Source: Candidatus Micrarchaeota archaeon
GTDB taxonomy: Archaea; Micrarchaeota; Micrarchaeia; Norongarragalinales; JAPLXB01
DNA length: 64,000 bases
Reading direction: 5' to 3'
Assembly (NCBI GenBank): GCA_026396285.1
Contig: JAPLXB010000022.1
Location: forward strand, 9,506 to 73,505
This document shows positions 1 through 64,000 of the stretch, in pieces. Made by a program: the position numbers and the translations under genes. The notes beneath the pieces were generated by a model that was given only the letters and a program-made list of their open reading frames with translations, made no database searches and was not told where the DNA came from. Numbering within the stretch: position 1 is the first letter of the stretch; every line of letters starts with the position of its first letter.

Positions 1-211
1 GGCGCTTTCCGAGGGGGTGGGGCTGGCCCAAAAGAAACGGAACGAGGGGGTGCATGCCGGCAGCCGTGAAAAGCACTGTCGGGTCGTTTTCCGGAATCAA
101 TGACGCCGACGGGATTATGGCGTGGCCTTTGGCCTTGAAGAACTCAAGGTATTTTTCAACGAGTTTTGAGCCGGACCATGCTTCAGCCATTCAATCCACC
201 GTGGAGGAAAA

Positions 212-877
212 CTATTGTGCGAGGACTGCCTTAAATAATTTTTTTGAACCGCCGGCGGCGCAGTCGTCCACGATTGCGTCGGCTTTTGCCTTCGCCAACG
301 CGTTCCTTGGAAAAGTGTGGGTGACTGCCACGCACTTCATTCCCGCGCGCTTTGCGGCCACGACGCCTGCGATGGAGTCCTCGATTACCACGCAGTCTCG
401 CGGCCGCACGCCGAGTTTCTTGGCTGCCAGGAAGTAAATGTCCGGCGCCGGCTTCCCGTTCCTGACTTCGCTGCCGGTGGCGATTGCAGAAAACAAGTCT
501 TTTATTCCAAGCGCCGCGATTAGGGCTAGTGCCTCGGAGCGGACGGCGCTCGTGGCCAAACCGATTTCAAAGCCTTTTGCGCGCAATTGGCGCGCCGCGG
601 CAATCGTCTGCCTGAATGGCCGTACAGAACGCTTTATCGTCTGTAAAAGCAATTGGTGCTTCCTGTCCGCCAAGACCATTACTTTAGCGCGCGGCATGCG
701 AAGGAAACGACTCAGGCCTTCCTCGTCGGTCATTCCAATGAAGTGTTTCGCGTAATCCTTGAAGGACAGTTTGACTCCTTCCTGGGCGAGCACCCTGCGG
801 ATTGCCTCATAGTGGGCTTTTTCGCTGTCTGCCAGGACGCCGTCCAAGTCAAAAATGATTGTTTTCATGGAAACCAA
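212..877 (-). CDS. HAD-superfamily hydrolase (beta-phosphoglucomutase/phosphatase-like)
   Basis: 221-aa ORF. N-terminal FDLDGVL (HAD motif I DxDG), a GLATS stretch (motif II-like) and a C-terminal EDSxAG(V) (motif III/IV-like). TAG stop. Confidence 0.7.
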   Translation of the reverse strand: MVSMKTIIFDLDGVLADSEKAHYEAIRRVLAQEGVKLSFKDYAKHFIGMTDEEGLSRFLRMPRAKVMVLADRKHQLLLQTIKRSVRPFRQTIAAARQLRAKGFEIGLATSAVRSEALALIAALGIKDLFSAIATGSEVRNGKPAPDIYFLAAKKLGVRPRDCVVIEDSIAGVVAAKRAGMKCVAVTHTFPRNALAKAKADAIVDDCAAGGSKKLFKAVLAQ

Positions 878-1290
878 TACAACTGCATTGATTAAAAAGT
901 TGGGAGCGAGGCCGTACCCCGCCTTCTGTTCCGGAGCCTGAAAGGCCTACACCGGTTGCGCGAAGCGCAACCCAGGCTTATCCGCGGCATTGGACTGAGC
1001 GGGCATTTGCCCTTGCACTTAGCCAGGCACGTTTCATCCCGCGCAGCTTCAACGGTCGGCGCCAACCCGGCGATGCGAAGCACCGCCAAGCAGGTTTTCG
1101 TCATTCCTCTGCTGTTTGGGTCTCGTTTCTGCTCCCGGCTCCTGCATGACACAGGGGGAATTGCTTCCCTTGAAGCGCTACCCCGGCAACGCGGAGCGTT
1201 GTCCTGGCAGCGCCAGTGGGCGGAAGTTCCTCAGCGCCGCGGCCTTTGAAGCCGCGGTACCGACAGCCGCGCACCTCGCTCCCGTAGACA

Positions 1291-2049
1291 TTGCGGAAAG
1301 GGGATATAAATCAGTTTCCAACAAGTAACCCCGTGGAAAACAAGGAAGTGGAATCCGCGTTTTACGACGCCCTTGCGCTAGCGGGAGTGACTGACTTCTT
1401 CGTCAAGGCGGAACTCAAGCCATTCTCGTCGCTTAGGGCGGACGCGCGGGCCGACCGCGAAAAAGGCGTTCTCTTCATCCATTTGGGCGACGGGTACTCT
1501 TGCGCGCCGCACGAGGCACTGATGGGGCTTGCGCTTGAACTCGTCTCCAAATGCTTTGGAAAAAGGCTTTCGCCCAAGACGGAAGTTTATTCGCGGGCGC
1601 TAAAGGAATTCCTTTCCCGCAAGGCGACCGCCTCGCTCAGCGAGTCACTGAAAATCATGCGCGGCAGGAAAAGGAAAGTGGTCCGCGGAAGGCACCACTA
1701 CCTTGAAAGCGTGCTTGAAAGCGTCGTACAAGAGCACGGCGCGCTGTTCGCCGGCGTGCGCGTTCCTGAAATAACGTGGTCAAAAACCGCCCAGAGGGCG
1801 CGGAGGCTGGCTTTCCACGACCCGGCGCTCGAGCAAATAGTTGTCAACAGGTTTTTTGACTCGCCGCGCGTGCCCGATTACGTCATACGCTATCTAGTAT
1901 TCCACGAGTTGCTGCACGCCAAGCACGAAGTCCTCTACGAGCGGGGAGAGAGCCTGCGGCGCACCGTGCACACGCGTGCGTTCAAGATTGATGAAAGGAA
2001 ATGCCCGCAGTACGGGGAAGCGATGGAGTGGATCAAGCGGTTTTATTGA
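1291..2049 (+). CDS. Predicted zinc-dependent hydrolase, HExxH motif (DUF45/YgjP/SprT-like)
   Basis: 252-aa ORF. C-terminal YVIRYLVFHELLHAKHE fits the YgjP/DUF45-type HELxHxxxxH metal-binding signature. Its 3' end converges on and overlaps the next gene by about 17 nt. Confidence 0.45.
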   Translation: MRKGDINQFPTSNPVENKEVESAFYDALALAGVTDFFVKAELKPFSSLRADARADREKGVLFIHLGDGYSCAPHEALMGLALELVSKCFGKRLSPKTEVYSRALKEFLSRKATASLSESLKIMRGRKRKVVRGRHHYLESVLESVVQEHGALFAGVRVPEITWSKTAQRARRLAFHDPALEQIVVNRFFDSPRVPDYVIRYLVFHELLHAKHEVLYERGESLRRTVHTRAFKIDERKCPQYGEAMEWIKRFY

Positions 2050-2347
2050 AGCGGAAAAAGAGTTTTTCGAAACCGGCGATGCGGCCGCCCTTGGCGAAAA
2101 CGTCTTCGCGCCGGAGCAGGCTGGTTTTTATTGCAACGCCGCGGGAGTAGCCGCCTATTTTTCCCCCGGATGAGACGACGCGGTGGCAGGGCACGCGCAC
2201 CGGGCGGGGATTTTTGTTGAGCGCGTTCCCGGCCGCCCTCGCCGCGCGCGGGCTGCCTGCGGCTCGCGCTATTTCAGCATAGGTTGTGACGCGGCCGCGC
2301 GGCACGCGCTTGACTAAATCCAGTACTCTGGCGGAAAATGAGTTCAC
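2033..2347 (-). CDS. ogt: O6-alkylguanine-DNA alkyltransferase-like protein (MGMT C-terminal DNA-binding domain only)
   Basis: 104-aa ORF. It has a helix-turn-helix region (TYAEIARAAG) followed by VPCHRVV, the PCHRV active-site cysteine motif of the AGT family. The N-terminal domain of full-length Ogt is absent. Confidence 0.65.
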   Translation of the reverse strand: MNSFSARVLDLVKRVPRGRVTTYAEIARAAGSPRAARAAGNALNKNPRPVRVPCHRVVSSGGKIGGYSRGVAIKTSLLRREDVFAKGGRIAGFEKLFFRFNKTA

Positions 2348-2375
2348 GGGAAAAGGAAGGCGGCACGGGTATTAA

Positions 2376-2603
2376 TTATTTTTTGAAAATGACGTGGATT
2401 ACTCCCTTTGCCGTTAACGCGTGCGTTATTCCGCGCTCTCTCTTGAATGCCTGAAGGGCGGTGGTTGTTGTGCCGTGCGCCTTGGTGAAGGCGTTAAACT
2501 CCGTTCCCCGCGGCGTGACAATCACTTTGGCTCCGACTGCCCTAACGTCCAATCCTTGCTTCTTCAGTATCTCGGCGAACCTGCGCGCATGTTCCACTGG
2601 CAC
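2376..2603 (-). CDS. Hypothetical small protein (75 aa)
   Basis: Clean ORF between ogt and the rRNA operon terminator region. No recognisable motif. Confidence 0.25.
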   Translation of the reverse strand: MPVEHARRFAEILKKQGLDVRAVGAKVIVTPRGTEFNAFTKAHGTTTTALQAFKRERGITHALTAKGVIHVIFKK

Positions 2604-3122
2604 GAAATCACCGAAAAAACAGTGGATTCGCTTGTTTAAATGATTTCCGCGGCCGGCGGCTGCACGCGCAATGCTTGCGCTAACGGGTTTTGAAAAAATG
2701 GCTGCGCCGGGTTTTTTTCACGCAGCATTGGTCGTTGGTCCCTCGGGGTAGTGTCCACAAGCCAATGGCAAGTATCGTTACTGCATCAAGAAAATTGCCA
2801 TTGGATTGTGAAGAATGGCCTTTAGTGGCGGTTGGCTCAATGCTCGCTTTCGCTCGCATCTTCCACCTCCGCTCTATCAAACCCATCTGCTATGGGCGGC
2901 CTATGCTGTCTCGTTTTGGGGCCGGCTTCGTCCTTAGTTAGACCCCGACGGGATGCAGTATCAGTAGCTACCTCGGTCCTCATTTAAGGAAATCAGACTG
3001 GGACAGTTTCTTCACGACCGCTCCCGCCGAGTATGCCTTCAGGACTTATCCGATGGCGCGTGGCTACGCGGCATGCGTTGACACAACCGCATTACTAGAG
3101 GCGCCGACTCCCCGTTCCTCTC

Positions 3123-3267
3123 TTGAGCCTGGGCACTGTCCGCGAAACTGTGCAGTCCAGGATAGACTGCGGGAATTTTCACGCAACTGTTGACGACAAT
3201 TCACGGACTTTCGTCTCGTGCCGCCATCTGTTGCGCTTACCGAAAAATATGCGGGCCTTGCCCAGTG
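3123..3267 (-). other. Putative intron/insertion (about 145 nt) splitting the 23S sarcin-ricin loop
   Basis: In rRNA sense the gene reads GAGTAC[145 nt]GAGAGGAACGG. Removing the insert restores the universal AGUACGAGAGGAAC. Confidence 0.5.
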
Positions 3268-3449
3268 TACTCAGGGAACCTTACCCTCAGACAGCAAAGC
3301 ACTTCTAGGAGATGCCACCGAACTGTCTCGCGACGTTCTGAACCCAACTAACGTGCGTTTTTAACGGATGAACAACCCGACCCTTGGCGGCTCCTGCACC
3401 ACCAGGATAACGCGAGCCGATAGCGATGTACCAAACCGCGTGGTCGATT

Positions 3450-3644
3450 AGCCCTTTTCAAGGCAATTTTCCTCACAGTCGTGGTACGAGTTGGTTTCGT
3501 GACCATCGTTCGAATCAGTCGATCGCCGACTGAACGTAGAAATTTTTTGGGACTCCTGCGCCCGAATCGGCGCGACTTGAAACGAACAGCCTCGCACCAC
3601 GAGAAAATCACCATACCCTTCCATGAAAACACGGAAGAGGAAAA
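3450..3644 (-). other. Putative intron/insertion (about 195 nt) in 23S domain V
   Basis: In rRNA sense the gene reads CGAGAGTTCAT[195 nt]AATCGACCACGCGGTTTGGTACATCG. The conserved sequence is ...GAGUUCAUAUCGACGG..GUUUGGCACCUCG. The insert has no ORF. Confidence 0.5.
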
Positions 3645-6600
3645 ATGAACTCTCGCACGCGACGAGCCTGTTACCCCCGGGGTAGCTTGTCTGACAGAAC
3701 GGGCCCCCAGTAAAAGGGACACCGTTGTTCGCTAAGCCCGACTTTCGTCTCTGCGGACCATTTTGTTAGGACCACAGTCAATCCGGCATTTGTCTTTGAC
3801 CCTCTACAGCGCATTTCTGACGCGCTTGAGCCGAATATTAGGCGCCTTTGTTTTTTTATCGAAGGCGTACCGCCCCAGCCAAAACGCCCATCAGCAGCTG
3901 TCCATTTCTGTTAGAAACACAGTCAAAGAATAGCAGTGTCACACTTTCGCCTATCGCCGCCCCGGAAGGCGGCGCATAACGGCTCCTGCTTACGCTTTGA
4001 TCCCCCAACCGTATTCCAACTGCAAACTGCGTTTAAGCTCCACGGGGTCTTCGTTTCCCCCTAGAAGTCCTCGGCATGTTCACCGAGTAGTAGGTTCACC
4101 AGGTCCAAAGCTGGGACAGTGGGACGCTCGTTACGCCATTCATGCAAGCCGCCAATTAAGCGGCGAGGTATTACGCTACCTTAAGAGAGTCAGAGTTACT
4201 CCCGCTCTTTAACGGTCCTTCGCCCCCTTGAAAGGAGGTTTAAGATCCCGCCAGTGAGCAGGCGTCGGCACCCGTGCACAACGTTTCCATCTTGCGGGTA
4301 CCTGTGTTTTTGCTAAACAGTCGACGTCCCCTTGTTTACAGCCCTTTTTCGCGCTCGGGCGCTATCAACCAAATCATAAGCTTAAAAGCGGGCGCTTTCG
4401 CGTCCGCGGGTTAGCATTTCATGGGTTGTTCATTTCTTCACCGCGTGAAAAAGAGTCACTGCGACCTACCAATCCCCTTCGATGTGATCCGCGAACCCGA
4501 TTGCGTGGAACGCAATCAAGCCGCGTATAATCTCTGGAGAGAGGTAGGCATCCCTTCTTCCGAAGGTATGGGACTAACTTGCCGAATTCCCTAGCTTTGG
4601 TTCTCCTGCCACGCCTTGGCTTTTTCTGCCAGGGGCACCTTTCAGTAAACGTTTTCTTTTGGTGAAGCTTTTCTTTTCCAAAAGAAAAGGCTCAGTACTG
4701 GTTCTTGGTACGGTCTAATGGGATCCATTCCCTCACTCTTTTCAGGGGCTCGTGGAATCGGCCCAACCCTTTCGGGCTATTCCCTGCTTGGGCGCATGCT
4801 CCTCGTTACGAGACTTCTGCGCTCTGTTCAGGTTAACCACCCTCTCGGGTGGTGGGCTTGTCCGCAAGCGTCAAATGAAGGACTTGCGTTGCCGCGCGTA
4901 CCCACTAGGCACACGAATGTTAACGTGTTTCCCTTTCGGCTTCACGGTTACGTTTAGCCTTAGGACCGGCTTACTCTTGGTCGACTAGCGTTGCCAAGAA
5001 ACCCTTGCCCTTCCGGCGTCCAGGAAACGAGTAACAGGACGACGCTCCGCGTCGTCGTGTTAGTTCTCGCCTGGAATTGATGCTACTAGCACCAGGATCT
5101 TCGTCGCGACCCGGTCCACACGACCTCACGGCCGTGCTTCTACCCGGGCCCCGCGCCCTCCTAATCGGTCACGAGATTTCCTCTCGTGCGCTGGAGTATC
5201 GGTGATGCGCTTAGTCCCGATAGTTTACAGCGCCGCAGTCCTTGACGGGTCCGCTGTTACGCGTTGTTTAAAGGATGGCTGCTTCTGAGCCTACCTCCCC
5301 GCTGTCTGAGAACCATGACGCCTTGTCTTAACACTTAGCGCATGCTTTGGGACCTTAGCTCCAGTAGGGGTCGTTCCCCTCTCGGCGTACGCGCTTATCT
5401 CGTACAGCCCAACTCCCAGCGTCTTAAACGCTGACGGCTTCGGAGTTTGACAGGAAAGTGAGGATTTTACTCCCCGTTCTTCCCAGTCGGTTGCTCTACC
5501 CGTCAGCTGTCTCGGCTGAGGCTGTCCTGAGAGACACTTCGGAGGGAACCTGCTAATGCCGGCCTCGAATGAACTTTCATCCCTAGGCACGAGTCACCCC
5601 AGCGGCTGTCCAACCTTTTTGGTGAAGCTTTTTGCGTACAAAAAGGTTCTTAGACCAGCACGGGTTGCGGGCCTCCGCCAGCCTTACGGCCGGTTTCGCC
5701 CTGCTCGAGTCTAGATCGGTCCGGCTTCAGGTCTCAAACGAGTGACTCAAGGCGCTTTCGCACCCTCCCCCTCGCGCAACAAGTGCGTTGCGGGGACTCG
5801 CTTTCGCTTTGCATTGTGTGCTCGCCACTCGCATGAACTCCCTGGCCCTTGCTTCGAGAAGTATGATGCAACACTGGTTACTCCTTTCGGAGGTCATTCC
5901 TTTTGCGCCGCATCTTCTTGTAACCACCCAGTTTCAGATTCTTTGCACTGCCCTTTCGGGCTGCTTTTCAGTTTTCCATCACTGTACTGGCTGCGCTATC
6001 GGTCTCGGATTATATTTAGCGTTTGAAGTTAATGCTCCGGCTTTCCCACGCCCAATCCGGGGCGCGGTACTCTGGATCCCACCACACCCGGCGGTCGTTC
6101 GCTTACACGGCTTTCACGTTCTATGGCAAAGCTTTCCAGCTTTCTTCAGCTCCGGCTGCCGGCGTTAAAAGGTGGTCCCTGAACCCCACATCTGAACCGC
6201 CTTGCGGCGGGTCATTCGGTTTGCGCTATTCCGCTTTCGGTCGCCCTACTTGCGGAATCCTGGTTAGTTTCTTTTCCTCTCCCTACTGAGATATTTCAAT
6301 TCGGAAGGTCTTCTCTCCTCTCGGAGTTATTCGGGAACCCGCGGTTCAAAGCCTCCGTGCGGCTACCCGCGGCTTTTCGCAGCTTGGCGCGCCCTTCGTC
6401 GCTATCCGAGCCCAACCATCCACTGAGTGGCATAAACTAGTAGCACTACTCCTCGGGAACCAACGACCTATGCTGCTTCATGAAAACGAAAACGCGTGAC
6501 CGTAGTCAGCGTTTCCTCAGCGCTTGGTTCGACGACGCCCCGGGAAGGGGACTTACTCGCGAACTGCCATTCCTTTTCCAACGATTTTTACTCGCCGAAA

Positions 6601-6673
6601 AGGCGGATGCAAACGAACGCCGCAGCGTCCGCTTGCCACACCGGTTGCGGCGAAGCCGCAACCCGGATGCTAG

Positions 6674-6776
6674 TGGACTCGGTGGGATTTTCATCCCCGC
6701 AGAAATGCACGCAGGGTTTTTGAACCCACGACCTCCTGCTTGCAAAGCAGGCGCGCTGCCACTGCGCTACGAGCCC
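6674..6776 (-). tRNA. tRNA-Ala(UGC) with a roughly 31-nt intron in the T-loop (16S-23S spacer tRNA)
   Basis: The reverse complement reads GGGCTCGTAGCGCAGTGGCAGCGCGCCTGCTTTGCAAGCAGGAGGTCGTGGGTTCAA[AAACCCTGCGTGCATTTCTGCGGGGATGA]AAATCCCACCGAGTCCA. The acceptor stem has the G3:U70 Ala identity pair. The anticodon loop CUUUGCAAG gives UGC. The T-stem GUGGG/CCCAC encloses 38 nt instead of 7. CCA is not encoded. Confidence 0.8.
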
Positions 6777-6973
6777 AAGCCGTGCTTGGTTGCGGAAGTG
6801 ACTCCGCAACAGTCGCTATCCCGGCGAACGCGAACCTGCACCGGCGATGGCTTTAGCCATCGCCAAGGTTGTCCGGCGTCCGCCAAGGCGTTTTTCCAGG
6901 CTCCAAGAATTGCATTGACCAAAGGAAATTGACTTTCCTCAGATCTCTCCAAATTAGTTCTTCCAACCAATTG

Positions 6974-8583
<1,610 letters not shown>

Positions 8584-8847
8584 AGCCACCAACCCGAAGG
8601 TCGGTGGCGTATTGGGTCGCAAGAACTAAATCTATGCTCTTGGAGCCTGAGTCGCACCCGATTGCCAACCACTCGCATGGAGTGGCCTTGGCGTTAGTCG
8701 GGTTTCCATTTTCGCCGCAGTGAAAAAAAGGCCGAACTCAGTCATAGCGTCACTTAAAACGCAGAATCAGCTCTGGTTCGCCGGGACTGCAGCATGAAAA
8801 AAGGGTGCATAATCGCGAATTACGCACCGGAAGAGAATACTCAAGTT

Positions 8848-8868
8848 CTTGATATAAAAACCTTTCTG
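8848..8868 (-). promoter_or_regulatory. Candidate BRE/TATA promoter of the rRNA operon
   Basis: The minus strand reads GAAAGGTTTTTATATC, a purine-rich BRE-like element followed by TTTTTATAT. It lies about 270 nt upstream of the 16S 5' end. No other strong TATA sits between the upstream gene and the 16S. Confidence 0.3.
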
Positions 8869-8928
8869 CACGCTTTTTGACCGCCGGAAAGGCCGTTTTT
8901 GAAGAAAAGCAAAGGTGGCGGCCTCGGT

Positions 8929-10152
8929 TCAGTACTTGACCACAATTTTTTCGCCCAAGTCCGAAATCCGGTCTATCGCCAGGTCGAATTTCTTCCCGTA
9001 ATCCGTTTGCACCGTAAAGCTCTCCTTGCGCTTGCTGACGCCCGAGACCTTGCCGAGGAACCCGCCCATTTCGCTGTACACTTCCTTTCCCTCCATCTTG
9101 AGGGACGCGATGGTGCTTTTCTTGAATTCCTTCGCCAGGTAGATTACGAGAATCATCGCCACGATGGCGAGCATGAGGATGTAGAAGAAGTCGGCGAAAC
9201 TCGTTGCGCCGAGCACCCAGTCCGCGCCGCTGCTGAAAATCACCCACAACAGCACGACTGCGGCCGCGGATATCGCGTGTTTCGGCAACTGGTGTTTTTT
9301 CTTCTCGTTCCACGCGTCAAGGGCCTGGCCCGCGACGATTATCAGGAACGCGACCGGAAGCAGCGGCAGGAGGCCCTTTATCAGGCCGGCCGCGAGCTTC
9401 GCCGCGTTGGTTATTCCCAACTGCCGCATTTCAGAGAACTGCGATATGGAGAGCCAGATTGAGACGAGGATGAAGGGGATTGACGCGAAGTAGAAGATGA
9501 AGCCGGTTTTTTCAAACGAGACTTCCAGGTTGGAGATGCGCCTGAAAAACGTTTCCTCGACTCCAGCAGCCCTGAGGACGAGGTAGGCTCCGAGGAGTCC
9601 CACGAAAGCCCGTATTCCGGGGTCTCCGAACAAAAACCACAGTATCAACGCCACGCCGGGCACGCCGAAGACGACGCGCGCGAACTGAGGCTCCTTGAGC
9701 TTGTCGAGTATCACGAAATAGGTTTTCTCCAGTTCCTTCGTCTGCTTGACCACGACGGTCTTGACGCTGTCTATCTTGATTCTCGACTGGATTACCGGGA
9801 TTATTTTCTCGTCGCTTGCGCCGTCGCTCACGAACACGCATGCGTCGGGCTTGAAGCGCGAAATCACGTGGTCCAGTTGGCGCGCCATTTTCTGGTCGGC
9901 GCAGTAGCCCAGGCGCGCGTCGCCGGTGAGGGCCGCCACTTCCACGTCGTTCGTTTTCCTCAACTCGTCAAAAGTGCGCACCGCCTCGTAAATAGTGTTC
10001 GCGTCGGTGTCTTCAGGGTCTGCGAGGGCGAGTTTTGCGGCCGCATCCAGGTTGGCTACCCTTCCCACGACCGGGCCCCTTACCCTGGCTTTTTCACCCA
10101 GGTCGTCGTCGATGTCTATGGACAGCACGAGCACGCGCTTTTTTTCAGGCAA
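8929..10152 (-). CDS. Membrane protein, DUF373-like (cytoplasmic N-domain plus multi-TM C-half)
   Basis: 407-aa ORF with a TTG start. The N-terminal 180 aa are soluble (VLVLSIDIDDDLGEKA...) and are followed by about 6 hydrophobic helices. This resembles the archaeal DUF373 architecture, assigned from memory only. Confidence 0.4.
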   Translation of the reverse strand: MPEKKRVLVLSIDIDDDLGEKARVRGPVVGRVANLDAAAKLALADPEDTDANTIYEAVRTFDELRKTNDVEVAALTGDARLGYCADQKMARQLDHVISRFKPDACVFVSDGASDEKIIPVIQSRIKIDSVKTVVVKQTKELEKTYFVILDKLKEPQFARVVFGVPGVALILWFLFGDPGIRAFVGLLGAYLVLRAAGVEETFFRRISNLEVSFEKTGFIFYFASIPFILVSIWLSISQFSEMRQLGITNAAKLAAGLIKGLLPLLPVAFLIIVAGQALDAWNEKKKHQLPKHAISAAAVVLLWVIFSSGADWVLGATSFADFFYILMLAIVAMILVIYLAKEFKKSTIASLKMEGKEVYSEMGGFLGKVSGVSKRKESFTVQTDYGKKFDLAIDRISDLGEKIVVKY

Positions 10153-10229
10153 ACGCTCACCAAAACCATTTCGGGATAGAATATTAAAAACAAGGTATTA
10201 AAACACTGCAGTGAGCGTTTGGTGGTTTT

Positions 10230-11237
10230 TTGAACAGGCAGGTCGTCGTCTTCACCGGCATCATCGCAGCCATCCTCCTGATAGCCTACTTCGGGCTGTT
10301 CACCCTCAAGAACCCGGTCCTGCTCGCCATACTAGTCCTCGCCGTCGCGGCCGGGGCAGCGCTGTTCCCGAAATACATTGAATTAAAGGAATACGAGCGG
10401 GCGGTTGTTTTCAGGTTCGGGCGGTTCAGCCGCGTCGCCGGGCCGGGAATACTTTTCATTTTCCCAAGCATCGAGTCGCACCAACTCGTTGACCTTAGGA
10501 CGCAGACCATCGACACCGCGCCCCAGAACGTCATCACCAAGGACAACATCAAGGTGAAAATCGATTCGATAGTGTACCTGAAAATAGTGGATCCGAAAAA
10601 AGTGGTCGTCGAAGTCAAGGACTACAAGACCGCAGTCGTGCAGCTCCTATTGTCAAGGATAAGGGAAATCGCGAGCAGGATGAGCCTTGACGAGCTGCTG
10701 GCGAAGACCGAGGAAATAGACGCCCAGCTCCATGCGGTAATCAGGGACGCGGCCGACGAATGGGGAATAAACGCCCTGCGCGTGGAAGTGCAGAGCATAG
10801 AACTGCCCCAGTCGCTGGTCGAGGCGATGCAGAAAAGGAAGGAGGCGCAGGAACTGCGGGCGCGCGTGGAAACCGAGGCCGAGGCGCGGAGTACATCGAT
10901 AGAAATCCTGGACCGCGCGGCTTCAAAAATGAGCGACACGACGCTGTCGTACCTTTACCTGGATGCTTTGAAGAAAATCTCCGAGGGGAGGAGCAACAAG
11001 ATAATCTTCCCGCTTGAATTGAGCCATCTCGCGTCGCTTCTTTCAGGAAGGCTGGTAGCGCCTCCGGCCGGCGGAAAACAAAAAGCCGAGCCGTCGTTCG
11101 AGGAGACTGCAAAAGCGCTGCTTGACGCTTACGTGGAGAAGAAAAAGGAATTGATTGAAAAAACCGGCGCCGCAGGGGAACACCCGGTGAAGGAAGCCGC
11201 GGAAACGCTCCAAGGCAAAAGAAAGACGATAGTCTGA
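10230..11237 (+). CDS. SPFH/band-7 family protein (stomatin/prohibitin-like)
   Basis: 335 aa. An N-terminal TM anchor is followed by EYERAVVFRFGR...GPGILFIFP...TQTIDT...NVITKDNIKVKIDSIVYLKIVDP, the characteristic SPFH core. A C-terminal coiled-coil/Ala-Glu-rich tail follows. Confidence 0.75.
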   Translation: MNRQVVVFTGIIAAILLIAYFGLFTLKNPVLLAILVLAVAAGAALFPKYIELKEYERAVVFRFGRFSRVAGPGILFIFPSIESHQLVDLRTQTIDTAPQNVITKDNIKVKIDSIVYLKIVDPKKVVVEVKDYKTAVVQLLLSRIREIASRMSLDELLAKTEEIDAQLHAVIRDAADEWGINALRVEVQSIELPQSLVEAMQKRKEAQELRARVETEAEARSTSIEILDRAASKMSDTTLSYLYLDALKKISEGRSNKIIFPLELSHLASLLSGRLVAPPAGGKQKAEPSFEETAKALLDAYVEKKKELIEKTGAAGEHPVKEAAETLQGKRKTIV

Positions 11238-11289
11238 CCGCGCCCGGCATTCACCAGCCTGTTCACTGATGCTTTTTTCCACGCCTTGT

Positions 11290-12189
11290 TTAGCCTATTG
11301 CGCCGCTTTCAAGGAGCGCGCCGATTGCCAGGAAAATTACCGCCCACGCAGTCAGTTTCGCGATGTCGTTGACGATTATCACGAAACCGGGCTTGAGGTA
11401 CGTTTTCTTTATCAGCGAGCTGCTTAGGATTCCGCCCGCGAGCGCTCCGGCCGAATAGGACAGGAGTTCAAACGTGCCGTGGGGAACCAAGCCCATTGCC
11501 CCGATGCCGATGCCGGTGAGTATGGATTCGCCGGGCGCGTGCAGCACGAACTGCTTTGCGACCCCGCCGATGAACACCGCGATGACCGACGCGTTCCACG
11601 ACAGTATGAAAACCGACCCGGCGCCGTAGAGGATGGAAAGCACTACCACGAGCACGAGGACTTGCATGTTGTGCAGGAAAATTGTTTCAAACGCAGCGAC
11701 CGCGTCCGTTGCAAGCGACGAGGCCGCGTTTATGGCGTAGCCGGAGAACTGGGCGTTTATCGCATTTATCTCGTTCAACTGGATCGCAAACAACTGGCTT
11801 GATTCCTGCGATGGGAGGGTGAAGTACCAGAACACGAATCCCGCGACCAAGCCAGCGAAATAAGCGAGCATGACCACGATCAGGGGCAGGTGGCGCGCGA
11901 GCGTGTGGCTTCCCAAAACCGTTTTCTCGCTCGTCTCGAAAACCTGGAATTCGAAGAAACGCAGCATCATCGGCAGCGACGGGAGGGCGACGAGTGCCAC
12001 GAGCAGCATGCCTGCCCCGCCCAGATTGCCCGCCGAAAGGTACAGCGTCGCAAAGACCGCGACGGTCACGAAAATGAAGCTCAGGAAAATGATGGACAAC
12101 GGGTTTCTCTGCGCCGACTCCGGGCTAACAATCGATTCCAGGACCATGGAAAAGCTTTCAAAGGTATCAATAAAAATGGTTTCTAGCAT
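11290..12189 (-). CDS. Polytopic membrane protein (hypothetical; no Cys, so not an archaeosortase)
   Basis: 299 aa with about 7-8 hydrophobic segments. It is divergent from the PEF-CTERM protein gene. No catalytic Cys/Arg pattern of exosortase/archaeosortase is present. Confidence 0.35.
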   Translation of the reverse strand: MLETIFIDTFESFSMVLESIVSPESAQRNPLSIIFLSFIFVTVAVFATLYLSAGNLGGAGMLLVALVALPSLPMMLRFFEFQVFETSEKTVLGSHTLARHLPLIVVMLAYFAGLVAGFVFWYFTLPSQESSQLFAIQLNEINAINAQFSGYAINAASSLATDAVAAFETIFLHNMQVLVLVVVLSILYGAGSVFILSWNASVIAVFIGGVAKQFVLHAPGESILTGIGIGAMGLVPHGTFELLSYSAGALAGGILSSSLIKKTYLKPGFVIIVNDIAKLTAWAVIFLAIGALLESGAIG

Positions 12190-12197
12190 ATAGTAGC

Positions 12198-14072
12198 ATG
12201 CGTTTCACCGGCTTCGCGGTCGCGTGGCTCTCCGCGATTGTTCTGATTGCTTGCGCGGCCGCCGCCGCAACTACCGTTTCGGCTTGCGGGTCGTCTCTAA
12301 ACGCCGCCGGAGAAACCTATGAGCTCAACCAGAGCATTTCCCTTGCCGGAGGCACGTGCCTCATCATCAACGCGGCAAATATCACGCTTGACTGCCAAGG
12401 CCATTCCATAACCGGCGACAGGGACGCGGCCACGCTGGCAATAGAAGTTTCCCCCTCGGCCGATAACGCGACAGTCAAAGGCTGCGAATTGGAAGACCAC
12501 GGCACCGGGATATACATCGATTCCGGGACAGTGAATCACGTCATAACTAACAACACGATTCACGACGCCCGTGATGCCGGAATCGAAAGCGACAGTTCGT
12601 GCAACAACACCGTCATTTTCAACAACACTATCTACGACGTGTACACTGATGACTTTCTGGTAGGGACAGGAATCTGGATGCGGGGCGAATACCACAACAT
12701 TTCATTCAATTCAGTGAGCAACATCGGCCAGGACGGAATAATCCTCTCTCCCTCCAACCACAGCGTCGTTTCATTTAATTCGGTGAACTGGACCCATTAC
12801 GAGGCCGGAATTTACGTGGATGGCGGCGGCTCTTACGAAAACCCTAACGCCGAGTACATAACCATTTCAGGAAACAACGTGACGTCACCGGGAGTTGACG
12901 ACGTCACGGACGGCGCGGCAGGCATATACGTGGCTGGCAGGCACTGCAACGTCTCATACAACCGGGTTTACAACAGCACGGCAGCCGGCACCGCTTCAAC
13001 CGGCATGGAATTCTACTACGGTTACAACAACACGGTTGCCGGAAATAATGTCTCATTCAACAACATGGGCATAGTAGTCTATGCAGAGGGAACGGTTTTG
13101 CGGAACAACGTAGCGGACGGCAATGCCTTCGAAGCATATGCAATCGGAGTCATAAGCGATGCGGACTTCTCCGCAACCGGCGATTATGACATCGACAGTT
13201 CAAACACAGCCAACGGCGACCCCATTCACTATTATTACGGCGCGTCCGACCTAGTAATCCAAGGCCTTTCCCTTTCCGGCGCCAACACCGCCGGCGGAAA
13301 AGTGACTTGCGTCAAGTGCACTAACATGGTCATCAAAAACAGCGTGTTCGCGAACAATGCTGGCGATGCTTCATCCGAGCTGTTCCTTGCAGGAGTCCTT
13401 TTGGTGAACTCCACCAACGTCGTAGTCATGACAAACACCATGCAGACCAACTCTTATGCGGTTTGGATCTACGGCGGTACAAACATTACGATAAAGGAAA
13501 ACAACTTCTCCACCCAGAACACCGCGGGCATACTCGTCCATTCAAACGCCACAGAAGGCTACGAAACTACAGAACTAAGCCTCGTGGACAACTATGGGTC
13601 GGACAACGCCGAATGGCTCAGCTTCGAGGGAGAACCGATTTCGTGGAGCGTTTCGAAAAACGGCTTCAGGTTATCATACTACAACGTCTCCTCCACCGAA
13701 GCGGTTGAACCCAACATATATCTTGCCAGCGGCGTCATCGCGGTGAACACCACAGCCAACCCGGCGCTGAACACGAGCGCCAACGTCACCCTCACCTTCG
13801 CCGGCAGCTGCCCGCGCATCGACCTGTACTATTACGCAAACTATTCAACGAGCCTCAGCGAAATTGTCGCCAACGGCCAGTTATGCAATTCGACTAGCAC
13901 GCCGGCGTGCAACATCATTTCCTGCTCGGGAAACACGGTCACGTTCTCGGTGTCGCACTTCGATTCCTACGGCGGCCAGGGATATGACATACCCGAATTC
14001 TCGGGCTTGGCGGCGCTGTTCGCAGCCGCCCTCGCGGGCGCGGGCTATGCGCTGGCAAGGAAAAGAAAATAG
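12198..14072 (+). CDS. Secreted right-handed parallel beta-helix repeat protein with C-terminal PEF-CTERM sorting signal
   Basis: 624 aa. It has an N-terminal signal peptide and repeated NNT[IV]xxN / GIxI motifs typical of PbH1 beta-helix repeats, plus many N-x-S/T sequons. The C-terminus ...YDIPEFSGLAALFAAALAGAGYALARKRK is a tripeptide PEF, a hydrophobic helix and a basic tail, which is the PEF-CTERM archaeosortase-type signal. Confidence 0.6.
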   Translation: MRFTGFAVAWLSAIVLIACAAAAATTVSACGSSLNAAGETYELNQSISLAGGTCLIINAANITLDCQGHSITGDRDAATLAIEVSPSADNATVKGCELEDHGTGIYIDSGTVNHVITNNTIHDARDAGIESDSSCNNTVIFNNTIYDVYTDDFLVGTGIWMRGEYHNISFNSVSNIGQDGIILSPSNHSVVSFNSVNWTHYEAGIYVDGGGSYENPNAEYITISGNNVTSPGVDDVTDGAAGIYVAGRHCNVSYNRVYNSTAAGTASTGMEFYYGYNNTVAGNNVSFNNMGIVVYAEGTVLRNNVADGNAFEAYAIGVISDADFSATGDYDIDSSNTANGDPIHYYYGASDLVIQGLSLSGANTAGGKVTCVKCTNMVIKNSVFANNAGDASSELFLAGVLLVNSTNVVVMTNTMQTNSYAVWIYGGTNITIKENNFSTQNTAGILVHSNATEGYETTELSLVDNYGSDNAEWLSFEGEPISWSVSKNGFRLSYYNVSSTEAVEPNIYLASGVIAVNTTANPALNTSANVTLTFAGSCPRIDLYYYANYSTSLSEIVANGQLCNSTSTPACNIISCSGNTVTFSVSHFDSYGGQGYDIPEFSGLAALFAAALAGAGYALARKRK

Positions 14073-14149
14073 CCTGCCGCGGCACCTCGCTTGTTTTATT
14101 CGGGCGGGGCATCCGCGCACGACGCTGCCGCGCAAAACGCCGCGGCGCA

Positions 14150-14782
14150 TCACGCCGCGCCGGCCATGCTCCTCACGACATAGCGGCCCCTTGACTCGAT
14201 GACGCCGAGGCGGCGCATGACCGCTCCCGCGCCTTTTTTCTTCGACGCATACTCCTTCCAAAAAACGCCGAAATCCCTTTCGCCCGCGGATTTTTTGAAC
14301 AACAGCACGTCCGTCGCCTGCCCCTCCACCGACGGCGTGAATTCGCTCAAGCCGAAGTCAATGAGCCACAACCGCCCCCGTGAATCAACCATGAAATTGG
14401 ATGTGGTGGAGTCGCCGTGGGCTATTCCGGCGCCGTGGAGCGCGGCCAGGCACGCGCCAGCTTCCTTCAGCAAGCGGTTGCGCCCAGGCGTCCGCAGCCT
14501 CGGCAGGGACTCCCTCAACAAACCGCCCGATATCTTGTTCAAGAAAAGTTCTTTCTTCACCAAATCAACGTGCTTTACGACAGGGCACTGGACTCCAGCC
14601 TGCTTGGCTGCCCGCAGGACGCTCGCTTCCTTCCTCGTCCTTTCCGAACGCAGCGCGACATCCAGCGCGTGCACGCGGTACCGCTTGCGGACGCGGCGCT
14701 TGCACACTGCCGGCTCGCCGAAAAACATGCATTCGATTATTTCGGCCTCCGCGCCCTTGCCAATCGTATTCATTCCAGCCAT
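14150..14782 (-). CDS. bud32: Kae1-associated serine/threonine kinase Bud32 (KEOPS subunit)
   Basis: 210 aa minimal kinase fold: GAEAEI...KRR..K.YR...LD, then the catalytic loop AHGDSTTSNFMV and LIDFGLS (DFG). Confidence 0.7.
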   Translation of the reverse strand: MAGMNTIGKGAEAEIIECMFFGEPAVCKRRVRKRYRVHALDVALRSERTRKEASVLRAAKQAGVQCPVVKHVDLVKKELFLNKISGGLLRESLPRLRTPGRNRLLKEAGACLAALHGAGIAHGDSTTSNFMVDSRGRLWLIDFGLSEFTPSVEGQATDVLLFKKSAGERDFGVFWKEYASKKKGAGAVMRRLGVIESRGRYVVRSMAGAA

Positions 14783-15466
14783 TCAATCGCCGCATTGCGC
14801 GCAAATTCCGTTCCCCGCCTCCTGCGCCTTCACGAAATCGCGGGCCGCCTTCATCGCTTTCTTTGCCAGCGCGCCGTCGCGCAAGAGTTTCGGCGGCGAA
14901 ACAGTCACGTCAACCAATGCAGACGGGGGTTTATTGGAAAGCCTGCCGCCGTCAACAACCAAGTCCGCCCTGCCCTCGAACAATTCCCGCGCCTCTTCAG
15001 GGTCATGAACCGGCGGAGCGCCCGACGGGTTCGCGCTCGTGGCCGTCACCGGCCTCCCGGCTTTTTTAACCAAATCAAGGGCAAAAGAGTGGCCGGGAAT
15101 CCTGAACGCCACGGTGCCGTTTTGGGAAATGTTTTCCGCCAGCTTCCCCTTTTTTCTCTTCACGACCAGCGTCAGCGGCCCGGGCATGAACAATTGAATC
15201 AGGTGCTGCGCCAGCGCGCTTATCTGGCAGTATTCGCGCGCCATTTCCCCGCCTGCAACGATTATCGACAACGCCTTTTCCTTTTCCCTCCCTTTTGCGC
15301 CAAAAACCTTTTCCACGGCCGCGGGATTGGTTGCGTCGGCCGCAATGCCATATGATGTTTCGGTGGGGAACACGACGATGCCGCCGCCGGCGATGACTGA
15401 CGCCGCTTTTTTCGCTCCGACCGCGCCTGCTTTGACTGACGCTGTTTTCAATTTTTTAACCATCAA
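14783..15466 (-). CDS. Threonylcarbamoyl-AMP synthase Sua5/YrdC/TsaC
   Basis: 227 aa. IVVFPTETSYGIAADA (YrdC signature), PLTLVVK, VAFRIPGH and VTATSANPSG motifs. It abuts bud32 with no gap. Confidence 0.7.
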   Translation of the reverse strand: MMVKKLKTASVKAGAVGAKKAASVIAGGGIVVFPTETSYGIAADATNPAAVEKVFGAKGREKEKALSIIVAGGEMAREYCQISALAQHLIQLFMPGPLTLVVKRKKGKLAENISQNGTVAFRIPGHSFALDLVKKAGRPVTATSANPSGAPPVHDPEEARELFEGRADLVVDGGRLSNKPPSALVDVTVSPPKLLRDGALAKKAMKAARDFVKAQEAGNGICAQCGD

Positions 15467-15470
15467 CAGT

Positions 15471-16466
15471 TCACCATTTTATTTCCGGTTCGTCCAACCG
15501 CATGCGCTGCCGCGGCTCCGCATCCCTCGGCACCGCCTTCGCCTTCAGCATCAATAGCCCGGTGAGTGCAATCATGCCCGCTTGATCCCCGGACAAGTCG
15601 TCTGGCGTGACGCAGAACCTCGCGCCCTGCTCCTCGCTCATCAGCCTCAGCATTTCCTGGAGCCTTCGGTTGCGGGCGTTGCCCCCGCACAAAAGGACTT
15701 CCGGGTTGCGCGTGTGGCACAGGCACCTTTCAGTGGCTTCTACGAGGGCGCTGAACGCGTATTCCTGGGCGGAATAGCATATGTCCGCCGCCGGCGCGGT
15801 TCCCTTCATTTTCTTTGTTTTCGTCAACAGGCCCGCGTACGCGACGCTCATTCCCTTCACCGTGTACGGCAGTGGCAAAAGCGCCTTCCCTTTCGCGGCC
15901 TCCTTCAACACGCCGACTGCGTCCGGCGGCTCCAGTTCCAGGCCGCGGCCGACTTGGTCCAGGAAGTTTCCGAGGCCTATGTCAAGGGTTTCGCCGAACA
16001 CGCGGTAGTGGCTGTGGCGGTTGTGGTCCTGTTTTTGGAGGGCGGCGATTTGGGTGTTGCCCCCGGAAACGTATACAACCAAAGGGTTTTTTGCCTTGCA
16101 CCACCATTTCCCGACTTCCACGTGCGCGACAGTATGGTTCACTGGAACAAGCGGTTTTCCGCAAAGGAGCGAAAGCGTCTTGGCGGCGACCCACCCGACG
16201 TGGAGGCAGTGGCCGATGCCCGGGCCCTGCGAGTAAGCGAACGCGTCAATGCCGTCCAGCGCCTTGCCGGCTTTCGAGAGAGCGGCTTCGGCGGCCTCGT
16301 TCCAGTGCTCTGCATGGAAATCCGCCAGTTTCCGCGGGATGTAGCCCTCTTTTGTGGACGGGTATTTGAAGCACTCGTTGGAGAGTACGGAAATTTTTCC
16401 CTTCTTTTCCGCAACCACCGCTGCGCCGAACGTGTGGGCAGTCGACTCGATTCCGAGGACGAGCAT
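15471..16466 (-). CDS. kae1: tRNA N6-adenosine threonylcarbamoyltransferase Kae1/TsaD
   Basis: 331 aa. MLVLGIESTAHTFGAAVV, HxxxH-type (HAEHWNEA) and SGG..N motifs of the Kae1/TsaD ASKHA family. Adjacent to sua5 and bud32. Confidence 0.85.
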   Translation of the reverse strand: MLVLGIESTAHTFGAAVVAEKKGKISVLSNECFKYPSTKEGYIPRKLADFHAEHWNEAAEAALSKAGKALDGIDAFAYSQGPGIGHCLHVGWVAAKTLSLLCGKPLVPVNHTVAHVEVGKWWCKAKNPLVVYVSGGNTQIAALQKQDHNRHSHYRVFGETLDIGLGNFLDQVGRGLELEPPDAVGVLKEAAKGKALLPLPYTVKGMSVAYAGLLTKTKKMKGTAPAADICYSAQEYAFSALVEATERCLCHTRNPEVLLCGGNARNRRLQEMLRLMSEEQGARFCVTPDDLSGDQAGMIALTGLLMLKAKAVPRDAEPRQRMRLDEPEIKW

Positions 16467-16532
16467 GGAGTTTTTTCGTTCCGGCGCTTTAAATCACCAT
16501 AGATTTATATTTCTCCGCGGCGAAGCGCGTTC

Positions 16533-17354
16533 ATGGCAGCGAAACGCGTGTGGGGAAAAAAGCCGGGGCCGGCGCCTGTTTTCCACCCGCGGCACAGGCC
16601 CGAGCCAGTCCCGTTGCTCGCCGCTTCCATCGCCGGTATAGTAGCGGGCGGCGTGCTGCTCGTCGCGAGCGCCGTGCTCGTCGACTCAATCCGTTTCAAG
16701 TGGCTGCAGGTCATTCTCGGCGCAGCGTGCCTCGCGGCCGCCCTGTTCCTGTTCCACGCCAAGAAAAGGGACAATTTCCTGGCAGTGCTTTCGGCGGTCC
16801 TCTTGTGGAACGGGCTGCTGCTCTTCCTTTTGGAGGCGATGGGTTTCCGCGCAGGCGCCTTGTTCGCGCTGAACCCGTGGACGCTCACGATTTACGCGGT
16901 CGCCGCAGTCTCCACGCTCCTTGCCTCGCTTTACGTCGAGGCGTACACGTCAATGTTCCTTGCGCATTCGGCGGGTTTTGCCGCCGCGTTCATGGCCCCG
17001 TTCGTCCTCGCGTGGGTCGCCCGGCTGGCATTCAAGGACGAGTGGGCGAATTACTGGGGCACCGGGCTCTTGGTTCCGGTTTACTTCATCGCCGGCATAA
17101 TAATCCTGTTCGGCGAGGCGCGGTGGCTGGGTGAAAAAAGGCGCGCGTCAGCCAGCCCGTATCTGCGCGCTGCCGCGACTTCCCTGTTCCTCGTCGCCCT
17201 TGCTGCTGTGTCAATCCGCCTCGTCGACCCGCTCAGGCCTTTTTACTTGGACGTGTCCAGGAACTTTTTGTGGGTGTTTTTCTACTCGTCCGCAATCGTC
17301 GCCCTTGCGATAGGCTTGAAGGAAGGCGCGAAAAGGCTTTTTGAAAAACAATAG
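16533..17354 (+). CDS. Polytopic membrane protein (hypothetical)
   Basis: 273 aa with about 7 hydrophobic helices. The overlapping alternate-frame ORF is Arg-rich and judged spurious. Confidence 0.4.
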   Translation: MAAKRVWGKKPGPAPVFHPRHRPEPVPLLAASIAGIVAGGVLLVASAVLVDSIRFKWLQVILGAACLAAALFLFHAKKRDNFLAVLSAVLLWNGLLLFLLEAMGFRAGALFALNPWTLTIYAVAAVSTLLASLYVEAYTSMFLAHSAGFAAAFMAPFVLAWVARLAFKDEWANYWGTGLLVPVYFIAGIIILFGEARWLGEKRRASASPYLRAAATSLFLVALAAVSIRLVDPLRPFYLDVSRNFLWVFFYSSAIVALAIGLKEGAKRLFEKQ

Positions 17355-17384
17355 ATGACCGGCAGCTGTCCGGCAGGCGCCCGT

Positions 17385-19667
17385 TCACTCGAAGGTTCCC
17401 TTGAACGGCTTTTGGAAACCGGGAAACTGGGACGCGCCCTTCGCCGACTCAAGCTCGTTCAGCTTCCTCTTGACCAGCCTGACCGCGTCCTGCTGGATGC
17501 GCTTGGAAAACAGGGACTCGATTTTTTCCTCCAACGCGTTATTCTGCGCCGCCGCCAGCGTTTCCCCCTCGGCCTGCGCGTGGCGCTTCACCTGCTCGGC
17601 CCTGAACGACAAGTCGTTGAACTTCTCTATCCCGAAACCCCTCCTCATCGTCTCTATCCTGAAGTCCTTAACGAACGAGTCGAGCTCGGCGGGCAGCAGC
17701 TGGTAATACCGCCTCATTGCCGCCTTCTCAACGGTCGGCATCATGTAATGCTTGTAGGCGAAATAGCCGCCGATTCCGAACAACCCGACCCCGATGACGA
17801 GTATGTGCCACGGGAACGGCGCTTCGGTCACCGCAAAAGCAACGCCGGCCGCGGTAATCCTGATTTTCGTCGCGAACGTCTTGCCGCGCTCGTTCATCGC
17901 GCTCAGCGAGTACTCAATCTGCCGGGCGCTTTCTATCTGGCAGTGGATCATCTGCTCGTTGGGGACATCGTAGCACATGCAGTCGTCTTCGCTGCATTCA
18001 ATCCTCGAGAGCGGCGAGGGCGAATCGTAGCGGATGGAAATGTTCGCGGGCTCGCCGAACACGATGGGCATCGGGCTGTAAAACGTCTGGTTGCCGAAAA
18101 CGGGTTCGCCGGCTGTTGCGCTGCCGCATTCGTCCAGGTAATCGTCCGCTGACTCGCCGCAGTTGCACAACCCGTCCTGGTGCGCGCCGCACGCCGGCGT
18201 CGAACAATACGGCTTCGAGCCGCTGGCGCACTCCGGTCCGCCGCAGTCAAGCGCCAGCTCGTCCGGCTTGCACGCGGAAGCGCAGGAACCGCGGTTTTCG
18301 CACTTCAGCTTGACACATTCCTGCCCCTCCGGCTTCAGTCGCGTGGCGCACTCGGTGTCCGAAAAGCACGCCGGCGGCCTGCACTGGCCGGCGCAGCACA
18401 TTGACCCGCCGCCGCAGGCCGTTCCCTCGGGCTTCGGCTTCCATTCGCCGTTGGAGCATGTGCCGTAGAAGCAGTTGCCAGTCTCGTTGAACGACGGGTG
18501 CTTGGAGCCTTCGGCGTAACAGGTTTTCTGCCACTTGCACTCGCCTGCCGGGCACGGCAAAAGCTCCGGGTTGGGCGTCGGAGTCGGCACAGGCGTCGCG
18601 TTCGCCGCCGGCAGGAACTTGGCGCTCACCAGGCTCCCGCCGCACACTGATGCCATCGTCGTCGGTTCCTTCACCTTCACGGCGAAAGTGCCTTGCTTGT
18701 CGTACGAGCATTGCGCGGAGCAGAAGAAACTCGAGTTGAGGCACGTTGCCGACGCGGTTTTCCCGTTGCCGCAGTCGAAAAGGAAGTTCCAGCTCTCCAC
18801 GCCGGTGACGATGCCGAAGCCGCTGTAGAAGGCGGTCACTGAAACGGTCTGGGGCGACTGGATGCTCGGTGGCATCACTTGGATGTTGCATTTTGACGAC
18901 TGGGTGGACAATACCGACGCAGGGGTGGTCGTCGAAGACGCAACGGTGCTAAAAGTCACCTGCGCCTCGCTGCTCGTCAGACTGCTGTTGTCAACGGCCT
19001 TTGCCTTGAAAATGCATCCATCGTATGCGTGGTAGACGCCGATCGCGTCAGCGGTCGGAACCCAGGAATAACTCCAAGTGGTGGATGAGTTCGCGGCCGC
19101 AAGCGATGCAGCAGTCCAGCTTCCGCAGATGTTGCTTGGGCAACACACTTGCGTTGAAACTGAAGTCACCTTGTAGTCGTCTGACGCGGTTCCTGAAAAT
19201 TCAATTGTCTGGCCGGCCTTGAAATAGGAATTGCTCGGGGATCCGGTTATGGTGACCACTGGAGGAAGGTCAGTGGTGGCCGGGTTTACAGTCACTTGCG
19301 CGGAACATGTTTCCGAAGTGCTACAAGAATTAGGTGCATCAAAGGTATCTGAACACGAGATGGTTACTGATAGGGTGTAAGTGCCTTGGGTTGAGTAATC
19401 GCAGGATGCGGAAAACGGGGCGCCGGCAGCCGCGAGCGTTGTCGGCCCGCAATTAGACACGTCTAATGCAGGCGTGGAACCGTAAGCTGATCTATTTCTA
19501 TAGTTTATGTCCGGGTCAGAAGTATTGTGGGAAATCGTGAATTGCGCCGTGCCGCCGGCAGTGATTGTCTGGCTCGCGGGCGTGATGGTGCAGGCTGCAC
19601 TTGCGTTGTTCGCGGCCAGGAGCAGGAAAAGGGCGCAGCACAGGGCTGCGAGTATTTTTTTCATCAA
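17385..19667 (-). CDS. Cys-rich type I membrane glycoprotein (signal peptide, extracellular Cys-rich region, single TM, cytoplasmic coiled-coil tail)
   Basis: 760 aa. N-terminal MMKKILAALCCALFLLLAANNASA signal. More than 40 Cys in CxxGxC / CxC patterns across residues 360-520. A TM helix FPWHILVIGVGLFGIGGYFAY. A roughly 130-aa charged C-terminal tail. Confidence 0.5.
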   Translation of the reverse strand: MMKKILAALCCALFLLLAANNASAACTITPASQTITAGGTAQFTISHNTSDPDINYRNRSAYGSTPALDVSNCGPTTLAAAGAPFSASCDYSTQGTYTLSVTISCSDTFDAPNSCSTSETCSAQVTVNPATTDLPPVVTITGSPSNSYFKAGQTIEFSGTASDDYKVTSVSTQVCCPSNICGSWTAASLAAANSSTTWSYSWVPTADAIGVYHAYDGCIFKAKAVDNSSLTSSEAQVTFSTVASSTTTPASVLSTQSSKCNIQVMPPSIQSPQTVSVTAFYSGFGIVTGVESWNFLFDCGNGKTASATCLNSSFFCSAQCSYDKQGTFAVKVKEPTTMASVCGGSLVSAKFLPAANATPVPTPTPNPELLPCPAGECKWQKTCYAEGSKHPSFNETGNCFYGTCSNGEWKPKPEGTACGGGSMCCAGQCRPPACFSDTECATRLKPEGQECVKLKCENRGSCASACKPDELALDCGGPECASGSKPYCSTPACGAHQDGLCNCGESADDYLDECGSATAGEPVFGNQTFYSPMPIVFGEPANISIRYDSPSPLSRIECSEDDCMCYDVPNEQMIHCQIESARQIEYSLSAMNERGKTFATKIRITAAGVAFAVTEAPFPWHILVIGVGLFGIGGYFAYKHYMMPTVEKAAMRRYYQLLPAELDSFVKDFRIETMRRGFGIEKFNDLSFRAEQVKRHAQAEGETLAAAQNNALEEKIESLFSKRIQQDAVRLVKRKLNELESAKGASQFPGFQKPFKGTFE

Positions 19668-19852
19668 CCGGCATTATCCAACGCGTTTTAAAGATTCTTT
19701 CGAAAAGCCCGAAAACCCTGTGGAAACCGGAAAAAAGCTCCTGCGGCCGAAAACCGCCTGACGCCACAGGAACCAGCCGAACTCCATAATTGTAACCACT
19801 TTTAAATAGTAGCATGTATTAAATACTGGTTTTCCCATAGTTTTGGGGTTTC

Positions 19853-22800
19853 ATGGGTGGATTGAGGGCTTCAGCGGCCTTACTCGTAGTTTTCGCGCTA
19901 TTCAACATAGCCCTGATGGCGCCCTTCGCCTCGGCGTACGGTTTCGTCCAGCCAAAAACCGTTTCAACCAAAAACTTTGTTACGGTGACGCCCACGCCGG
20001 TGCCAGAGCCAACCACGGTGCCGGATTCAGCGGTTTCAACGGCTTCAAGCCAGCCCGGCCAGGCGGTCCAGACGGCTCCGGCCGGCCAAAAGACGGTTTC
20101 AACCACTTCCATTCCGTCAGTCGCTTCCACGAAACCAAGGCAAATGACTGGCTTAATGGTTGCAAAAAGCGCCATCGTCTCAGGATGCGCCGAAGGCGGG
20201 GACTGCATCGTTTCCTCAGACACTACATTGGGCAGGACAGTGAATTACCGTTCCTTCACGATTCCCTCAGGCGTCGTCGTGACAGTCGACGGCTCGCTCG
20301 TCATCAACGCCAGGGACGTCACCATTGACGGTTCAATGATTGCCGACGGCGCAGGCGGCGGAAACGGAAAGGACGGGGAAATCTTCGGCGGAAACGGCAA
20401 CGCCGGAATAGACGGCACAAGCGGAGGAAGCGTAACAATCAACGCGAACGGGAAGGTTTCAATCGGCGGGCGCGTCACTTCAAACGGAGGAAACGGCGGG
20501 GACGGAGGGGACAACGATTGCCTGTATTCAGTGTGCCGCGCAAGCAAGGGCGGCAACGCCGGAAACGGCGGCACTATCTCAGTCAACGCAGGCGACCTTG
20601 TAGTAACCGGAACAATGCTTGCAAACGGCGGATACGGTGGCAAAGGAGGTTTCGGCGACGGGTGCGACGGCCACGGCGGAAACGGCGGCACAGGAGGCAG
20701 CGGCGGCACGATAAGCCTCAAGTACGCGACTTACTCCGTCCGCTCGGCGCCGCAAGCGAACGCGAACACCAGCGACAAGTTTGCAAACCTCGGCGCAGAA
20801 GCGTTCAACACGATGTCAAGCATTTTGTTAAGCCCGCTCCAAACCTTTGCTGGCGGGGGCGGGAAAGGCGGGGGCCACGACTACACGTTCCCGTGCAGCA
20901 TCGACGGCGGCGGTTCAAACGGCCGCGATGGCGCCAACGGCGCAACAGGCGCAGTCAACACCATCCAGAAAACCCTTGCATCAATCACAATCACTCCGTC
21001 AGCCGCTTCGGTGAAGGCAGGCGATTCAGTCACTTTTAATGCCGCTGGAACCGACGGCGAAGGAAAGCCGTTCACAATCAACCCTTCGTGGTCAACTGCA
21101 GACCAAGACAAGGGAACAATCACATCTTCAGGGACTTCTGCGACGTTCACGGGCAAAAAAACCGGTTCAACCACGCTTACCGCCACCCAGGGTTCAGTGA
21201 GCGCGAGTGCTTCAGTAACAGTTGTCCCGGGCGCGCCAGCGTCAATCACGCTGTCCGCAAGCTCCCCGACGGCAACTGCGGGCCAAGGCGTGACAATCAC
21301 CGCAGTAGTCAAGGACTTTGAAGGAAACACTGTTGCAGATGGTACAAACATTTTGTTTTCCGCAACCGACGGCTCCGCAACCCCGGCGAGTGTTTCAACA
21401 ACTGGCGGCAGCGCGGCCACAACGCTTTATTCAACAGTCCCTGGAACCGCAACGGTGACTGCCTCGGCTAATTCCGTAACTCAGTCGGTTTCAGTGACTT
21501 TCAACGCCGGCCCGGCTGACGCCGGTTCGTCAACGGTTTCAGCGAACGTGGCCACAATCCCGGCAAACGGGGTAAACGAATCCATTATAATAATCACGTT
21601 GAAGGACGCGTTCGGAAACCCGGCTGCCGGCAGAAGCGTCTCGCTTTCGTCAAGCAGGGGAGCCGCCGACGTGATAACCCCACTTGTAGCCACAACAGAC
21701 GCAAACGGCGTCGCGACGTTTTCAGTCAAATCCGGCACGCCCGGCACCTCCACCATCGCGGCCACTGACTCCTCGGACGGCGTCACGGTTTCCCAGACCG
21801 CGGCAGTCGCTTTCGTGGACCTCGTCCCGCCAGTCCTGACTTTCACTGCGCCGACGCCCAACAACCAAGCCATCACCACGAACTACACCACGATAACCAT
21901 TTCGTCTTCCAAGCCGCTTTCCACTGCAATCCTCTCATGGAATGGCGCGAACGAAAACATGGCGGGCAGCGGAACCACTTGGACAGTGCAGAAAACCAGC
22001 CTCGCGAACGCGAACTATTCCTTCCAAGCCATGGGAACAGACGCCGCAGGAAACCAGGGCTCGACTGAAAAAAGATGGGTCGTCATCAACTACGCCCAGC
22101 CCGACACTGTCCCGCCGGTTTCGAATTCACCGCCCGACGCCCAGTATGAAATCGGCAGCACCGCAACAATCCCGTGGGTCCTTTACGACGACCGCGGCCC
22201 CGGAACCTATTCGGTGACGAAAAACGGCTTGGCTTACATTCCCGCGACGCCGTGGACAAACGCCTCAAACCTCGCGGTTCCAGTAGACACTTCAACCACC
22301 GGCGCGTGGAACTACGCCATTTCATTCACTGATTCTTCAGGCAACGCCGGCGCAGGCGACACGGTAACAATCACTGTTTCGGACACAACGCCGCCAGCAT
22401 ACCGCGCCGTCACAGCGAATTCATCCGACCACAACCTGCCTGCGACGTTTAGCGCCTACTGGACAGACAACGCGGCGCTTTCGGGATTCATTTTCTCAAC
22501 CAACAACTCGGGCGCGTGGCTCAACGACTCGTGGACGCCGTTTTCAAACGCATGGAGCAACGCCACGAAAACACTTGCAAACCAGAACAACGCCGCAATA
22601 GGGTGGCGCATCTATGCAAATGATTCGTCCAACAACTGGAACGACACTGGAACCCAGGTAATCGTCACCACGAACACACCGCCCGCAGTCACGGCGCCTT
22701 CGCTTGACAACGCGAACCCCCTCCCATTTGACGTCGTGACGTGCATTGCCGGCGCGTATTCGGACGCGAACAGCGACCCGCTGGCGCAGGCGTACTGGAA

Positions 22801-25800
22801 ATGGTTCAAGAACGGCGCGGACGCAGGCGCAGCCGCGCAGGCACTCAACCTTTCATCAATTGCTGCAGTCCCCGGCGACATTGTAACTTGCGCTGAAATC
22901 GTTTCCGACGGCTTCGACAACTCAACACAAGCCAATTCAACGAACACCGCGACAGTGGCTTCGCCGGCTGACTCGCAGGCGCCGCAGTGGAGCAATAACA
23001 AAACCACTCCCGCCAGCCCCGTTGCTTACTCGCCGGCGCAAACCCTCCAACTCAACGTCACCTGGACTGATGACTCAGTGGTCACGCAGGCACTCCTCGA
23101 ATGGAATGGCGCAGTCAACTATTCAATGGGCAAGGCTGGCAGCGAATACTACCACTCGCTTCCGCCGCTTGCCGCAGGCACTTACTCGTGGCGCTCGCTT
23201 GCAAGGGACGCGGTCGGAAACTGGAACGCGACTCCGGCATGGCCATATGTTGTTAACCAGGTGACTTCATCGTGCTCGCTTTCATTCAACCCCCCCTCGC
23301 CTGCTGTTTACGGCACCGCAGTCAATGCGTCGTGTTCGTGCACCAACCCGGAGGCCACGGCGGCGCTTTACAGGAATGGCGCGGACGTCACCGCTGCCGA
23401 AAACAAGCAATTTACTGTCCTTGGCGCGGGAATCCACTCATACGAATGCAATTCCACTGCCTCCCAGAACTACACGAGCGCCTCGGCAACAGCCTCGTTC
23501 ACGGTCACCCAGATGGCCACGTCAATGCGCTTGTATTTCAACGGCTCTGAAGCGAATGCAGTCGTTGTAAAGGGCGTGAATTCAACAGTCAACGTCACAG
23601 CGGCCCTGAATGCAACGCCTCCGTTCGCGCTTTTCCTGAACGGCTCGCAAATCAATTCCGGCGCCTCGCCACTGGCCAACGTTTCCGACTGGGGCGTTGG
23701 CTACTGGAACTTCACGACCGCGTTCGCCGGCAACGCTAACTATCTGCCCGCGTCAAAAACCCTGTTCCTCACGGTAATCAACCCCCCGGACGCTGTTCCG
23801 CCAGCGGTGGCTTTGAACGCCCCCTCGGACAATTCTTGGAGCGCTGTGAAAAGCATCCAATTCAATTACACACCGGCAGACAACGTTGCGCTCTCGGCCT
23901 GCACGCTGTGGAACAACGAATCGGTTTGGGGCGCCAAGGCAGGCAATTCAACGCCGCTCGCCAACGGCTCAATAAATTCAATCCAGTTCGCGTTCGCTTC
24001 GGACGGAGTCTACAAGTGGAGCGTGCAATGCTCGGACAATTCAAGCAACTCAGCGTTCGCGCCAGCCAACTGGACGATAAAAATCGATTCCACTCCGCCC
24101 GCGTCGAATTCGCCGCCGGACGCGCAGTACGGGATTGGCAGCGTTGCCAGCATTTCATGGACACTCACCGACAACGTGGGGCCCGGGCTTTACCGCGTGC
24201 TGAAAAACGGCACCGCAGTCGGCGGCTGGAGCGCGTGGGCGAACAACACCGCCGTGACGATCCCGGTGGAGACGTCCGCGCTAGGGGCATGGAATTACAC
24301 GATATACTATAACGATTCCTTGGGCAGCTTCGGCGCGCCCGACACAGTCATCGTGACCATTGGCGATTCCCAGCCACCCATTTACTCCGCAGTTGGCTCA
24401 AATGGAACTGACGGCGCGGGCGAAGCAGTGACCGTCTGGGCATACTGGACTGACAACGTGGCGCTTAGTGCCTATGTTTTCTCCACGAACAACTCAGGCG
24501 CATGGGCCAACCAGACCGGTTGGATGTTCTATGCCAATGACTCCAGCGGCAACTTGAACGCAACGCCGATTCAGGCAATAGCCACGGTTGACAAAGTCCC
24601 GCCCACAATCACTTTTGTTTCACCCACTCCTGCGAACGGTGCAGTGCTCGACGCCGATGCCGTGATGATGAACGCGACGCTGTCAAAGAACGGCGGCGCG
24701 CTCCTGGAATGGACTTGCAGCAACGGCACTGCGGCTAACTTGTCCATGCTCGGCGGAGGCACGAACTACTACAAGAACATGACCGGCCTCAAGAACGGGA
24801 CGCACTATTACCGCGTGTGGGCCAACAACTCCAACGGCTACTGGAACACCAGCGAAACAAGGAACCTGACTGTCCCGCCGTTCGTCAGGGTCGGGAGCTT
24901 CCCGGAAGGCAGGGCCATGAAATTGAAGGTTTTCAATAACTACATGTATTTCGGAACTGGTTACAACGCCGCGGTTTACCGCACTTCAGACGGCGTGAAC
25001 TGGACGCTTGCGGCCGACTTGTCGTCCGTGCGCTTCGTTGAGGCGATGGAGGTTTTCAAAAACCAGCTTTACATAACGACCGGCGGGCCGAATGCCGGCG
25101 ACGGGAAAATTTACACCACTTCCGACGGCGTGCTGTGGTTCATGGTGCTTAATTCTACCCAGGTGCACATCACGTCCCTCGCGGTATGGAACTACACCGA
25201 GTTCTGCGGCGGCGAAACGCTTTACGCCGGCACCTACCTTAACGCCGGCTCCGGGCACGCCTATTTCACCTGCGACGGCTGGACGTGGTATGACGACGGG
25301 GACCAGTTTTCGGGCGTGTGGTCAATCCACCAGTTCGGCACAAGGATGTATTTCGGACTCGGGGACGGGTGGATCACCAACAGAAGTTTTGAAAACACCA
25401 GCGCATGGAGTGCCTTCAACTTGGGCGACACGAACGTGCTCTCGATGGAAGTCTTCAACAACCAGATTTACGCGGGAACCGCTAACAAGCACGTCTGGAA
25501 CTCCTCAACCGGCGCAGCGTATAATATGTCCCTCGACGTGTCGCCTGAAACGCAGGTGAATGCGTTGAGTAATTCCTCGATTGACTCCAGGATTTACGCC
25601 GCCTCGCTTGGCCCGAGTTCCACGACGATATGGTCTTCATCCAACGGCGCGGACTGGCAGGCAGTCTATACGCCGCCGGGAATGAAAATGACTGCTGGCT
25701 TCGCGGACTTCAACGGCACCGGCGAAAACAGGCTTTATGCCGCGATAAGCGGGCCTAACTATAGTATTGTCAACGGCGGCACAGCATACGTGTACAAGTC

Positions 25801-25813
25801 AACGTATCCATGA
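19853..25813 (+). CDS. Giant secreted surface/adhesin-like protein (1986 aa) with Gly-rich beta-helix-like region, Big_2/Ig-like domains and BNR/Asp-box-like beta-propeller repeats
   Basis: Signal peptide MGGLRASAALLVVFALFNIALMAPFASA. A GGNGxDG repeat region. ITITPSAASVKAGDSVTFNA (Big_2-like) and several Ig-like blocks. C-terminal repeats with SxDGxxW (TSDGVNWT, TSDGVLWF, SSNGADWQ). Dozens of N-glycosylation sequons. Confidence 0.6.
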   Translation: MGGLRASAALLVVFALFNIALMAPFASAYGFVQPKTVSTKNFVTVTPTPVPEPTTVPDSAVSTASSQPGQAVQTAPAGQKTVSTTSIPSVASTKPRQMTGLMVAKSAIVSGCAEGGDCIVSSDTTLGRTVNYRSFTIPSGVVVTVDGSLVINARDVTIDGSMIADGAGGGNGKDGEIFGGNGNAGIDGTSGGSVTINANGKVSIGGRVTSNGGNGGDGGDNDCLYSVCRASKGGNAGNGGTISVNAGDLVVTGTMLANGGYGGKGGFGDGCDGHGGNGGTGGSGGTISLKYATYSVRSAPQANANTSDKFANLGAEAFNTMSSILLSPLQTFAGGGGKGGGHDYTFPCSIDGGGSNGRDGANGATGAVNTIQKTLASITITPSAASVKAGDSVTFNAAGTDGEGKPFTINPSWSTADQDKGTITSSGTSATFTGKKTGSTTLTATQGSVSASASVTVVPGAPASITLSASSPTATAGQGVTITAVVKDFEGNTVADGTNILFSATDGSATPASVSTTGGSAATTLYSTVPGTATVTASANSVTQSVSVTFNAGPADAGSSTVSANVATIPANGVNESIIIITLKDAFGNPAAGRSVSLSSSRGAADVITPLVATTDANGVATFSVKSGTPGTSTIAATDSSDGVTVSQTAAVAFVDLVPPVLTFTAPTPNNQAITTNYTTITISSSKPLSTAILSWNGANENMAGSGTTWTVQKTSLANANYSFQAMGTDAAGNQGSTEKRWVVINYAQPDTVPPVSNSPPDAQYEIGSTATIPWVLYDDRGPGTYSVTKNGLAYIPATPWTNASNLAVPVDTSTTGAWNYAISFTDSSGNAGAGDTVTITVSDTTPPAYRAVTANSSDHNLPATFSAYWTDNAALSGFIFSTNNSGAWLNDSWTPFSNAWSNATKTLANQNNAAIGWRIYANDSSNNWNDTGTQVIVTTNTPPAVTAPSLDNANPLPFDVVTCIAGAYSDANSDPLAQAYWKWFKNGADAGAAAQALNLSSIAAVPGDIVTCAEIVSDGFDNSTQANSTNTATVASPADSQAPQWSNNKTTPASPVAYSPAQTLQLNVTWTDDSVVTQALLEWNGAVNYSMGKAGSEYYHSLPPLAAGTYSWRSLARDAVGNWNATPAWPYVVNQVTSSCSLSFNPPSPAVYGTAVNASCSCTNPEATAALYRNGADVTAAENKQFTVLGAGIHSYECNSTASQNYTSASATASFTVTQMATSMRLYFNGSEANAVVVKGVNSTVNVTAALNATPPFALFLNGSQINSGASPLANVSDWGVGYWNFTTAFAGNANYLPASKTLFLTVINPPDAVPPAVALNAPSDNSWSAVKSIQFNYTPADNVALSACTLWNNESVWGAKAGNSTPLANGSINSIQFAFASDGVYKWSVQCSDNSSNSAFAPANWTIKIDSTPPASNSPPDAQYGIGSVASISWTLTDNVGPGLYRVLKNGTAVGGWSAWANNTAVTIPVETSALGAWNYTIYYNDSLGSFGAPDTVIVTIGDSQPPIYSAVGSNGTDGAGEAVTVWAYWTDNVALSAYVFSTNNSGAWANQTGWMFYANDSSGNLNATPIQAIATVDKVPPTITFVSPTPANGAVLDADAVMMNATLSKNGGALLEWTCSNGTAANLSMLGGGTNYYKNMTGLKNGTHYYRVWANNSNGYWNTSETRNLTVPPFVRVGSFPEGRAMKLKVFNNYMYFGTGYNAAVYRTSDGVNWTLAADLSSVRFVEAMEVFKNQLYITTGGPNAGDGKIYTTSDGVLWFMVLNSTQVHITSLAVWNYTEFCGGETLYAGTYLNAGSGHAYFTCDGWTWYDDGDQFSGVWSIHQFGTRMYFGLGDGWITNRSFENTSAWSAFNLGDTNVLSMEVFNNQIYAGTANKHVWNSSTGAAYNMSLDVSPETQVNALSNSSIDSRIYAASLGPSSTTIWSSSNGADWQAVYTPPGMKMTAGFADFNGTGENRLYAAISGPNYSIVNGGTAYVYKSTYP

Positions 25814-25870
25814 GGCGCGGTTTACGTTTCAATCTAGTGGTTTCATTTTGTTGAAACCGACTTTTAGTGG

Positions 25871-26350
25871 TTAGACGAGCCCGTTGTCCGATGAAAGCGA
25901 GCGCACCACTGAAGGCAGTTCACGAAGGTCCCTGATGGTGTAGTCGGGTTCTTCTCCAGCATTTTCTGGAACAATTTCTGCGAATTTTCCTTTTCTGAAC
26001 CAAACAGTCGTGCATCCCAGTGCTTTGGAGTATTTCACGTCCTTCTTGATTTGGTCGCCGACCGCGAGCGTTTCTCGCGGTTCTACCCCCAGTTCACGGA
26101 CGCACTCCATGAAAATTGCTTCGTTTTTCTCTTCAACCACCTTCACCACTTTGAAAAACTTTCGTATGCCAAGTTCATTGAACAACTCTAGGCGGTTTCC
26201 CTCGCCTTTCTTGCTCAACAGTCCGAGCAGAAACTTTTTTGAAAGCTCTTCCAGGATGCCAACCGCTCCTTCTTCCAGCGCACCCTCGTCCGGGTTGAAG
26301 AGCGTGCGGTTGAAGTCAAAAACAATTGCCTTGATCATTTGCGTCCCCAT
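25871..26350 (-). CDS. HAD-like hydrolase (motif I variant DxN)
   Basis: 159 aa. IVFDFNRTLF (HAD motif I with Asn in place of the second Asp). GLLSKK. A C-terminal GDQIKKDVK motif-III/IV-like. Lower GC than its surroundings. Confidence 0.5.
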   Translation of the reverse strand: MGTQMIKAIVFDFNRTLFNPDEGALEEGAVGILEELSKKFLLGLLSKKGEGNRLELFNELGIRKFFKVVKVVEEKNEAIFMECVRELGVEPRETLAVGDQIKKDVKYSKALGCTTVWFRKGKFAEIVPENAGEEPDYTIRDLRELPSVVRSLSSDNGLV

Positions 26351-26376
26351 TAGCGGATATGCACAGTAAATAAGAG

Positions 26377-26871
26377 TCAGACGCTCGGATTCTCGTCTAG
26401 TGTCTTTATTGAATAATATTTTGTATGCGGCCCGATTTCGGGGTTATTGAGCAACTCTTGTTTCGAAAACCATCTCGCCTCCTTTGACTCAGAATCTAGT
26501 TTCAGGTTTCCTTCAGTCACTCGTGCGGTAAAAACCATGTCAAAATCCCTTTTGTTCCTGCAGGGCAGCATTCTTACGTGATGCGGCAAAGGCAGGGGAA
26601 TCGCTGTTTTTGTTCTTGATGCCTCGTCGGCTTTTTCTAATAACTCAACCCTTAATCCAGTCTCTTCCAAGACTTCCCTAATGGCGGCTTCGTGCGGCAG
26701 CTCCGAATCCTCGATGTGGCCTCCGGGCAACAGCCAGAACGGGCTCCGGTTTTGCTTTAGAAAAAGAATGCGCTGCTTGTCGATTACGAACACGCTTACC
26801 GTGTAGTGAGTTGCTCGGCTGAAATCATACGCTTCCATTAGTATCCCCGGACCAAGGATTTTGTTCAACAA
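26377..26871 (-). CDS. NUDIX hydrolase
   Basis: 164 aa. The Nudix box GGHIEDSELPHEAAIREVLEETGL matches Gx5Ex7REUxEExGU. Lower GC than its surroundings. Confidence 0.7.
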   Translation of the reverse strand: MLNKILGPGILMEAYDFSRATHYTVSVFVIDKQRILFLKQNRSPFWLLPGGHIEDSELPHEAAIREVLEETGLRVELLEKADEASRTKTAIPLPLPHHVRMLPCRNKRDFDMVFTARVTEGNLKLDSESKEARWFSKQELLNNPEIGPHTKYYSIKTLDENPSV

Positions 26872-26927
26872 AGACAGTTAATTACCAATACGGTATAAAC
26901 CGGCGGCCAGAGGAAGGCCCGGGCGCT

Positions 26928-27458
26928 TCAAGCCATTGAAACGACTAGGACTGACATCGCGTTGTACAGCGCGTGCGCGATGAACGGCGGCAGGATGGAA
27001 TTGTTTTTGCGCACGTAGTGGCCGAAAATCATTGACACCACGAATGCGGCGAGCACTTCGGCGACCGAGCCGTAGCCGCGGTGGAGGAACGCGAAAACCG
27101 CAGACGTCAAGAGTACGCCCACCCTTTTCTGCAGATATCCCCTGAAAAAAAGCTCTTCCGCGAGCGGGCCGAAAGAAACCGCGACCAGCAGCGCGAGCGG
27201 CTCCTGTTGCCTGAGCACTTCCGCGACTTTTTCGGTGTCCAAAAAGCCGAGCAGATTAACTACTAAAAGCAGGACGTAGAGGGCGGCGAAGGTTTTCGCA
27301 AACAGCTTCAGCGCGTCCAAGTACATTGCCTTGGCCGGCATCGGCTGGATTGAAAGGTGTTTGGCGAAGTCCCGTGGTTTTTTCCTTTCCAGGAGGAGAA
27401 GCGCGAACGGGAGGAGGAAAATCAGGAGGGAGAGGCCCAAATAGAGTGCTGGAAGCAA
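26928..27458 (-). CDS. CPBP family intramembrane metalloprotease (CAAX protease/Abi-like)
   Basis: 176 aa. EELFFRGYLQ (motif 1 EExxxR), FAFLH (motif 2 FxxxH) and a third His-containing helix. Confidence 0.65.
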   Translation of the reverse strand: MLPALYLGLSLLIFLLPFALLLLERKKPRDFAKHLSIQPMPAKAMYLDALKLFAKTFAALYVLLLVVNLLGFLDTEKVAEVLRQQEPLALLVAVSFGPLAEELFFRGYLQKRVGVLLTSAVFAFLHRGYGSVAEVLAAFVVSMIFGHYVRKNNSILPPFIAHALYNAMSVLVVSMA

Positions 27459-27465
27459 GGGGAGT

Positions 27466-27624
27466 CACTGCTTTGGCTTTATTTCAGTGTACTTGCACTT
27501 GCCGCACGCCCACCGGTTTCCGTGCTCTGCGAGGCGCACGCCGGGCCCGCACTTGGGGCAGTACCTGCCGGCCTTGTACGCGGGCACGGCCTTTTTCTTT
27601 GCTTTTTGTTCAGCCAACGCGATT
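27466..27624 (-). CDS. rps27ae: Ribosomal protein S27ae (zinc ribbon; no ubiquitin domain)
   Basis: Hand-translated from the minus strand: (L/M)[49 protein letters not shown]. It has a TTG start. It is not in the ORF track because it is under 60 aa. It is adjacent to S24e, as in many archaea. Confidence 0.6.
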
Positions 27625-27661
27625 CACCTTAAAATCTGCCTGATTCAGTCTAGTCAGTTTT

Positions 27662-28042
27662 TCACTTCGGGGCCGGTTCCTGTGCCGGTTTTTCCTTCGC
27701 CGCTTGGGCTGGCGCCGCTGGGGCTGATGGCGCTGCCGCTCCTTCCGCGGCTTTTTTCTTTCCCTCGGTGCGCGCGAACTTGTATTCCTTCTCGAACTTT
27801 TTAGCCGACTCCGGGGACGAGTAAACCTTTGCCTTGACTCCTGCGCTCTGGCGCCCGAACCGCTGCTCGATCTTGTCTATGACGATGCAGTCGGGCTTTA
27901 CGCCGAGCTGTTTCGCGAGTTCCTCCATTATCTGCTTGCGCGACGGCGTCGCCTTCGTGGCCGATGCAAGTGCCTGGATTTCGCGGCGGTCGTACAACGG
28001 GTTCTTGGAATCGCTTGCAACCTCGAGTTTCATCAAAACCAC
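27662..28042 (-). CDS. rps24e: Ribosomal protein S24e
   Basis: 126 aa. KLEVASDSKNPLYDRREIQALASATKATPSRKQIMEELAKQLGVKPDCIVIDKIEQRFG matches the S24e core. A Lys/Ala/Pro-rich C-terminal tail follows. The true start may be the internal Met at codon 4. Confidence 0.8.
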   Translation of the reverse strand: MVLMKLEVASDSKNPLYDRREIQALASATKATPSRKQIMEELAKQLGVKPDCIVIDKIEQRFGRQSAGVKAKVYSSPESAKKFEKEYKFARTEGKKKAAEGAAAPSAPAAPAQAAKEKPAQEPAPK

Positions 28043-28063
28043 TTCACCAAATTTTGAACGGAA

Positions 28064-28258
28064 TCATTTTAGTTTGAGGGCGTATTTGCCGGGCACTTTT
28101 GCGCCGATGGCTTTCGCGACCTCCGAGCCTTCCGGATCCTCTATGAGGATGTAACCTTCCCAGCTTTTTGTCAGGTCGGTTCCCTTGCAGTTGGCGCAAA
28201 CGTCCCCTGACACGATTATCCTGCAAGTCCTACAAGCCTTTTCAGCCATGAAAACCAC
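28064..28258 (-). CDS. spt4: Transcription elongation factor Spt4 / RNA polymerase subunit E''
   Basis: 64 aa with a CRTC...CANC zinc ribbon. It lies immediately downstream of rpo7 (rpoE'), the canonical archaeal arrangement. Confidence 0.7.
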   Translation of the reverse strand: MVFMAEKACRTCRIIVSGDVCANCKGTDLTKSWEGYILIEDPEGSEVAKAIGAKVPGKYALKLK

Positions 28259-28267
28259 TCAATTGCG

Positions 28268-28792
28268 TTACTTGCTCATTCTGCCAAGGCCCTCGGGCCT
28301 CATGGTGAGCGCGATTTTGCTGTTGGGAATCGATTCCTTCAAGCTGACTGTCGCGACTTTGGCCTTCACCCAGTCGCCTTTCTTCAAGACCTTTTTCGAC
28401 TGCCTGCCGACGAGTATGTTGCTTTTCTTGTCAAAACTCATGAAGTCGTCGGTCACCTGCGACACGTGGACCAAGCCGTCGATGGGGCCGAGGCGCACGA
28501 ACGCGCCGAATTCCACGATTTCCGTGACCTCGCCTTCCACCACCTCGTTGACGTCGGGGGTGAAGACGAGCGCGTCGAATTCCACCTCAAAATAGGCTGC
28601 GCCGTCGCCTGAAATGATTTTGCCCTTGGATTTTATCTTGGCGTTGTGGAGCGAAATGATTATCCCGTAGTCCTTATGGACGGTCCTCTCGTATTGTTCC
28701 CTGAGGATTACGAGCGCGGCGTCCGACAGCTTCAGCCCGAAGAGGCTGGGCGGGATGCGCACTGATTCCGCAAACTTCATCAAACGATACAT
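28268..28792 (-). CDS. rpo7: DNA-directed RNA polymerase subunit Rpo7 (E')
   Basis: Starting at MYRLMKFAESVRIPP (the ORF-track start 28840 is probably an N-terminal over-extension). It has an N-terminal RNP-like domain plus a C-terminal S1 domain (GEVTEIVEFGAFVRLGPIDGLVHVSQV). Confidence 0.8.
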   Translation of the reverse strand: MYRLMKFAESVRIPPSLFGLKLSDAALVILREQYERTVHKDYGIIISLHNAKIKSKGKIISGDGAAYFEVEFDALVFTPDVNEVVEGEVTEIVEFGAFVRLGPIDGLVHVSQVTDDFMSFDKKSNILVGRQSKKVLKKGDWVKAKVATVSLKESIPNSKIALTMRPEGLGRMSK

Positions 28793-28883
28793 TCGTGATT
28801 CACCCTGTAAGGAAGGAAAACGAGGAATTAATTGGCGCACCGGGGTTTAAAAAAACTCGGTTGAGTGGCCCCCGCGAAAAGGT

Positions 28884-30926
28884 TCAGATGAACAGCGGCG
28901 CGAGGACCAGCGTAATCGTGCTCAGCAACTTGATGAGGACGTGCAGGGACGGGCCTGCGGTGTCCTTGAATGGGTCGCCGACCGTGTCCCCCACTACTGC
29001 AGCCTTGTGGGCTTCCGAGCCTTTTCCGCCGTACATGCCGGATTCAATGTATTTCTTTGCATTGTCCCATGCGCCGCCGCCGTTGTTCATCAGCGTCGCC
29101 AACAATACGCCTGCGATTGTGCCAACCATGAGGAAAGCGGCCATTGCCTCTGCCTTGAGCAACACGCCGACCAGTACAGGGAACCCTACCGCAAGCAACC
29201 CCGGCAGCACCATGTTCTTCAGCGCCCCGGTGGTCGTGATGTCCACGCACTTCGCGTAATCAGGCTTGACGCGGCCTTCCATTATTCCCGGTATCTTGAA
29301 CTGGCGCCTGACTTCGGTTATCACGTACTGCGCGGTCTTGCTCACCGCCCTGATTGCGAACGCGGAGAAGACGAAAATGAGCATTGCGCCGAGCATTGCG
29401 CCGATGAAGACGTCGACTTTCGCGATGTCCACTGCGCCGAACGGCTTTCCAGTCAATTTCGCCACGTCGCCCATGTATGCCGAAAAGAGCAGGAATGCGG
29501 CGAGTGCGGCTGAACCGATTGCATATCCTTTTGTCAAGGCTTTTGTCGTGTTTCCAACCGCATCCAAGCGGTCGGTTTTCTTGCGCACAGCCGCTGGCGC
29601 GCCCGACATTTCAATTATTCCGCCGGCGTTGTCCGCAATCGGACCGAACGTGTCCATTGCAAGGATGTATGCCGCGGTGGCGAGCATTCCCATTGTCGCA
29701 ATCGCCGTCCCGTACAATCCGCCGTAGGCGACTCCGGACCATTCGCCGAACTTGTATGCGAGAATCAAGGCGATTGAAATCGCGATTATTGGCAGGCCCG
29801 TGCATTCAAGACCCACTGAAAAGCCGGACAGAATGTTGGTGGCGGGCCCGGTCTTCGATGCTTCGGCTATTTCCTTGACCGGCCTGTACCTGCTCTCGGT
29901 ATAGTATTGCGTTATGTACACGAAGGCGATTGAGAGAATTATTCCAGTGAGGCCCGCGTAAAAGAACCACACGTTGCCCAGCATCCACATCGTCGCCACG
30001 TAAAAGAATATCGCCGCGAGAATCGATGTCACAAAGTACCCGCGGTTCAAGGCGTTCATGGGATCCTCGTCCTCTTTGGCGCGGACGGCCATTATCCCGA
30101 TTATTGACGCAATCAAGCCGAATGCGCGGGCCACGAGCGGGAAAAGGATTCCGCTAATGCCAAAAACAGGGTATAACGCGACTCCGAGTATCATTGCGCC
30201 GATGTTCTCGGCAGCAGTTGATTCGAACAAGTCGGCGCCTCTTCCTGCGCAGTCGCCAACGTTGTCGCCCACCAGGTCCGCAATCACCGCCGGGTTCCTC
30301 GGATCATCCTCAGGGATGCCTGCCTCGACTTTCCCGACCAGGTCTGCGCCGACATCGGCTGCCTTGGTGTAAATCCCTCCGCCCAATTGGGCGAAGAGGG
30401 CGACGAAACTTGCTCCGAAGCCGAAGCCCACCATCATGAAAGGAGTCTCGGTCGGGTTCGCGCCGAGGGCATAGAATATTATGGACACTCCGAGGAGCGA
30501 CATCGCTACTATCGTCAGGCCTGACACGGCCCCGCCCCTCAACGCGATTTTAAGCGCGTTCGCCGCGCTTTTCGTCGAGGCAGCCGCGGTCCTGATGTTG
30601 GTCCTGACTGAAATGAACATGCCGATTATGCCTGCGAGCGCCGAGCAGAATGCGCCGAAAATGAATGAAACCGAGGTGTACCACGCCCTTTGCGGGTCGC
30701 CCAGCGCCGAGTACCCGATGAAAATCACTGCCGCAAGCACGATTGCCAGCGCCGAAATCGTCACGTACTGCCGCTTGAGGAACGCTTCCGCGCCCTCTTT
30801 TATCGCGTCGGAAATAGTGCGCATCTTCGGCGTGCCAGTCTCCTGCTTGAGGACGAACCAAGCGAGGTATCCGGCAAAGCCGAGGCTGATTATGCTTATT
30901 GCGAAAACGAGTTCGAGTGCAAACAT
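28884..30926 (-). CDS. hppA: Membrane-bound proton/sodium-translocating pyrophosphatase
   Basis: 680 aa, about 16 TM helices. GGIYTKAADVGADLVGKVE, DNVGDCAGRGADLFES and AAVVGDTVGDPFKDTAGPSL are H+-PPase signature motifs. Confidence 0.9.
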   Translation of the reverse strand: MFALELVFAISIISLGFAGYLAWFVLKQETGTPKMRTISDAIKEGAEAFLKRQYVTISALAIVLAAVIFIGYSALGDPQRAWYTSVSFIFGAFCSALAGIIGMFISVRTNIRTAAASTKSAANALKIALRGGAVSGLTIVAMSLLGVSIIFYALGANPTETPFMMVGFGFGASFVALFAQLGGGIYTKAADVGADLVGKVEAGIPEDDPRNPAVIADLVGDNVGDCAGRGADLFESTAAENIGAMILGVALYPVFGISGILFPLVARAFGLIASIIGIMAVRAKEDEDPMNALNRGYFVTSILAAIFFYVATMWMLGNVWFFYAGLTGIILSIAFVYITQYYTESRYRPVKEIAEASKTGPATNILSGFSVGLECTGLPIIAISIALILAYKFGEWSGVAYGGLYGTAIATMGMLATAAYILAMDTFGPIADNAGGIIEMSGAPAAVRKKTDRLDAVGNTTKALTKGYAIGSAALAAFLLFSAYMGDVAKLTGKPFGAVDIAKVDVFIGAMLGAMLIFVFSAFAIRAVSKTAQYVITEVRRQFKIPGIMEGRVKPDYAKCVDITTTGALKNMVLPGLLAVGFPVLVGVLLKAEAMAAFLMVGTIAGVLLATLMNNGGGAWDNAKKYIESGMYGGKGSEAHKAAVVGDTVGDPFKDTAGPSLHVLIKLLSTITLVLAPLFI

Positions 30927-31032
30927 CGGCTACCCACCAAACCCCGGGTTATAACGCACAAAGTTTTAAAAAACATTTGGCCGCCGCAGGGCAGCGGATG
31001 TGACAACGGGAAAAGCGCGGGCTGCTGGTTTT

Positions 31033-31410
31033 TCACGTGAACGCTAGGTGGCTCTTCGACCTCAAAGCGATTGCCTGCAGGCCTTTTTTCTTCAGCGCCC
31101 GCCGCAATTCAATGTCGGTCGTGCACACTACCGCCTTTTCCTTCTCGGCGTACTTGGCGATGGCGTTGTCCGCGGGCCCGGTGCCCGGAACGATTTTCAC
31201 CGGCAGCTTGCCCAGAATCGACAGCACTGCTTTTGCCGCGAGCGCGTCCCGCGAACGGCCCGCGGCCAGTGACTTCAGTTCGTCAACGCACGGCGAGACG
31301 ACCACGAGCTCGTTTTTTTCCTCCACGATGCGTTCAAGTTCCTTGAAGACGTCGACCTTGAACTGGAAGGGGACAAGCAGGAAATTGGTGTCCAAGACGA
31401 TTTTTGCCAT
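31033..31410 (-). CDS. PIN-domain nuclease
   Basis: 125 aa. It starts MAKIVLDTNFLL (first acidic residue of a PIN fold) and has later conserved acidic positions (CVDELK..., TTDIELRR). Confidence 0.55.
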   Translation of the reverse strand: MAKIVLDTNFLLVPFQFKVDVFKELERIVEEKNELVVVSPCVDELKSLAAGRSRDALAAKAVLSILGKLPVKIVPGTGPADNAIAKYAEKEKAVVCTTDIELRRALKKKGLQAIALRSKSHLAFT

Positions 31411-31471
31411 GACTGGGTTTGGGATGGGAAAGTAAATAAAATGGCGGCGGCGATAATATTCTCCTGTTTCC

Positions 31472-31594
31472 GGGCCCGTAGCTCAGCTTGGCTAGACCAA
31501 CTGCTTGGGCGATGCTTCGCATCGCCGGGGTAGGCGGGGCTACAGCAGCTGGCTTTTAACCAGAAGGTCGTGGGTTCAAATCCCGCCGGGCCCG
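31472..31594 (+). tRNA. tRNA-Lys(UUU) with a roughly 48-nt non-canonical intron in the D-arm
   Basis: Exon 1 is GGGCCCGUAGCUCAGCUUGGCUAGA (31472-31496). The intron is 31497-31544. Exon 2 is GCAGCUGGCUUUUAACCAGAAGGUCGUGGGUUCAAAUCCCGCCGGGCCCG. Spliced this gives a 75-nt cloverleaf with a 7-bp acceptor stem GGGCCCG/CGGGCCC, discriminator G, a D-stem GCUC/GAGC restored only after intron removal, and anticodon loop CUUUUAA. Confidence 0.65.
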
Positions 31595-31638
31595 CTAAAT
31601 GGATTGGGTGATGCTTGGGGCATTACCGGGTGTTTCGC

Positions 31639-32280
31639 ATGATAATCGTGTTGTTCGGCGCGCCGGGCGTGGGAAAGGGGACTGTCGCGGAAATACTGTG
31701 CAGGCGCTACGGGATTCCGCACGTGAGCACCGGCGACATCCTGCGCACGCACATTGCGAAAAAGACCGAAGCCGGGGAAAAGATAAGGGAGTTTGTGGAC
31801 GCTGGCTTCCTCGTGCCCGACGAAATCGTAACAGAAGTAGTCAGGGACCGGGTGGGCAAAACCGACTGCGCCAAGGGATTCCTCCTTGACGGCTTCCCGC
31901 GCACCGTAGAACAGGCGAGGGAACTTGACAAAATCGCTGCCGAACGTGGAGAAAAAATCCACGTGTTCAACATAGATGTGCCCGAGGACGTTATAGTCCG
32001 GCGGTTGTGCGCGCGCAGGATCTGCCCAAAATGCGGCGCAATATATAATTTGGAGTTCAGGCCTCCGAAGAAGGACATGTTGTGCGACTGCTGCGGCGCA
32101 GCCCTTGCCCACAGGCACGACGACCGCGACGAAATCATCAAGGTAAGGCTCCGCGAATACGGGAAGATGACAAAACCGGTCCTCGACTACTACGGGAAAA
32201 AAGGCATGGCCGCGCACGCGTCCGGCTTGTACAGCGAGGAAGTAATCAACAAGATTGTCGGCGTGCTGGAAAAAAAGTGA
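31639..32280 (+). CDS. adk: Adenylate kinase, bacterial/long type with Zn-binding LID
   Basis: MIIVLFGAPGVGKGT (P-loop). GFLLDGFPRT. A LID with CPKCG...CDCCG four-Cys zinc motif. It ends VLEKK, then a TGA stop. Confidence 0.85.
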   Translation: MIIVLFGAPGVGKGTVAEILCRRYGIPHVSTGDILRTHIAKKTEAGEKIREFVDAGFLVPDEIVTEVVRDRVGKTDCAKGFLLDGFPRTVEQARELDKIAAERGEKIHVFNIDVPEDVIVRRLCARRICPKCGAIYNLEFRPPKKDMLCDCCGAALAHRHDDRDEIIKVRLREYGKMTKPVLDYYGKKGMAAHASGLYSEEVINKIVGVLEKK

Positions 32281-32310
32281 GTGCGGGCCAAGCGCGGCGG
32301 AACCCGTTTT

Positions 32311-33540
32311 TCACGAGACTATTTTCGCGGTGCCGTAAAGGTGCCACCGGTTCTGGGACCGCCGCATCACCGCCAGCGGCGTGGCCTTGTCGGCGCAAAT
32401 GGGTTTCTTCAACTGCAGCGAGAGAATGAAGTTCTTTTTCTTCTTCGCCGACGCCACGAAACCGACCGTCGTGGCGGTCCCTGCGCCGAGCACGAGCGGC
32501 TCGTTCTGAATGAAGGTTTCCGGGAATTTCTGGACCTGGCGCGCAATCGGGAACACTTCGACGCTGAAATCTTTCCACACCGGCGGCAGCGTGCCTGGCC
32601 GACCGGCGACGCATCCGACAAGCGAATCCGCCTTCGTGAGCGACGGGTCAAGGAGCGTGGCTATCCCAATCAACCCGCCGGGCCCTGCTTCTGGAACGCT
32701 TTCCGCGCCGGCGTTCAGCGAAGCGATTTTCGTCTTCACCGGCTCGTAAACGTCCTGCCCCTTCTTATGCCTCAGCATCCCCGGAAGCAGTTCCAGTTCC
32801 TCGCCTGCCCGCAGTTTTCCCTGGAGCAACGAGCCGCCGACCACGCCGCCGAGGATTTTTTCAACGGCGGCGCCCGGCTTGTTCACGTCGAACGAGCGGG
32901 CGACGTACAGCCGCGGCGCGGCATCGAGGTTCCTCTTCGGGGTCGGGATGTTTTCCTGGATCGCCTGCAGCAGGGCGTCAACGTTAATGCGCGAGTTCGC
33001 CGCAACCGGGATTACGGGCGCGTTCTCGTACAGCGTGCCCTTGAGTAAAGCCCGTATTTCCTTGAGGCTCTCGAGCGCCCTTTCCTTCGTCACCAAGTCA
33101 ACCTTGTTCTGGGCGACCACGACGTTCCTTATCCCGACTGTTTCAAGCACTGCCAGGTGCTCCGCGGTCTGTGCCTGAGGGCACTTCTCGCTCGCCGCGA
33201 TGACGAACAACGCGCCGTCTACGATGGATGACGCGGCAATGACCGTCGCCATCAGCGTCTCATGCCCGGGCGCGTCCACGAACGAAATCATGCGCTGCAG
33301 CTCCGCTTGGCCGCCGCACTTGCCGCACTTCTTTGAATTGGTGAAGGCCTCGGGTTCCGGGCACTTGGGGCACTTGTAAACCGCAGTGTCCGCGTAGCCC
33401 AGTTTTATGGTGATGCCGCGCTTCACTTCCTCGGAATGGGTGTCGGTCCATTTCCCGGTCAGCGCATGCGTCAGCGTGGTCTTGCCGTGGTCCACGTGCC
33501 CGGCAGTCATTATGTTTAGTTCCGACTGAACCAATTCCAA
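32311..33540 (-). CDS. eif2g: Translation initiation factor aIF2 gamma subunit
   Basis: 409 aa. G1 GHVDHGKTT, G2, DAPGHE and NKVD GTPase motifs. The aIF2-gamma-specific zinc ribbon CPKC...CGKCG. Ends in TGA. Confidence 0.9.
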   Translation of the reverse strand: MELVQSELNIMTAGHVDHGKTTLTHALTGKWTDTHSEEVKRGITIKLGYADTAVYKCPKCPEPEAFTNSKKCGKCGGQAELQRMISFVDAPGHETLMATVIAASSIVDGALFVIAASEKCPQAQTAEHLAVLETVGIRNVVVAQNKVDLVTKERALESLKEIRALLKGTLYENAPVIPVAANSRINVDALLQAIQENIPTPKRNLDAAPRLYVARSFDVNKPGAAVEKILGGVVGGSLLQGKLRAGEELELLPGMLRHKKGQDVYEPVKTKIASLNAGAESVPEAGPGGLIGIATLLDPSLTKADSLVGCVAGRPGTLPPVWKDFSVEVFPIARQVQKFPETFIQNEPLVLGAGTATTVGFVASAKKKKNFILSLQLKKPICADKATPLAVMRRSQNRWHLYGTAKIVS

Positions 33541-33662
33541 GCACCGAAATCCAATTAAACCGCTGCGCCAAAAAACGCTTTTAACGCCTTTTTTCCGCGG
33601 TTGTGAAATAGTGGGGCGCGGGTTTATTTTAAATCCTCGCCCTAAAAGAACAGCGTGGTAAA

Positions 33663-35243
33663 ATGGCGAAAGTCCACTGGGCCGACCAGGCTGCGGAAAA
33701 ACTGCTGAAGAACGAGAGCAACATCGTCGCCAGCGGCACGTCCATCTCGGGCAAGCCCCACATCGGCAACGCCAACGACGTGATACGCGCGGGCATCATC
33801 GTCGAGGCAACCAAGCAGGCGGGCGGCCGGGCGGACCTCGTGTGGGTGTCGGACAACATGGACCCCATGCGCCGCGTGCCCGAAGGCCTGCCGAAAGAGT
33901 TCGAGGAATACATGGGGATGCCGTATTCGGACATACCCGACTTGGAAGGGTGCCACGCCAGTTTCGCGGAACACTATGAAAAAATCCTCTTGGACGAAGT
34001 GGGTGCGGCTGGCGCGTTCCCAATGGTTTTCAATGGCAGGGACATGTACCGCTCCGGAATGTACGACAACGCGATAAGGACCGCGATTGAGAAAAGAGCG
34101 GAAATAAAGGCGATCCTCGACCGTTTCAGGGAACACCCGCTGCCGGCAGACTGGTTCCCGTTCAACCCGATTTGCAGCAACTGCGGGCGCGTCGCCACGC
34201 CCAAAGTCACCGGCTACGCGGACGGCAAAATAAGCTATGCCTGCGCAGACGCGGTGGTTGGAAAGGGGGAGAACCCGGTCAAGGGCTGCGGCAACGAAGG
34301 CACCGCCGACTTCCACGAGGGGAAACTGGTGTGGCGCGTGGAGTGGCCCGCGCGGTGGAAGTTCCTTGAAGTCACGTGCGAGCCGTTCGGGAAAGAGCAC
34401 GCCGCCGCAGGCGGGTCATGGGACACCGGCAAACTGATTTCGGAACAAATTTACGGTTATCCTGCGCCGCTTCCGATAATTTACGAGCACTTCCAGGTCG
34501 GGGGGCAGAAAATGAGCAAGAGCATCGGGAACGTGGTGACGGTCGGCGACTGGCTGGAGTGCGCGCCGCCCGAAACCTTGAGGTATTACCTTTTCGCAGG
34601 GGACATCAACGTCGCCAAGGACATGGACATAACGACGGTAATGCCGCACGTGATGGAGGAATACCAGCGCGTGGAAAGGATTTACTTCGGCCGCGCCCGC
34701 GAAGGAGAGGCGCCGAAGGAAGAGGAGGCTGCCGGCAAGCTGAAGCGCATTTACGAACTCAGCCAGTTGAAGTGTGTTGCGCCGAAGGAGATGCCGGCGC
34801 AGGTTCCGTACGGGTTCGCGGCGCTCCTCGCGCAGGTGGCGCCGTCGCGGGAGAAGAAAATCGAGGTCTTAAAACGCACCGGCCACTTTGACGAAAAACT
34901 GGCGGACGCGATAATGGATTTCGTGGAAAGGGCGGGTTTCTGGGCGCGGAAATACAAGGCCGAGGGGTACGTGGTTGAATTCGCTGGCGCAGCCGAGGCT
35001 AAGAAGGCGCTGGGTGCGGAAAAAGCCGCTACGGTAAAGGCATTCGCGGCCGCCTATGAGAAAAAGGATTTGCGGGACGCGGTGAAGGCGTGCGCCGCGG
35101 CAACCGGCAAGTCGGACAAGGAGGTTTTCGCGGCGGTTTACCTCGCGCTGTTTGCAAAGGAAAAGGGGCCGCGCCTCGCTTCGCTCGAGGACGCGGTGGG
35201 GAAGGAAAAGCTGCTGAAAATACTGAAAGAGGCGGTTTCGTGA
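33663..35243 (+). CDS. lysK: Lysyl-tRNA synthetase, class I (archaeal type)
   Basis: 526 aa. HIGN (HIGH-class motif) near the N-terminus and GGQKMSKSIGN (KMSKS). The size and layout are typical of class I LysRS. Confidence 0.85.
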   Translation: MAKVHWADQAAEKLLKNESNIVASGTSISGKPHIGNANDVIRAGIIVEATKQAGGRADLVWVSDNMDPMRRVPEGLPKEFEEYMGMPYSDIPDLEGCHASFAEHYEKILLDEVGAAGAFPMVFNGRDMYRSGMYDNAIRTAIEKRAEIKAILDRFREHPLPADWFPFNPICSNCGRVATPKVTGYADGKISYACADAVVGKGENPVKGCGNEGTADFHEGKLVWRVEWPARWKFLEVTCEPFGKEHAAAGGSWDTGKLISEQIYGYPAPLPIIYEHFQVGGQKMSKSIGNVVTVGDWLECAPPETLRYYLFAGDINVAKDMDITTVMPHVMEEYQRVERIYFGRAREGEAPKEEEAAGKLKRIYELSQLKCVAPKEMPAQVPYGFAALLAQVAPSREKKIEVLKRTGHFDEKLADAIMDFVERAGFWARKYKAEGYVVEFAGAAEAKKALGAEKAATVKAFAAAYEKKDLRDAVKACAAATGKSDKEVFAAVYLALFAKEKGPRLASLEDAVGKEKLLKILKEAVS

Positions 35244-35749
35244 TTTGGATCGTTCTTGCTTTAGTTATCGGATTCATTATAGGGGTGGTGGCTGGGTTTT
35301 ATCTCAGATATCGCGAGAAGCACAAGGCTCTTTGGAAGAGGTATTCAACCATTAAAGAATCCCTCAAAAAACGCGGTATAAAATATAACGACGTCTGGGC
35401 AGAACTCATTGCTTCAGATCCCTCAAATATTCCGTCTGATAAAACCATGAAGGAAATAAATGAAGTTGCTGATGGTAGTGGCCGCGCACTAAAACAAGCG
35501 TGCAGAAACGAAGTTTTCAGAGATTTTCCCGTTATTGGCATTGTTGTTGAACTTATAGGAATGGAGTTATTGAGAAAATCCACTGACCGAGGTTTTCACG
35601 AGGCGGAGACAACGGAATCAAAAATGCAGATTGAAAAATACTTGGATAAGAAATCTGTTCAAAAAATAATTGCAAAAATCAGAAAACTAAGCGAAGAGAC
35701 AACTGATTACTGCAAAAAGGAATTCAGGATAATATACCGGTTGCACTGA
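35240..35749 (+). CDS. Small membrane-anchored protein, markedly AT-rich gene (hypothetical)
   Basis: GTG start overlapping the lysK stop (GTGA). An N-terminal TM (IWIVLALVIGFIIGVVAGFYL) then a roughly 140-aa Lys/Glu-rich soluble domain. GC is about 40% against about 62% in the flanks. Its stop is 3 nt from the convergent endA stop. Confidence 0.35.
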   Translation: MIWIVLALVIGFIIGVVAGFYLRYREKHKALWKRYSTIKESLKKRGIKYNDVWAELIASDPSNIPSDKTMKEINEVADGSGRALKQACRNEVFRDFPVIGIVVELIGMELLRKSTDRGFHEAETTESKMQIEKYLDKKSVQKIIAKIRKLSEETTDYCKKEFRIIYRLH

Positions 35750-35752
35750 TTT

Positions 35753-36904
35753 TCACGGCTGCGTCCATTCTATTTCGTAGTACTCGTACTTGCTGCCCGG
35801 AAGCTCCACTCTCTTCACCCGGTAGTGAGTGATGGAAGTTTCGCGGTCGCAGATGGAGAGTATCAGTTCAAGGCCGACTTCCTTCGCGCGGCGCAGCGCC
35901 TGTGCCAGTTCCTGCCCCCCGATTTCCTCCTCTTCGCTTAGGGCCAGCATCACGAACTTCGGCTTGTCTTCCCTCGGGTTTTCTATCGCCCCGTGCTTCC
36001 GGTGGTACAACAGGAAGTCTAGTTCGGCGGCAGTCTCCTTTTTTTCGCCGGGAATCGCGAGGATGAACGTTTTTTTCACGCCGTGCGCCACGCGGATGGC
36101 GCGTGCCCATTCGCTGATTAGCATCTTGCTGTCGCGGGGGAACACGTGGATGACGTGCTTGGAGTGCATCCACTCCTCGTTCTCGAGCGTCGGTGACGCG
36201 CCCGGGAAGTAGAGGCGGAAGTGGGTGCCGAACTTGAAACCGGTTTTGAGCACGAAGCCGCGGAGGCGCCAGTCCTCGTAAACGTCGTACAGCGCGTTGA
36301 AGTCCTGCCGCCTTTGCGTCGCTTCCTTCACGAGCCGGGCTTCCTTGATGTTCAACACGTATCCGCCGTGGCGCATGAGGAAAAGCGTCTCGTACGCGTC
36401 GAGTTTGTTGAATTTCCCGTGCTTCCGCGCCTTGTACGTCCCGTACTGGCCGAACCAGTCGCGCTCATAAAGCGCCAGGCCTTTTTCCTCGTCGTCAATG
36501 ACGCTCATCAAGTCGTCGTACAAAAACAGGCCTCTGGCTTTCACGCGCGGGCAGTCAAAGTGCTTGGAAGGGTATTTCACCACCGGGCTGCGGCCGTAGT
36601 TGCCTTCGGCCTCGTCCATGGGCCTTGCCACGAGCCCGCGGTCGCGCCAGTCGCGGTAGCAGAAATAGCGCGCCATGAACTTTTTTCCCTGGAGTTTTGA
36701 CGCTAGGCGGTTGAAGGAAACCTGCTTGCCGTTGTGCGTGCAGGAGGCGTTCCTCACGTCCATCAAGTACAATGCTTCCACCGGCATTAGCTCCAGGACG
36801 TTTTTCCCGGTTTTTTTCCCGAAAAAGCCGCGCTCAAGCGCCTGCTCGGAAGTTATTTCCTTTGCCAGCACGCGTTCTCCGTCAAATTCAATAGTGACTG
36901 CCAT
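35753..36904 (-). CDS. endA: tRNA-splicing endonuclease EndA, long single-chain multi-unit form (about 383 aa)
   Basis: The true start MAVTIEFDG is at 36904. The 647-aa ORF-track version has a low-complexity spurious N-extension. Unit 1 is degenerate (YFCYRDWRDRGLVA, no catalytic triad). Unit 2 is catalytic: ALYDVYEDWRLRGFVLKTGFKFGTHFRLY...HSKHVIHVF...AHGVKK, carrying the Tyr/His/Lys triad. A further roughly 90-aa C-terminal segment resembles the last strand-helix-strand of an EndA C-domain (FVMLAL...AQALRRAKEVGLELILSI). Confidence 0.75.
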   Translation of the reverse strand: MAVTIEFDGERVLAKEITSEQALERGFFGKKTGKNVLELMPVEALYLMDVRNASCTHNGKQVSFNRLASKLQGKKFMARYFCYRDWRDRGLVARPMDEAEGNYGRSPVVKYPSKHFDCPRVKARGLFLYDDLMSVIDDEEKGLALYERDWFGQYGTYKARKHGKFNKLDAYETLFLMRHGGYVLNIKEARLVKEATQRRQDFNALYDVYEDWRLRGFVLKTGFKFGTHFRLYFPGASPTLENEEWMHSKHVIHVFPRDSKMLISEWARAIRVAHGVKKTFILAIPGEKKETAAELDFLLYHRKHGAIENPREDKPKFVMLALSEEEEIGGQELAQALRRAKEVGLELILSICDRETSITHYRVKRVELPGSKYEYYEIEWTQP

Positions 36905-37085
36905 TGGGCGTCTCCTCCGCGGGCACCAAAACCCCTTGATTGTCTGCTGCCCGGCGATTGAGTCGGCGAGCCTCTGCGGCTCTTTTAATATTCGCGCTGC
37001 CTTGATTAAAAAAGCGACTGCTTTGCAGCGGAGCCGGCGGGCCTGCCCGTCCTCCGGTCTGCCGCGTGCGGCGGGGGTAGCGGGA

Positions 37086-38363
37086 ATGGGTTTGCTTGAC
37101 GGCCTGGCGGGTTTCTGGAAAAAGCCCGGACCCAAGCCGGCTGCCGGGCGCAGGGAAATGCGCCTCGGCGAACTCGAGTCCTTCCTGAAAACGGAAAGGG
37201 CGGGAAAGCTCGCGCCTTTTGCGGAAAAATCGCGGGACGCGTGCGGAAAAATACTGGACGAACTCGCCGACGCCGCGCGGGCCGCGGAATCCCTCAGGGA
37301 CGCGGAGCCGACCGGCAAATGGAGCCGCATCGGCGAACAAATGAGGGAAAACTTCATCACACGCATAGTCCCGACCCTTGGAATCGCGCGCCACGGCGAA
37401 GGCTTTGAAGCCGCCGCCGAGTTCCACTCCAAGGCGTTCGCGGCAATCTCGGCGTGCACGAAAATATTGTCGGACAACCGGTACCTCCTGCACTTCTTTC
37501 CCAAATCCATGGGCGGTTTCGCGAAGAGGATGAACGCGGCGTCGGCGCTCGTTGAGGAACTCGGCAAAATCGTGCAAGGGGGCCGGCAGGCGGCCGCGGG
37601 GTTTGACGCGGCGGTTGGCGCGCTGAGGGAACGCGAGAAAACGCTCTCGGAGAAGGCTGTTGCCGAGAAGGAGATGGGTGAGTTGGAGGCGTTCAAAACC
37701 GGTTTGAAAAAGAGGATTGCGGAAGAGACTGCGGCCGCGTTGCCCGGGGGAAGGGGGCTTGGCGGCGCGGTTGCCGGAGGAGGCGCTTACGGGGCTGTTG
37801 AAAAAATCGCCGGCATTGAAAAGCGCGTTGGGGCGCTGAAGGCGGAGTTGGCGGTGATGCTGAACCCCCTGGATCGGCTGTTTAGGAAGTTGGAAAAAAT
37901 TTCCCTTGAGAAGCGCGTGGCTGAAAAAGCCGCTTTTTACGCGGCCGGCCCCGCCGACGCAGTGGTTGAAGGCGGAGAGGAAGGGTTGGAGGAATTGAAG
38001 CGCCTTGCAGAAGAAGTCGGCAAGGAACTCGCCGCCGGCCGCTTGGAGACGGACGGGGAGAAGAGGAAGAAAGCAGTGGCTGCTCTGGAACGGATTGACT
38101 TTGGAAAAGTTTCCGCGGCAGTGAACGAACTGGGTTCGCTTGAGAAGGAAAAGGCCGCGGCCGCAGCAGTGCTTGAAAGGGAAAAGGCCGCAGAGCGCGA
38201 GAGGCGGGACTTGGAGGAGGAGCTTGCGGCGGTGGAAATGAAGAAGGTGGCGTTGGAGGAAAAAATACGCGGCGCGGCGAAAAAACTCGCCGAATCCGTG
38301 GCGGGCATTGAAAAAAGCGCTTCCGCGGCCGCTGGCGTTGAAATAAAAATAGCCGCTGAATAA
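37086..38363 (+). CDS. Ala/Glu/Lys-rich coiled-coil protein (cytoplasmic), first gene of the filament supercluster
   Basis: 425 aa from the ATG at 37086. The longer ORF-track version overlaps endA on the other strand. Heptad-like EELAAxxAALE repeats run throughout. No TM. It ends 25 nt before the first class III signal-peptide gene. Confidence 0.4.
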   Translation: MGLLDGLAGFWKKPGPKPAAGRREMRLGELESFLKTERAGKLAPFAEKSRDACGKILDELADAARAAESLRDAEPTGKWSRIGEQMRENFITRIVPTLGIARHGEGFEAAAEFHSKAFAAISACTKILSDNRYLLHFFPKSMGGFAKRMNAASALVEELGKIVQGGRQAAAGFDAAVGALREREKTLSEKAVAEKEMGELEAFKTGLKKRIAEETAAALPGGRGLGGAVAGGGAYGAVEKIAGIEKRVGALKAELAVMLNPLDRLFRKLEKISLEKRVAEKAAFYAAGPADAVVEGGEEGLEELKRLAEEVGKELAAGRLETDGEKRKKAVAALERIDFGKVSAAVNELGSLEKEKAAAAAVLEREKAAERERRDLEEELAAVEMKKVALEEKIRGAAKKLAESVAGIEKSASAAAGVEIKIAAE

Positions 38364-38387
38364 CGCTGAATAAGTAATTCGGGGAGA

Positions 38388-38813
38388 TTGCTTCGGGTGG
38401 ATTGCTTGAGGGGACAGGCTGGTCTTGAATACGCGGCGATGGTGGCGATTGCAATCGCCATCATGGTTCCAATCTGGCTGTATGCGAGCGGCAGCATGGC
38501 TTCCGCAAAAGCGGAACTCCAATCGTCATACGCGAGGCAGCTCGTGAACAAGGTCTCAAACGCTGCTGACACCGTTTTCGTCCAAGGCGAGCCAGCCCAG
38601 TTGACGCTTTTTGTTGAATTTCCGGAAGGGCTGACTTCCGCGACCGTTGCCGGAAACGAAATTTCGTTCAGGCTTGTTACCGCGGCAGGCCCGACTGACG
38701 TTTACGCCGTCTCTCTTGCGAACCTCAGCGGCTCACTTTCAACGCGGCCGGGAAAGCACCGCGTCATAGTGAAGGCGTCTGGCGGGGCAGTCACGGTAAG
38801 CGAGGGTGATTGA
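38388..38813 (+). CDS. Class III (prepilin-type) signal peptide protein, pilin/FlaF-G-like
   Basis: 141 aa. The N-terminus ...LRGQAGLEYAAMVAIAIAIMV has a basic residue, G|Q, and E at +5 of a 20-aa hydrophobic helix. Confidence 0.55.
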   Translation: MLRVDCLRGQAGLEYAAMVAIAIAIMVPIWLYASGSMASAKAELQSSYARQLVNKVSNAADTVFVQGEPAQLTLFVEFPEGLTSATVAGNEISFRLVTAAGPTDVYAVSLANLSGSLSTRPGKHRVIVKASGGAVTVSEGD

Positions 38814-39206
38814 ATCCGCGCCCAGTCCTCCATTGAACTCCTCGCCGTAGTCGGCTTTTTGATAGCGATGTTCGCGGCTTTCACCGCAGTGAGCGACGCA
38901 AACAAGACATCCGCCCTTGAAAGGTCTGTTACAATGGACGCGAAACGCGTGTGCGACGCCGCCGCCGGTGAAATAAACACTGCCGAAAGCGTGGGGGACG
39001 GGTATTCCCATTCATTCCTCATCCCTGACTTCATTTTCGGGAGAGTCAATTTCTCCGTTCAACTTGTTCCCGAGACGCGGACCGTGGCGTGCTCGTGGAG
39101 CGGCGGCTTTTATGAAAGCCCGGTGCTTGCGGCGAATTTCACGGGCAACGTGCGCAAGGGAACAAACACGGTAACCAATTTCGCGGGAGTGGTTTCAGTT
39201 GGCTAG
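38814..39206 (+). CDS. Class III signal peptide protein (start codon unresolved)
   Basis: In frame directly after the TGA of the previous gene the sequence reads IRAQSSIELLAVVGFLIAMFAAFTAV, a prepilin-like N-terminus. No ATG/GTG precedes it. The first conventional start is the TTG at 38859, which would cut the hydrophobic helix. Confidence 0.35.
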   Translation: MRAQSSIELLAVVGFLIAMFAAFTAVSDANKTSALERSVTMDAKRVCDAAAGEINTAESVGDGYSHSFLIPDFIFGRVNFSVQLVPETRTVACSWSGGFYESPVLAANFTGNVRKGTNTVTNFAGVVSVG

Positions 39207-40317
39207 GGCGCAGGTTTTTGCAACAGATTTTGCCGCAAGCATCGTGATATTCTTTTCAGCGGTCTTGGTGGTTTCGCTGGCATGGAACGGTTTCCTGTCC
39301 GAATCAGCGGACGCTTCAACCCGCCACGCGATGCTCGTTTCGGCCCACTACGCCGCCGACGCCCTCGTGCAAACCCAGGGGGTGCCGGCCGCATGGAACG
39401 AGTCAACCGCCGTAGCAATTGGTTTGGCGGACGGCGAGCGCGTGCTTAACCTTTCGAAAATAATTTCCCTCCGGAAAATGGATTACGACGAGGCAAAGGC
39501 CATGCTGCGGCTCGGGCCATACCACTTCCGGCTGTCCATCACGGGAAAGAACGGCACGCTGCATTCCGGAATAATGCGGCCGAAAATCGCGCTTTTCGCA
39601 GTTGAAAAAACAGACCTCCTGCCGGTCGTGAACTCGTCGGGAATGCCGTGGGACTTTTACTACGGAAAGGAAGCGCCGGTTCCGGAAGGGCTTACTGCCG
39701 GCAAGGCGATAAGCGGCCCAAAGGCGGGCGTTTTCAACATGATGCTTGGAAACGGTTCCGCGTATTCCTTCATCGTCATAGAGGAACCGCGGCTCGCCCA
39801 AGCCGATGTCGATGCCGCTTCCCTTGAATCGTTCGTGCGACGCGGCGGCACCCTTTTACTTGAAGACGGCATCGGATGGGACGGCGAACTGCTGGTGGAG
39901 AATTACGGCATGCATGCAGTGGGTTTCGGGGAAAACCATGACGGGCCAGTTGTTTCCGGCGGGTATTTCCTTTCAAACGTTTCCCCCGGCGAATTAGTCT
40001 CCTTCGGTTCGTCGCAGTGGGGTTTGTTCCAGGCAGCGGGCGACTCGCCGATTTCAATGCACGTCGCGGACTCGGGCAACGCGTCACTCGCGCTGGCGGC
40101 GTCATGGAAGCACGGCTTTGGCACGATTTACTATCTTGCAGACGCTTCTGGTTCCGTTGGCGGAACGCCCCTCATCAACTCCCTGAACTTGGTCGGGGAA
40201 CCGCTGGAATACGGGCTTGAAGGAAACCCTTATGATGCTGCAGTGGTGACGCGCGCGGTGATAGTGCGGGGCGACTGGTCGGTTCCGGCAAATCTCGGCG
40301 TGGTGGTTTGGAAATGA
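39199..40317 (+). CDS. Class III signal peptide protein (372 aa)
   Basis: TTG start. (M)ARAQVFATDFAASIVIFFSAVLVV is a prepilin-like N-terminus. It overlaps its neighbours by 8 nt and 10 nt. Confidence 0.5.
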   Translation: MARAQVFATDFAASIVIFFSAVLVVSLAWNGFLSESADASTRHAMLVSAHYAADALVQTQGVPAAWNESTAVAIGLADGERVLNLSKIISLRKMDYDEAKAMLRLGPYHFRLSITGKNGTLHSGIMRPKIALFAVEKTDLLPVVNSSGMPWDFYYGKEAPVPEGLTAGKAISGPKAGVFNMMLGNGSAYSFIVIEEPRLAQADVDAASLESFVRRGGTLLLEDGIGWDGELLVENYGMHAVGFGENHDGPVVSGGYFLSNVSPGELVSFGSSQWGLFQAAGDSPISMHVADSGNASLALAASWKHGFGTIYYLADASGSVGGTPLINSLNLVGEPLEYGLEGNPYDAAVVTRAVIVRGDWSVPANLGVVVWK

Positions 40318-43300
40318 AAAGAATGTTTTTCCTCAGCCTGGATTCGCTGGTGGCGATAACCCTGCTGCTCGCCATTGTCCCGGCAATCGCTTTTTTTGAA
40401 AGCGCGTCCACGAACCAGGTGCTGCTTCAAAAGCAGTTGTACGTCCAGTCAGCGGACCTCGCCGACGTGATGTCCAAACTCAAGTTGGCTGACGTGGCAA
40501 CCGAACCAGTGGTTTCAAACGCGGTTGCCGCCGGCCTGATTGCCGAAAGCGACTTGAACAGGACCTTCCTTGAGGAACTCGTGGAGTTGTGGGCTTCGGG
40601 CACCGCCGGGAACGCGAGTCTGGCGCGCAACCTGACTGAAGGGATATTTTCCGGTTTTGTTTCCGGCAACCTGCGGTGGGCAGTCCTGTTGGACGGGGAC
40701 GAGATATTCAACTCATCCGGCGGAACAGGCTACCTTGTTGCTGCCGGGCGGAAAATAATATCGGGCCGGACGCGCAACGTTTCGGCCACGGGCTGCATTG
40801 CCAGCGCGGGCCTGCACTCCATTAAAAGCAAGTCTGCGGCCGCGTACTCGTTTTTCGGGGGTTTCGAGGGCGAAGGCAACCTCACGAAGGTAGTCAAGGG
40901 AATTCCTGATTCGTCCACGGTCAGCCTGATTCATCTCGAATTGTCCGCGGGGAACGCCTTCGAGCTGTCCGTCAACAACCATTCATGCGGCATTTTCAAC
41001 GCGACTCCAGGCAACCTCTCAGTCGACTCCTGGGAAATAACCGATGCCAACTGCACCGGCGCCATAGCCCCCGGCGAAGACAATTACTTTTACCTCAACT
41101 TCTCCGAAGCCCCTCTTGAAAAAAGCTACATCGGCGGCGGTTTCATAAAAGTAGTGTACGACACCAGCGAACTGAACCCGCCTTCCCCCAACGTTTTCCG
41201 CCACGACTTTCCAGGGATAAACGGCCTCATCAACTATTACTCCTCGTTCTATGTCCCGGGCAACGTGACTTCAATGAACCTCCGCCTCCACCTGTACAAC
41301 AATTACACCACATATGTAACAATAGGCAACGCAACGGTAATGAACTTTTCAGGCACCAACGAGTCCAGGTGGGTCAACGCCACCGACGCAAACCTTTCGG
41401 CCCTCCTGAACTATTCCCAAACCGGCTCGGCCACGATTCCGATACGAATAGGTGTGGAAGCTAACGTGACCAGCGGTAAGGTAAACGGGACCGCCGACGT
41501 CGTCCTCATAACCGATATTTCAGGGAGCATGGACTGGCAGATGAACAACAGCAACACCGGCACGCTAGTGAACAACTGCAGCGACCCCCGGCTGTACAGC
41601 TACACGACGAAGAGGATAAGCCTCGCAAAATGCCTTGACAAGAATTTCGTGGACCAAGTGCTCAGCCTGGAAGGCAACCGCGTCGCGCTGGTGGCATTCA
41701 ACAACAGCGTCGCGGCATACGAAAACCTGACTTCAAACGCGACCTACCTCGGCGGCATGATCAACAGGTACGCCGCAGTGGGCTCCACCTGCATCGCCTG
41801 CGCAATAAACAAGGCCTACGACCTCCTCGCCCAGCAAAGCACGGCAGGAAGGAAAAAATACATCGTGGTAATGAGCGACGGCGTCGCCAACCAGCGGGCC
41901 ACCCCCACGTGCTCGAACCTGAACGGCGTGAGCTGCGTCAACTCGGCGGCATTCGCGGTCGGAAACCTGGGAAACCGGATTGCGGCGTACAACCCCGCAT
42001 CGGACGACTGGGAGGCGCTGGAAACGAACTTCACGAGCACGTTCCGCGCCACGGCGGCCCTCAACTCGTCGTTCGCTTTCGCGGTAGGCGACTCGGGCAT
42101 AATACTCAAATGGGACGGGGCGAACTGGGCGAATGTCTCAAGCGCGTTCACCAACACTCTGCGCGGCGTCGCCATTTTCAACTCGTCCCTGGCGTTCGCG
42201 GTAGGCGACTCGGGCAGGATACTGAAATGGAACGGCACGACGTGGGCCAACGTTTCCAGCGGCGTGTCGGACAACCTGCGCGGCGTTTCGTTTGCGAACG
42301 CGTCCCTCGCTCTCGCAGTGGGCGACGGCGGGAGAATACTCAAGTGGAACGGCGCGTCATGGAGCGCGGACTCAAGCCCGACGACCAAGGATTACTACGG
42401 AGTGGATGCCCTCAACAACGCGCTCGCGTTTGCCGTCACTACGCGCAGCAGTTCGACCGCGGTGGTTGCGAAATGGAACGGCACGACATGGTCGTCCAAC
42501 TATTCGGCATCCCAGTCCCTGCGGGGCGTCGATGTCTTCAATAGTTCCCTTGCGTTCGCGGTTTCAACAAGCGGCAGGGTTTACCAGTGGTCAGGCGGCT
42601 CATGGTCATATACCACGCCGGCCTCGGATGAACTTGACTCGGTCAGCGTCTGCAACGCGTCGCGCGGCTGGGCCGCCGGCCAGCTCAACGGCCAATTATT
42701 GAAATGGGCTGGCTCGGCCTGGAGCACGGCGCAATACCCGCAATTCTCGTATGCGGGCGAATCGCCAACGGGCGTGGACTGCAGCGACGACGACTCCTGC
42801 TCGCTTTCGACGAGCATTCCGGTCAAGAACGCGAATTACAGCGCGTGCAGGGCGTTCAATTCAATCCAGAACCTCACCATCGACTCTATCGGCTTCGGCC
42901 CGGTCTCGTCCTGCCAGTTGGCGAACACCAGCCTTCGCTCGGTGGCGGACTGCGGAAACGGCACTTATTATTCAAGCGACAACGCCACGGAACTCGCGGG
43001 CGTCTACCGCCAGATAGCCGACAAGATACTGGTCCAGTCGACGATAACGCAGGTGCTGAACGTGACCGGAAACATCACGACGATACTCTATCCCGACTCC
43101 TACCTCGAAGCGGATTATTCGCCGGAAACCCAGCCGCCAGGATACCAGGAAATAACCGTGAACCTCGAAGCCGGGCCGTTCCAGTCGTGCAACGCGAGCT
43201 TCCTCGTGCCCCCCAAGATAAACGTGACCGAAGCGATGGCCACATCATATTCCGGCGTTTACTGGAGCGACAACGTTTCAATCAGGAACTCGCTGACTGC

Positions 43301-43877
43301 CGGGGAGTGGAAGAACCTCTTCTGGCTCGGAAACTACGGGAATTACACGCGCCTGGGCGACCCCTTCGTCATTCAGTTCCCGCCCTCGAACATCGCGGTG
43401 AACGAAACGAACCAAATTTACATCAAGACCGGGTATTCGCCGGCAAACTCGAGCCAGTACTGTTCCCAAGGCAACAAGCTGATTTATTCCGCCAGGATAA
43501 AGGCCGCGGTGCCCTACTCCCAGGTCCTCCCCAACTGCGGGGGCGGGGTCGTTCGCGTCTTTTACGACACCAACTACGACGGAGTCGCGGATTCCAGCGT
43601 TAATGTCACGGTGGGCTCGAACTCGTCGCCAGGATTCAATCCCGTTCCAAGGGACGTGTGGGAACTCCAGCCGGGCAGCAACGCGGTCGACGACGCTTTC
43701 CTGCGCCTTCTTTCCCTCCTCCGCCTCGTTTCAGGCAATTCGACTGCGCGGCCCGGGAGCGAGGAAAACCCCGTGAACTTCGCCCTCTCAGACCAGCTCA
43801 CTCCGGAGATAACCCTGACTACCGGAATACCTTACTTATGGGGACCGGTTCAAGTGGAGGTGATAACATGGGTGTGA
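40308..43877 (+). CDS. Large pilin-like protein with vWA domain and BNR/Ycf48-like beta-propeller repeats (1189 aa); candidate tip adhesin
   Basis: N-terminal MFFLSLDSLVAITLLLAIV hydrophobic anchor in prepilin style. A vWA MIDAS DVVLITDISGSMDW...VALVAFNN...VVMSDGVAN. At least 7 repeats of SSLAFAVGDSGRILKWNGTTWANVSS (SxDxGxTW-like). Many sequons. Confidence 0.65.
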   Translation: MEMKRMFFLSLDSLVAITLLLAIVPAIAFFESASTNQVLLQKQLYVQSADLADVMSKLKLADVATEPVVSNAVAAGLIAESDLNRTFLEELVELWASGTAGNASLARNLTEGIFSGFVSGNLRWAVLLDGDEIFNSSGGTGYLVAAGRKIISGRTRNVSATGCIASAGLHSIKSKSAAAYSFFGGFEGEGNLTKVVKGIPDSSTVSLIHLELSAGNAFELSVNNHSCGIFNATPGNLSVDSWEITDANCTGAIAPGEDNYFYLNFSEAPLEKSYIGGGFIKVVYDTSELNPPSPNVFRHDFPGINGLINYYSSFYVPGNVTSMNLRLHLYNNYTTYVTIGNATVMNFSGTNESRWVNATDANLSALLNYSQTGSATIPIRIGVEANVTSGKVNGTADVVLITDISGSMDWQMNNSNTGTLVNNCSDPRLYSYTTKRISLAKCLDKNFVDQVLSLEGNRVALVAFNNSVAAYENLTSNATYLGGMINRYAAVGSTCIACAINKAYDLLAQQSTAGRKKYIVVMSDGVANQRATPTCSNLNGVSCVNSAAFAVGNLGNRIAAYNPASDDWEALETNFTSTFRATAALNSSFAFAVGDSGIILKWDGANWANVSSAFTNTLRGVAIFNSSLAFAVGDSGRILKWNGTTWANVSSGVSDNLRGVSFANASLALAVGDGGRILKWNGASWSADSSPTTKDYYGVDALNNALAFAVTTRSSSTAVVAKWNGTTWSSNYSASQSLRGVDVFNSSLAFAVSTSGRVYQWSGGSWSYTTPASDELDSVSVCNASRGWAAGQLNGQLLKWAGSAWSTAQYPQFSYAGESPTGVDCSDDDSCSLSTSIPVKNANYSACRAFNSIQNLTIDSIGFGPVSSCQLANTSLRSVADCGNGTYYSSDNATELAGVYRQIADKILVQSTITQVLNVTGNITTILYPDSYLEADYSPETQPPGYQEITVNLEAGPFQSCNASFLVPPKINVTEAMATSYSGVYWSDNVSIRNSLTAGEWKNLFWLGNYGNYTRLGDPFVIQFPPSNIAVNETNQIYIKTGYSPANSSQYCSQGNKLIYSARIKAAVPYSQVLPNCGGGVVRVFYDTNYDGVADSSVNVTVGSNSSPGFNPVPRDVWELQPGSNAVDDAFLRLLSLLRLVSGNSTARPGSEENPVNFALSDQLTPEITLTTGIPYLWGPVQVEVITWV

Positions 43878-44812
43878 GGGGATTCCTTTACTCCATCGCG
43901 CTCCTGCTATTCATCATTCCAATAGTGTTTTTCATAAGCAACTACTTCGCCATCGCGTCCGCAAACGACTACGAGGCAACAATAGGCATCCGGGGCAGCG
44001 AATTCGCGTCGTTCGTCAATTCAATCTCATCGGACTTGCCGCGCGCCCTCCTCATAAGCGGCCGCAACTCTGTTGCTTCGGCGGTGTCCAGCGTTACCGG
44101 GACCGGCGCGCCGCTTGACGACGCGGCCCTGCGGCTCGAGGAACTGGCGCTTAACGGGACGCTGTACGGCCACGCCGCCATGAACGCTTCCCTCTCGCGG
44201 TGGGCGCAGCGCGTGCAGGAAATCGGGCGCGCCCGCGGGTTTGAAACGCGGATGGTCTTCGAATCGCTGAATGCCAGGCAGCTGGATTCGTTCAGCCTCG
44301 AGTTTTCAGCAACCGTTTCAATAAACATTAGCGACCGGGTCTCGAGCATGAACGTTTTCAGGACGCGGCATGAGACTGCACTGCTGCCAATAAACGGCTT
44401 TGAAGACCCGCTCTATGCGCTTGAAACAAACGGCATAATGCACCGCGTCATAAGCGAGGCCAACGAGACAGTCTATGGCGTAGCGGGAGTCGACCGCGCA
44501 ATAGCACAAAAGTATTACCTGCCTGCCGGCGATGGGGCAAGCTTCCTTGACCGCCTCGAGGGCGCGACCCAGGTTTCTGAAAAATACGCGAACCTTTCCC
44601 AACAGCCAATAGGGCTGGAGACTTTCGTGGACGTGCAGGAACTGCTCGACAACGGCCTTGAAATAAAGCAGGACCGGACTGTGGTGGACCACCTTTACTT
44701 CAACGAAACCGCCCCTCCAGGTTATGCGGTGAACGGCTCGCAATACCCCTTGTTCAGGATAGATGCGGAGCACGCCGCCCTATATGGCGTGAACGGCTCG
44801 CTCGCAGGCTGA
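43868..44812 (+). CDS. N-terminally anchored extracytoplasmic protein (314 aa), prepilin-like N-terminus
   Basis: The ATG overlaps the upstream stop (ATGGGTGTGA). MGVRGFLYSIALLLFIIPIVFFISNYFAIAS then a soluble domain. The longer ORF-track start at 43658 is judged a spurious extension. Confidence 0.45.
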   Translation: MGVRGFLYSIALLLFIIPIVFFISNYFAIASANDYEATIGIRGSEFASFVNSISSDLPRALLISGRNSVASAVSSVTGTGAPLDDAALRLEELALNGTLYGHAAMNASLSRWAQRVQEIGRARGFETRMVFESLNARQLDSFSLEFSATVSINISDRVSSMNVFRTRHETALLPINGFEDPLYALETNGIMHRVISEANETVYGVAGVDRAIAQKYYLPAGDGASFLDRLEGATQVSEKYANLSQQPIGLETFVDVQELLDNGLEIKQDRTVVDHLYFNETAPPGYAVNGSQYPLFRIDAEHAALYGVNGSLAG

Positions 44813-44818
44813 GGCACC

Positions 44819-44834
44819 TTATTAAAACCGGTTT
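44819..44834 (+). promoter_or_regulatory. TATA-like element with palindrome (TTATTAAAACCGGTTT) upstream of the wHTH/ATPase gene pair
   Basis: AT-rich box centred about 25-30 nt before the TTG/ATG start at 44846-44855. The same ATTAAAACCGGTTT 14-mer recurs at 59781. Confidence 0.35.
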
Positions 44835-44845
44835 GAATAATTCCC

Positions 44846-45559
44846 TTGATTGAAATGGCTGCTGACGAAAACATTGAGACAGTCATTGACCGCTTGGTCG
44901 ATTTCGTGAAATTAAAAGGCAGGGTCAGCGCGGTCGAGGCCGGGCGGGCGCTTGGCATGAGTTCCGGCCAAGTCGAGGGCATTGCCCGGCTGCTTGAGGA
45001 CAACGGGCTCGTACAAGTGCATTACACCCTTATTGGCACGGAACTCGCCGCGGTTGGAAGGGATTTGAAGAAAAAAGAGGGGGAAAAAAGCCGTGCAAAC
45101 GAGCCGGGCGCCGTGGAGGCGTACAAGGACTTCGAATCCTTCGTCAAGGAAAGCGAGGACATTTTCGAGTTCCTCAAGGAAGAGGTCTTGAAAAAAATGA
45201 CTGCCGCCGAGTCCCTGCTGGACCGGCTGGAAAAAGAGAAACTGGACGAAAACGACAAGACCGCGGTCAGGAAGGAACTCCGCCGGGTGACAAGCACCCT
45301 CAACAACTTCGAACCCACTCTCCAAAAAATCGTGCACGGGGAAAAGGAACTTAGGAAGCGCATAAGGGAAATCAGCAAGAGGACGGCCGCTGCCGAGAGA
45401 AGTAAACCCGGGATTTGGGACGGCATCAGGGACTTTGTTGCAAAATTTAAGCGCCGGAAGAAGGGGAAAATTCCCGCTCCAAGCGCTTCTCCGAAGTCGG
45501 AGAAGCGCAAAAAGCTTTTGGAACGACTCAGCCTTTCCCGCAAAAGGGTGCTGAAATGA
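44846..45559 (+). CDS. Cytoplasmic wHTH-like plus coiled-coil protein, translationally coupled to the filament ATPase
   Basis: 237 aa. The N-terminal roughly 70 aa (VIDRLVDFVKLKGRVSAVEAGRALGMSSGQVEGIARLLEDNGLVQV) looks like a winged helix. A charged coiled coil follows. Its stop overlaps the ATPase start (ATGA). Confidence 0.45.
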   Translation: MIEMAADENIETVIDRLVDFVKLKGRVSAVEAGRALGMSSGQVEGIARLLEDNGLVQVHYTLIGTELAAVGRDLKKKEGEKSRANEPGAVEAYKDFESFVKESEDIFEFLKEEVLKKMTAAESLLDRLEKEKLDENDKTAVRKELRRVTSTLNNFEPTLQKIVHGEKELRKRIREISKRTAAAERSKPGIWDGIRDFVAKFKRRKKGKIPAPSASPKSEKRKKLLERLSLSRKRVLK

Positions 45560-47058
45560 AAGTGCTTGCAAAATACGTCATCCAAAGCGAGAACGTGCCG
45601 GCAGAGGTTACCATCGCCCAGCGCGAAGAAGAGTACATAAACACCTACGAACTCAAGCACGCGAAGGTTATGGAGGCAACGAACGTCGTCCTTAATTTCC
45701 TGAAGGAGAAAATCATTGAAGGCGTCGACATCAGGATTTCCGAAATAATGGATCCGCGCGAGGCCGAGCGCGTAAAGGAAAAAATAATCCCAACGGCCCA
45801 CGAACTCGTCAGGAAGGAACTGCCGGGCGTGAACAGGGACGAGGAAGACATCCTAGTAGGGCGGCTTGTCCAGGAAATGCTCGGACTAGGCGAAATGGAA
45901 CTCCTCCTCGCAGACGACGAGCTTGAGGAGATAGTCGTCAATTCTTCAAAAGAGCCAATCTACGTTTATCACAAGAAGTTCGGCTGGCTCAAGACCAACG
46001 TATCAGTCACGTCAGAGGAGCAGATTCACAACTACGCTTCCATCATCGGGAGAAAAGTCGGGAAACAAATCACTAACCTCAACCCGCTCATGGACGCGCG
46101 GCTCCTCAGCGGAAGCAGGGTCAATGCCACGCTGTTCCCCATCTCCTCAAAGGGCAACGGTTTCACGATAAGAAAATTTGCGAAAGACCCGTGGACCATA
46201 ATCAACTTCATCAACCCCAAGATAAACACCCTCAACGCAGAAACCGCCGCCGTAATCTGGCAGGCGGTGCAGTACGAAATGAACATAATCGTTGGCGGCG
46301 GCACCGCTTCTGGAAAAACCTCTTTCCTAAACGCCATACTTGCATTCTGCCCGCCCAACCAGAGGATTGTCTCAATAGAGGACACGCGCGAACTCGTGCT
46401 CCCCGACTTCCTCCACTGGACCCCGCTCGTCACCAGGGAACCGAACCCGGAGGGCAAGGGCGGGGTGGAAATGCTCGACTTGATGATAAACTCGCTCCGC
46501 ATGCGGCCCGACCGGATAGTGCTGGGCGAAATCAGGCGGCAGCGCGACGCAGAAGTGTTGTTCGAGGCAATGCACACGGGCCACGCCGTATGCGGGACCC
46601 TTCACGCGGATGACGCGATGCAGGTCAAGTCGCGGCTCACGAGCCCGCCCATAAACCTGCCGGAGGAAATGCTGGGCGCCCTTCAACTCACCGCAGTCCA
46701 GTACCGCCAGAGGAGGACCGGCATCAGGAGGACGTATGAAATCGCCGAATTCATGCCCGAGGGGAAGACGATGGGCATAAACACCGTTTACAAGTGGGAC
46801 CCGAAGAGCGACAGGCTGGAAAAGGTCGGGGAGGGCCTGCGCCTCATCAGCGAGCTGTCAATGCACACTGGCATGAGCATGAAGGAGATGCGCGAGGATC
46901 TGGATGACAAGAAGGACGTCCTCAACTACATGAGCGAACACCAGATTGCCTCGGTCAACGAGGTTGGAAAGGTCGTCGCGTCCTATTACCGCGACGGGGG
47001 ACGCGTGACAGAAGGAGTCCGCAAGAAAACGCCGCCCCAGAAACTCTTCGGCCGGTGA
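45556..47058 (+). CDS. Type IV filament/secretion ATPase, FlaI/TadA/GspE family (module 1)
   Basis: 500 aa. Walker A GGGTASGKTS. An Asp box. Walker B VLGEIR-type. A His box (MHTGHAV). The N-terminal domain resembles archaeal FlaI/PilB. Confidence 0.85.
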   Translation: MKVLAKYVIQSENVPAEVTIAQREEEYINTYELKHAKVMEATNVVLNFLKEKIIEGVDIRISEIMDPREAERVKEKIIPTAHELVRKELPGVNRDEEDILVGRLVQEMLGLGEMELLLADDELEEIVVNSSKEPIYVYHKKFGWLKTNVSVTSEEQIHNYASIIGRKVGKQITNLNPLMDARLLSGSRVNATLFPISSKGNGFTIRKFAKDPWTIINFINPKINTLNAETAAVIWQAVQYEMNIIVGGGTASGKTSFLNAILAFCPPNQRIVSIEDTRELVLPDFLHWTPLVTREPNPEGKGGVEMLDLMINSLRMRPDRIVLGEIRRQRDAEVLFEAMHTGHAVCGTLHADDAMQVKSRLTSPPINLPEEMLGALQLTAVQYRQRRTGIRRTYEIAEFMPEGKTMGINTVYKWDPKSDRLEKVGEGLRLISELSMHTGMSMKEMREDLDDKKDVLNYMSEHQIASVNEVGKVVASYYRDGGRVTEGVRKKTPPQKLFGR

Positions 47059-47061
47059 AGC

Positions 47062-47937
47062 ATGATGAAGCCAGCGGTTCCATTCAGCCTCATTCCCCCC
47101 AGGGCGTTGTTCGCCGCGGGAAAAAAATACGCGGCGCTCGGCATCCAATTGACACGCGCCTTTTCCGAACTGAAGACTAACCTCGCCCAGGCGGAAATGG
47201 AAATTGCGGCAGCGGAGTACGCCGCGGCTTCCCTTGTTTCAGCGGCGCTCAACACCGCATTCATCCTCATCCTCATACTGTTCTTCGGCTACCTCGCGTC
47301 GGCAAACGTCCTGACGGCGGCACTGGCCCTTGCACTGGTCACCGGCGCAAGCTCGTTCCTGACCGCCGTATACTACCCGAAAATAATCGCCCTCCGCCGC
47401 AAAAGAAAACTGGAGGACAACCTTGTTCCGGCGGTGCGCCAGCTCGTTATAGAACTCAAGTCGGGGGTGCCGTTGTTCGAGGCCATGACGAGCGTTTGCG
47501 ACGACTACGGCGAAGTGTCGGAAGAGTTCAAAAAAATAGTCAAGAAAATAAACGCCGGCGAGGCCGAAATAGACGTGCTCGGCGACGCGAGCCGCCGACT
47601 GCCGTCAGTGCAGTTCCAGAAAGTCATCTGGCAGATATCAAACGCCCTGAAAGTCGGGTCGGACGTGAGCAACGCGCTTGAAGCAATACTCGAGGACTTG
47701 ACCGCCGAGAAAATAAACGAAATCAAGAGATACTCCCAGGAGCTTTCGCCATGGACAATGGTTTACATGATGACTGCAGTCATACTCCCCTCGCTCGGAA
47801 TCACTCTCGGGATAGTCATACTGTCGTTCCTGAGCGTCTCGGTTCCCAGGATGATATTCGCGGTGGCGATCGTCTTCCTCGTCATCTTCCAGTTGTTTTT
47901 CATGAACTTCCTTGGAACGCGACGGCCCGCGATATGA
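47062..47937 (+). CDS. TadB/TadC(FlaJ)-like polytopic membrane platform protein, single T2SS-F domain
   Basis: 291 aa. A cytoplasmic helical domain between TM1 and TM2 (VPAVRQLVIELKSGVPLFEAM...) is typical of the GspF/TadC fold. Confidence 0.65.
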   Translation: MMKPAVPFSLIPPRALFAAGKKYAALGIQLTRAFSELKTNLAQAEMEIAAAEYAAASLVSAALNTAFILILILFFGYLASANVLTAALALALVTGASSFLTAVYYPKIIALRRKRKLEDNLVPAVRQLVIELKSGVPLFEAMTSVCDDYGEVSEEFKKIVKKINAGEAEIDVLGDASRRLPSVQFQKVIWQISNALKVGSDVSNALEAILEDLTAEKINEIKRYSQELSPWTMVYMMTAVILPSLGITLGIVILSFLSVSVPRMIFAVAIVFLVIFQLFFMNFLGTRRPAI

Positions 47938-48990
47938 GTGATTGAATTGTTTGAAAAAATATACTACCAAACTGCCGAAATATTCCCGCCTTCCGCGGTG
48001 GAGAAAACCAGGGAGCTCCTGCAGCAGGGCGGAATAGAAAAAATAAGCCCGAAGGTGTATCTTGGACTCGGCACATACCTTTCAACCGCGCTCGCCCTCA
48101 TTGCCTTCTTCCTGGCCCCCATTTTCGTTCCCGGCCAGCATCCTGCCGCATACGTCGGAATAGCCGTGGCCGTCCAACTCCTCGCCGGCATACTCTTTTA
48201 CCTGAACCTGACAATGACCGCGGAAAACAGGGCTGAAAAAATAGAGGCAATGCTTCCCGAAATGCTCCAGATAATTTCCGCAAACATACGGGCGGGAATG
48301 ACCCTGGAAAACGCGGTCTGGTCCTCAGCAAGGGAAGAATTCGGGCCGCTGAGGGACGAGATAAAGAAGGTTTCGGCAGACGCGTACCGCGGAATACCCA
48401 TACAAGATGGAATGCTGAACATGAGCAAGAGAATACGGTCAACCCTCGCCGAAAGGGCGATAAAACTCATAGTGGAAGGGATTGCAAAAGGGGGGGAAAT
48501 GACCCGCCTACTTGACCGCGTGGCATGGGACCTCAAAAGCGCCCAGACGCTGCGCAAGGAAATAACGACGGCCACCCTGACTTACTCGCTTTTCATTGTT
48601 TTCGCCGCAGTCATCGTAAGCCCCCTCCTGTTCTCCGTCTCCACCTACTATTCGGAAATGAATGAAAAAATAGCGGAAAAAACCACTGCCTCGCCAGAAC
48701 TCAACATGTCCAAATCAGTGAGGGGCGGCCCGATGACCTATTCCGCCATCCCCATCATGGGCTTCGGGCAACGGCCAAAAGACATGATAACCTCGAACGA
48801 AATAAAGCTCTTCGCGTACGCGGCAATAATAATCACAACCGCTTTCAGCGCCCTCCTGCTCGGAGTGATTCGCTACGGGAAGCCCAGCAAGGGCCTGAAA
48901 TTCCTCGTCTTGTTCGTCGTCCTCGGGCTCGCCGTGTTTTCGCTCGCCCACGATTTCCTGACAGCCGCCTTCTCAAGCATCATGCGATAA
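47938..48990 (+). CDS. TadB/TadC(FlaJ)-like membrane platform protein, second single-domain paralogue
   Basis: 350 aa. A GTG start lies immediately after the TGA of the previous gene. Same T2SS-F-like layout (LPEMLQIISANIRAGMTLENAV...). Confidence 0.65.
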   Translation: MIELFEKIYYQTAEIFPPSAVEKTRELLQQGGIEKISPKVYLGLGTYLSTALALIAFFLAPIFVPGQHPAAYVGIAVAVQLLAGILFYLNLTMTAENRAEKIEAMLPEMLQIISANIRAGMTLENAVWSSAREEFGPLRDEIKKVSADAYRGIPIQDGMLNMSKRIRSTLAERAIKLIVEGIAKGGEMTRLLDRVAWDLKSAQTLRKEITTATLTYSLFIVFAAVIVSPLLFSVSTYYSEMNEKIAEKTTASPELNMSKSVRGGPMTYSAIPIMGFGQRPKDMITSNEIKLFAYAAIIITTAFSALLLGVIRYGKPSKGLKFLVLFVVLGLAVFSLAHDFLTAAFSSIMR

Positions 48991-49063
48991 GGCACGCTTT
49001 TACCATGCCCCTCCGCCGCGCGATTAAAACGATTTTTATACCAAACGCGCTTTCCCTTTAATC

Positions 49064-49861
49064 ATGGCAAAGAAAAAGCAAACGCCACTGCACAGGGCCC
49101 GCGCAAGCCGCGCCGCGCCGGCAGAACACGAACGCCGCGAAAAGACTCCCGCCGAAGCCGCTCCTGCAGGGGAGTCGCCGAAGGTCAAGTCGGGGATTCC
49201 GGGTTTGGACAGGCTCATTGGCGGCGGCTTCGAGAGGGAAAGCGTGGTGCTCGTCACCGGCGACGCGGGAAGCGGGAAAAGCACATTGGCCATGCAGTTC
49301 CTGTGCAACGGCGCCAGCCAATACGACGAGCCGGGCATACTCATAACGTTCGAGGAACGCCGCGAGGACATAATCAAGCACATGAAGTCCTACGGCTGGG
49401 ACATCGAGGCATTGGAAAAGGAGAAGAAAATAAAGATACTTGAATACCCCCCGCACGAAGTGGAGCGCTTCATTTCAGAAGGCGAAATAATCCGCGACCT
49501 CATATCAGACCTCAAGGCGAAACGCATGGTGATAGACTCCATGACTTCCTTCGCGCTCGTTTTCGACAACGAGTACAAGATGAGGCTAGGGGTGCTGAAG
49601 GCGATTGATTCCCTGAAAAAATGGGGGTGCACTGCGCTCCTGATTTCCGAAGGAAGCGTGACCGAACAAGGCGAGGTCAGGGACCGTTTCGGCATAGAAT
49701 ACCTCGTCGACGGCACGATATACCTGTATAACAAGCGCGTGCGCGACTACCGCCAGAAACTCGTTGAAATCGTGGAACTCAAGGGCGTCAAACACGACAA
49801 CGCAATCCACCAGCTCGTCTTCGGCAGGAAGGGAATAAGCGTAGAGGAAAGATCCGCATGA
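49064..49861 (+). CDS. KaiC/FlaH-like RecA-superfamily ATPase
   Basis: 265 aa. GIPGLDRLIGGGFERESVVLVTGDAGSGKSTLAMQFL (KaiC-type Walker A) and Walker B MVIDSMT. A Lys/Arg/Ala-rich N-terminal tail. A TATA-like element sits 23 nt upstream of the ATG. Confidence 0.7.
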   Translation: MAKKKQTPLHRARASRAAPAEHERREKTPAEAAPAGESPKVKSGIPGLDRLIGGGFERESVVLVTGDAGSGKSTLAMQFLCNGASQYDEPGILITFEERREDIIKHMKSYGWDIEALEKEKKIKILEYPPHEVERFISEGEIIRDLISDLKAKRMVIDSMTSFALVFDNEYKMRLGVLKAIDSLKKWGCTALLISEGSVTEQGEVRDRFGIEYLVDGTIYLYNKRVRDYRQKLVEIVELKGVKHDNAIHQLVFGRKGISVEERSA

Positions 49862-50958
49862 AGGCGCAGACAGCGGTCGAACTCCTAGTCATCCTCGCGG
49901 CCGGCCTCATTGTGATAGGCATACTCTTCGTCTCCAGTTACGAGCGCCTCGCGGGCTCCCAGGCTTCGCTCTCGGTTTCGCAGGCCCAGGCGGCCGCAAA
50001 CGACTTGGCCAACGCGGCGGACACGGTGTGGTTCGAGGGCGCCGGCGCGAAGAAAAACGTTTACATCGAACTGCCGAACGCAATAAACTACTCGCTGGTT
50101 TCCGGAAACACCGTGCTGTTCAGGGTCGCCGTCCCATCCGGCCTCACCGACGCGGTCGCGAAATCAACTGCGCCCCTGTTTGGCTCAGTGACCGCGAAAC
50201 CGGGGGCCCAACTCGTGAGCGTCTACGCCACCGAGTCCGCCGTGGTAATCGGCATGCAGTCCCTCGCGGCAGACCCCGCACTCCTACTCACCCAGGCATT
50301 CGCGTCCAACGCCACTCAAAACGTGCAAAAAACATTCAACGCCTCCAACAACGGAAACTCTTCGCTCGACGTTACCGCCGCCCTAGCATGGAGCAGCGGC
50401 GGCGTGAATGTCTCGTTCGCCAACCCCTCCGACTCCTACTTCTCTCTCGCGCCCGGCGCCAGCCGCTCGATAACCCTGAACGAGGCCGTTGGCGCCAACG
50501 TCATGGGCTCGTTTTCGGGAAGCGTCCTGCTGAACGCAAGCAACGGCGAGGAGGCCACAGTGTACGTGGTCGTGGAAGTGTCGCCGCCTTACTGCCCATC
50601 GTGCCCCGGCTGCCCGCCCTGCGGAGGCGGCGGGAACGAGACGGTCTCCTGGTTCGAGATAACCACGTGCCCCGATGCCTCGTGCACGAGGGAACAGCTG
50701 GTCTTCGACGCCGGCAACGACTCGCAGGTCGACATATTCAGCACCGGGTCGTGGGACAGGAACTCCCTCCTCACGATAAACGTGTCCTACCCCAACGGCA
50801 CGAGCGTGCCCGGCTACCCGAAAGACGTCAGCACGACCTTCATCGGAAGCTTTTCCGACTACTGGGTCTTCGCCCCAGGCGCGCCAAACGGAACATACAC
50901 CGTGCGCGTAAACCAAAGCCCGTACTCCAATTACACGGCGTTCAACGTGACATGCTGA
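49858..50958 (+). CDS. Class III signal peptide protein (366 aa) with C-terminal Cys/Pro cluster
   Basis: MKAQTAVELLVILAAGLIVIGILFV (K-A|Q, E at +5). The ATG overlaps the kaiC-like stop. C-terminal PPYCPSCPGCPPCGGGGNE. Confidence 0.55.
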   Translation: MKAQTAVELLVILAAGLIVIGILFVSSYERLAGSQASLSVSQAQAAANDLANAADTVWFEGAGAKKNVYIELPNAINYSLVSGNTVLFRVAVPSGLTDAVAKSTAPLFGSVTAKPGAQLVSVYATESAVVIGMQSLAADPALLLTQAFASNATQNVQKTFNASNNGNSSLDVTAALAWSSGGVNVSFANPSDSYFSLAPGASRSITLNEAVGANVMGSFSGSVLLNASNGEEATVYVVVEVSPPYCPSCPGCPPCGGGGNETVSWFEITTCPDASCTREQLVFDAGNDSQVDIFSTGSWDRNSLLTINVSYPNGTSVPGYPKDVSTTFIGSFSDYWVFAPGAPNGTYTVRVNQSPYSNYTAFNVTC

Positions 50959-50968
50959 GGAATTTGAA

Positions 50969-53128
50969 ATGAAAAACCGCACCATCCTCGTCTTCGCAGC
51001 CATTCTCGCGCTCCAAGCCTCCGCGGCGATATCGGTGGCGATGGTCTCCCCACCCGCCAACCAGACCACCAACCTCACCCAGGGAAACTTCTTCAACATG
51101 ACCGTAAACGTAACCTGTTCCGGCACCCCGTGCGGAAACGTCAGCATGGTCTCGCAGCACAACTCGAGCGGCGAAATCGGCGGCGGCGAAAACGGGCCCC
51201 TCGCCATATCCGCGCCCACCATCGTCAACGACTACGCTGCAGTCACCGCCAACGCCTTTGCGGGCGCGATGACCATCCAGGTGGACTCGGCGGCCGCGTT
51301 CTCCGCTGGAAACGAGATACTCGTGACGCAGGTCCAGAACGCGAGCGCAGGGGTTGCGGGCGCGCACGAGTTCGCCACCCTCCTCGGAATATTGGGCAAC
51401 ACGCTCTACCTTACAATCCCCCTCGCCAACAGTTACTACACTTCCTCGCAAAACTCCACCTCTGCCACCGCCGCCCAAGCAGTCCGCGTTCCCCACTACA
51501 CCACCGTCAACGTCACCGCCACAGGGTCAATAATCGCCAAGCCATGGGACGGCTACACCGGAGGCGTCATCGCGTTCAAGGCCAACTCAACCGTTACCGT
51601 AACCGGCTCGATAAACGCGACCGGCACAGGATTCAGGGGCGGCAGCGGAGTCTCTGGCGCCCAGACAATCACTTTCGCATACCAAGGCGAGTCATTCACC
51701 GGCACCGGCGCCTCATCCAACCTCTCCAACAAAGGCGGCGGCGGGGGCGGCTTCAACAACTTCGAAGTATTCTCCGGAATGAGCGGCGCATCTGGCGGAG
51801 GAGGCGGCTACTCTTCAACAGGCACAAACGGTTACCAATCGCCCGAGGGCCAGCCCGGCGGCATCAACGGCTCGACATATGGCCTCCCCGCGCTTTCGCT
51901 CCTCATGCTCGGGTCTGGCGGGGGCGGCGGAGGCACTGACAACAACGGCAGCATCGGCAACGGCACCGACGGCGCCACAGGAGGAGGAATAATTTACGTT
52001 TCAGCGGACAAGGTGGTCGTGACCGGCAGCGTACTCTCCAACGGCGCCAACAGCCAAGGAAGCACCTCCACGTACGCCGGCTCAGGAGGCGCAGGCGCAG
52101 GCGGCTCAACCCGCCTGAGGGCAAACAACCTCACAATCGGAAACCGTTTGGTCAACGCGAGCGGCGGAACCGGCGGCTGCAGCGCCTCGCCCTACTGCGG
52201 AGGCAACGGCTCCACTGGAAGGATAAGGCTGGATTACGCCGCCCTCAGCGGTTCTTCGGGGCAACCGTCCGGCTACAACGGGTCCGCTCCCCTCCCGCCG
52301 GGTTACGTAAACATATCAAACGCTTCCGGGAACTACCCGTTCTACACCACCTCGCCCCAGCCGCAGTACTGCACGCTTTCCGCCGGCCAGTCATGCCTAG
52401 TGACCTGGCAAGTCAATACAACCGCCCAAGTCGCGACAATCTACCTACTCCGCGGCTACGCGCGGAGCACCACCCAATCCAACGCCTCAACCCCCTCCAC
52501 GGTAGTGGTTTACGCCAGGCCAGGGCCCAGGGGCGTCGCCACCTCCAAAAGCGCCTACACTGTCTGCGGCAAGCTCTACTTCCGCATCTCCGCCTTCGGC
52601 CCGTCCGGAAACCCGGTGAACGCGCCCATAAACTACAAGATAATCGACGCCGCAGCCGCGGTCCAACAAGACCGGAACGTGACAACGCCCGGCGGTTCCT
52701 ACTATGGAACATGTCCGCTCTCAAACCCGCTGGCGCGCGGCGAATGGACCATAAAAGCGATGAGTGCATTCACACGCGGCCTCGGCTCGTTCATAGCCGG
52801 CGCAGGCAACGCCGAGCCGTGGAGGACTGACCTCGCGCTAGACGGCAACAAAGTCAAGTACCGGCGCGGCGAAAACCTCGCCGCAACCGCCACAGTCTAT
52901 TCAATGGACGGCCTCGGACTCGAAAGCCTATTGGCCGCAAACCGGCTGAAGATGTTCATCGACTCGACGGACGTCACCGCCACCGCCTCCGACCTGGGCC
53001 AAGGCAGTTACTCGTTCACCTACAACACATCCTCGCTGGGCGGGGCAGTCCACTCGGTGCGCGCCTTCGCAAACACGACCGCGGGAGTCCAAGTCACAAC
53101 AGTGAAGTCGTTCTATCTCTTCGGGTGA
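50969..53128 (+). CDS. Secreted Gly-rich repeat protein (Sec-type signal peptide)
   Basis: 719 aa. MKNRTILVFAAILALQASAAISVA signal. Long GGxGGxG tracts and N-x-S/T sequons. No class III motif. Confidence 0.5.
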   Translation: MKNRTILVFAAILALQASAAISVAMVSPPANQTTNLTQGNFFNMTVNVTCSGTPCGNVSMVSQHNSSGEIGGGENGPLAISAPTIVNDYAAVTANAFAGAMTIQVDSAAAFSAGNEILVTQVQNASAGVAGAHEFATLLGILGNTLYLTIPLANSYYTSSQNSTSATAAQAVRVPHYTTVNVTATGSIIAKPWDGYTGGVIAFKANSTVTVTGSINATGTGFRGGSGVSGAQTITFAYQGESFTGTGASSNLSNKGGGGGGFNNFEVFSGMSGASGGGGGYSSTGTNGYQSPEGQPGGINGSTYGLPALSLLMLGSGGGGGGTDNNGSIGNGTDGATGGGIIYVSADKVVVTGSVLSNGANSQGSTSTYAGSGGAGAGGSTRLRANNLTIGNRLVNASGGTGGCSASPYCGGNGSTGRIRLDYAALSGSSGQPSGYNGSAPLPPGYVNISNASGNYPFYTTSPQPQYCTLSAGQSCLVTWQVNTTAQVATIYLLRGYARSTTQSNASTPSTVVVYARPGPRGVATSKSAYTVCGKLYFRISAFGPSGNPVNAPINYKIIDAAAAVQQDRNVTTPGGSYYGTCPLSNPLARGEWTIKAMSAFTRGLGSFIAGAGNAEPWRTDLALDGNKVKYRRGENLAATATVYSMDGLGLESLLAANRLKMFIDSTDVTATASDLGQGSYSFTYNTSSLGGAVHSVRAFANTTAGVQVTTVKSFYLFG

Positions 53129-53133
53129 ATTGA

Positions 53134-53532
53134 GTGAAGGCTCAAGTGGGAATGGACTTGCTCATCGCTTCAATAATACTATTCCTGGTGTTTCTATCCG
53201 TCTTCAGTTTCTACTCGCTGCAATTCCAGGCATCCGAAGAGACAAAACAGCGGGCCAGCGCCTCCCGCATCGCCGAACTAATCGCATGGAACGCCAACGG
53301 CATACTCCAATCAATGAACGGCACCACGACAGTAATCAGAATCCCGCCGCTCCTCGCAACCGGCGACAACTACTCCATACTGTTCGTCACGCGCCAAGTC
53401 ATCGTTTCCTGGAAAAACAAGTCTGAATCGAGGCCGCTGCTCACCCGCGCGGTATCCGGCGCCGGTGCGGCCGCGCCCGGAAAAAACGTTTCAATAACTA
53501 ATGCCGACGGGGGAATCGCCTTTGCATCCTAG
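53134..53532 (+). CDS. Class III signal peptide protein (132 aa)
   Basis: MKAQVGMDLLIASIILFLVFLSVF (K-A|Q, Asp at +5). Confidence 0.5.
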   Translation: MKAQVGMDLLIASIILFLVFLSVFSFYSLQFQASEETKQRASASRIAELIAWNANGILQSMNGTTTVIRIPPLLATGDNYSILFVTRQVIVSWKNKSESRPLLTRAVSGAGAAAPGKNVSITNADGGIAFAS

Positions 53533-54094
53533 GACGCCAAACCAAGCGGAACAACTGGCCCGCCCGACAGCCACCGGCCGGCAATCAAGGGGGCAGTTGT
53601 TCAGCATAGACATACTTGTGGCAGTCACAATCGCGCTATTCCTCTTCATAACAGCCACAACCTTGTCCACGAGAGTGATGAACGTGCTTGGAATATCGGA
53701 ACAGGAGATTGAACTCAATGCCGCGGCAGAAGCCGCCGCCGCCCAGCTTGCGGCATCACCGGGCAACCCCCTCAACTGGGACGCATTGTCATTCAGCGAC
53801 GCGTCAGTGAACTCAATCGGCCTCGCAGAGTCAAGGAACGTGCTTGCCCCCGCCAAGGTAGGCGCCTTTTTCGCCCTCGCCTCAAACCAGACCGCCCTGC
53901 CGCTCGTCAAGAAAATGCTAGGCGTCAGCCGCCCTGGCTACGGTTTTTCAGTCAGAATCTACAACCAGACCGGCTCGCTGGTAAACGGCTTCAGCACTGG
54001 CGCGGGAACAGGAAAGCCCGCGACCGTCGCCGAACGAATCGGAGTCCTCAACGGGTCCCTCGTGAGACTCAGCGTAGGTGTTTGGATTGAATGA
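53522..54094 (+). CDS. Class III signal peptide protein (start uncertain, TTG at 53522)
   Basis: ...SRGQLFSIDILVAVTIALFLFITATTL (R-G|Q, Asp at +5). It overlaps the upstream gene. The ORF-track ATG at 53501 gives an atypically long leader. Confidence 0.4.
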   Translation: MHPRTPNQAEQLARPTATGRQSRGQLFSIDILVAVTIALFLFITATTLSTRVMNVLGISEQEIELNAAAEAAAAQLAASPGNPLNWDALSFSDASVNSIGLAESRNVLAPAKVGAFFALASNQTALPLVKKMLGVSRPGYGFSVRIYNQTGSLVNGFSTGAGTGKPATVAERIGVLNGSLVRLSVGVWIE

Positions 54095-54518
54095 AAACCG
54101 GAGAAAGGGGTTTTTCTTCACGCTGGACGCGCTGCTTGCAGTAGCGTTTTCAATCGCCATATTCATCCTCGTAGTCAAAACGCTTGAAACCGCCCAAACA
54201 ACCGCCTCTGCCGACGTCGGCCTCGCGAGACTGGGCCAGGACCTGCTCGCCGGCATGGAAAAAAACGGCGCACTGGCTGAAGCCGTGCTGACCTCCTCCG
54301 GCGCCATCCTATCCGCCTCAACAGGAGTGCTTCCACCGGACATGTGCGGAAAAATAACCGTGAAAAAAAGCCCGGGCAACGCAGTCATCCTCGCGAACAG
54401 CCCCTCCTGCCGGTGCACGGAACGCAGGGTCGCGGCCTCCCGAAGCTTCGCCACCGCCGCAACCGGTTTTGACGAGTACGTTGCCTCAATAGAATTGTGC
54501 AGGAGGAAAAACACATGA
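54078..54518 (+). CDS. Class III signal peptide protein (146 aa)
   Basis: MFGLNENRRKGFFFTLDALLAVAFSIAIFILVV (K-G|F, Asp at +5). Confidence 0.5.
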   Translation: MFGLNENRRKGFFFTLDALLAVAFSIAIFILVVKTLETAQTTASADVGLARLGQDLLAGMEKNGALAEAVLTSSGAILSASTGVLPPDMCGKITVKKSPGNAVILANSPSCRCTERRVAASRSFATAATGFDEYVASIELCRRKNT

Positions 54519-55372
54519 CACAAAAAGGCTTCGTGTTCGCACTCTTCTTCCTCTCCTTCTTCACGCTCCTCCTAGGCGTCGCAGTCTACTACGACGCCTC
54601 GGTCACCGCCTGGGAAAGGACGGTGCTGGACGCGCGGCGCGTGGAAAAAGCCTCGTTCGCGGCAGACGACGTCGCATGGGACTTGAAGAAATTCTACGGC
54701 CTCGACACCGTGGCAATAGCCAAGACCCCGACAAACTCCAGCATAACAATTTCATCCGCCATCCCATCCAATTTCTCCGACCCCGCCAGCGAATTGAGCG
54801 CCTACAAGCAGTTCCTCCAAGGCGCGTACAAAAACCAGGCGCATTCAAACGCCTCGCTCGCAGCCACCGGCAACCACCTTTTTTTCACGGGCTTGAACGC
54901 GGACTACTCCTGGAATAACGAGAGCCGCAACGCAGTGAGGATGGCTGGCGGAAACGCGTTCGCCTACACCCTGCGGGGGGCGCTGAGCGGCTACTGCGAC
55001 TTCCCGGCCTGCCCGGCAAACATCACGGGCTGGTCTTGGATCGGGTGCGGGGGAAACGCCATTGCCATAACCCTTGACATCAGGGACGCGGGAAACACGC
55101 CAGCCACGGTTTCCGGCGCAACAACCGGCTGCGTCTCGCCTTCGTCCACCAACGGGTTCTTCGTCCCGGCAGGCGCGGGAACGCTTTACGTAAGCGCCGG
55201 AAGCGTTTCAGGAACCTCTCCGGCAATCGCGCTGAACGTCACGCAGTCCCTCTCGTTCTCGTTCACGCTCGAATCCAATTTCTCCTCTGCACCGGACACG
55301 CGCGCAGTCCTACCGGCCTCGCTTTCCGTCGACGGCCAGAACTACGCGTGGCTGGCGGTTGATGAAAAATGA
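54515..55372 (+). CDS. Class III signal peptide protein (about 285 aa)
   Basis: MTQKGFVFALFFLSFFTLLLGV (K-G|F). The start is taken at the second Met of the ORF-track ORF (54497). Confidence 0.5.
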   Translation: MTQKGFVFALFFLSFFTLLLGVAVYYDASVTAWERTVLDARRVEKASFAADDVAWDLKKFYGLDTVAIAKTPTNSSITISSAIPSNFSDPASELSAYKQFLQGAYKNQAHSNASLAATGNHLFFTGLNADYSWNNESRNAVRMAGGNAFAYTLRGALSGYCDFPACPANITGWSWIGCGGNAIAITLDIRDAGNTPATVSGATTGCVSPSSTNGFFVPAGAGTLYVSAGSVSGTSPAIALNVTQSLSFSFTLESNFSSAPDTRAVLPASLSVDGQNYAWLAVDEK

Positions 55373-55410
55373 ATATATTAAGGGAACGACTAATCAACGC
55401 GGGGACTTGA

Positions 55411-57723
55411 ATGAAGAAAAAAACCGCTGCAAAGAAGGGAACGGCCGGAAAACAGGCGGCCAAAGCGCGCGCGGCCAGCGGCGCCACCCGCGCAAAGAGC
55501 CACGCGCCGGCCCATCCGGCCACCCACGCGCACCACGTAAAGAAAATACGCAAGGAAATCCACCGGGCGCGCAAGGAACTCGATAAGGCGCGTAGGAAAA
55601 TCCTCGAGGCCGCGGCGACGGCAAAAGCAGCGGCGCAAGTTCCAGTACCCGCGCCGGCACCGCTTCCGGCTCCCGCACCCAAACCAGCGCAAAAAGCCGG
55701 GGGATCCCCCATCGACGCGCTCAAGAAAATATCGTTAGGAATATCCTTCGGCAAAAAGACCGCGCCAGCGCCATCGGCCGCTCCAACGCCGGCACCCGCG
55801 GCCGCTCCTGTTGCGGAAGCGAAGCCATCCGCGGAACCAAAACCGGCCGAAGCACCTGCGCCGTCCACGGCCCCAAAACCCGGGAAAAAGGCCGCAGCCG
55901 AAAAACAGCCCAAGACGGCCGCTGTCCCTGCGCCGGAAGAGGCAACTGAACCGAAAAAAGGCGTGCTGTTCGTCGAGTCCCCGGTCGACCGGATGTGCTA
56001 CGCGCTTGAAAACGCTCCGGGCAACGAGATGATGCTGGAGGCGCTTGCGGCTGAGACAGGCGTGGACGTCGCGTCGCTTGAAAGAATAGGGAAAATCCTC
56101 CAGGAAGAAGACGTATGCGAAATGATTTACCCAGTCAACGTGTTCTCGAAACCATCCATACGGCTGGTTGCAAAACAGCAGAAAAAAGCCCTCCGGCACT
56201 TCGAGGGCGACAAGCTCCTCTCCTCGTATTCGCTTGAGGAAAGCGGGGTCCCGGCCAACGTTGAAATCTGGGAGGCCAGAAGCGAAGCAAGGCCAGTGTA
56301 CTCGATAGTCGTTTCCGCCGCCGGGCCGTACACGGAAATGTTCCTCAATTACCTGCGGGACGCGATGGCGCGCGAAGTCCCCGTCCTCACCGAGGAAATC
56401 ACCGACCCAAAAAAACTGGCCAAACTCAAGGGACGCTTCTACGCCGCATCCCAAGCCAAACTCGCCGAGGAACTCGGCAGCCTCGTTGAAGACAAGAGGA
56501 ACATGCTCGCAGGCATGCTGCTCCACCGCATGTACGGCCTCGGCGAAATAGAGTTGTTGATGGCGGACAACTGGCTCGAGGAAATAGGAATCAACAGCGC
56601 AACCGAACCCATCGGCGTATACCACAAGAAGTTCGGGTGGCTCAAGACGACGATGCGCATCCCTTCCGAGGAGGAGATATACAATTACGCTTCCCAAATC
56701 GGGAGAAAAGCCGGCAGGGACATAACGCTCCTGAACCCGCTCATGGACGCGAACCTCCTGACGGGCGACCGCGTCGCGGCCACGCTCTTCCCCATTTCCT
56801 CGTCGGGGAACACGATAACCATCCGCAGGTTCGCCCGCGTCCCCTGGACGATAACAGACTTCATCAGCCCCGCGCTCAACACGATGTCCGTCGAAATGGC
56901 TGCGTTCCTGTGGCTGTGCGTCCAGTACGAGATAAACATCATGGTGGCCGGCGGCACCGCGTCAGGAAAGACGTCGGCACTCAACACTATATCGGCGCTC
57001 ACGCCCGCTTCCCAAAGGATAGTGAGCGTCGAAGACACGCGGGAACTCAACCTCCCCAAATACCTCAGATGGAACTGGATACCGCTGACCACGCGGGGCC
57101 CCAACCCCGAAGGAAAGGGCGAAGTGGAAATGCTGGACCTCACCGTCGCCGCGCTCAGGATGAGGCCGGACCGCGTCATAGTCGGCGAAGTCAGGAGAAA
57201 ACGCGAGGCAGAAGTCCTGTTCGAAGCCATGCACACCGGCCACGCAGTCTATTCCACGCTGCACGCGGACAACGCCGTCCAAGCCATCCGCAGGCTAAAC
57301 GAGGCGCCGATAGAAATCCCCAAGACCGAATTGGATGCGCTTCACTTGATGATGGTCCAGTACCGCGACCGCCGCAAAGGCATACGGAGAACATATGAGA
57401 TAACCGAACTCACCAGCGCATCAGGCGGCGAAGTCGTCCTCAACCCGTTATACAAGTGGAGGCCCCGCGACGACACGTTCGAAAAACGCAACGACAGCCT
57501 CAGGGTTTTCGGAGAACTCAACATGCACACCGGCATGACCGTCGACGAAATAAAAAGCGACATCGGCGAAAAACAAAAAGTGCTCGAATGGATGCTGGAA
57601 AACAAGGTCACGGACATAGACAAGGTCGGTGAAGTAATGAACATCTATTACAAGGAACCCGACTCAGTCGTGTCGGCGGCGAAAAAAAAGACGCCGGTAG
57701 CCGAACTTCTTGGTGAAAAATGA
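55411..57723 (+). CDS. Type IV filament ATPase, FlaI/TadA family (module 2) with roughly 170-aa Lys/Ala/Pro-rich N-terminal extension and fused wHTH-like segment
   Basis: 770 aa. Walker A GGTASGKTS and a His box MHTGHAV. Residues 1-170 are a low-complexity basic AKP-rich region. Residues about 185-260 (VDRMCYALENAPGNEMMLEALAAETGVDVASLERIGKILQEEDV) resemble the N-domain of the stand-alone protein at 44846. Confidence 0.85.
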   Translation: MKKKTAAKKGTAGKQAAKARAASGATRAKSHAPAHPATHAHHVKKIRKEIHRARKELDKARRKILEAAATAKAAAQVPVPAPAPLPAPAPKPAQKAGGSPIDALKKISLGISFGKKTAPAPSAAPTPAPAAAPVAEAKPSAEPKPAEAPAPSTAPKPGKKAAAEKQPKTAAVPAPEEATEPKKGVLFVESPVDRMCYALENAPGNEMMLEALAAETGVDVASLERIGKILQEEDVCEMIYPVNVFSKPSIRLVAKQQKKALRHFEGDKLLSSYSLEESGVPANVEIWEARSEARPVYSIVVSAAGPYTEMFLNYLRDAMAREVPVLTEEITDPKKLAKLKGRFYAASQAKLAEELGSLVEDKRNMLAGMLLHRMYGLGEIELLMADNWLEEIGINSATEPIGVYHKKFGWLKTTMRIPSEEEIYNYASQIGRKAGRDITLLNPLMDANLLTGDRVAATLFPISSSGNTITIRRFARVPWTITDFISPALNTMSVEMAAFLWLCVQYEINIMVAGGTASGKTSALNTISALTPASQRIVSVEDTRELNLPKYLRWNWIPLTTRGPNPEGKGEVEMLDLTVAALRMRPDRVIVGEVRRKREAEVLFEAMHTGHAVYSTLHADNAVQAIRRLNEAPIEIPKTELDALHLMMVQYRDRRKGIRRTYEITELTSASGGEVVLNPLYKWRPRDDTFEKRNDSLRVFGELNMHTGMTVDEIKSDIGEKQKVLEWMLENKVTDIDKVGEVMNIYYKEPDSVVSAAKKKTPVAELLGEK

Positions 57724-58661
57724 TGGAGGTAGCCATATTTCTCTTCATCATCCCGAAAACCCTTGAAGCCCCCCTGGCGAGGAGGCTCCGCGGACTCGGC
57801 GGAAAACTCGGCTCCCTCGTCCCCGGCCTTGGATACGACCTGAGGGAACTCGGAGAAGCGGACGCGGGAAAATACGTTGCCCGCGCCCTCCTGAACTCGG
57901 TCCTCTGGGGAATCCTCCTCACGCTCCTCATATCTTTCTTCCTATTCACCACAGGAAGGCTCAAGCCCGAAATATTGGCGCAAACATTCTCAAACAATGC
58001 GGCGCTGTCATACGCCGCCGCCGGAATCCTCCCGGCAGTAGGCAGCGGAATATTCGTCACCGCCCTCCTCCTCGCGTTCCTCCTATACTACCCGCACATA
58101 CTTGCCAGGAAACTCGCGGAAACAGTGGACAAGGACTTGATATTCGCGCTCAAGGACCTCCAACTCCAGATCGGCTCAGGAGTCAGCCTGTTCAACGCCA
58201 TGGTCAACGTCTCCAAAGCCGGCTACGGCAACGTGTCCAAGCAGTTTGACTCGGTCGTAAAGGACATTTCCGCAGGCGAGGCAGAGGACGCGGCGCTTGA
58301 AAAAATGGCTGCACACACCGAATCCGAGTTCATGAAAAGGACGGTGTGGCAGATGATCACCGCCCTCCGCGGCGGCGCAAGCCTGGAAGGCGCTCTCTCC
58401 AGCATAATATCAGTGCTGAAAAGGGACCAGGCGTCCAGGATAAGAACATTCATCCATGAACTCAACCTCTGGGCCCTTGTCTACATGATAGTGGCAGTGG
58501 CGGTGCCGGGCCTCGGCTCAACGGTCCTTATCGTAATATCCGCCTTCGGAGGAATAGTGGTCACCGAAATGACTTACGTCTTCGCCCTAGTCGCCTGCTT
58601 CATCGCCGAAATAGTCATAATCGGTTTCATAAAATCAAGGAGGCCAATCGTCCACCTGTAA
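57720..58661 (+). CDS. TadB/TadC(FlaJ)-like membrane platform protein (module 2, first)
   Basis: 313 aa. The start overlaps the ATPase stop. T2SS-F-like cytoplasmic domain (LIFALKDLQLQIGSGVSLFNAM...). Confidence 0.65.
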   Translation: MMEVAIFLFIIPKTLEAPLARRLRGLGGKLGSLVPGLGYDLRELGEADAGKYVARALLNSVLWGILLTLLISFFLFTTGRLKPEILAQTFSNNAALSYAAAGILPAVGSGIFVTALLLAFLLYYPHILARKLAETVDKDLIFALKDLQLQIGSGVSLFNAMVNVSKAGYGNVSKQFDSVVKDISAGEAEDAALEKMAAHTESEFMKRTVWQMITALRGGASLEGALSSIISVLKRDQASRIRTFIHELNLWALVYMIVAVAVPGLGSTVLIVISAFGGIVVTEMTYVFALVACFIAEIVIIGFIKSRRPIVHL

Positions 58662-58718
58662 AAGCCGGCTTGAAAGAAATTGCGCTGCAAAAACTTCGCA
58701 AAAAAAAGGTCTTCAACA

Positions 58719-59735
58719 ATGAAAAAATCCATCCTGCCGATAACCGGGACTTACTACGTTATTGTAGACCTCCTGCCGCACGCGTACCGCACCGGCCTGA
58801 AGAAAAGGCTCGCGCACGCGGGAATCACGATGGACCTGGAACTATGGCTGGGCCCAATCATACTCTCCTCGCTGGTAATAGGACTCCTTTGCCTCGCCGT
58901 CGCATGGGGCCTTCTGGACGTCTTCGACCCCGTCCTCCTCGCCGCATCATTCCTCGCCGGCTTACTGATAATCATCATTGCAGCATACACCCTCCTCGCC
59001 ACCCAGATAGATGAAAGGAAGGCGCGCGTGGAAAAAGTCCTCCCCGACGCGCTGCACATCATGGCCGCCAACATACGCACCGGCGCGCCGCCAATGATCG
59101 CGTTGCGCATGACCGCGCGCCCCGAATTCGGGCCCCTAGAGGAGGAAATAAAGTACGTTACCACAAAGTCGCTGGGCACCGAGTCCTTCACCGACGCCCT
59201 CAACGAAATGTCGCACCGAATCCCCTCAGACATCTTCGCCAGAACAGTGTCGCTGATCGCGGCCAGCCTCAAGGCGGGCGGGAAACTGGCGCAACTCCTT
59301 GAAAGCGTGGCGGAAGACATCAGGGAAACCCAGGAACTGAAAGCGGAATTGGTGACGAACAGCAACCTCTACATACTGTTCATCGCCTTCACAGTCGTAA
59401 TCGGCACGCCGCTCCTGCTCGCGGTCTCCGTGCACTTCACGACCATGGTTGCAGACCTCCAAAAAGCCCCAGTCGCCGCGTCGCTGTCTGAGGAAGTCGG
59501 AGTCAACAGCATCGGCCTCATCATCAGCACGCCTTTTTCAGTGACTTTCGTGGAAAACGCGGGCTACTTTGTGATACTCATGACCAACATCTTGGCCGGG
59601 GTGCTCATGGGCGCCATCCGGGAGGGCAAGGAAACGAGCGGGTTGAAGTACGTTCCGTTCATGTTGATAATCTCGTTCATAGTCTACTTCATCGTGAAGG
59701 ACGTCATACTGCAGTTCCTGAGGTCTGCGGCCTGA
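58719..59735 (+). CDS. TadB/TadC(FlaJ)-like membrane platform protein (module 2, second)
   Basis: About 339 aa from MKKSILPITG. LPDALHIMAANIRTGAPPMIAL. Same layout as 47938. Confidence 0.6.
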   Translation: MKKSILPITGTYYVIVDLLPHAYRTGLKKRLAHAGITMDLELWLGPIILSSLVIGLLCLAVAWGLLDVFDPVLLAASFLAGLLIIIIAAYTLLATQIDERKARVEKVLPDALHIMAANIRTGAPPMIALRMTARPEFGPLEEEIKYVTTKSLGTESFTDALNEMSHRIPSDIFARTVSLIAASLKAGGKLAQLLESVAEDIRETQELKAELVTNSNLYILFIAFTVVIGTPLLLAVSVHFTTMVADLQKAPVAASLSEEVGVNSIGLIISTPFSVTFVENAGYFVILMTNILAGVLMGAIREGKETSGLKYVPFMLIISFIVYFIVKDVILQFLRSAA

Positions 59736-59780
59736 AACCGCCCGGCAAACAAAGAAAGGCTTAAAAAACCCGGAATTGTA

Positions 59781-59795
59781 ATTAAAACCGGTTTT
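59781..59795 (+). promoter_or_regulatory. TATA-like element with palindrome (ATTAAAACCGGTTTT) upstream of the pilin gene 59809
   Basis: About 20 nt before the ATG. It shares the 14-mer ATTAAAACCGGTTT with 44821-44834. Confidence 0.35.
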
Positions 59796-59808
59796 GGTGA
59801 TGGAATAA

Positions 59809-60345
59809 ATGGCTTCAAGACGCGGGCAGGCGGCAGTGGAATACCTGATTATCCTTGCAGTCGTCATCATCATCGCGCTCGTCGTCGTAGGCGTGCTGGG
59901 CGGCTTCCCGTCGTTGACGAGGGGCGTGAACGAGAAGGAAAGCGCCTTGTACTGGCAGGGCTCTGAAATCGCGATACAAAAATACTTCTTCGCTTCAGCC
60001 GTTCCCCTCACCACAACCAACAGCAGCATAAGTTTAAGAAATAACAAAAATTTTGATATCCGCTTTAGTCTTCCATACGGAATTCAAATGACAAAAGGCG
60101 ACGGTACTTTTACCGCAGTGCCTCTGAATTGCAAAACCGTTTCAGACTGCAGCGGAAATACAACGGTTACAATGTCCCCAGGGGATTCCAAAAACTTAGT
60201 CATAGCCTACCCTAACTGGGTTACTGATTTCTGCAACAGCAAGGGCGACACGTTCAGCCGCAAAGTCACATTCAACTATACAGACACTGAAGGCAATTAT
60301 TACATCTTCGTGGGCACTGTTCCGCTCGTGACGACGTGCCAGTGA
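59809..60345 (+). CDS. Class III signal peptide pilin-like protein (178 aa)
   Basis: MASRRGQAAVEYLIILAVVIIIALVVVGVL (R-G|Q, E at +5, Tyr at +6). The C-terminal half of the gene is conspicuously AT-rich. Confidence 0.6.
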   Translation: MASRRGQAAVEYLIILAVVIIIALVVVGVLGGFPSLTRGVNEKESALYWQGSEIAIQKYFFASAVPLTTTNSSISLRNNKNFDIRFSLPYGIQMTKGDGTFTAVPLNCKTVSDCSGNTTVTMSPGDSKNLVIAYPNWVTDFCNSKGDTFSRKVTFNYTDTEGNYYIFVGTVPLVTTCQ

Positions 60346-60390
60346 AATTCATGAGTATTTTTTTGAATCGAGTTTTGAGGTGAAAATGAA

Positions 60391-60792
60391 ATGAAGACAA
60401 AAGGACAAACCGCTCTGGAGTACCTAGTCACCTACGGCTGGGCAATACTTGCCATAGTCATCATCGCGGCAGTGCTGTACTACTTCGGAGTGTTCAACCC
60501 GAGCAAGCTCGTCAGCGGGCAACAGTGTGGCGGATTCTCTGCATTCACGTGCATTGACTACACCAACACCGCGGTAAACGCGACGGTCGTGCTTGGCAAC
60601 AACATGGGCAGGCAGCTCAACATAACCGGCGGCGCAACCTGCACCCCGACGCTCATTGGGGCGAACCAGCAGACGATTTGCGTGTTCACCGGCGAATTCA
60701 CGCCCGGCAGCGAAGCCACGCTCAGCTTGTCATACACTGACACGCAATCAACCCTCGCGAAGACCGACAGCGGCTTCATAAGGGCGAAGTAA
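60391..60792 (+). CDS. Class III signal peptide pilin-like protein (133 aa)
   Basis: MKTKGQTALEYLVTYGWAILAIVIIAAVL (K-G|Q, E at +5). Confidence 0.6.
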   Translation: MKTKGQTALEYLVTYGWAILAIVIIAAVLYYFGVFNPSKLVSGQQCGGFSAFTCIDYTNTAVNATVVLGNNMGRQLNITGGATCTPTLIGANQQTICVFTGEFTPGSEATLSLSYTDTQSTLAKTDSGFIRAK

Positions 60793-60802
60793 AAACCGTT
60801 TC

Positions 60803-60834
60803 CAAGGGGGTTTTCCCCCTTTTTCTCTTTTTTA
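60803..60834 (+). terminator. Hairpin plus oligo-T terminator-like element at the end of the filament supercluster
   Basis: AAGGGGGTTTTCCCCCTT hairpin followed by TTTTCTCTTTTTT, 10 nt after the last pilin stop. Confidence 0.4.
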
Positions 60835-61040
60835 CAACATTCAAGCGCAAGCGGCAGCCCCGGCCGGCGCCCGGCGTTCAATCCACTGCGTGGTTTATTA
60901 ATTTCTCAACCCCCAATCCGTTTGATGATGACCGGCAAACAAACTCTGAGGCGGAAGCCATTGAAGAATGACGGACGGGCTGAACAATTAAAACTCGCAG
61001 TGCATGGCGGGGTTAAAAACCAAGGCATGAAATTAAGGGC

Positions 61041-61610
61041 ATGAGGCTGGGAAAGACTCTTTACGCAAGCGGCAGGAAAGCCTGGCGCGCGTGGCTCTCT
61101 AAGCACCACGGCAAGGAAAAGGAAATCTGGCTCATATACCCAAAAAAGCGCACTGGCAAGCCGCGCATCCCCTACAATGACGCGGTTGAGGAGGCGCTGT
61201 GCTTCGGCTGGATAGACAGCACGGTGAAAAGCGTTGACTCGGGCAATTTCGCCCAGAGGTTCTCTCCAAGAAGGCCCGGAAGCGGGCTTTCGCAAATGAA
61301 CAGGGAAAGGATAAGGAAGCTTGTTTCTGGAAAGAAGATGACTGAAGCCGGGCTTGCAGCGGTTTCGCACGCGCTTGAACCCGGTTCCGGCGGTGAAAAA
61401 TTCACGTTCCCGGAAGACATACTGGGCGCAATCAAAAAGGACGGGGCCGCGTGGAAAAACTTCCAGCAACTGCCCGAACCCTACAAGCGAATCCGCGTCG
61501 CGTACATTGACAGCCGCAGGCGCCACGGCGCAGAAATGTTCAAGAAAAGCCTCCGGCACTTCATCAAGATGACTGCAAAAAACAAGCGGTTCGGTTTTGT
61601 AAGGGAATGA
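61041..61610 (+). CDS. YdeI/OmpD-associated family protein
   Basis: 189 aa. IWLIYPKK...PYNDAVEEALCFGWIDS and C-terminal ...YKRIRVAYIDSRRRH are typical of the YdeI (bacteriocin-protection-like) family. Assigned from memory. Confidence 0.5.
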   Translation: MRLGKTLYASGRKAWRAWLSKHHGKEKEIWLIYPKKRTGKPRIPYNDAVEEALCFGWIDSTVKSVDSGNFAQRFSPRRPGSGLSQMNRERIRKLVSGKKMTEAGLAAVSHALEPGSGGEKFTFPEDILGAIKKDGAAWKNFQQLPEPYKRIRVAYIDSRRRHGAEMFKKSLRHFIKMTAKNKRFGFVRE

Positions 61611-61732
61611 CCCCGCGAGCAGAGTGCAGTGCCGCACCACAGAAACGCTCAATTTCTCGGCGGTTTCACCGGACAACGCGCGAGTGGCTCTCCTGAGAAA
61701 CGGCTTAAAGCGCTTTTGCCCTAACCGGTTCC

Positions 61733-62143
61733 ATGGCAAGGGAACTAATGGACAAAACCAAGCCCGTTTCGTTGGCGGTCGCTTTGCTTGAGGACAACAA
61801 GCGGGCGCTTTTTTTGGTGCGCAGGGGACAGGACGGGCGCGAGTCGTTGGAATTGCCTTCTTCCCGCGTTTTTCCGGGCGACGACCCCATGTCAGTGGCC
61901 GTTGACGCCATCAGGTCGCAGGCGGGGATAGACGCCCACTCGCAGGGGGCGGGTTTCGAGGCGAAACACAACGCCGGGTCGCGGAGGCACAAGCACCCGG
62001 TTCCGGTTTTGGTTTTCAGGATGCAGGCGAAAACAATGTCCGCGCGGCCATCCGGCGAGTTCACGGGATTCAAGTGGATTCCCCTCGCCGAAGCCAAAAA
62101 AATGCGCTTAGGCCGCAATGCGGAATGGCTCCATTCAGCGTGA
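61733..62143 (+). CDS. NUDIX-fold protein with degenerate Nudix box
   Basis: 136 aa. VAVALLEDNKRALFLVRRG...ELPSSRVFPGDDPMSVAVDAIRSQAGI follows Nudix spacing but lacks the REx2EE glutamates. The opposite-strand ORF 61705..62118 is judged spurious. Confidence 0.4.
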   Translation: MARELMDKTKPVSLAVALLEDNKRALFLVRRGQDGRESLELPSSRVFPGDDPMSVAVDAIRSQAGIDAHSQGAGFEAKHNAGSRRHKHPVPVLVFRMQAKTMSARPSGEFTGFKWIPLAEAKKMRLGRNAEWLHSA

Positions 62144-62367
62144 GCGGGCTGCCGGAAGCCCGGTTTACCCCAGTTCGCGGAGTTTTTTCTTGAGCTGCTC
62201 GAGCTCTGCGTGGATGGCCGGGTTCTTTTTCACCGGGTCCATTTTCACTTTCTCTTCAAGCTCCTCTACGCGTTTCCTTATGCTTTGGTTTTGCCTGCCG
62301 AGGTCCTTCTTGCTTTTTCCCATTTCCAAATCCCCTCCGGCAAGATGCGCCCGCTTTTGAAAAAAAC

Positions 62368-63702
62368 TCAGTACAGGTAGCCCCACGTGTGCAGCATGTC
62401 GCTGTCGCGCACCCAGCGCTCGCCGATGTCGGTGCGGTAAAACATGTTCGGCAACAGTATGTTTTCCACGCGCTTGTACGCCTGCTTCCGCGCGTCGTCA
62501 ACGGTTATTCCCGAGCCGGTTATCACCAGCGCGTAGCCCGACTGGCCCGCTAGGCGCCAGTCCCCGTCAACCAGTTTCACGTCGCCCGGGTGCACGCCGT
62601 CAAGCACCGGCTTCTTGAAGATTATCGTCGCGTCCTCGGAATACCTCTTGAAGGAGGCCGGGTCAGTGAACGGAAACGGCGGGACCGCGATGACGACGCA
62701 GATTTGGAAGCCTTTCTTAGTCTTCAGCGCCACGGTCTGTTTCGTGGCAAGCAGGTGAAGGAATTCCCCCCACTCGTCGGTCACGCCCTCTATGTCCAGG
62801 CTTATCGTCGGGTAGCCGAAGCGCGAAGTGAATTCCAGGGGATATATCCCGCGCGGGTTGGCGATGCAGTTCAAGTCAATGTAGCCCACGTAACCAGACG
62901 CCGCCAGCGCCGGCTTCATTTTCTCAAGCGTCTCCCTGAACAACATGTTGGAAGCCGCAAAAAAGCATAAAGTCCCCATCTCGCCAGTGTTCGGCCCCAC
63001 CTCGCCGGGAAACATCCTCTTGTGCTCGAAGTTCACGTTGATGGGCTGGACGAAGTCATTTCCGTTGAAGAAAGCGCCGACCGCCACTTCCACGCCCTGC
63101 GCGAACTTCTGCAGCTGGAAAACGTTCATTTTCTTGGACCAGCTCTTCTTGTAGTGGTCAAGCACGTTGATCACGTCGTTGCCGTCCTCCTCCTGGCCGA
63201 TGAACAGCAGTTCCTTCTCGTTCTGGGCCTTGCCGCTCGGCTTGATGACGTAGCGCATCGGGTTCTTTTTCACGAACGCGATTGCCTCGTCGAAGTCGGT
63301 GAAGTCCCACCGCGGCAACACGTTCACGCCCGCTTTTTCCAGCTCGGCCTGGCCGAACTCGCGGTCGTCCTCCAGCTTATCAGTGTACAGTGAGCCGCCT
63401 ACGACCGCCTTTCCCTCCTTCCTCAGGTCCTCTGCCGCCTGCCCGAAGCCGACATCGTCAAAGACGATTACGTCGGCCCAGTCCTTGAGCGCCTTCCAGT
63501 CGTCGCACTTGTCCACGAAGCCGTCGCACACGTCCTTTTCCTGCTTGTCGTGGATGTAGTACTTGACTTCGTTGCCTTCCTTCTTGACCTGCCACGCCAA
63601 ATCCCCGATTAGCCCTTCAAGGGAAACGAATAGGAACTTCAGCGGCTTCTTCTCCTGGCCGCCTTCGGGCTTCTGGCCGTTGCCTCCGTTGTGCGCCATC
63701 AA
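62368..63702 (-). CDS. purD: Phosphoribosylamine-glycine ligase (GAR synthetase), divergent N-terminus
   Basis: 444 aa ATP-grasp. GPNTGEMG (compare PurD GPNTGGMG), EFTSRFGYP (compare EFNCRFGDPE) and C-terminal KQAYKRVENI...RTDIGERW (compare PurD KRAY...RKDIGWRA). Confidence 0.65.
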   Translation of the reverse strand: MMAHNGGNGQKPEGGQEKKPLKFLFVSLEGLIGDLAWQVKKEGNEVKYYIHDKQEKDVCDGFVDKCDDWKALKDWADVIVFDDVGFGQAAEDLRKEGKAVVGGSLYTDKLEDDREFGQAELEKAGVNVLPRWDFTDFDEAIAFVKKNPMRYVIKPSGKAQNEKELLFIGQEEDGNDVINVLDHYKKSWSKKMNVFQLQKFAQGVEVAVGAFFNGNDFVQPINVNFEHKRMFPGEVGPNTGEMGTLCFFAASNMLFRETLEKMKPALAASGYVGYIDLNCIANPRGIYPLEFTSRFGYPTISLDIEGVTDEWGEFLHLLATKQTVALKTKKGFQICVVIAVPPFPFTDPASFKRYSEDATIIFKKPVLDGVHPGDVKLVDGDWRLAGQSGYALVITGSGITVDDARKQAYKRVENILLPNMFYRTDIGERWVRDSDMLHTWGYLY

Positions 63703-64000
63703 AATGAAAAACGATTCAACTGGTTATAATTCTTTCGCAAAAAATTATTTCCACGAAAAAGCGCGTAAAAAAATTCCCGGCAACAAATTGCCGAAATTTC
63801 TTCAGAGGTATTTTTTCAGCGTCGTCTGCGCGACCGGCCGCCGGATTGTCTGGCTGTGCTCGCGCCACTTCTCCGGCTTGATGCGCAACCGCGAGTGAGC
63901 GTATTCCAGCGCGTCCTTGAATGACTCGAACTTCTCCGGCTTGCCCGCGAGCGCGGCCCGCGCGTTCTCGCGGCAGTTCCACACGCCGAGGGGCACGTAA

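Follow-up and report, generated by a model that had tools for sequence, protein, structure and literature searches.

To our knowledge, cultivated DPANN archaea all live attached to host cells, and the molecules by which they recognize the host are essentially unknown. Here we ask what role is played by a very large protein encoded within a pilus operon of a Candidatus Micrarchaeota (DPANN) metagenome-assembled genome, where the NCBI label is only "VWA domain-containing protein". The operon lies in a stretch of 64,000 nucleotides that was analysed as a whole (the window); all the intervals given below are in window coordinates and on the + strand. We consider it on balance probable that the protein belongs to an Epd/Tad-like type IV pilus found DPANN-wide, as an adhesive and modular subunit that resembles a minor pilin and is a candidate for the pilus tip.

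The large open reading frame of the original prediction (40308..43877) is real. Its first in-frame start codon is TTG 40308; ATG 40314 is the likelier start because it generates an ATGA overlap with the stop codon of the upstream gene g3 (40315-40317), and because it is the start called by NCBI. The coding sequence becomes 40314..43877 (stop TGA 43875-43877), shortening the product from 1189 to 1187 aa, and NCBI protein P0001 is 100% identical to this product over its full length. The TGA overlaps the start of the downstream gene g5 (ATG 43868, in agreement with NCBI call MCX6767410.1) by 10 nt, so that the overlaps proposed at both ends of the gene are confirmed. A fusion artefact of two reading frames was considered and is ruled out, as more than 30 full-length relatives have an identical architecture.

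The best-conserved region of the protein is a vWA domain (52-56% identity, compared with 35-43% elsewhere), and this is divided into two parts. The N-terminal part (beta1 to beta4) comprises residues 394-525 (41493..41888), and was located by Pfam, by alignment and in an AF2 model. The C-terminal part (alpha, beta5, alpha, beta6, alpha; residues 835-910, 42816..43043) contains an invariant GFG at 860-862, and was identified by alignment, by a second stretch of similarity to Mfa5 and in the AF2 model; a profile search aligns the protein with both halves of the Mfa5 vWA domain. An alternation of strands and helices is seen in the model at 394-521 and at 835-909 (pLDDT about 87-94). Both VWA_2 (PF13519; 36.5 bits against a cutoff of 27) and VWA (PF00092; 26.5 bits against a cutoff of 23.8) match residues 395-551. 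The MIDAS that was originally predicted is complete, consisting of D401-x-S403-x-S405 (41514-41528), T492 (41787-41789) and D522 (41877-41879), and is likely to bind a metal ion. These residues are invariant in 60 aligned relatives, i.e. 43 sequences in alignment A1 and 17 diverse sequences in alignment A2; a VWA profile was matched in 16 of the latter. By profile, the closest relatives of known structure are pilus or fimbrial adhesins, namely Mfa5 (7.7e-8), a GBS pilus adhesin (3tw0, 3e-4) and Streptococcus sanguinis PilB (6.7e-3).

Between the two parts of the vWA domain lies a predicted seven-bladed, Ycf48-like beta-propeller (residues 541-822, 41934..42779), with blades of about 39 aa. It was expected to follow the vWA domain, and is instead nested inside it, within the loop just after beta4. 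The propeller starts about 15 residues past MIDAS D522 and lies between Cys-rich necks. It is modelled by AF2 with pLDDT 85, and its top Foldseek matches are to Ycf48 (E 1e-13, TM 0.70), to a PDB profile of which the inserted repeats also match (E 6e-7). Ycf48 (HCF136) is the best match both by structure and by profile at only 14-18% identity, and as a photosystem II assembly factor it works in an unrelated context; the likeness is at the level of the fold only. The repeats proposed originally (at least seven) are present in the form of seven blades, with a motif that differs from SxDxGxTW. A search of the blades with the strict Asp-box S-x-D-x-G-x-T-W and with relaxed forms gave zero matches; the motif is W-[DNSA]-G-x-x-W, in six copies plus one degenerate blade. 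A Pfam scan of the protein itself gave no match to BNR, PSII_BNR (PF14870) or Kelch, while PF14870 is found among the precomputed annotations of several homologs. The term BNR can be retained for the fold, and Kelch is unsupported. A whole propeller nested within a vWA loop is an unusual topology. Integrin alpha subunits have the reverse arrangement, where a vWA I-domain is inserted in a propeller.

Further modules flank the vWA domain on both sides. The N-terminal module (residues 31-390, 40404..41483; from alignment and AF2) consists of two parts, the first a helical bundle (35-112) and the second rich in beta structure (121-382); the sequences FGGFxGxGN and FYVPG are invariant. In the AF2 model a helix (35-55) runs on from the membrane helix, and is followed by the helical bundle and beta domains. 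The pLDDT of this module is 85-93 in the full-length model, but 58.9 when it is modelled alone. In that low-confidence model its weak Foldseek matches are to sugar-binding jelly-rolls, and the globular fold of pilins is absent from the matches. The C-terminal module (residues 911-1187, 43044..43874; from alignment and AF2) is beta-rich, with motifs TSYSxxxWT and LGDPF. The protein has a single hydrophobic segment, at the N-terminus, and contains 53 N-x-S/T sequons compared with 18.6 +/- 3.7 in shuffled sequences. This excess supports an extracellular location, and the protein would thus be a surface protein that is heavily marked for glycosylation.

Relatives of the protein are spread DPANN-wide, with at least 449 genomic matches and 862 cluster representatives. 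In the best 150 of the 862 representatives the N-module is N-terminal, and the lengths range from <300 aa, for entries that are probably truncated, up to 2640 aa, with apparently complete proteins from about 830 aa. The N- and C-terminal modules and the vWA core are shared, and the variable part is found at three loops of the vWA domain. These carry a propeller, FG-GAP, CUB or jelly-roll insert, or none; LamG, DUF2341, CARDB and MAM are found in wider relatives. The variable inserts are modules of adhesion type.

The gene lies within a type IV pilus-like operon, in agreement with the pilus operon proposed originally. Upstream there are two small pilins of the Q+1/E+5 type. Pilin 1 (38388..38813, probable start TTG 38406) has a canonical class III sequence RG↓QAGLEY (where the arrow marks the candidate cleavage site). 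Pilin 2 (38814..39206) begins at an ATC right after the stop of pilin 1, and has the class III sequence (I)RA↓QSSIELL. The next gene is g3 (39199..40317), the stop of which overlaps the ATG of the vWA gene; it encodes a 372-aa pilin-like protein (MARA↓QVFATDF) with a weak DUF7287 match. On the downstream side g5 (43868..44812) encodes a 314-aa pilin-like protein (MGVRG↓FLYSIALLLFI) that is without the acidic residue. There follow a T2SSE-family assembly ATPase (FlaI/TadA-like; 45556..47058), two separate T2SSF (TadB/TadC-like) platform genes (47062..48990, i.e. 47062-47937 and 47938-48990) and a KaiC/FlaH-like ATPase (49064..49861). The genes of the cassette overlap or abut, and all five of its proteins have class-III-like N-termini. 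Wherever the genes were seen in the 83 loci fetched, the order pil1-pil2-g3-vWA-g5 is constant, and it is the same in four checks at the level of DPANN phyla. Among the 32 loci with a length of 17 kb or more, 30 have the ATPase together with the two T2SSF genes, and g5 is present in all 32. The window also contains a second, separate T4P-like locus.

This constancy bears on whether the protein has any connection with the pilus. It could be a stand-alone surface adhesin, i.e. a type II membrane protein that makes direct contact with another cell or a matrix and is connected with the pilus genes by co-transcription alone, not physically with the pilus. A single N-terminal helix, a heavy load of sequons, many cysteine residues and adhesion-type modules would all be in keeping with this, and DPANN genomes encode numerous large surface proteins (PMC5498576), that of a 1986-aa reading frame in the window being one example. 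However, if the protein had no link with the pilus, either physical or through assembly, it would be difficult to account for a fixed place between two pilin-like genes across the DPANN phyla, with start and stop codons that overlap, and we regard such an adhesin as improbable.

The N-terminal sequence provides a second line of evidence on this point. Residues 1-30 (40314..40403) comprise a basic leader MKR and a hydrophobic helix, FFLSLDSLVAITLLLAIVPAIAFF, that includes Asp10. The sequence is class-III-like, with K-R-M preceding a 20-residue hydrophobic helix (9-29), and has Met instead of Gly/Ala at the -1 position. For substrates of PibD, FlaK and EppA this is a non-canonical cleavage site. 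Met is also found at -1 in P0002, the closest relative (74% identity). The consensus for the vWA family is [KR]-[GA]↓xxF[ST]xDA, which is class-III-like; among 76 distinct N-termini, 69 (91%) have G or A at position -1, and 72 have K or R at position -2. An Asp or Glu is present six residues past the Gly/Ala, but the pattern with which the 76 were selected included this residue, so that its constancy is not independent evidence. Its position at +6 differs from the classical +5. The class III-style N-terminus of the original prediction agrees with the family consensus at -1 and -2, and less well with the protein itself, given its Met at -1 and the acidic residue at +6. Conservation of D10 extends to at least 90% of the sequences of A1, and a conserved, buried Asp is more than a generic membrane anchor requires. 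The family motif is in register with that of g3, with F at +3 and D at +6; this too exceeds the needs of an anchor, and is a further argument against an adhesin that is unconnected with the pilus. Neither the window reading frames scanned nor four related neighbourhoods yielded a gene for a prepilin peptidase. The cultured Micrarchaeote Mia14 possesses a single FlaK-like prepilin peptidase alongside two T4P loci (PMC5498576).

Since the Met at -1 makes cleavage doubtful, the protein might alternatively be a membrane-anchored accessory protein of the pilus that retains its signal anchor. It would then be located at the base of the machine, as part of a platform, a stator or an envelope anchor, binding the S-layer or envelope of its own cell in the manner of archaellum FlaF/FlaG or of the role formerly proposed for TadG. 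The failure to detect a pilin globular fold in the N-module (in the model with pLDDT 58.9) is consistent with this. Furthermore, the N-module seems to need the whole protein in order to fold, judging from the difference in pLDDT between the two models, which suggests that the protein forms a compact body and not a pilin stalk attached through a linker. Makarova et al. 2016 (PMC4858521) cite a proposal whereby TadG serves as the membrane anchor of the pilus, but TadG was later detected in preparations of pilus fibres and CpaL has been modelled at the tip (PMC12607857). Nor would a protein that binds its own envelope be expected to exchange very different ligand-binding modules between lineages. 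The basic residue followed by Gly or Ala in most of the family, and a conserved buried Asp of the kind that is typical of pilin-pilin contacts, also point away from a base anchor. We therefore think this alternative rather unlikely.

A minor-pilin-like adhesive subunit, which we prefer, would function as follows. The basic leader and hydrophobic helix would direct insertion into the membrane with the N-terminus inside and the C-terminus outside, so that the remaining 1150 or so residues would be extracellular and N-glycosylated. The leader may then be removed by a prepilin peptidase. The helix, in which a Phe is conserved and an Asp is buried, would join the protein to the neighbouring proteins g3 and g5, and these three proteins could form a priming complex on the ATPase and TadB-TadC platform. 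Polymerization of the Q+1/E+5 pilins beneath this complex would carry it to the tip of the pilus. There the MIDAS metal ion, together with the inserted propeller, might capture an acidic or glycan ligand. In view of the episymbiotic lifestyle of cultivated DPANN, the surface of a host or partner cell is the most plausible site of this ligand. The replacement of the propeller by other binding modules in other lineages leads us to suggest that the vWA domain serves as a fixed scaffold, with specificity set by the lineage-specific inserts. In simple terms, the protein is most likely the sticky end-piece of a tiny cell, used for grabbing a partner or a surface.

T4P-like machines can also act as secretion systems. 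The protein could be exported by a T2SS-like machine, or form part of its pseudopilus, in place of belonging to a surface pilus. The short pseudopilus would push it, or a cargo bound to it, through the S-layer, and the second T4P-like locus in the window could then encode the true pilus. Evidence for cargo genes was not found, and Epd/Flp-like Q+1/E+5 pilins are associated with real pili (Makarova 2016, PMC4858521). Moreover the protein would still be located at a tip, so that this overlaps with the tip-adhesin explanation. We consider an export function very unlikely.

The protein was originally likened to the PilC/PilY1 tip adhesins. Like these it is large and combines a vWA domain with a beta-propeller, and PilY1 is tip-associated and works with minor pilins that prime assembly. 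By contrast, PilY1 carries a Sec signal and does not belong to the pilins, and its propeller is C-terminal and docks onto the minor pilins, whereas that of the present protein is Ycf48-like and internal. No match to the PilY1-type propeller (IPR008707/Neisseria_PilC) was found by Pfam, nor any to pilin-family or PilY1 profiles in Pfam and NCBIfam. We regard this as the weaker analogy. TadG/CpaL and S. sanguinis PilB are closer analogues, because in these a pilin-like N-terminus is joined to a vWA domain. Both are vWA-bearing minor pilins that have been modelled or shown at pilus tips (PMC12607857, PMC8179133).

TadG of Aggregatibacter actinomycetemcomitans and CpaL of Caulobacter (PMC12607857) are, like the present protein, large and pilin-like, with an N-terminal hydrophobic helix and a candidate prepilin-peptidase site. 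The vWA domain of CpaL, again like the present one, has a full MIDAS and is split by an inserted beta-rich domain (PMC12607857). In both systems two other minor pilin-like genes lie alongside and the TadB- and TadC-type platform genes are separate; a tripartite tip complex has been proposed (PMC12607857). Pilins of the G↓xxxxE[YF] type are common to Tad systems and the present locus. The differences lie in the acidic residue at +6, in the additional conserved modules at the N-terminus (about 360 aa) and the C-terminus (about 280 aa), and in the insert, which is a seven-bladed propeller in the loop after beta4 rather than a domain in an early loop as in CpaL. The present protein is archaeal and rich in N-glycosylation sites, and its likeness to TadG/CpaL is known only from generic vWA homology; it gave no match to TadE (PF07811) or Tad (PF13400; TadE/TadG) in Pfam and NCBIfam at E <= 0.1.

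PilB (PDB 7B7P, PMC8179133) has a class III N-terminus, comparable with the class-III-like one of the present family, and likewise a vWA domain in which the MIDAS is flanked by inserted arms. It is a minor subunit and adhesin, modelled at the pilus tip, and belongs to the modular pilins with swappable effector modules (PMC8179133). The profile match to PilB is weak (E 6.7e-3), and a bacterial motif of PilB (IPR012902) is absent from the archaeal protein. In PilB the vWA domain is linked to a canonical pilin fold comprising about 180 aa and the arms are small, whereas here the vWA domain is embedded between two modules, no pilin fold was detected and the insert is a whole propeller. Mfa5 (Porphyromonas gingivalis), RrgA (S. 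pneumoniae) and GBS104 also have, at a pilus tip, a vWA MIDAS with arms inserted nearby. However, they belong to sortase-dependent or type V pili, the assembly chemistry of which is unrelated.

Among archaeal systems the locus resembles the Clade 1 Epd-type T4P of Methanococci and Thermococci, in having an ATPase, two TadC proteins, class-III minor pilin-like proteins and large proteins. For the large DUF2341 'PilY-like' proteins of Clade 1 a role as tip adhesins has been predicted by analogy (Makarova, Koonin, Albers 2016, PMC4858521), and DUF2341 is a variable module in some DPANN members of the vWA family. The named relatives of the family include none from Methanococci or Thermococci. One of the two T4P loci of Mia14 has been assigned to the Clade 1 group (PMC5498576). 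The DPANN coverage of the 2016 survey was a few nanoarchaea only, whose pilins were not identifiable there, and vWA proteins are discussed in it only as cytoplasmic regulators of the ArnB type (PMC4858521).

These comparisons extend to the archaea the principle of a modular pilin or vWA tip adhesin that is seen in bacterial Tad, type IVa and Gram-positive pili. They convert an anonymous protein into a concrete, testable candidate for host attachment by DPANN, and exchange of binding modules could explain host specificity. It is possible, though we put it forward tentatively, that the family as a whole is a conserved device for host recognition in DPANN. In this a vWA/MIDAS scaffold at the pilus tip would carry lineage-specific modules (propeller, FG-GAP, LamG, DUF2341, CUB, MAM and others) that set the host, and the family may be the archaeal counterpart, and possibly the ancestor, of TadG/CpaL. 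If the candidate is confirmed, the type of insert could serve to predict, from metagenomes, which symbionts pair with which hosts.

Two further observations concern repeated sequences. The window contains a reading frame for a 1986-aa surface protein (at 19853), whose repeats were originally described as BNR-like; no similarity between this and the propeller could be detected. Large surface proteins are numerous in DPANN genomes (PMC5498576). Within the propeller itself, a repeat search of the DNA revealed a 117-nt tandem repeat (42061..42353; 2.5 copies, 76% matches) that corresponds to blades 2-4, and this points to recent intragenic duplication or homogenization of the blades.

The vWA protein is encoded on the forward strand within an ORF at 40308..43877, for which TTG 40308 is the earliest in-frame start. 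The original prediction read this as a product of 1189 aa; the reading frame is present, but the likelier product is one of 1187 aa. ATG 40314 is the better start because it overlaps the upstream gene's stop codon (40315-40317) as ATGA, and because the 1187-aa product is the NCBI protein (100% identity, full length). The TGA stop (43875-43877) overlaps the next gene by 10 nt, the ATG of the latter lying at 43868, so the overlaps expected at both ends are found. The flanking genes appear in NCBI with the same starts as MCX6767408.1 and MCX6767410.1, both annotated "hypothetical". An artefactual fusion of two ORFs was ruled out, since more than 30 full-length relatives have the same architecture and the propeller sits between two halves of a single vWA fold.

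The gene (40314-43877, vWA with inserted propeller) is the fourth of a tightly packed cluster, all on the forward strand. It is preceded by pilin 1 (38388-38813, RG/QAGLEY, the slash marking the −1/+1 boundary), pilin 2 (38814-39206, RA/QSSIELL) and the pilin-like gene g3 (39199-40317, RA/QVFATDF), and followed by a second pilin-like gene, g5 (43868-44812, RG/FLYSIALL). Beyond these lie a coiled-coil or HTH-like protein of no family (44846-45559), a FlaI/TadA-like T2SSE ATPase (45556-47058), two separate TadB/TadC-like T2SSF genes (47062-47937 and 47938-48990), a KaiC/FlaH-like ATPase with a match to the KaiC family (49064-49861) and a 366-aa protein whose N-terminus is canonical class III (49858-50958, KA/QTAVELL). 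The pilus operon that had been proposed around the gene is therefore present, and its core is syntenic: the order pil1-pil2-g3-vWA-g5 is repeated in Micrarchaeota, Aenigmatarchaeota, Woesearchaeota and Altiarchaeota, and throughout 83 related loci, wherever the genes are seen. Of these loci, 32 are 17 kb or longer: all 32 contain g5, 31 at least one small pilin, and 30 the ATPase with both T2SSF genes. The KaiC/FlaH-like gene and FlaI-like ATPase prompted an archaellum reading; this was rejected, as the FlaI score was 291 bits against a cutoff of 550 and no gene scanned matched the Arch_flagellin family.

Pilin 1 probably starts at TTG 38406 (MRG/QAGLEY) and not at 38388. Pilin 2 has no ATG, GTG or TTG start; (I)RAQSSIELL reads from ATC 38814, in frame directly after the TGA of pilin 1 (38811-38816). 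To judge by the sequence, it could be expressed from the ATC, by coupling or by readthrough. The 366-aa class III protein contains the stretch CPSCPGCPPCGGGG and has homologs in 19/83 related loci, mostly overlapping the pilin 1 match. A further secreted-looking gene of 719 aa, rich in Gly, Ser and Thr and in sequons, follows the KaiC-like gene (49858-53128 region, forward strand). Neither protein has a Pfam match.

The vWA domain scores above the Pfam curated cutoffs (VWA_2 36.5 bits, VWA 26.5 bits; residues 395-551). The MIDAS residues D401-x-S403-x-S405, T492 and D522 are all present, and are invariant in 43 close relatives and in 17 diverse relatives (two alignments). By these sequence signatures the protein is a true vWA/MIDAS protein, as was anticipated. 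A confident AlphaFold2 model made from the 43-sequence alignment (mean pLDDT 85.2) begins with a membrane helix (residues 9-29), followed by a helix at 35-55 leading into a helical bundle up to residue 112, and beta-rich domains (121-382). Strands one to four of the vWA (394-521) come next and are separated by the propeller (536-805) from its final two strands and helices (835-909), and further beta-rich domains (923-1186) complete the chain. This layout places the propeller inside the vWA, in the loop after strand beta4 and MIDAS D522. Independent support for the insertion comes from a PDB profile search, in which residues 433-529 and 835-901 both align with one vWA, that of the fimbrial tip protein Mfa5.

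The propeller comprises seven blades of ~39 residues each, with the repeat motif W-[DNSA]-G-x-x-W, and its top structural matches are to Ycf48 (Foldseek E 1e-13, TM 0.70 on target). The predicted propeller is thus upheld, but not its SxDxGxTW-like repeats: motif and profile searches found no strict Asp-box and no BNR or Kelch profile match in the protein, ruling out strict BNR/Asp-box or Kelch identity of the blades. A 117-nt DNA tandem repeat (42061-42353, forward strand, 2.5 copies, 76% matches) corresponds to blades 2-4, suggesting that blades were recently duplicated or have evolved in concert. We note that an N-x-S sequon opens 5/7 blades at an equivalent structural position (residues 584, 623, 662, 743 and 781; 41934-42779, forward strand), so that a ring of N-glycans may be predicted on one face or rim of the propeller. 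A likeness to the 1986-aa protein at 19853 had also been suggested. On comparison there was no significant similarity (best single-comparison E 0.064), and homology was rejected; that ORF carries Big_1/Invasin_D3 domains. It belongs to a cluster of large surface-type proteins (12198-14072, forward; 17385-19667, reverse; 19853-25813, forward) that includes a Beta_helix/NosD-like protein and a Big_7 protein, and its C-terminal region has S-x-DG-x-NW-like motifs.

A protein-database search found 129 relatives, of which 120 were listed. About 45 of these 120 span the whole query at 30-41% identity, except one at 74%, and the remainder match just ~45% of it. The constant parts are the vWA core and a module at either end, of ~365-430 aa at the N-terminus and ~300-330 aa at the C-terminus, while three loops of the vWA accept inserts. 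The site after residue 423 holds an FG-GAP insert of 307 aa in one relative; that after residue 509 holds CUB, beta-galactosidase-type jelly-roll or unassigned inserts of up to 609 aa; and that after ~residue 526 holds the propeller (330-355 aa), or, as the baseline state, a Cys-rich loop of 36-70 aa. Pfam matches on the inserts were FG-GAP_3 (E 7.7e-34), CUB and BetaGal_ABD2. In wider relatives with the same N-terminal module, a direct scan gave CARDB, Laminin_G_3 and DUF2341, and precomputed annotation gave MAM. Conservation in the propeller-bearing clade, as pairwise identity, is highest in the vWA (52-56%) and lowest in the propeller (36%) and N-terminal helical region (35%).

With a profile of the N-terminal module, 862 cluster representatives among 1.84 billion were matched at E ≤ 0.001, of which 464 also pass E ≤ 1e-30. 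The module sits N-terminally in the 150 best of the 862, which are proteins of <300 to 2640 aa; those that look complete begin at ~830 aa, and the short ones are probably truncated. When one genome per GTDB species was scanned, at least 449 stretches encoding the family were found, and the best 80 of these are nearly all from Micrarchaeota, Aenigmatarchaeota, Woesearchaeota, Pacearchaeota, Nanoarchaeota and Altiarchaeota, the few odd taxon labels looking like mis-binning. The DPANN-type cassette also occurs on contigs labelled Candidatus Kaiserbacteria (a bacterium), Methanosarcinales or Euryarchaeota (loci L047 (MFMA01000035.1), L080, L083 and L052). These labels too are probably due to mis-binning of MAGs and not to true occurrence outside DPANN.

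All five proteins of the cassette have class-III-like N-termini across the loci. The consensus for the vWA family is [KR]-[GA]/x-x-F-[ST]-x-[DE]-A; of 76 distinct N-termini, 59 have G and 10 have A at −1, and 72 have K or R at −2. The prepilin-like N-terminus of the original prediction is matched by this family consensus, but the protein itself, which can be called class-III/pilin-like only tentatively, has Met at −1, which is limited among these 76 to it and its 74%-identical relative. The class-III-like helix contains a conserved buried Asp. No prepilin peptidase gene was found among the ORFs scanned in the window. The protein has 53 N-x-S/T sequons, whereas shuffled sequences have 18.6 ± 3.7. 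It also has 18 cysteines, and its only hydrophobic segment lies at the N-terminus. The sequon excess and the position of this segment indicate an N-in/C-out, extracellular protein that is probably heavily N-glycosylated.

As seen computationally, the protein is encoded between two pilin-like genes beside the assembly machine, and its nested binding-type module is exchanged by lineage. On balance we favor a pilus-tip adhesin, in which the MIDAS and the inserted module would bind an external ligand, a reading drawn from sequence and predicted structure. Through its N-terminal helix the protein would join g3 and g5 on the platform as a priming complex, below which the small pilins would polymerize, placing it at the tip; a protein of this size would be hard to fit within the filament body. 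The ligand bound would most plausibly lie on the envelope of a host or partner cell, because of the lifestyle of cultivated DPANN. A surface adhesin independent of the pilus would agree with the domain content, but is unlikely given the invariant operon position and the N-terminal motif that the protein and g3 have in common, in register. A possible but doubtful alternative is that the protein is an anchor that stays uncleaved at the machine's base, with a role like FlaF/FlaG or that of the older TadG proposal. This alternative is favored by the Met at −1 in this clade, by the lack of a recognizable pilin fold and by an N-terminal module that is confidently folded just within the whole-protein model. 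When isolated and modeled from a 17-sequence alignment, the module reached a pLDDT of only 58.9, and that model gave weak fold matches to GH2/BcsB jelly-rolls (E about 2e-4, low TM), a hint only of resemblance. By contrast, the exchange of inserted modules between lineages and the G or A at −1 in 91% of the family argue against a base anchor. A pseudopilus or secretion role is without specific support, and we regard it as very improbable.

The proposed tip location has parallels in known systems. The operon, with its small Q+1/E+5 pilins, several larger class III proteins, pair of TadC-type genes and one large adhesin-like protein, matches the Epd-type ("Clade 1") archaeal T4P described in Makarova et al. 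2016 (PMC4858521). In that study large DUF2341 proteins were proposed to lie at the tip by analogy with PilY, vWA proteins were mentioned just as cytoplasmic regulators, and nanoarchaeal pilins were not identifiable. A search with a DUF2341-bearing relative (P0182) returned solely DPANN-labelled relatives and no link to Methanococci or Thermococci, so that a shared DUF2341 domain is shown and not family identity. In the PilC/PilY1 analogy first drawn, PilY1 acts jointly with minor pilins, but TadG/CpaL and PilB are nearer. The protein is not a member of the PilY1 family, since it has no PilY1-type C-terminal propeller, nor, by sequence, of the TadG family, since it has no TadE/TadG-type N-terminal match. 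In function it looks most like Caulobacter CpaL and Aggregatibacter TadG, where a pilin-like module is joined to a vWA split by a beta-rich insert, and Streptococcus sanguinis PilB, an adhesin modeled at the tip, with a pilin module and a vWA whose arms flank the MIDAS (PMC8179133). For CpaL/TadG a tripartite complex with two minor pilins is predicted at the tip, and fiber preparations were found to contain TadG (PMC12607857). In the incomplete collection searched, we found no paper joining DPANN, type IV pili and a vWA adhesin. New relative to the literature found are a DPANN-wide family with two conserved modules of no assigned family, three insertion hot-spots in the vWA and, in this clade, the nesting of an entire seven-bladed propeller beside the MIDAS.

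The window is archaeal, with a complete archaeal rRNA operon on the reverse strand (2803-8582) and a tRNA at 6704-6776. The LSU match extends over 3649 nt where the model has 2987 nt, and the SSU match over 1611 nt where the model has 1478, which suggests insertions or introns in both genes. A second, separate T4P-like locus (53501-60345, forward strand) contains a 197-aa DUF7287-like protein, a 291-aa ORF, a 770-aa T2SSE ATPase that matches PilB3_C weakly, a pair of T2SSF genes and a protein of 178 aa whose N-terminus matches Pfam Class_IIIsignal. Two T4P loci have likewise been described in Mia14, a Micrarchaeote in culture, together with a single FlaK-like peptidase (PMC5498576). Between g5 and the T4P ATPase of an Aenigmarchaeota locus there is a ParA/MinD-family ATPase (L002:14279-15022), echoing the FleN/MinD component of the Clade 1 model (Makarova et al. 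2016, PMC4858521). The homologous cassette in an Altiarchaeota locus is directly preceded by an AglB/STT3 oligosaccharyltransferase carrying fused F5_F8_type_C domains (L004:5363-8659), which fits a link between N-glycosylation and sequon-rich pilus proteins.

Follow-up and report, generated by a model that had tools for sequence, protein, structure and literature searches.

Probable core-promoter origin of a 14-nucleotide word shared by two promoters of a Micrarchaeota pilus locus

The 14-mer ATTAAAACCGGTTT lies upstream of the wHTH/ATPase operon and again upstream of the first pilin gene in the type IV pilus locus of an uncultured Micrarchaeota archaeon. We read it as core-promoter sequence and not as a dedicated operator, with a probability of roughly 0.55. 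The word would then join a common TATA-box variant, ATTAAAAC, to six bases of the 7-nt spacer between this TATA box and a -10-like hexamer. The wHTH-ATPase-TadB/C operon would have copy 1 as its internal promoter, laid out as ATTAAAAC-cggtttg-AATAAT with a start near 44848. Copy 2 would have arisen in this lineage only, inside a kept pilin promoter (TTAAAAAAC-N7-TGTAAT, followed by an SD-led mRNA), where it may either merely overlie the start site or form a nested second promoter, P2, whose start at the ATG would yield a leaderless transcript and add to pilin expression. That the same six bases follow the TATA box in both places, and that they complete a dyad of A-tract, CCGG and T-tract, is best read as coincidence, probably helped by a local rule that sets a G+C-rich spacer with a CCG or GCG start after the TATA box.

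Results

The 14-mer within the window

In the window, by which we mean the whole 64-kb stretch of DNA analysed, ATTAAAACCGGTTT is present in exactly two copies, both on the + strand and arranged as direct repeats 14,960 bp apart (Table 1). This count bears out the original prediction of a pair with no further exact copy in the 64 kb. Copy 1 lies 21–34 nt before ATG 44855 of the wHTH/ATPase operon and copy 2 lies 15–28 nt before ATG 59809 of the first pilin gene. The palindromic core AAACCGGTTT is less exclusive, with four copies in the window, not two, and two of the four within coding sequence. One of these falls in a + strand ORF that has no Pfam domain, so that the gene call is supported by the ORF alone; the probable start of this ORF lies near 37086. 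A different 14-mer, AAAACCGGTTTGAA, is common to the promoter site at 44824 and the coding site at 37695, and this pair is itself among 42 exact direct repeats of at least 14 nt in the window. The window has 84 perfect palindromes of 10 bp or more, where shuffles have ~66.

Table 1. Positions of the 14-mer, its palindromic core, the putative promoter elements and the neighbouring genes in the window
Feature	Position	Strand	Description
AAACCGGTTT, coding copy	36237–36246		In tRNA-intron endonuclease gene (35753–36883, minus strand), codons K-T-G-F
AAACCGGTTT, further copy	37696–37705		In long + strand ORF 36675–38363, reading F-K-T-G-L
14-mer copy 1	44821–44834	+	TATA box ATTAAAAC (44821–44828) and 6 of 7 spacer bases (cggtttg, 44829–44835)
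Palindrome AAACCGGTTT, copy 1	44825–44834		Perfect 10-bp dyad adjoining TATA box
AATAAT	44836–44841	+	-10-like proximal promoter hexamer, 7 nt after TATA box
wHTH protein gene	44855–45559	+	234 aa; overlaps ATPase gene by 4 nt
T2SSE-type secretion ATPase 1	45556–47058	+	Pfam PF00437, E = 3e-32
ATTAAAACGATTTT	49023–49036	+	Upstream of KaiC-like gene
TTTTTATA	49033–49040		TATA box of KaiC-like gene
Pilin promoter P1 (predicted)	59761–59782	+	TATA box TTAAAAAAC (59761–59769), 7-nt spacer, TGTAAT (59777–59782)
14-mer copy 2	59781–59794	+	Spans ~-9 to +5 of P1
AAAACCGGTTTT	59784–59795		Perfect 12-bp palindrome covering predicted P1 start
GGTGAT	59796–59801	+	Contains pilin Shine-Dalgarno GGTGA (59796–59800)
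Pilin 1	59809–60345	+	178 aa, class III signal peptide, Pfam PF04021
Second pilin	60391–60792		Downstream of Pilin 1

The expected count of 0.01 for ATTAAAACCGGTTT refers to this single word and not to any repeated word. In pairwise comparison of 28 upstream 60-mers the 14-mer pair was an outlier, the longest common words being 14, then 11, then 9 nt. The probability that any promoter pair has a common word of at least 14 nt was 0.014, 0.02, 0.037 and 0.10 under Markov models of orders 1 to 4, respectively, trained on the upstream regions of the window. The pair exceeds chance only modestly. With its outlying length, the place of both copies in one functional locus, their perfect dyads and their overlap with core promoter elements taken together, pure coincidence is nevertheless an uncomfortable explanation, at a nominal P of ~0.004–0.04. 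Among the matches listed in a scan of contigs, the 14-mer was found as scattered single copies in unrelated bacteria and archaea. TAAAAGCCGGCTTGAA at 58659 was considered as a degenerate third copy and rejected, as here the stop codon of a T2SSF gene runs into the gene that follows.

Promoters of the wHTH/ATPase operon, the pilin gene and the KaiC-like gene

ATTAAAAC makes up 8 of the 14 bases of the word. All five of its copies in the window fall between genes, each ahead of a gene on the + strand, and TTAAAA(A)C is found at further promoters, a recurrence that upholds the view of ATTAAAA(C) as an archaeal TATA-type element. By the geometry of the sequence, ATTAAAAC is centred 30.5 nt from ATG 44855 and 24.5 nt from ATG 59809, in each case on the upstream side. 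At copy 1 the predicted transcription start is at ~44848–44849, which with ATG 44855 would give a leader of ~6 nt. TATA box and CCGG (ATTAAAACCGG) are kept upstream of the wHTH orthologue in related loci L001/L002, the closest orthologue being 50% identical. The sequence TTGATTG (44846–44852) is kept in L001 and in L013, where it stands with ATTAAGTCGG upstream of the wHTH gene, and the plan TATA-N6–9-nnTAAn-(11–15 nt)-ATG recurs at the wHTH genes of L134, L144, L161 and L162. Copy 1 as promoter of the wHTH/ATPase operon, with a very short predicted mRNA leader, is therefore supported, and the short-leader TATA promoter originally proposed for the wHTH gene holds, TATA + CCGG and TTGATTG both being kept in orthologues.

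At the pilin gene the 14-mer had been taken as the TATA box of a leaderless or short-leader transcript. Five orthologous pilin upstream regions, once aligned, do not support this assignment: what is kept is a different TATA box 20 nt upstream of that of the 14-mer, followed by GTAAT and then by GGTGA, which in every one of them precedes the start by 5–8 nt. Given these kept elements the main pilin transcript is probably leadered, and P1, an assignment also obtained from a composite-motif scan, would start at ~59789–59790, at the centre of the palindrome. Such a start would leave copy 2 either on the predicted start site or as a lineage-specific second, leaderless promoter. The region of copy 2 is without conservation in the four orthologous pilin promoters (L005, L008, L010 and L011). 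The plan of the putative P2 would be ATTAAAAC-cggtttt-GGTGAT-7 nt-ATG, in which GGTGAT could double as the -10-like hexamer, and the 7 nt between this hexamer and the ATG compare with 6–7 nt in leaderless promoters of L006, L011, L146 and L013. A role for AAAACCGGTTTT as a terminator or RNA hairpin was rejected, given that its 4-bp A-U stem around CCGG would be unstable and that the site lies directly before the start codon.

The related word ATTAAAACGATTTT does lie upstream of the KaiC-like gene, as predicted. The kept TATA box of this gene is not ATTAAAAC but the neighbouring TTTTTATA, which overlaps ATTAAAACGATTTT by 4 nt at its downstream end and whose centre ~27 nt before ATG 49064 corresponds to leaderless geometry. 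TTTTTATACC is kept in L003 at the KaiC-like gene, unlike ATTAAAAC.

The plan TATA-N6–9-(A/G)GTAA(T/C) is recurrent at pilin and wHTH-gene promoters of many Micrarchaeota loci, which have G+C-rich spacers such as gcggcgg, ccgcgag and tggtcgg. Such spacers also follow the TATA box at unrelated promoters, and sites of the GGTGA type often precede genes in the window. A literature search found neither mapped start sites in any Micrarchaeota nor a paper on Micrarchaeota promoters or pilus regulation.

Search for a shared motif in relatives

Three other genomes with both promoters (L003/L005, L001/L008 and L013) have no palindrome or long word common to the two, the longest common words being 6, 8 and 6–8 nt. 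Across 15 loci of the wider family, the wHTH-gene promoter has at most 11 nt in common with another intergenic region, which makes the present locus, with 14 nt, the outlier among 16. No dyad was found upstream of the wHTH genes in L001, L003, L012, L013 or 25 further family members (29 genes). The longest such words include an 11-mer in L142 and a 10-mer in L012 that also match the pilin promoter region and were considered as parallel cases. Both were dismissed, since the words are A-rich, their place with respect to the TATA box differs, and they arise about as often as expected by chance.

The winged-helix protein

An AF2 model of the 44855 protein built from an 81-sequence alignment (pLDDT 84; the single-sequence model, at pLDDT 48, was too poor for use) comprises a winged-helix N-domain (residues ~3–66), a long helical hairpin (86–182) and a basic C-terminal tail. 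Foldseek matches it to the winged helices of RbkR, MarR, ArsR and ESCRT-II, and the wHTH-like domain foreseen in the protein at 44846/44855 is thus confirmed as a fold. RbkR matches the N-domain with E = 8e-4 to 8e-3 and an rmsd of ~2 Å over 60–67 residues; ESCRT-II and PCI-type protein-binding winged helices match it equally well. In sequence comparison the protein stays below the threshold of every Pfam family (MarR_2 reaches 17 bits where 27 are required, and HTH_28 and FeoC also fall below their cut-offs), a PDB sequence search returned nothing significant, and a weak MarR match in just one of 81 family members does not place the protein in the MarR family (PF01047/PF12802). The protein has at least 549 relatives. 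In the family the winged-helix domain is acidic, with a mean net charge of -2.6, and its third ('recognition') helix carries E41 in 79 of 81 members and E48 in 68. In each of the five contexts seen, the wHTH gene stands immediately before the ATPase gene, with a 4-nt overlap in four and a 1-nt gap in L003; here ATPase 1 opens the first of two modules, each an ATPase with two T2SSF (TadB/C-like) proteins. This gene order suggests that an assembly partner fits the 44855 protein at least as well as a regulator.

Discussion

Our results favour an ordinary origin for the 14-mer, in which the kept elements are those of the core promoter and no protein would be dedicated to the dyad. The main alternative is that AAACCGGTTT forms an operator for a dimer of the locus-encoded 44855 protein, which would repress its own gene and co-control the pilin gene; seated at its own TATA box and at the pilin start site, the dimer would block TBP/TFB or RNA polymerase. 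Archaeal repressors bind at core promoter elements, and both copies overlap such elements. The perfect dyad (10 bp at copy 1, 12 bp at copy 2) within an identical 14-nt word at two promoters of one pilus locus, and the outlying position of this pair among promoter pairs, also favour an operator. The modelled protein has a genuine winged-helix fold, the structures that match it best, RbkR, MarR and ArsR, are DNA-binding regulators, and the helical hairpin of the protein could dimerise. In addition, archaeal pilus loci often have their own uncharacterised regulators (PMC4858521). We nonetheless regard an operator as unlikely, because the dyad is kept neither at the 29 family wHTH genes nor at the four orthologous pilin promoters, and no alternative common motif emerges in the three other genomes or the 15 family loci. 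The two copies are also differently placed, one beside the TATA box of its promoter and the second over the predicted start site. The acidic domain with its kept glutamates counts against DNA binding at the dyad, and the unvarying position of the gene directly before the ATPase gene points to a stoichiometric partner of the machinery. Autoregulation and pilin co-control by the 44855 protein, as originally proposed, are unsupported, no motif being common to both promoters in the three other genomes. The idea of a site for a dimeric wHTH protein has support in so far as the dyad overlaps the core promoter and lacks it in that the dyad is not kept at the same promoters in relatives. Less likely still, in our view, is that the dyad evolved recently into an operator for this protein, which would then be the founding member of a widespread winged-helix/coiled-coil family.

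A third possibility dispenses with a classical repressor and sees TATA + CCGG + T-tract as a promoter class, read by a TBP/TFB paralogue or setting promoter strength, that would achieve co-expression. TATA followed by CC(C)G does occur at several promoters of pilus loci, namely at 59761 and in L005 (TTAAAAAACCCG), in L008 (TTTAAAACCCG) and at the L001 wHTH gene described above, and many archaeal pilus loci are reported to have TFIIB homologues (PMC4858521). We consider such a class improbable. Within the part of the window that was annotated no gene for TFB or TBP was seen, relatives keep neither the T-tract nor the complete dyad, and the G+C-rich spacers extend to unrelated promoters. Finally, the 14-bp repeats bracket a 15-kb gene block and the L013 locus is shorter, with a single ATPase module, which might be taken to indicate att-like or recombination scars around a mobile or duplicated pilus module. 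This is very improbable. No integrase or transposase lies between the repeats, L003/L005 have the same gene order without the repeat, and the repeats do not enclose the part absent from L013, which runs from KaiC to the second T2SSF pair. The G+C content of the block is like that of the rest of the window, 41 other repeats of at least 14 nt occur in the window by chance, and no empty site with a single copy of the 14-mer was found in related genomes.

If the core-promoter reading is right, its value is modest. It revises the promoters assigned to the pilin gene and to the KaiC-like gene and offers a first sketch of the promoter grammar of the clade, which may be written TTTAAAAC-N7–8-AGTAAT, with mRNAs both leaderless and GGTGA-led. 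We infer P1, P2 and the short leader at copy 1 from sequence features, and a function for P2 would be an addition to the main pilin transcript. Were an operator to prove true, the 44855 protein would be the first transcription regulator of pili to be recognised in DPANN archaea. Machinery assembly could then be linked to pilin transcription, for example through sequestration of the regulator by the ATPase, and the site would provide a testable entry to pilus regulation in an uncultured lineage and suggest a function for a large unannotated family. Micrarchaeota are host-dependent DPANN archaea whose pili are thought to mediate host contact, and to our knowledge nothing is known about the transcription of their pilus genes.

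Among known archaeal regulators of pili and archaella, ArnR/ArnR1 and AbfR1 resemble the 44855 protein in being small HTH-type proteins in, or acting on, a type IV pilus-like locus, and the role proposed here, co-control of machinery and filament genes, would be similar. ArnR, however, has a transmembrane domain, and the Lrs14-type AbfR1 is never encoded in the locus (PMC4858521). The 44855 protein is soluble, with a coiled-coil hairpin, a basic tail and a gene directly before the ATPase gene, and its candidate binding site is not kept in relatives. With MarR/ArsR-type repressors and Thermoplasma RbkR it shares the predicted fold of its N-domain, and those proteins act on palindromic operators much as the candidate site here is a perfect dyad overlapping a promoter. 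The 44855 domain differs in its acidity and in the kept glutamates of helix 3.

A further likeness is to the archaeal core promoter, described in Sulfolobus, haloarchaea and methanogens as a TATA box ~25–30 bp upstream of the start, a BRE and an AT-rich proximal element near -10. The promoters described here likewise have an AT-rich octamer, recurrent upstream of several genes, at the right distance from predicted leaderless or short-leader starts, and a second AT-rich hexamer 7–8 nt downstream of the TATA box. The TATA box is kept in orthologous promoters, both at copy 1 and at P1 of the pilin gene. They differ in having no evident purine-rich BRE upstream, and in the unusually specific -10-like hexamer (A/G)GTAA(T/C) that marks these Micrarchaeota pilus promoters.

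Results

The window comes from an uncultured Candidatus Micrarchaeota archaeon. The 14-mer ATTAAAACCGGTTT occurs exactly twice in it, at 44821-44834 and 59781-59794, within a cluster of type IV pilus-like genes that spans 22 kb of the + strand (see table). Copy 1 lies 21-34 nt upstream of ATG 44855, which opens the gene for a 234-aa winged-helix protein, and copy 2 lies 15-28 nt upstream of the pilin ATG 59809; the original prediction that two promoters hold one exact word is therefore correct. We consider the word to be ordinary core-promoter sequence, coincidentally identical at the two sites (probability roughly 0.55). The transcription starts given here are all predicted from promoter geometry and conservation.

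The locus varies in architecture between the window (44855-59735), L013 (10001-14181) and L003 (8383-8965), the latter two being among the related loci fetched for comparison. The window and L003/L005 have two modules of an ATPase and two T2SSF genes with KaiC and pilin-like genes in between, and L013 has a single ATPase and T2SSF module with pilins directly after. In L003 a 75-aa and PIN-domain gene pair, probably a toxin-antitoxin system, is inserted after the KaiC-like gene. The gene of the 1189-aa vWA-domain protein in the window's pilus cluster contains three tandem 117-nt (39-codon) repeats (42030-42380, 62-73% identity). The window also carries an archaeal rRNA operon, whose LSU and SSU genes (3649 and 1611 nt) are far longer than the Rfam models (2987 and 1478), pointing to introns or large insertions in each. 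A 123-nt tRNA gene (31472-31594, + strand), in which the D-arm is followed by a non-canonical insertion of some 50 nt, was missed by ARAGORN and matches Rfam only over 31536-31594, right at threshold; its anticodon loop CTTTTAA suggests tRNA-Lys(UUU). Not far away is a gene for a tRNA-intron endonuclease (35753-36883, minus strand).

Features of the window and of related loci (L numbers) fetched for comparison
Feature	Coordinates	Strand	Remark
LSU / SSU rRNA genes	2803-6451 and 6972-8582	minus	longer than Rfam models
Pilin-like genes and vWA protein	38388-44812	+	
234-aa protein gene	44855-45559	+	overlaps T2SSE ATPase gene
First T2SSE ATPase	45556-47058	+	
Two T2SSF genes		+	between first T2SSE ATPase and KaiC-like ATPase
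KaiC-like ATPase	start 49064	+	
Six pilin-like or unknown genes		+	between KaiC-like ATPase and second T2SSE ATPase
Second T2SSE ATPase, then two T2SSF genes	55411	+	
Two pilins	59809 and 60391	+	class III signal peptides
ATTAAAAC copies	upstream of genes 10230, 44855, 49064, 59809, 61041	+	
Conserved TATA box GGCTT(A/T)AAAAC	59761-59769	+	five-sequence alignment
Conserved (A/T)GTAA(T/C)	59777-59782	+	7-8 nt after TATA; five-sequence alignment
Conserved GGTGA	59796-59800	+	5-8 nt before start codon; five-sequence alignment
Composite motif sites	window 59761-59782; L005 11075; L008 2677; L010 1165; L011 318, 11079, 11703		
Composite motif sites	L013 14194; L142 9884, 14672; L144 5957; L146 3192, 9908; L160 14170; L136 115		
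Members of the 234-aa protein family	window 44855-45559; L012 6001-6801; L013 10001-10783; L134-L162		

The pair is less unusual than it first appears. Of the 14 bases, eight are generic: ATTAAAAC is found at five places in the window, each of them intergenic and preceding a + strand gene, and TTAAAA(A)C is used at other promoters. The palindromic core AAACCGGTTT has four occurrences, two of them coding (at 36237 within the tRNA-intron endonuclease gene, codons K-T-G-F, and at 37696 within a long + strand ORF, read as F-K-T-G-L). The window has 42 pairs of exact direct repeats 14 nt or longer, and 84 perfect palindromes of 10 bp or more compared with about 66 in shuffles. Another exact 14-mer, AAAACCGGTTTGAA, is common to the promoter site 44824-44837 and a coding site in the long ORF (37695-37708), and is a useful internal control for how readily 14-nt identities arise in the window. 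What remains peculiar is that both copies of ATTAAAACCGGTTT fall in the small promoter fraction. Between any two of 28 upstream 60-mers the longest common words are 14 nt (the 44855/59809 pair), 11 and then 9. The probability of any promoter pair having at least 14 nt in common is 0.014, 0.02, 0.037 and 0.10 under Markov orders 1 to 4, values that are conservative because the upstream regions used for training include the repeat itself. A scan of the GTDB-representative collection returned only scattered matches to the 14-mer among the matches listed.

Judged from related upstream regions, the promoter at copy 1 is conserved. Two homologues of the 234-aa protein are moderately close (50% and 48% identity), and upstream of the former (L001/L002) stands ATTATTAAAACCGGGGGCCGGGTAAATCCCCTTGATTGCATG, which keeps the TATA box with CCGG and TTGATTG near the start but not the right half of the dyad. 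L013, a distant family member, has TTATTAAGTCGGCGTTGATTGATTG...ATG, and L003 has TTTTAAAGCCGAGG with a longer SD-led leader. The window layout, ATTAAAAC-cggtttg-AATAAT-13 nt-ATG, follows a plan (TATA-N6-9-nnTAAn-(11-15 nt)-ATG) that recurs at family genes in L134, L144, L161 and L162, and on this basis the operon start is predicted near 44848, which would leave a leader of about 6 nt. For the L001 orthologue P0002, the database annotates a start 15 codons too early (L001 5599-5643), so that the called gene includes its own TATA box; the start that is conserved is the ATG at L001 5644.

Orthologues of the T2SSF gene preceding the pilin, with their contigs, gave five alignable pilin upstream regions, in which the stretch from GTAAT to GGTGA that holds copy 2 is different in each genome (CCAAACGAACCG in L005, GCGAGAAGGCATTC in L008); by this alignment copy 2 is not conserved among orthologous pilin promoters. 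The proposal that the word contains the TATA box is supported for copy 1; at the pilin gene the conserved TATA box lies upstream of copy 2. Nor does a leaderless pilin transcript fit the conserved arrangement: GGTGA is present in all five regions and GGTGA-type sites precede many window genes, so the conserved pilin mRNA is probably SD-led. Clear leaderless promoters in related loci have the hexamer ending 6-7 nt before the ATG (L006 1902, L011 318, L146 3192, L013 17673), and this distance applied to the conserved pilin promoter, P1, predicts a start near 59789-59790, at the centre of the dyad. Copy 2 may merely overlap this start, or it may be a lineage-specific second promoter, P2, whose geometry (ATTAAAAC-cggtttt-GGTGAT-7 nt-ATG) is well formed for leaderless transcription from a possible start at 59809 and in which the SD hexamer would double as a -10-like element.

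Upstream of the KaiC-like gene the related word ATTAAAACGATTTT (49023-49036) had been noted as well. The ATTAAAAC there is not conserved; it directly precedes, with a 4-nt overlap, the conserved TATA box TTTTTATA(CC) (49033-49040), which is identical in L003 and lies about 27 nt upstream of the ATG.

A composite motif, TTTAAAAC-N7-8-(A/G)GTAA(T/C), is common to pilin and wHTH/ATPase operon promoters across many Micrarchaeota loci, with about 35 matches in 346 kb, around half of them upstream of pilus genes. Housekeeping promoters of the window mostly lack the hexamer, which may serve as the -10 element of strong promoters in the clade or as a cis-element specific to pilus genes.

Discussion

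Our results favour coincidence between two core promoters. At both copies the common word is a TATA box plus six of seven spacer bases, and the clade's spacers tend to be rich in G+C and to begin with CCG or GCG, a bias that raises the chance of identity. A promoter class in which a factor variant recognises TATA and CCG together is possible but lacks support. Recombination or att-like repeats were rejected, since the block has no integrase, L003/L005 show the same synteny without the repeats, and block composition is ordinary.

The original prediction took the palindrome as a candidate operator of a dimeric regulator encoded at 44855, controlling its own gene and the pilin. In its favour, the window alone reaches 14 nt when the region upstream of the wHTH gene is compared with intergenic sequence. 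A locus-encoded regulator of both promoters should leave some common motif in related genomes, the same or another, and none was found: the longest word common to both promoters is 6 nt in L003/L005 (same contig), 8 nt in L001/L008 (same JGI sample; TTAAAACC) and 6-8 nt in L013. A metagenome scan with the family alignment added 29 loci. In 15 loci with enough flank for word comparison, the 70 nt upstream of the wHTH gene have at most 7-11 nt in common with any other intergenic region. An 11-mer in L142 and a 10-mer in L012, considered as parallels, lie within pilin promoter regions, but their positions are unrelated and their occurrence is about what chance predicts. None of the 29 family genes has a visible dyad upstream. 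The autoregulator model is thus without comparative support, and a true operator is unlikely.

The wHTH-like domain ascribed to the 44855 protein is right at the level of fold. An AF2 model (81-sequence alignment, pLDDT 84) has H1-b1-H2-H3-b2-b3 at residues 3-66, followed by a hairpin of helices (86-182) and a basic tail modelled with less confidence. Pfam gave no family at threshold, with weak matches spread over several wHTH and coiled-coil families, and a profile search of 1.8 billion representatives recovered 549 relatives at E <= 0.001. This is a large unannotated family without a Pfam model, combining an acidic winged-helix N-domain (mean net charge -2.6), a long helical hairpin and a strongly basic C-terminal tail (+9 on average over the last 40 residues). 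Acidity together with the conserved third-helix glutamates (E41 in 79/81 members, E48 in 68/81) argues against a classical repressor. The gene stands immediately upstream of that of the T2SSE ATPase in each of the five contexts seen, overlapping it by 4 nt in the window, L002, L012 and L013/L014 and separated by 1 nt in L003, a coupling no less consistent with a stoichiometric ATPase partner than with a regulator. Either role would be of a known kind, since uncharacterised regulators of diverse types, as well as KaiC/vWA accessories, are known from archaeal pilus loci (PMC4858521). The family may represent a component or adaptor of the DPANN pilus machinery that has gone unrecognised. Foldseek matches the N-domain of the 44855 protein to the RbkR, MarR and ArsR regulators, and equally to the winged helices of ESCRT-II and PCI type, which bind protein.

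Follow-up and report, generated by a model that had tools for sequence, protein, structure and literature searches.

It is very probable that a small winged-helix domain linked to the pilus-type ATPases of DPANN archaea is an accessory part of their motor that has not been described before. In the window, by which we mean the whole 64,000-nucleotide stretch of DNA that was analysed, the domain occurs twice: in a stand-alone protein encoded directly upstream of one secretion ATPase (ATPase 1) and in the N-terminal extension of a second one (ATPase 2). The two segments are homologous by profile comparison and share the same predicted fold, and across genomes the domain is found in fused and split states, in the latter with near-obligate adjacency to the ATPase gene.

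Two pilus-like modules and their secretion ATPases

The source of the window is a Candidatus Micrarchaeota MAG. All features described here lie on the plus strand. In module 1, the gene of the stand-alone partner protein (44855..45559) is followed by ATPase 1 (45556..47058, 500 aa), a FlaI/TadA-type secretion ATPase without a winged helix, by two T2SSF/TadB-TadC-like platform genes (47062-47937 and 47938-48990; Pfam T2SSF 67.9 and 52.4 bits) and by a KaiC-family single-domain ATPase (49064..49861; PF06745, 194 bits) of the family that includes archaellum FlaH/ArlH, which matches the NCBIfam ArlH/FlaH models below their cut-offs. Module 2 comprises ATPase 2 (770 aa, called identically in the NCBI and Logan assemblies), two T2SSF platform genes (57720-58661 and 58680-59735; 50.3 and 60.1 bits) and a candidate pilin gene (59809..60345) with a weak match to Class_IIIsignal (23.2 bits for a cut-off of 23.7, E 6.6e-5). 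Both modules have an ATPase and two T2SSF genes above the Pfam cut-offs. DUF7287 matches at 53134-54094 fell far under the family cut-offs, and no archaellin genes were found among the cluster genes scanned.

Membership of both ATPases in the T2SSE family is clear (PF00437, 112.1 bits for ATPase 1 and 116.8 bits for ATPase 2 versus a cut-off of 24.9), and their Walker A motifs read GGGTASGKTS and AGGTASGKTS. The closest solved structures are GspE2 (2OAP), FlaI (4II7) and CpaF (8RKD), with A. fulgidus GspE2 as the nearest to ATPase 1 (E 1e-71). Both remained well below the cut-off of 550 bits of the archaellum FlaI equivalog NF058587 (291.5 and 275.6 bits for ATPases 1 and 2), and are relatives of FlaI, not FlaI itself. 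VirB11/TrbB conjugation ATPase models were also matched, below cut-offs.

BLASTP aligned ATPase 1 end to end with residues 268-768 of ATPase 2 at 51% identity. Because the alignment starts only at residue 268, ATPase 2 carries an N-terminal extension of 267 aa, close to the roughly 260 aa given in the initial annotation, in front of its core (residues 268-770, 56212..57723). The extension consists of a tail (residues 1-186, 55411..55968), a winged helix (residues 191-252, 55981..56166; AlphaFold2 and HMM) and a short linker to the core (residues 253-267, 56167..56211), the last being of fixed length to judge by the spacing in 87 fused ATPases. With 28% Ala, 16% Lys and 15% Pro, the tail is indeed the Lys/Ala/Pro-rich stretch that had been described. 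Within this tail are a basic helix, VKKIRKEIHRARKEL, and, at residues about 97-116, a hydrophobic-basic motif, GGSPIDALKKISLGISFGKK; both are kept in the closest relative, P0004. A recent duplication of module 1 as the origin of module 2 was rejected, as the two ATPases, at the identity given above, fall into two different major clades.

The stand-alone partner protein of module 1

The 237-aa open reading frame reported earlier (44846-45559) is present, with TTG 44846 as its mechanical start; ATG 44855 is the likely start and gives a protein of 234 aa, identical to the NCBI hypothetical protein P0001. Its stop codon and the start codon of ATPase 1 overlap in the ATGA at 45556-45559, as previously noted, which suits co-translated partners. 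A TATA-box-like element, TTATTAAAA (44819..44827), read 28-36 nt 5' of the ATG, is the likely promoter of a unit made up of the winged-helix gene, ATPase 1 and the platform genes. The string ATTATTAAAACCG also stands upstream of the orthologue in locus L001, with a similar string in L008. An orthologue with 50% identity lies in a locus of matching gene order (VWA protein, 315-aa protein, partner gene, ATPase, T2SSF).

AlphaFold2 predicted an N-terminal winged-helix domain (residues 3-66, 44861..45052; supported also by HMM and hhalign) with the elements H3-21, E23-25, H26-33, H37-49, E53-57 and E62-66 (pLDDT 95-97), followed by two long helices (residues 86-127 and 132-183, 45110..45403; pLDDT 93-98). 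Judging from the helix lengths and the short loop between them, we read this pair as a coiled-coil hairpin with antiparallel packing. At E <= 1e-10, 80 representative homologues span both the winged helix and the helix-pair region; the latter is kept across the stand-alone family, with F106, E141 and F152 conserved among 50 homologues. The C-terminal end (45413..45556) comprises a cationic amphipathic helix (residues 187-201, IWDGIRDFVAKFKR; hydrophobic moment 0.76) and a Lys/Arg-rich tail (residues 202-234), and many homologues have similar helices near their C-terminus, e.g., IGSFIQRFSRLFHR and FGNRFLQNVSRLFR. This end is a candidate membrane-targeting or polyanion-binding element. Scoring of partner tails for amphipathic helices gave a mean moment of 0.61 compared to 0.50 for shuffled tails, a weak statistic that hints at such helices but does not discriminate, since coiled coils too give high moments.

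Profile comparisons unite the two winged-helix segments

A direct BLASTP comparison of the 44846 protein with the ATPase 2 extension returned low-complexity matches and no alignment of the winged helices. We built an HMM from the domain of about 80 aa that precedes the core in 85 other ATPases, leaving out the window's own protein. This model recognised the 44846 protein with 42.5 bits (E 1.8e-12) and its orthologue P0002 with 53 bits, while the next best of 686 window ORFs reached 4.4 bits; built without ATPase 2, it gave the winged helix of that protein 80 bits. The profile alignment proposed as a check in the initial annotation (hhalign, 50 stand-alone proteins against 42 ATPase N-domains) yielded a probability of 98.4% (E 1e-14) over 58 columns, in a register that agrees, with a gap of two residues, with the pairing of segments suggested there; both peptide strings quoted for that pairing occur in the translations. 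The reciprocal HMM from stand-alone domains was weak on ATPase 2 (residues 206-258, 14.4 bits, E about 1e-3), and its matches to 87 fused ATPases had a median score of 32 bits.

Among the 150 best stand-alone homologues, 149 scored at least 25 bits with the ATPase N-domain HMM and none contained an ATPase core. As a control, the same profile reached a maximum of 23 bits on PDB sequences, and other HTH ORFs in the surveyed loci scored 11-15 bits. At E <= 1e-3, 416 representative clusters were matched. On these profile statistics, the winged helices of the 44846 protein and ATPase 2 are one domain family. The initial annotation had regarded the whole winged-helix/coiled-coil protein as fused to ATPase 2; of this, the winged helix is common to both proteins, and the coiled coil is absent from ATPase 2. 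Moreover, the parts stand in reversed order, so that ATPase 2 cannot be read as a 44846-like gene simply fused to an ATPase.

Both segments form a canonical winged helix in AlphaFold2 models (H1-b1-H2-H3-b2-wing-b3), read as H-b-H-H-b-b in ATPase 2, where the block has pLDDT 93-96 and its core exceeds 93. Neither a lack of structural likeness nor an entirely disordered extension, the two outcomes named earlier as counting against a relationship, was seen. Foldseek searches with the ATPase 2 winged helix retrieved generic winged helices only, and the structural neighbours bind DNA, RNA or protein with no preference. Searches of Pfam, NCBIfam and PDB sequences gave sub-threshold generic winged-helix matches for the 44846 protein (best in Pfam MarR_2, 17.4 bits for a cut-off of 27) and nothing for the ATPase 2 segment, for which no Pfam family appeared at E <= 10. 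PF25212 (HVO_A0114) matched 4 of 42 ATPase N-domains at E <= 0.1, one of which, P0049, passed the cut-off (28.7 versus 27.6 bits), and matched neither window domain. This lead was abandoned: the 40 kb of H. volcanii pHV4 between 95 and 135 kb hold no pilus ATPase gene, HVO_A0114 itself being unplaced there owing to new-style locus tags. In line with the claim that the domain is undescribed, no description was found in Pfam, NCBIfam, the archaeal type IV pilus census or literature searches.

Fused and split states across DPANN genomes

Starting from the ATPase, we surveyed 80 DPANN genome loci, 71 of which were evaluable. The domain was present in 61 of them, encoded in the adjoining upstream co-directional gene in 58 and fused to the ATPase in three; it was missing from the other ten and hence is not indispensable to the ATPase family. 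Starting from the partner (profile from 15 stand-alone sequences, metagenome loci), an ATPase gene lay directly downstream in 16/16 evaluable loci. The fused state, with the domain at the ATPase N-terminus, amounts to about 90 protein clusters. The Rosetta-stone pair postulated from the window thus extends to one family that recurs across genomes in both states, the split genes being adjacent. A rough NJ tree suggested about seven switches between fused and non-fused forms, and the ATPase subclades in it correspond to partner type; 'short' ATPases nested in the fused clade have a partner gene in all three evaluable cases. Adjacency with stop/start overlap is preserved across DPANN phyla, at 47-69% ATPase identity.

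Across the 87 fused ATPases, the wing Tyr and the start of the core lie 24-32 residues apart (median 26), whereas the length of the tail preceding the domain ranges from 0 to about 247 residues. Such fixed spacing behind a variable tail is more readily reconciled with a docked domain than with one that is freely tethered. In many fused ATPases the extension (78-86 aa) holds nothing besides the winged helix, and the domain must therefore act by itself and not merely connect.

The modules joined to the domain include the coiled coil, CBS pairs, a ParA/MinD ATPase, zinc fingers and basic tails. At 13 loci the upstream protein ends with the domain, which abuts the ATPase start and is colinear with the fused form, and N-terminally these proteins carry CBS pairs or ParA/MinD; at locus L024, for instance, a ParA/MinD ATPase with this winged helix is encoded directly upstream of the pilus ATPase. 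A C-terminal winged helix combined with N-terminal CBS or ParA/MinD is an adaptor-like architecture. Frameshift artefacts were rejected as the origin of these split forms, as 13 independent genomes are split at the same junction and the ATPases form coherent subclades. Some partner modules are typical of nucleic-acid binders (C2H2 zinc fingers, Lys-rich tails and a second winged helix, the last with a weak TFIIE-alpha match just over the family cut-off).

A proposed adaptor for the pilus motor and alternative roles

The fusion and the adjacency suggest that the domain binds the ATPase directly; it may have a tethering or regulatory role. We consider it moderately probable that it is a dedicated adaptor by which the motor is coupled to variable modules with regulatory or tethering functions. 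The family would then belong with the FlaI/TadA-type ATPases in the type IV pilus-like machines of DPANN archaea, and would sit as a protein-protein adaptor at the N-terminal face of the hexameric ATPase, attached covalently, as in ATPase 2, or supplied by a co-translated upstream gene, as for the 44846 protein and ATPase 1. In the 44846 protein, the coiled-coil hairpin, cationic amphipathic helix and basic tail would form a candidate membrane tether or stator; the module that ATPase 2 has on the adaptor would be its basic tail rich in Ala, Lys and Pro. Among the modules of other genomes, CBS pairs are candidate adenine-nucleotide sensors and the ParA/MinD ATPase a candidate positioning factor, and zinc fingers or additional winged helices may be coupled in the same way.

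The winged helix might instead bind DNA, which we regard as unlikely. The upstream proteins would then be operon-specific transcription regulators encoded by the first gene of the unit, and the fused ATPases would also repress or activate their own pilus operon, like BirA, NadR, PutA and archaeal RbkR. The fold is a classic DNA-binding one, whose nearest sequence and structure matches are the winged helices of Lrp, MarR, ArsR and RbkR, and the partner gene lies just behind the TATA-like element; CBS or zinc-finger modules combined with the winged helix also look like one-component regulators. However, curated DNA-binding regulator families (MarR, ArsR, Lrp, Rrf2 and similar) gave no match above cut-off, and in 86-91% of stand-alone domains the recognition helix carries a net negative charge (mean -1.8 to -2.2), with a near-invariant Glu at its middle; in fused domains it is about neutral (-0.3). 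The wing is not basic either, and the mostly acidic recognition helix argues against canonical DNA binding. A 10-bp palindrome, AAACCGGTTT (44825-44834), between the TATA-like box and the start codon would suit a regulator but is missing from the orthologous locus L001; with no conservation upstream of orthologues and no common inverted repeat, a role as operator was rejected. Furthermore, 1:1 fusion to a hexameric motor at fixed spacing in about 90 clusters is unusual for a regulator, and the conserved overlapping gene order is more typical of subunits of one complex.

Far less probable is a machine that moves nucleic acids. By analogy with FtsK gamma, the winged helix, together with Lys-rich or basic tails and zinc fingers, would bind DNA or RNA at the cytoplasmic face of the motor and guide the hexameric ATPase in a device for import or export of DNA or RNA by host-dependent archaea. 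DPANN archaea rely on hosts for nucleotides, and the composition of the ATPase 2 tail, the Lys/Arg-rich tails or zinc fingers of many partners and the sub-cut-off VirB11/TrbB matches are consistent with this reading. Against it, the domain is acidic or neutral on the side where DNA would be expected to lie, the candidate pilin and the TadB/C-like platform genes are typical of filament assembly, and no DNA-processing genes were seen in the cluster. In the competence pili described so far, the ATPase is not known to make contact with DNA. That two unrelated winged helices merely have a common fold and lie beside ATPases by coincidence has next to no probability: the blank BLASTP result, the weak reciprocal score on ATPase 2 and the fact that no single Pfam family covers both domains would fit such a generic resemblance, but it is contradicted by the profile statistics, in which generic winged helices stay at or below 23 bits, and by the adjacency counts from both sides.

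If the adaptor reading is correct, the domain would be a universal docking plug that wires CBS sensors, MinD-type positioning ATPases and membrane tethers to archaeal pilus motors, and would hint at how these minimal cells, attached to their hosts, control or anchor the filaments presumed to serve in host contact. Its profile could annotate hundreds of 'hypothetical' genes, and the proteins can be made recombinantly though the organisms are uncultured.

Comparison with known systems

Generic winged-helix families (PF25212, MarR, Rrf2, FeoC, HTH_24) have their fold in common with the window domains, which do not reach the Pfam cut-offs. FtsK gamma is a winged helix at the C-terminus of a hexameric DNA translocase of the FtsK-HerA superfamily and binds DNA (KOPS) and XerD. 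Both it and the window domain are winged helices on related ring ATPases, and gamma modulates its motor; gamma is C-terminal and DNA-binding, whereas the window domain is N-terminal with a mostly acidic recognition helix.

In the archaellum, the accessory proteins FlaX or FlaC-D-E and FlaH are arranged around FlaI (PMC4858521). Module 1 resembles this system in having genes for a coiled-coil cytoplasmic accessory protein and a KaiC-family ATPase beside a FlaI-type ATPase; no sequence relationship was found, and the FlaI equivalog cut-off separates the ATPases. Bacterial Tad pili (TadZ/CpaE with TadA/CpaF) share with the window systems a FlaI/CpaF-type ATPase and two TadB/C-like platform genes. 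TadZ/CpaE is ParA/MinD-like without a winged helix, whereas the ParA/MinD ATPase at L024 bears one. CpaF has a variable disordered N-terminal tail, NTD0, with no folded domain, dispensable for pilus extension and of unassigned function (PMC11300603). Residues 1-186 of ATPase 2 resemble it as a variable N-terminal tail, but the solved CpaF, FlaI and GspE2 structures have no winged helix, unlike ATPase 2.

In bacteria, an N-terminal domain (MshEN of MshE/PilB) or separate cofactors (PilZ-FimX) control pilus assembly ATPases, with c-di-GMP as ligand (PMC11656802). Partners with CBS domains and the winged helix would provide a similar sensor input to the motor, whereas fold and ligand differ, none being predicted for the winged helix. 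GspL in type II secretion and PilM in type IVa pili are cytoplasmic stators or adaptors that bind to the N1 domain of the respective assembly ATPases, GspE and PilB (PMC11656802). Like these, the window domain is an accessory cytoplasmic element on the N-terminal side of a T2SSE-family hexamer, and would link the ATPase to the membrane machine; binding is experimental for GspL and PilM and deduced here from gene arrangement. GspL and PilM have actin-like folds, whereas the window partner is a winged helix, and we know of no case in which either is fused to its ATPase. For archaeal adhesive pili no counterpart of this role is known: archaeal type IV pili possess an ATPase and a platform protein but, outside the archaellum, no known equivalent of PilM, GspL, TadZ or N-terminal sensor domains like MshEN. 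If the adaptor reading holds, this winged-helix family would be the missing archaeal counterpart of PilM and GspL.

Two pilus-type modules in one co-directional supercluster

From ~40.3 kb to 60.8 kb, every long ORF lies on the + strand, and the ORF list together with Pfam matches describes one pilus-type supercluster. It opens with a VWA-domain protein (1189 aa, 40308-43877; Pfam) and an unannotated ORF (43658-44812), followed by the gene of a stand-alone winged-helix protein (44846 protein), a mechanical ORF at 44846-45559 with a likely ATG start at 44855. Read from this ATG (44855-45559), the protein has 234 aa and is the same as a hypothetical protein from a Candidatus Micrarchaeota MAG. 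Downstream, Pfam identified ATPase 1 (T2SSE, 45556-47058), the two T2SSF platform genes of module 1 (47062-48990), and a single-domain KaiC-family ATPase (49064-49861, 194 bits) that scores under the cut-offs of the ArlH/FlaH models. Several unannotated ORFs (49858-55372), some of them weakly matching the pilin-like DUF7287 at scores far under cut-off, precede ATPase 2 (55411-57723), the two further T2SSF genes of module 2 (57720-59735; Pfam), and an ORF with a Pfam class III signal-peptide match just under cut-off (59809-60345). Unlike module 1, module 2 has no KaiC-family gene.

Both in the window and in the orthologous contig (L001:1089-4661), a VWA-domain protein of ~1190 aa is encoded two genes ahead of the partner gene; such proteins are known to neighbour archaeal T4P loci (PMC4858521). 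A MoxR partner of the VWA protein was not seen, the preceding ORF (39199-40317) having no Pfam match. Between a TATA-like box and the partner gene start lies a perfect 10-bp palindrome (AAACCGGTTT, 44825-44834), which is not kept in L001.

Outside the supercluster, a mechanical - strand ORF of 677 aa (35756-37786) combines two catalytic-domain stretches and one N-terminal domain of tRNA-splicing endonuclease; at this length, unusual for such an enzyme, it has the appearance of several units fused together. It is overlapped by a 564-aa + strand ORF without Pfam match (36669-38360), and the gene limits are provisional. On the same strand as the endonuclease ORF, a PurD-like ATP-grasp gene (phosphoribosylglycinamide synthetase, 62368-63702; GARS_A 53.9 bits, GARS_C 35 bits) encodes a type of enzyme belonging to the purine biosynthesis pathway, which, to our knowledge, the lineage is usually described as lacking.

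The stand-alone protein and ATPase 2 share a winged-helix domain

As the initial annotation had described, the partner gene and ATPase 1 share an ATGA stop/start overlap (45556-45559). ATPase 1 aligned over its full length to residues 268-768 of ATPase 2 (51% identity), and ATPase 2 therefore carries an N-terminal extension of 267 aa, close to the ~260 aa first estimated. Its Lys/Ala/Pro-rich stretch was likewise recovered, residues 1-186 being 28% Ala, 16% Lys, and 15% Pro. This tail is no junk sequence: the closest relative, P0004, retains its motifs VK+IRKEIHRAR+EL and GG.S.I..L.KIS....FG+K, and two assemblies agree on the 770-aa product.

Among 120 close homologues of ATPase 2, lengths were bimodal, with ~30 lacking the extension and ~85 having one of at least 78 aa. 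All extended ATPases contain a conserved ~75-aa domain immediately before the core, with the successive consensus motifs T.ID..C..L, LA..L, and vErigKiLqe.GivE..YPvN...KP...L. With the window's protein and P0004 left out of its construction, an HMM of this domain matched the 44846 protein with 42.5 bits (E 1.8e-12; 687 ORFs) and its orthologue P0002 with 53 bits; the second-best ORF of the window reached 4.4 bits. Comparison of 50 stand-alone homologues with 42 ATPase N-domains by hhalign gave 98.4% probability (E 1e-14), so that the claimed likeness of the two segments is borne out, and in the register originally proposed. The reciprocal HMM matched 87 fused ATPases (median 32 bits) and, weakly, ATPase 2 itself (14.4 bits, E ~1e-3). 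In specificity controls, no PDB sequence scored above 23 bits with the ATPase-domain profile, and other HTH ORFs of related loci reached only 11-15 bits. BLASTP found no alignment between the 44846 N-domain and ATPase 2, and Pfam gave only sub-threshold generic wHTH matches for the former and none for the ATPase 2 segment.

The family domain is encoded next to or fused to the ATPase

We surveyed 80 loci of ATPase 1 relatives from GTDB species genomes, 71 of which were evaluable, as nine end at a contig edge. They were labelled Micrarchaeota, Aenigmatarchaeota, Woesearchaeota, Pacearchaeota, Nanoarchaeia, Altiarchaeota, Iainarchaeum, and Nanohaloarchaea, along with a few MAGs labelled Methanosarcinales and one Campylobacterales. 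The domain was found in the immediately upstream co-directional gene at 58 of the 71 loci (35-63 bits). In 41 of these it is N-terminal, in 13 it forms the extreme C-terminus, directly against the ATPase start, and in two it is internal; in the remaining two (L033, L040) the partner gene is broken. It was fused to the ATPase at three loci and absent from ten, five of which have ~200-aa Lys/Glu-rich tails instead. 'Short' ATPases within the fused clade had an upstream partner gene with the domain in all three evaluable cases (47-52 bits). From the partner side, a 44846 protein profile retrieved 416 representative clusters at E <= 1e-3; the ATPase-domain HMM recognised 149 of the 150 best matches, none of which contained an ATPase core. 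In 21 metagenome loci found by the motif [IVL]ETVIDRLx[DE], an ATPase ORF lay directly downstream in 16/16 with a continuing contig. The separate-gene and fused-domain states on which the initial annotation had built its Rosetta-stone argument thus recur, and together with the adjacency they support its interpretation of an accessory domain linked to the secretion ATPase.

The source MAGs of three split-arrangement loci (L063, L074, L078) are labelled 'uncultured Methanosarcinales archaeon', and that of L023, which is without the family domain, 'Campylobacterales bacterium'; either these are mis-binned DPANN contigs or the system is present outside DPANN. At L018, L019, and L021-L023 (from Nanohaloarchaea and related MAGs), the ATPases are without the winged helix, and their Lys/Glu-rich N-terminal tails open with the conserved hydrophobic-basic sequence GIFSEYFSKK / GIFSGFFGKK, which may be a short membrane-binding motif. 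In one locus from Micrarchaeota, the gene preceding the ATPase (L029:4629-5663) lacks the family domain and its N-terminus resembles, by eye, an Lrp/AsnC-type HTH; an ordinary regulator may stand in place of the partner.

Variable modules and two ATPase clades

The domain is joined to a coiled-coil hairpin with basic tail (44846 type), ~500 aa of coiled coil (many Micrarchaeota partners), CBS pairs (Pfam-confirmed for L024, L026, and L054, and also L059; for L027 and L056 seen only on inspecting the sequence), a ParA/MinD ATPase (L024), C2H2 zinc fingers with Lys-rich tails (P0264), or Lys/Pro-rich low-complexity tails. The 491-546-aa partner proteins P0236 (Pfam), P0259, and P0265 (both by similarity to P0236) consist, in order, of a second winged helix at the N-terminus, DUF2226, and a C-terminal family winged helix; the TFIIE-alpha match of the first is weak, just over cut-off in P0236. 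DUF2226, an uncharacterised archaeal family, may thereby be linked to pilus motors. In an Aenigmatarchaeota MAG (JACQIA010000002.1; L024:4267-5996), two successive partner genes precede a single ATPase, one with a CBS pair (4267-4989, family domain 56.7 bits) and one with ParA/MinD (4977-5996, 36.9 bits). Since each has its own copy of the domain, one motor may accept more than one adaptor. Fused ATPases differ in the stretch before the domain (0 to ~247 aa) and keep a fixed spacing of 24-32 residues (median 26) between the wing Tyr and the first residue of the core.

On a rough NJ tree built from 201 ATPase cores, a mainly split clade, including ATPase 1, stands apart from a mainly fused clade, including ATPase 2, with ~7 changes of state and partner types agreeing with ATPase subclades. 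The two modules are therefore old paralogues, each with its own domain version, and not a recent duplication.

A docking adaptor is the favoured reading

We propose that the family domain would act as a docking module on the ATPase itself, bringing variable regulatory or tethering parts to it. Near-obligate adjacency, the stop/start overlap, repeated fusion at one fixed position, and the variable other end underlie this reading, and we lean towards such a docking adaptor with slightly better than even confidence. A DNA-binding autoregulator is an unlikely account of the winged helix: 86-91% of stand-alone members have a recognition helix with negative net charge (mean -1.8 to -2.2), fused members a neutral one, its centre holds a nearly invariant Glu, and the wing is not basic, which argues against canonical DNA binding. 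Handling of a nucleic-acid substrate by the domain is very improbable, and coincidence of domain and ATPase scarcely credible beside their near-obligate adjacency.

The chief difficulty for the docking adaptor lies in the many fused ATPases in which the winged helix occurs unaccompanied, which requires an activity of the domain itself. C-termini of the 44846 family are often a cationic amphipathic helix (IWDGIRDFVAKFKR in the 44846 protein, moment 0.76), and many fused tails begin MGF(L/I)..A+ or hold a similar hydrophobic-basic motif. These elements would suit membrane tethering, but the statistic is weak.

Comparison with known systems

Both window ATPases belong to the T2SSE family, with A. 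fulgidus GspE2 as the nearest solved structure, followed by FlaI and CpaF, and fall short of the FlaI equivalog cut-off. Targeted full-text literature searching retrieved no description of the family domain, and a census of archaeal T4P loci reports KaiC, VWA/MoxR, TFIIB, and unrelated transcription regulators nearby with no mention of such an ATPase domain (PMC4858521). In contrast to ATPase 2, none of the solved relatives (GspE2, FlaI, CpaF) has a winged helix. GspL/PilM, TadZ/CpaE, MshEN, and PilZ-FimX (PMC11656802) as well as the disordered NTD0 of CpaF (PMC11300603) are functional analogues, none of them homologous. A known machine is here seen with a new accessory-domain variant, which bears on archaeal cell-surface biology.
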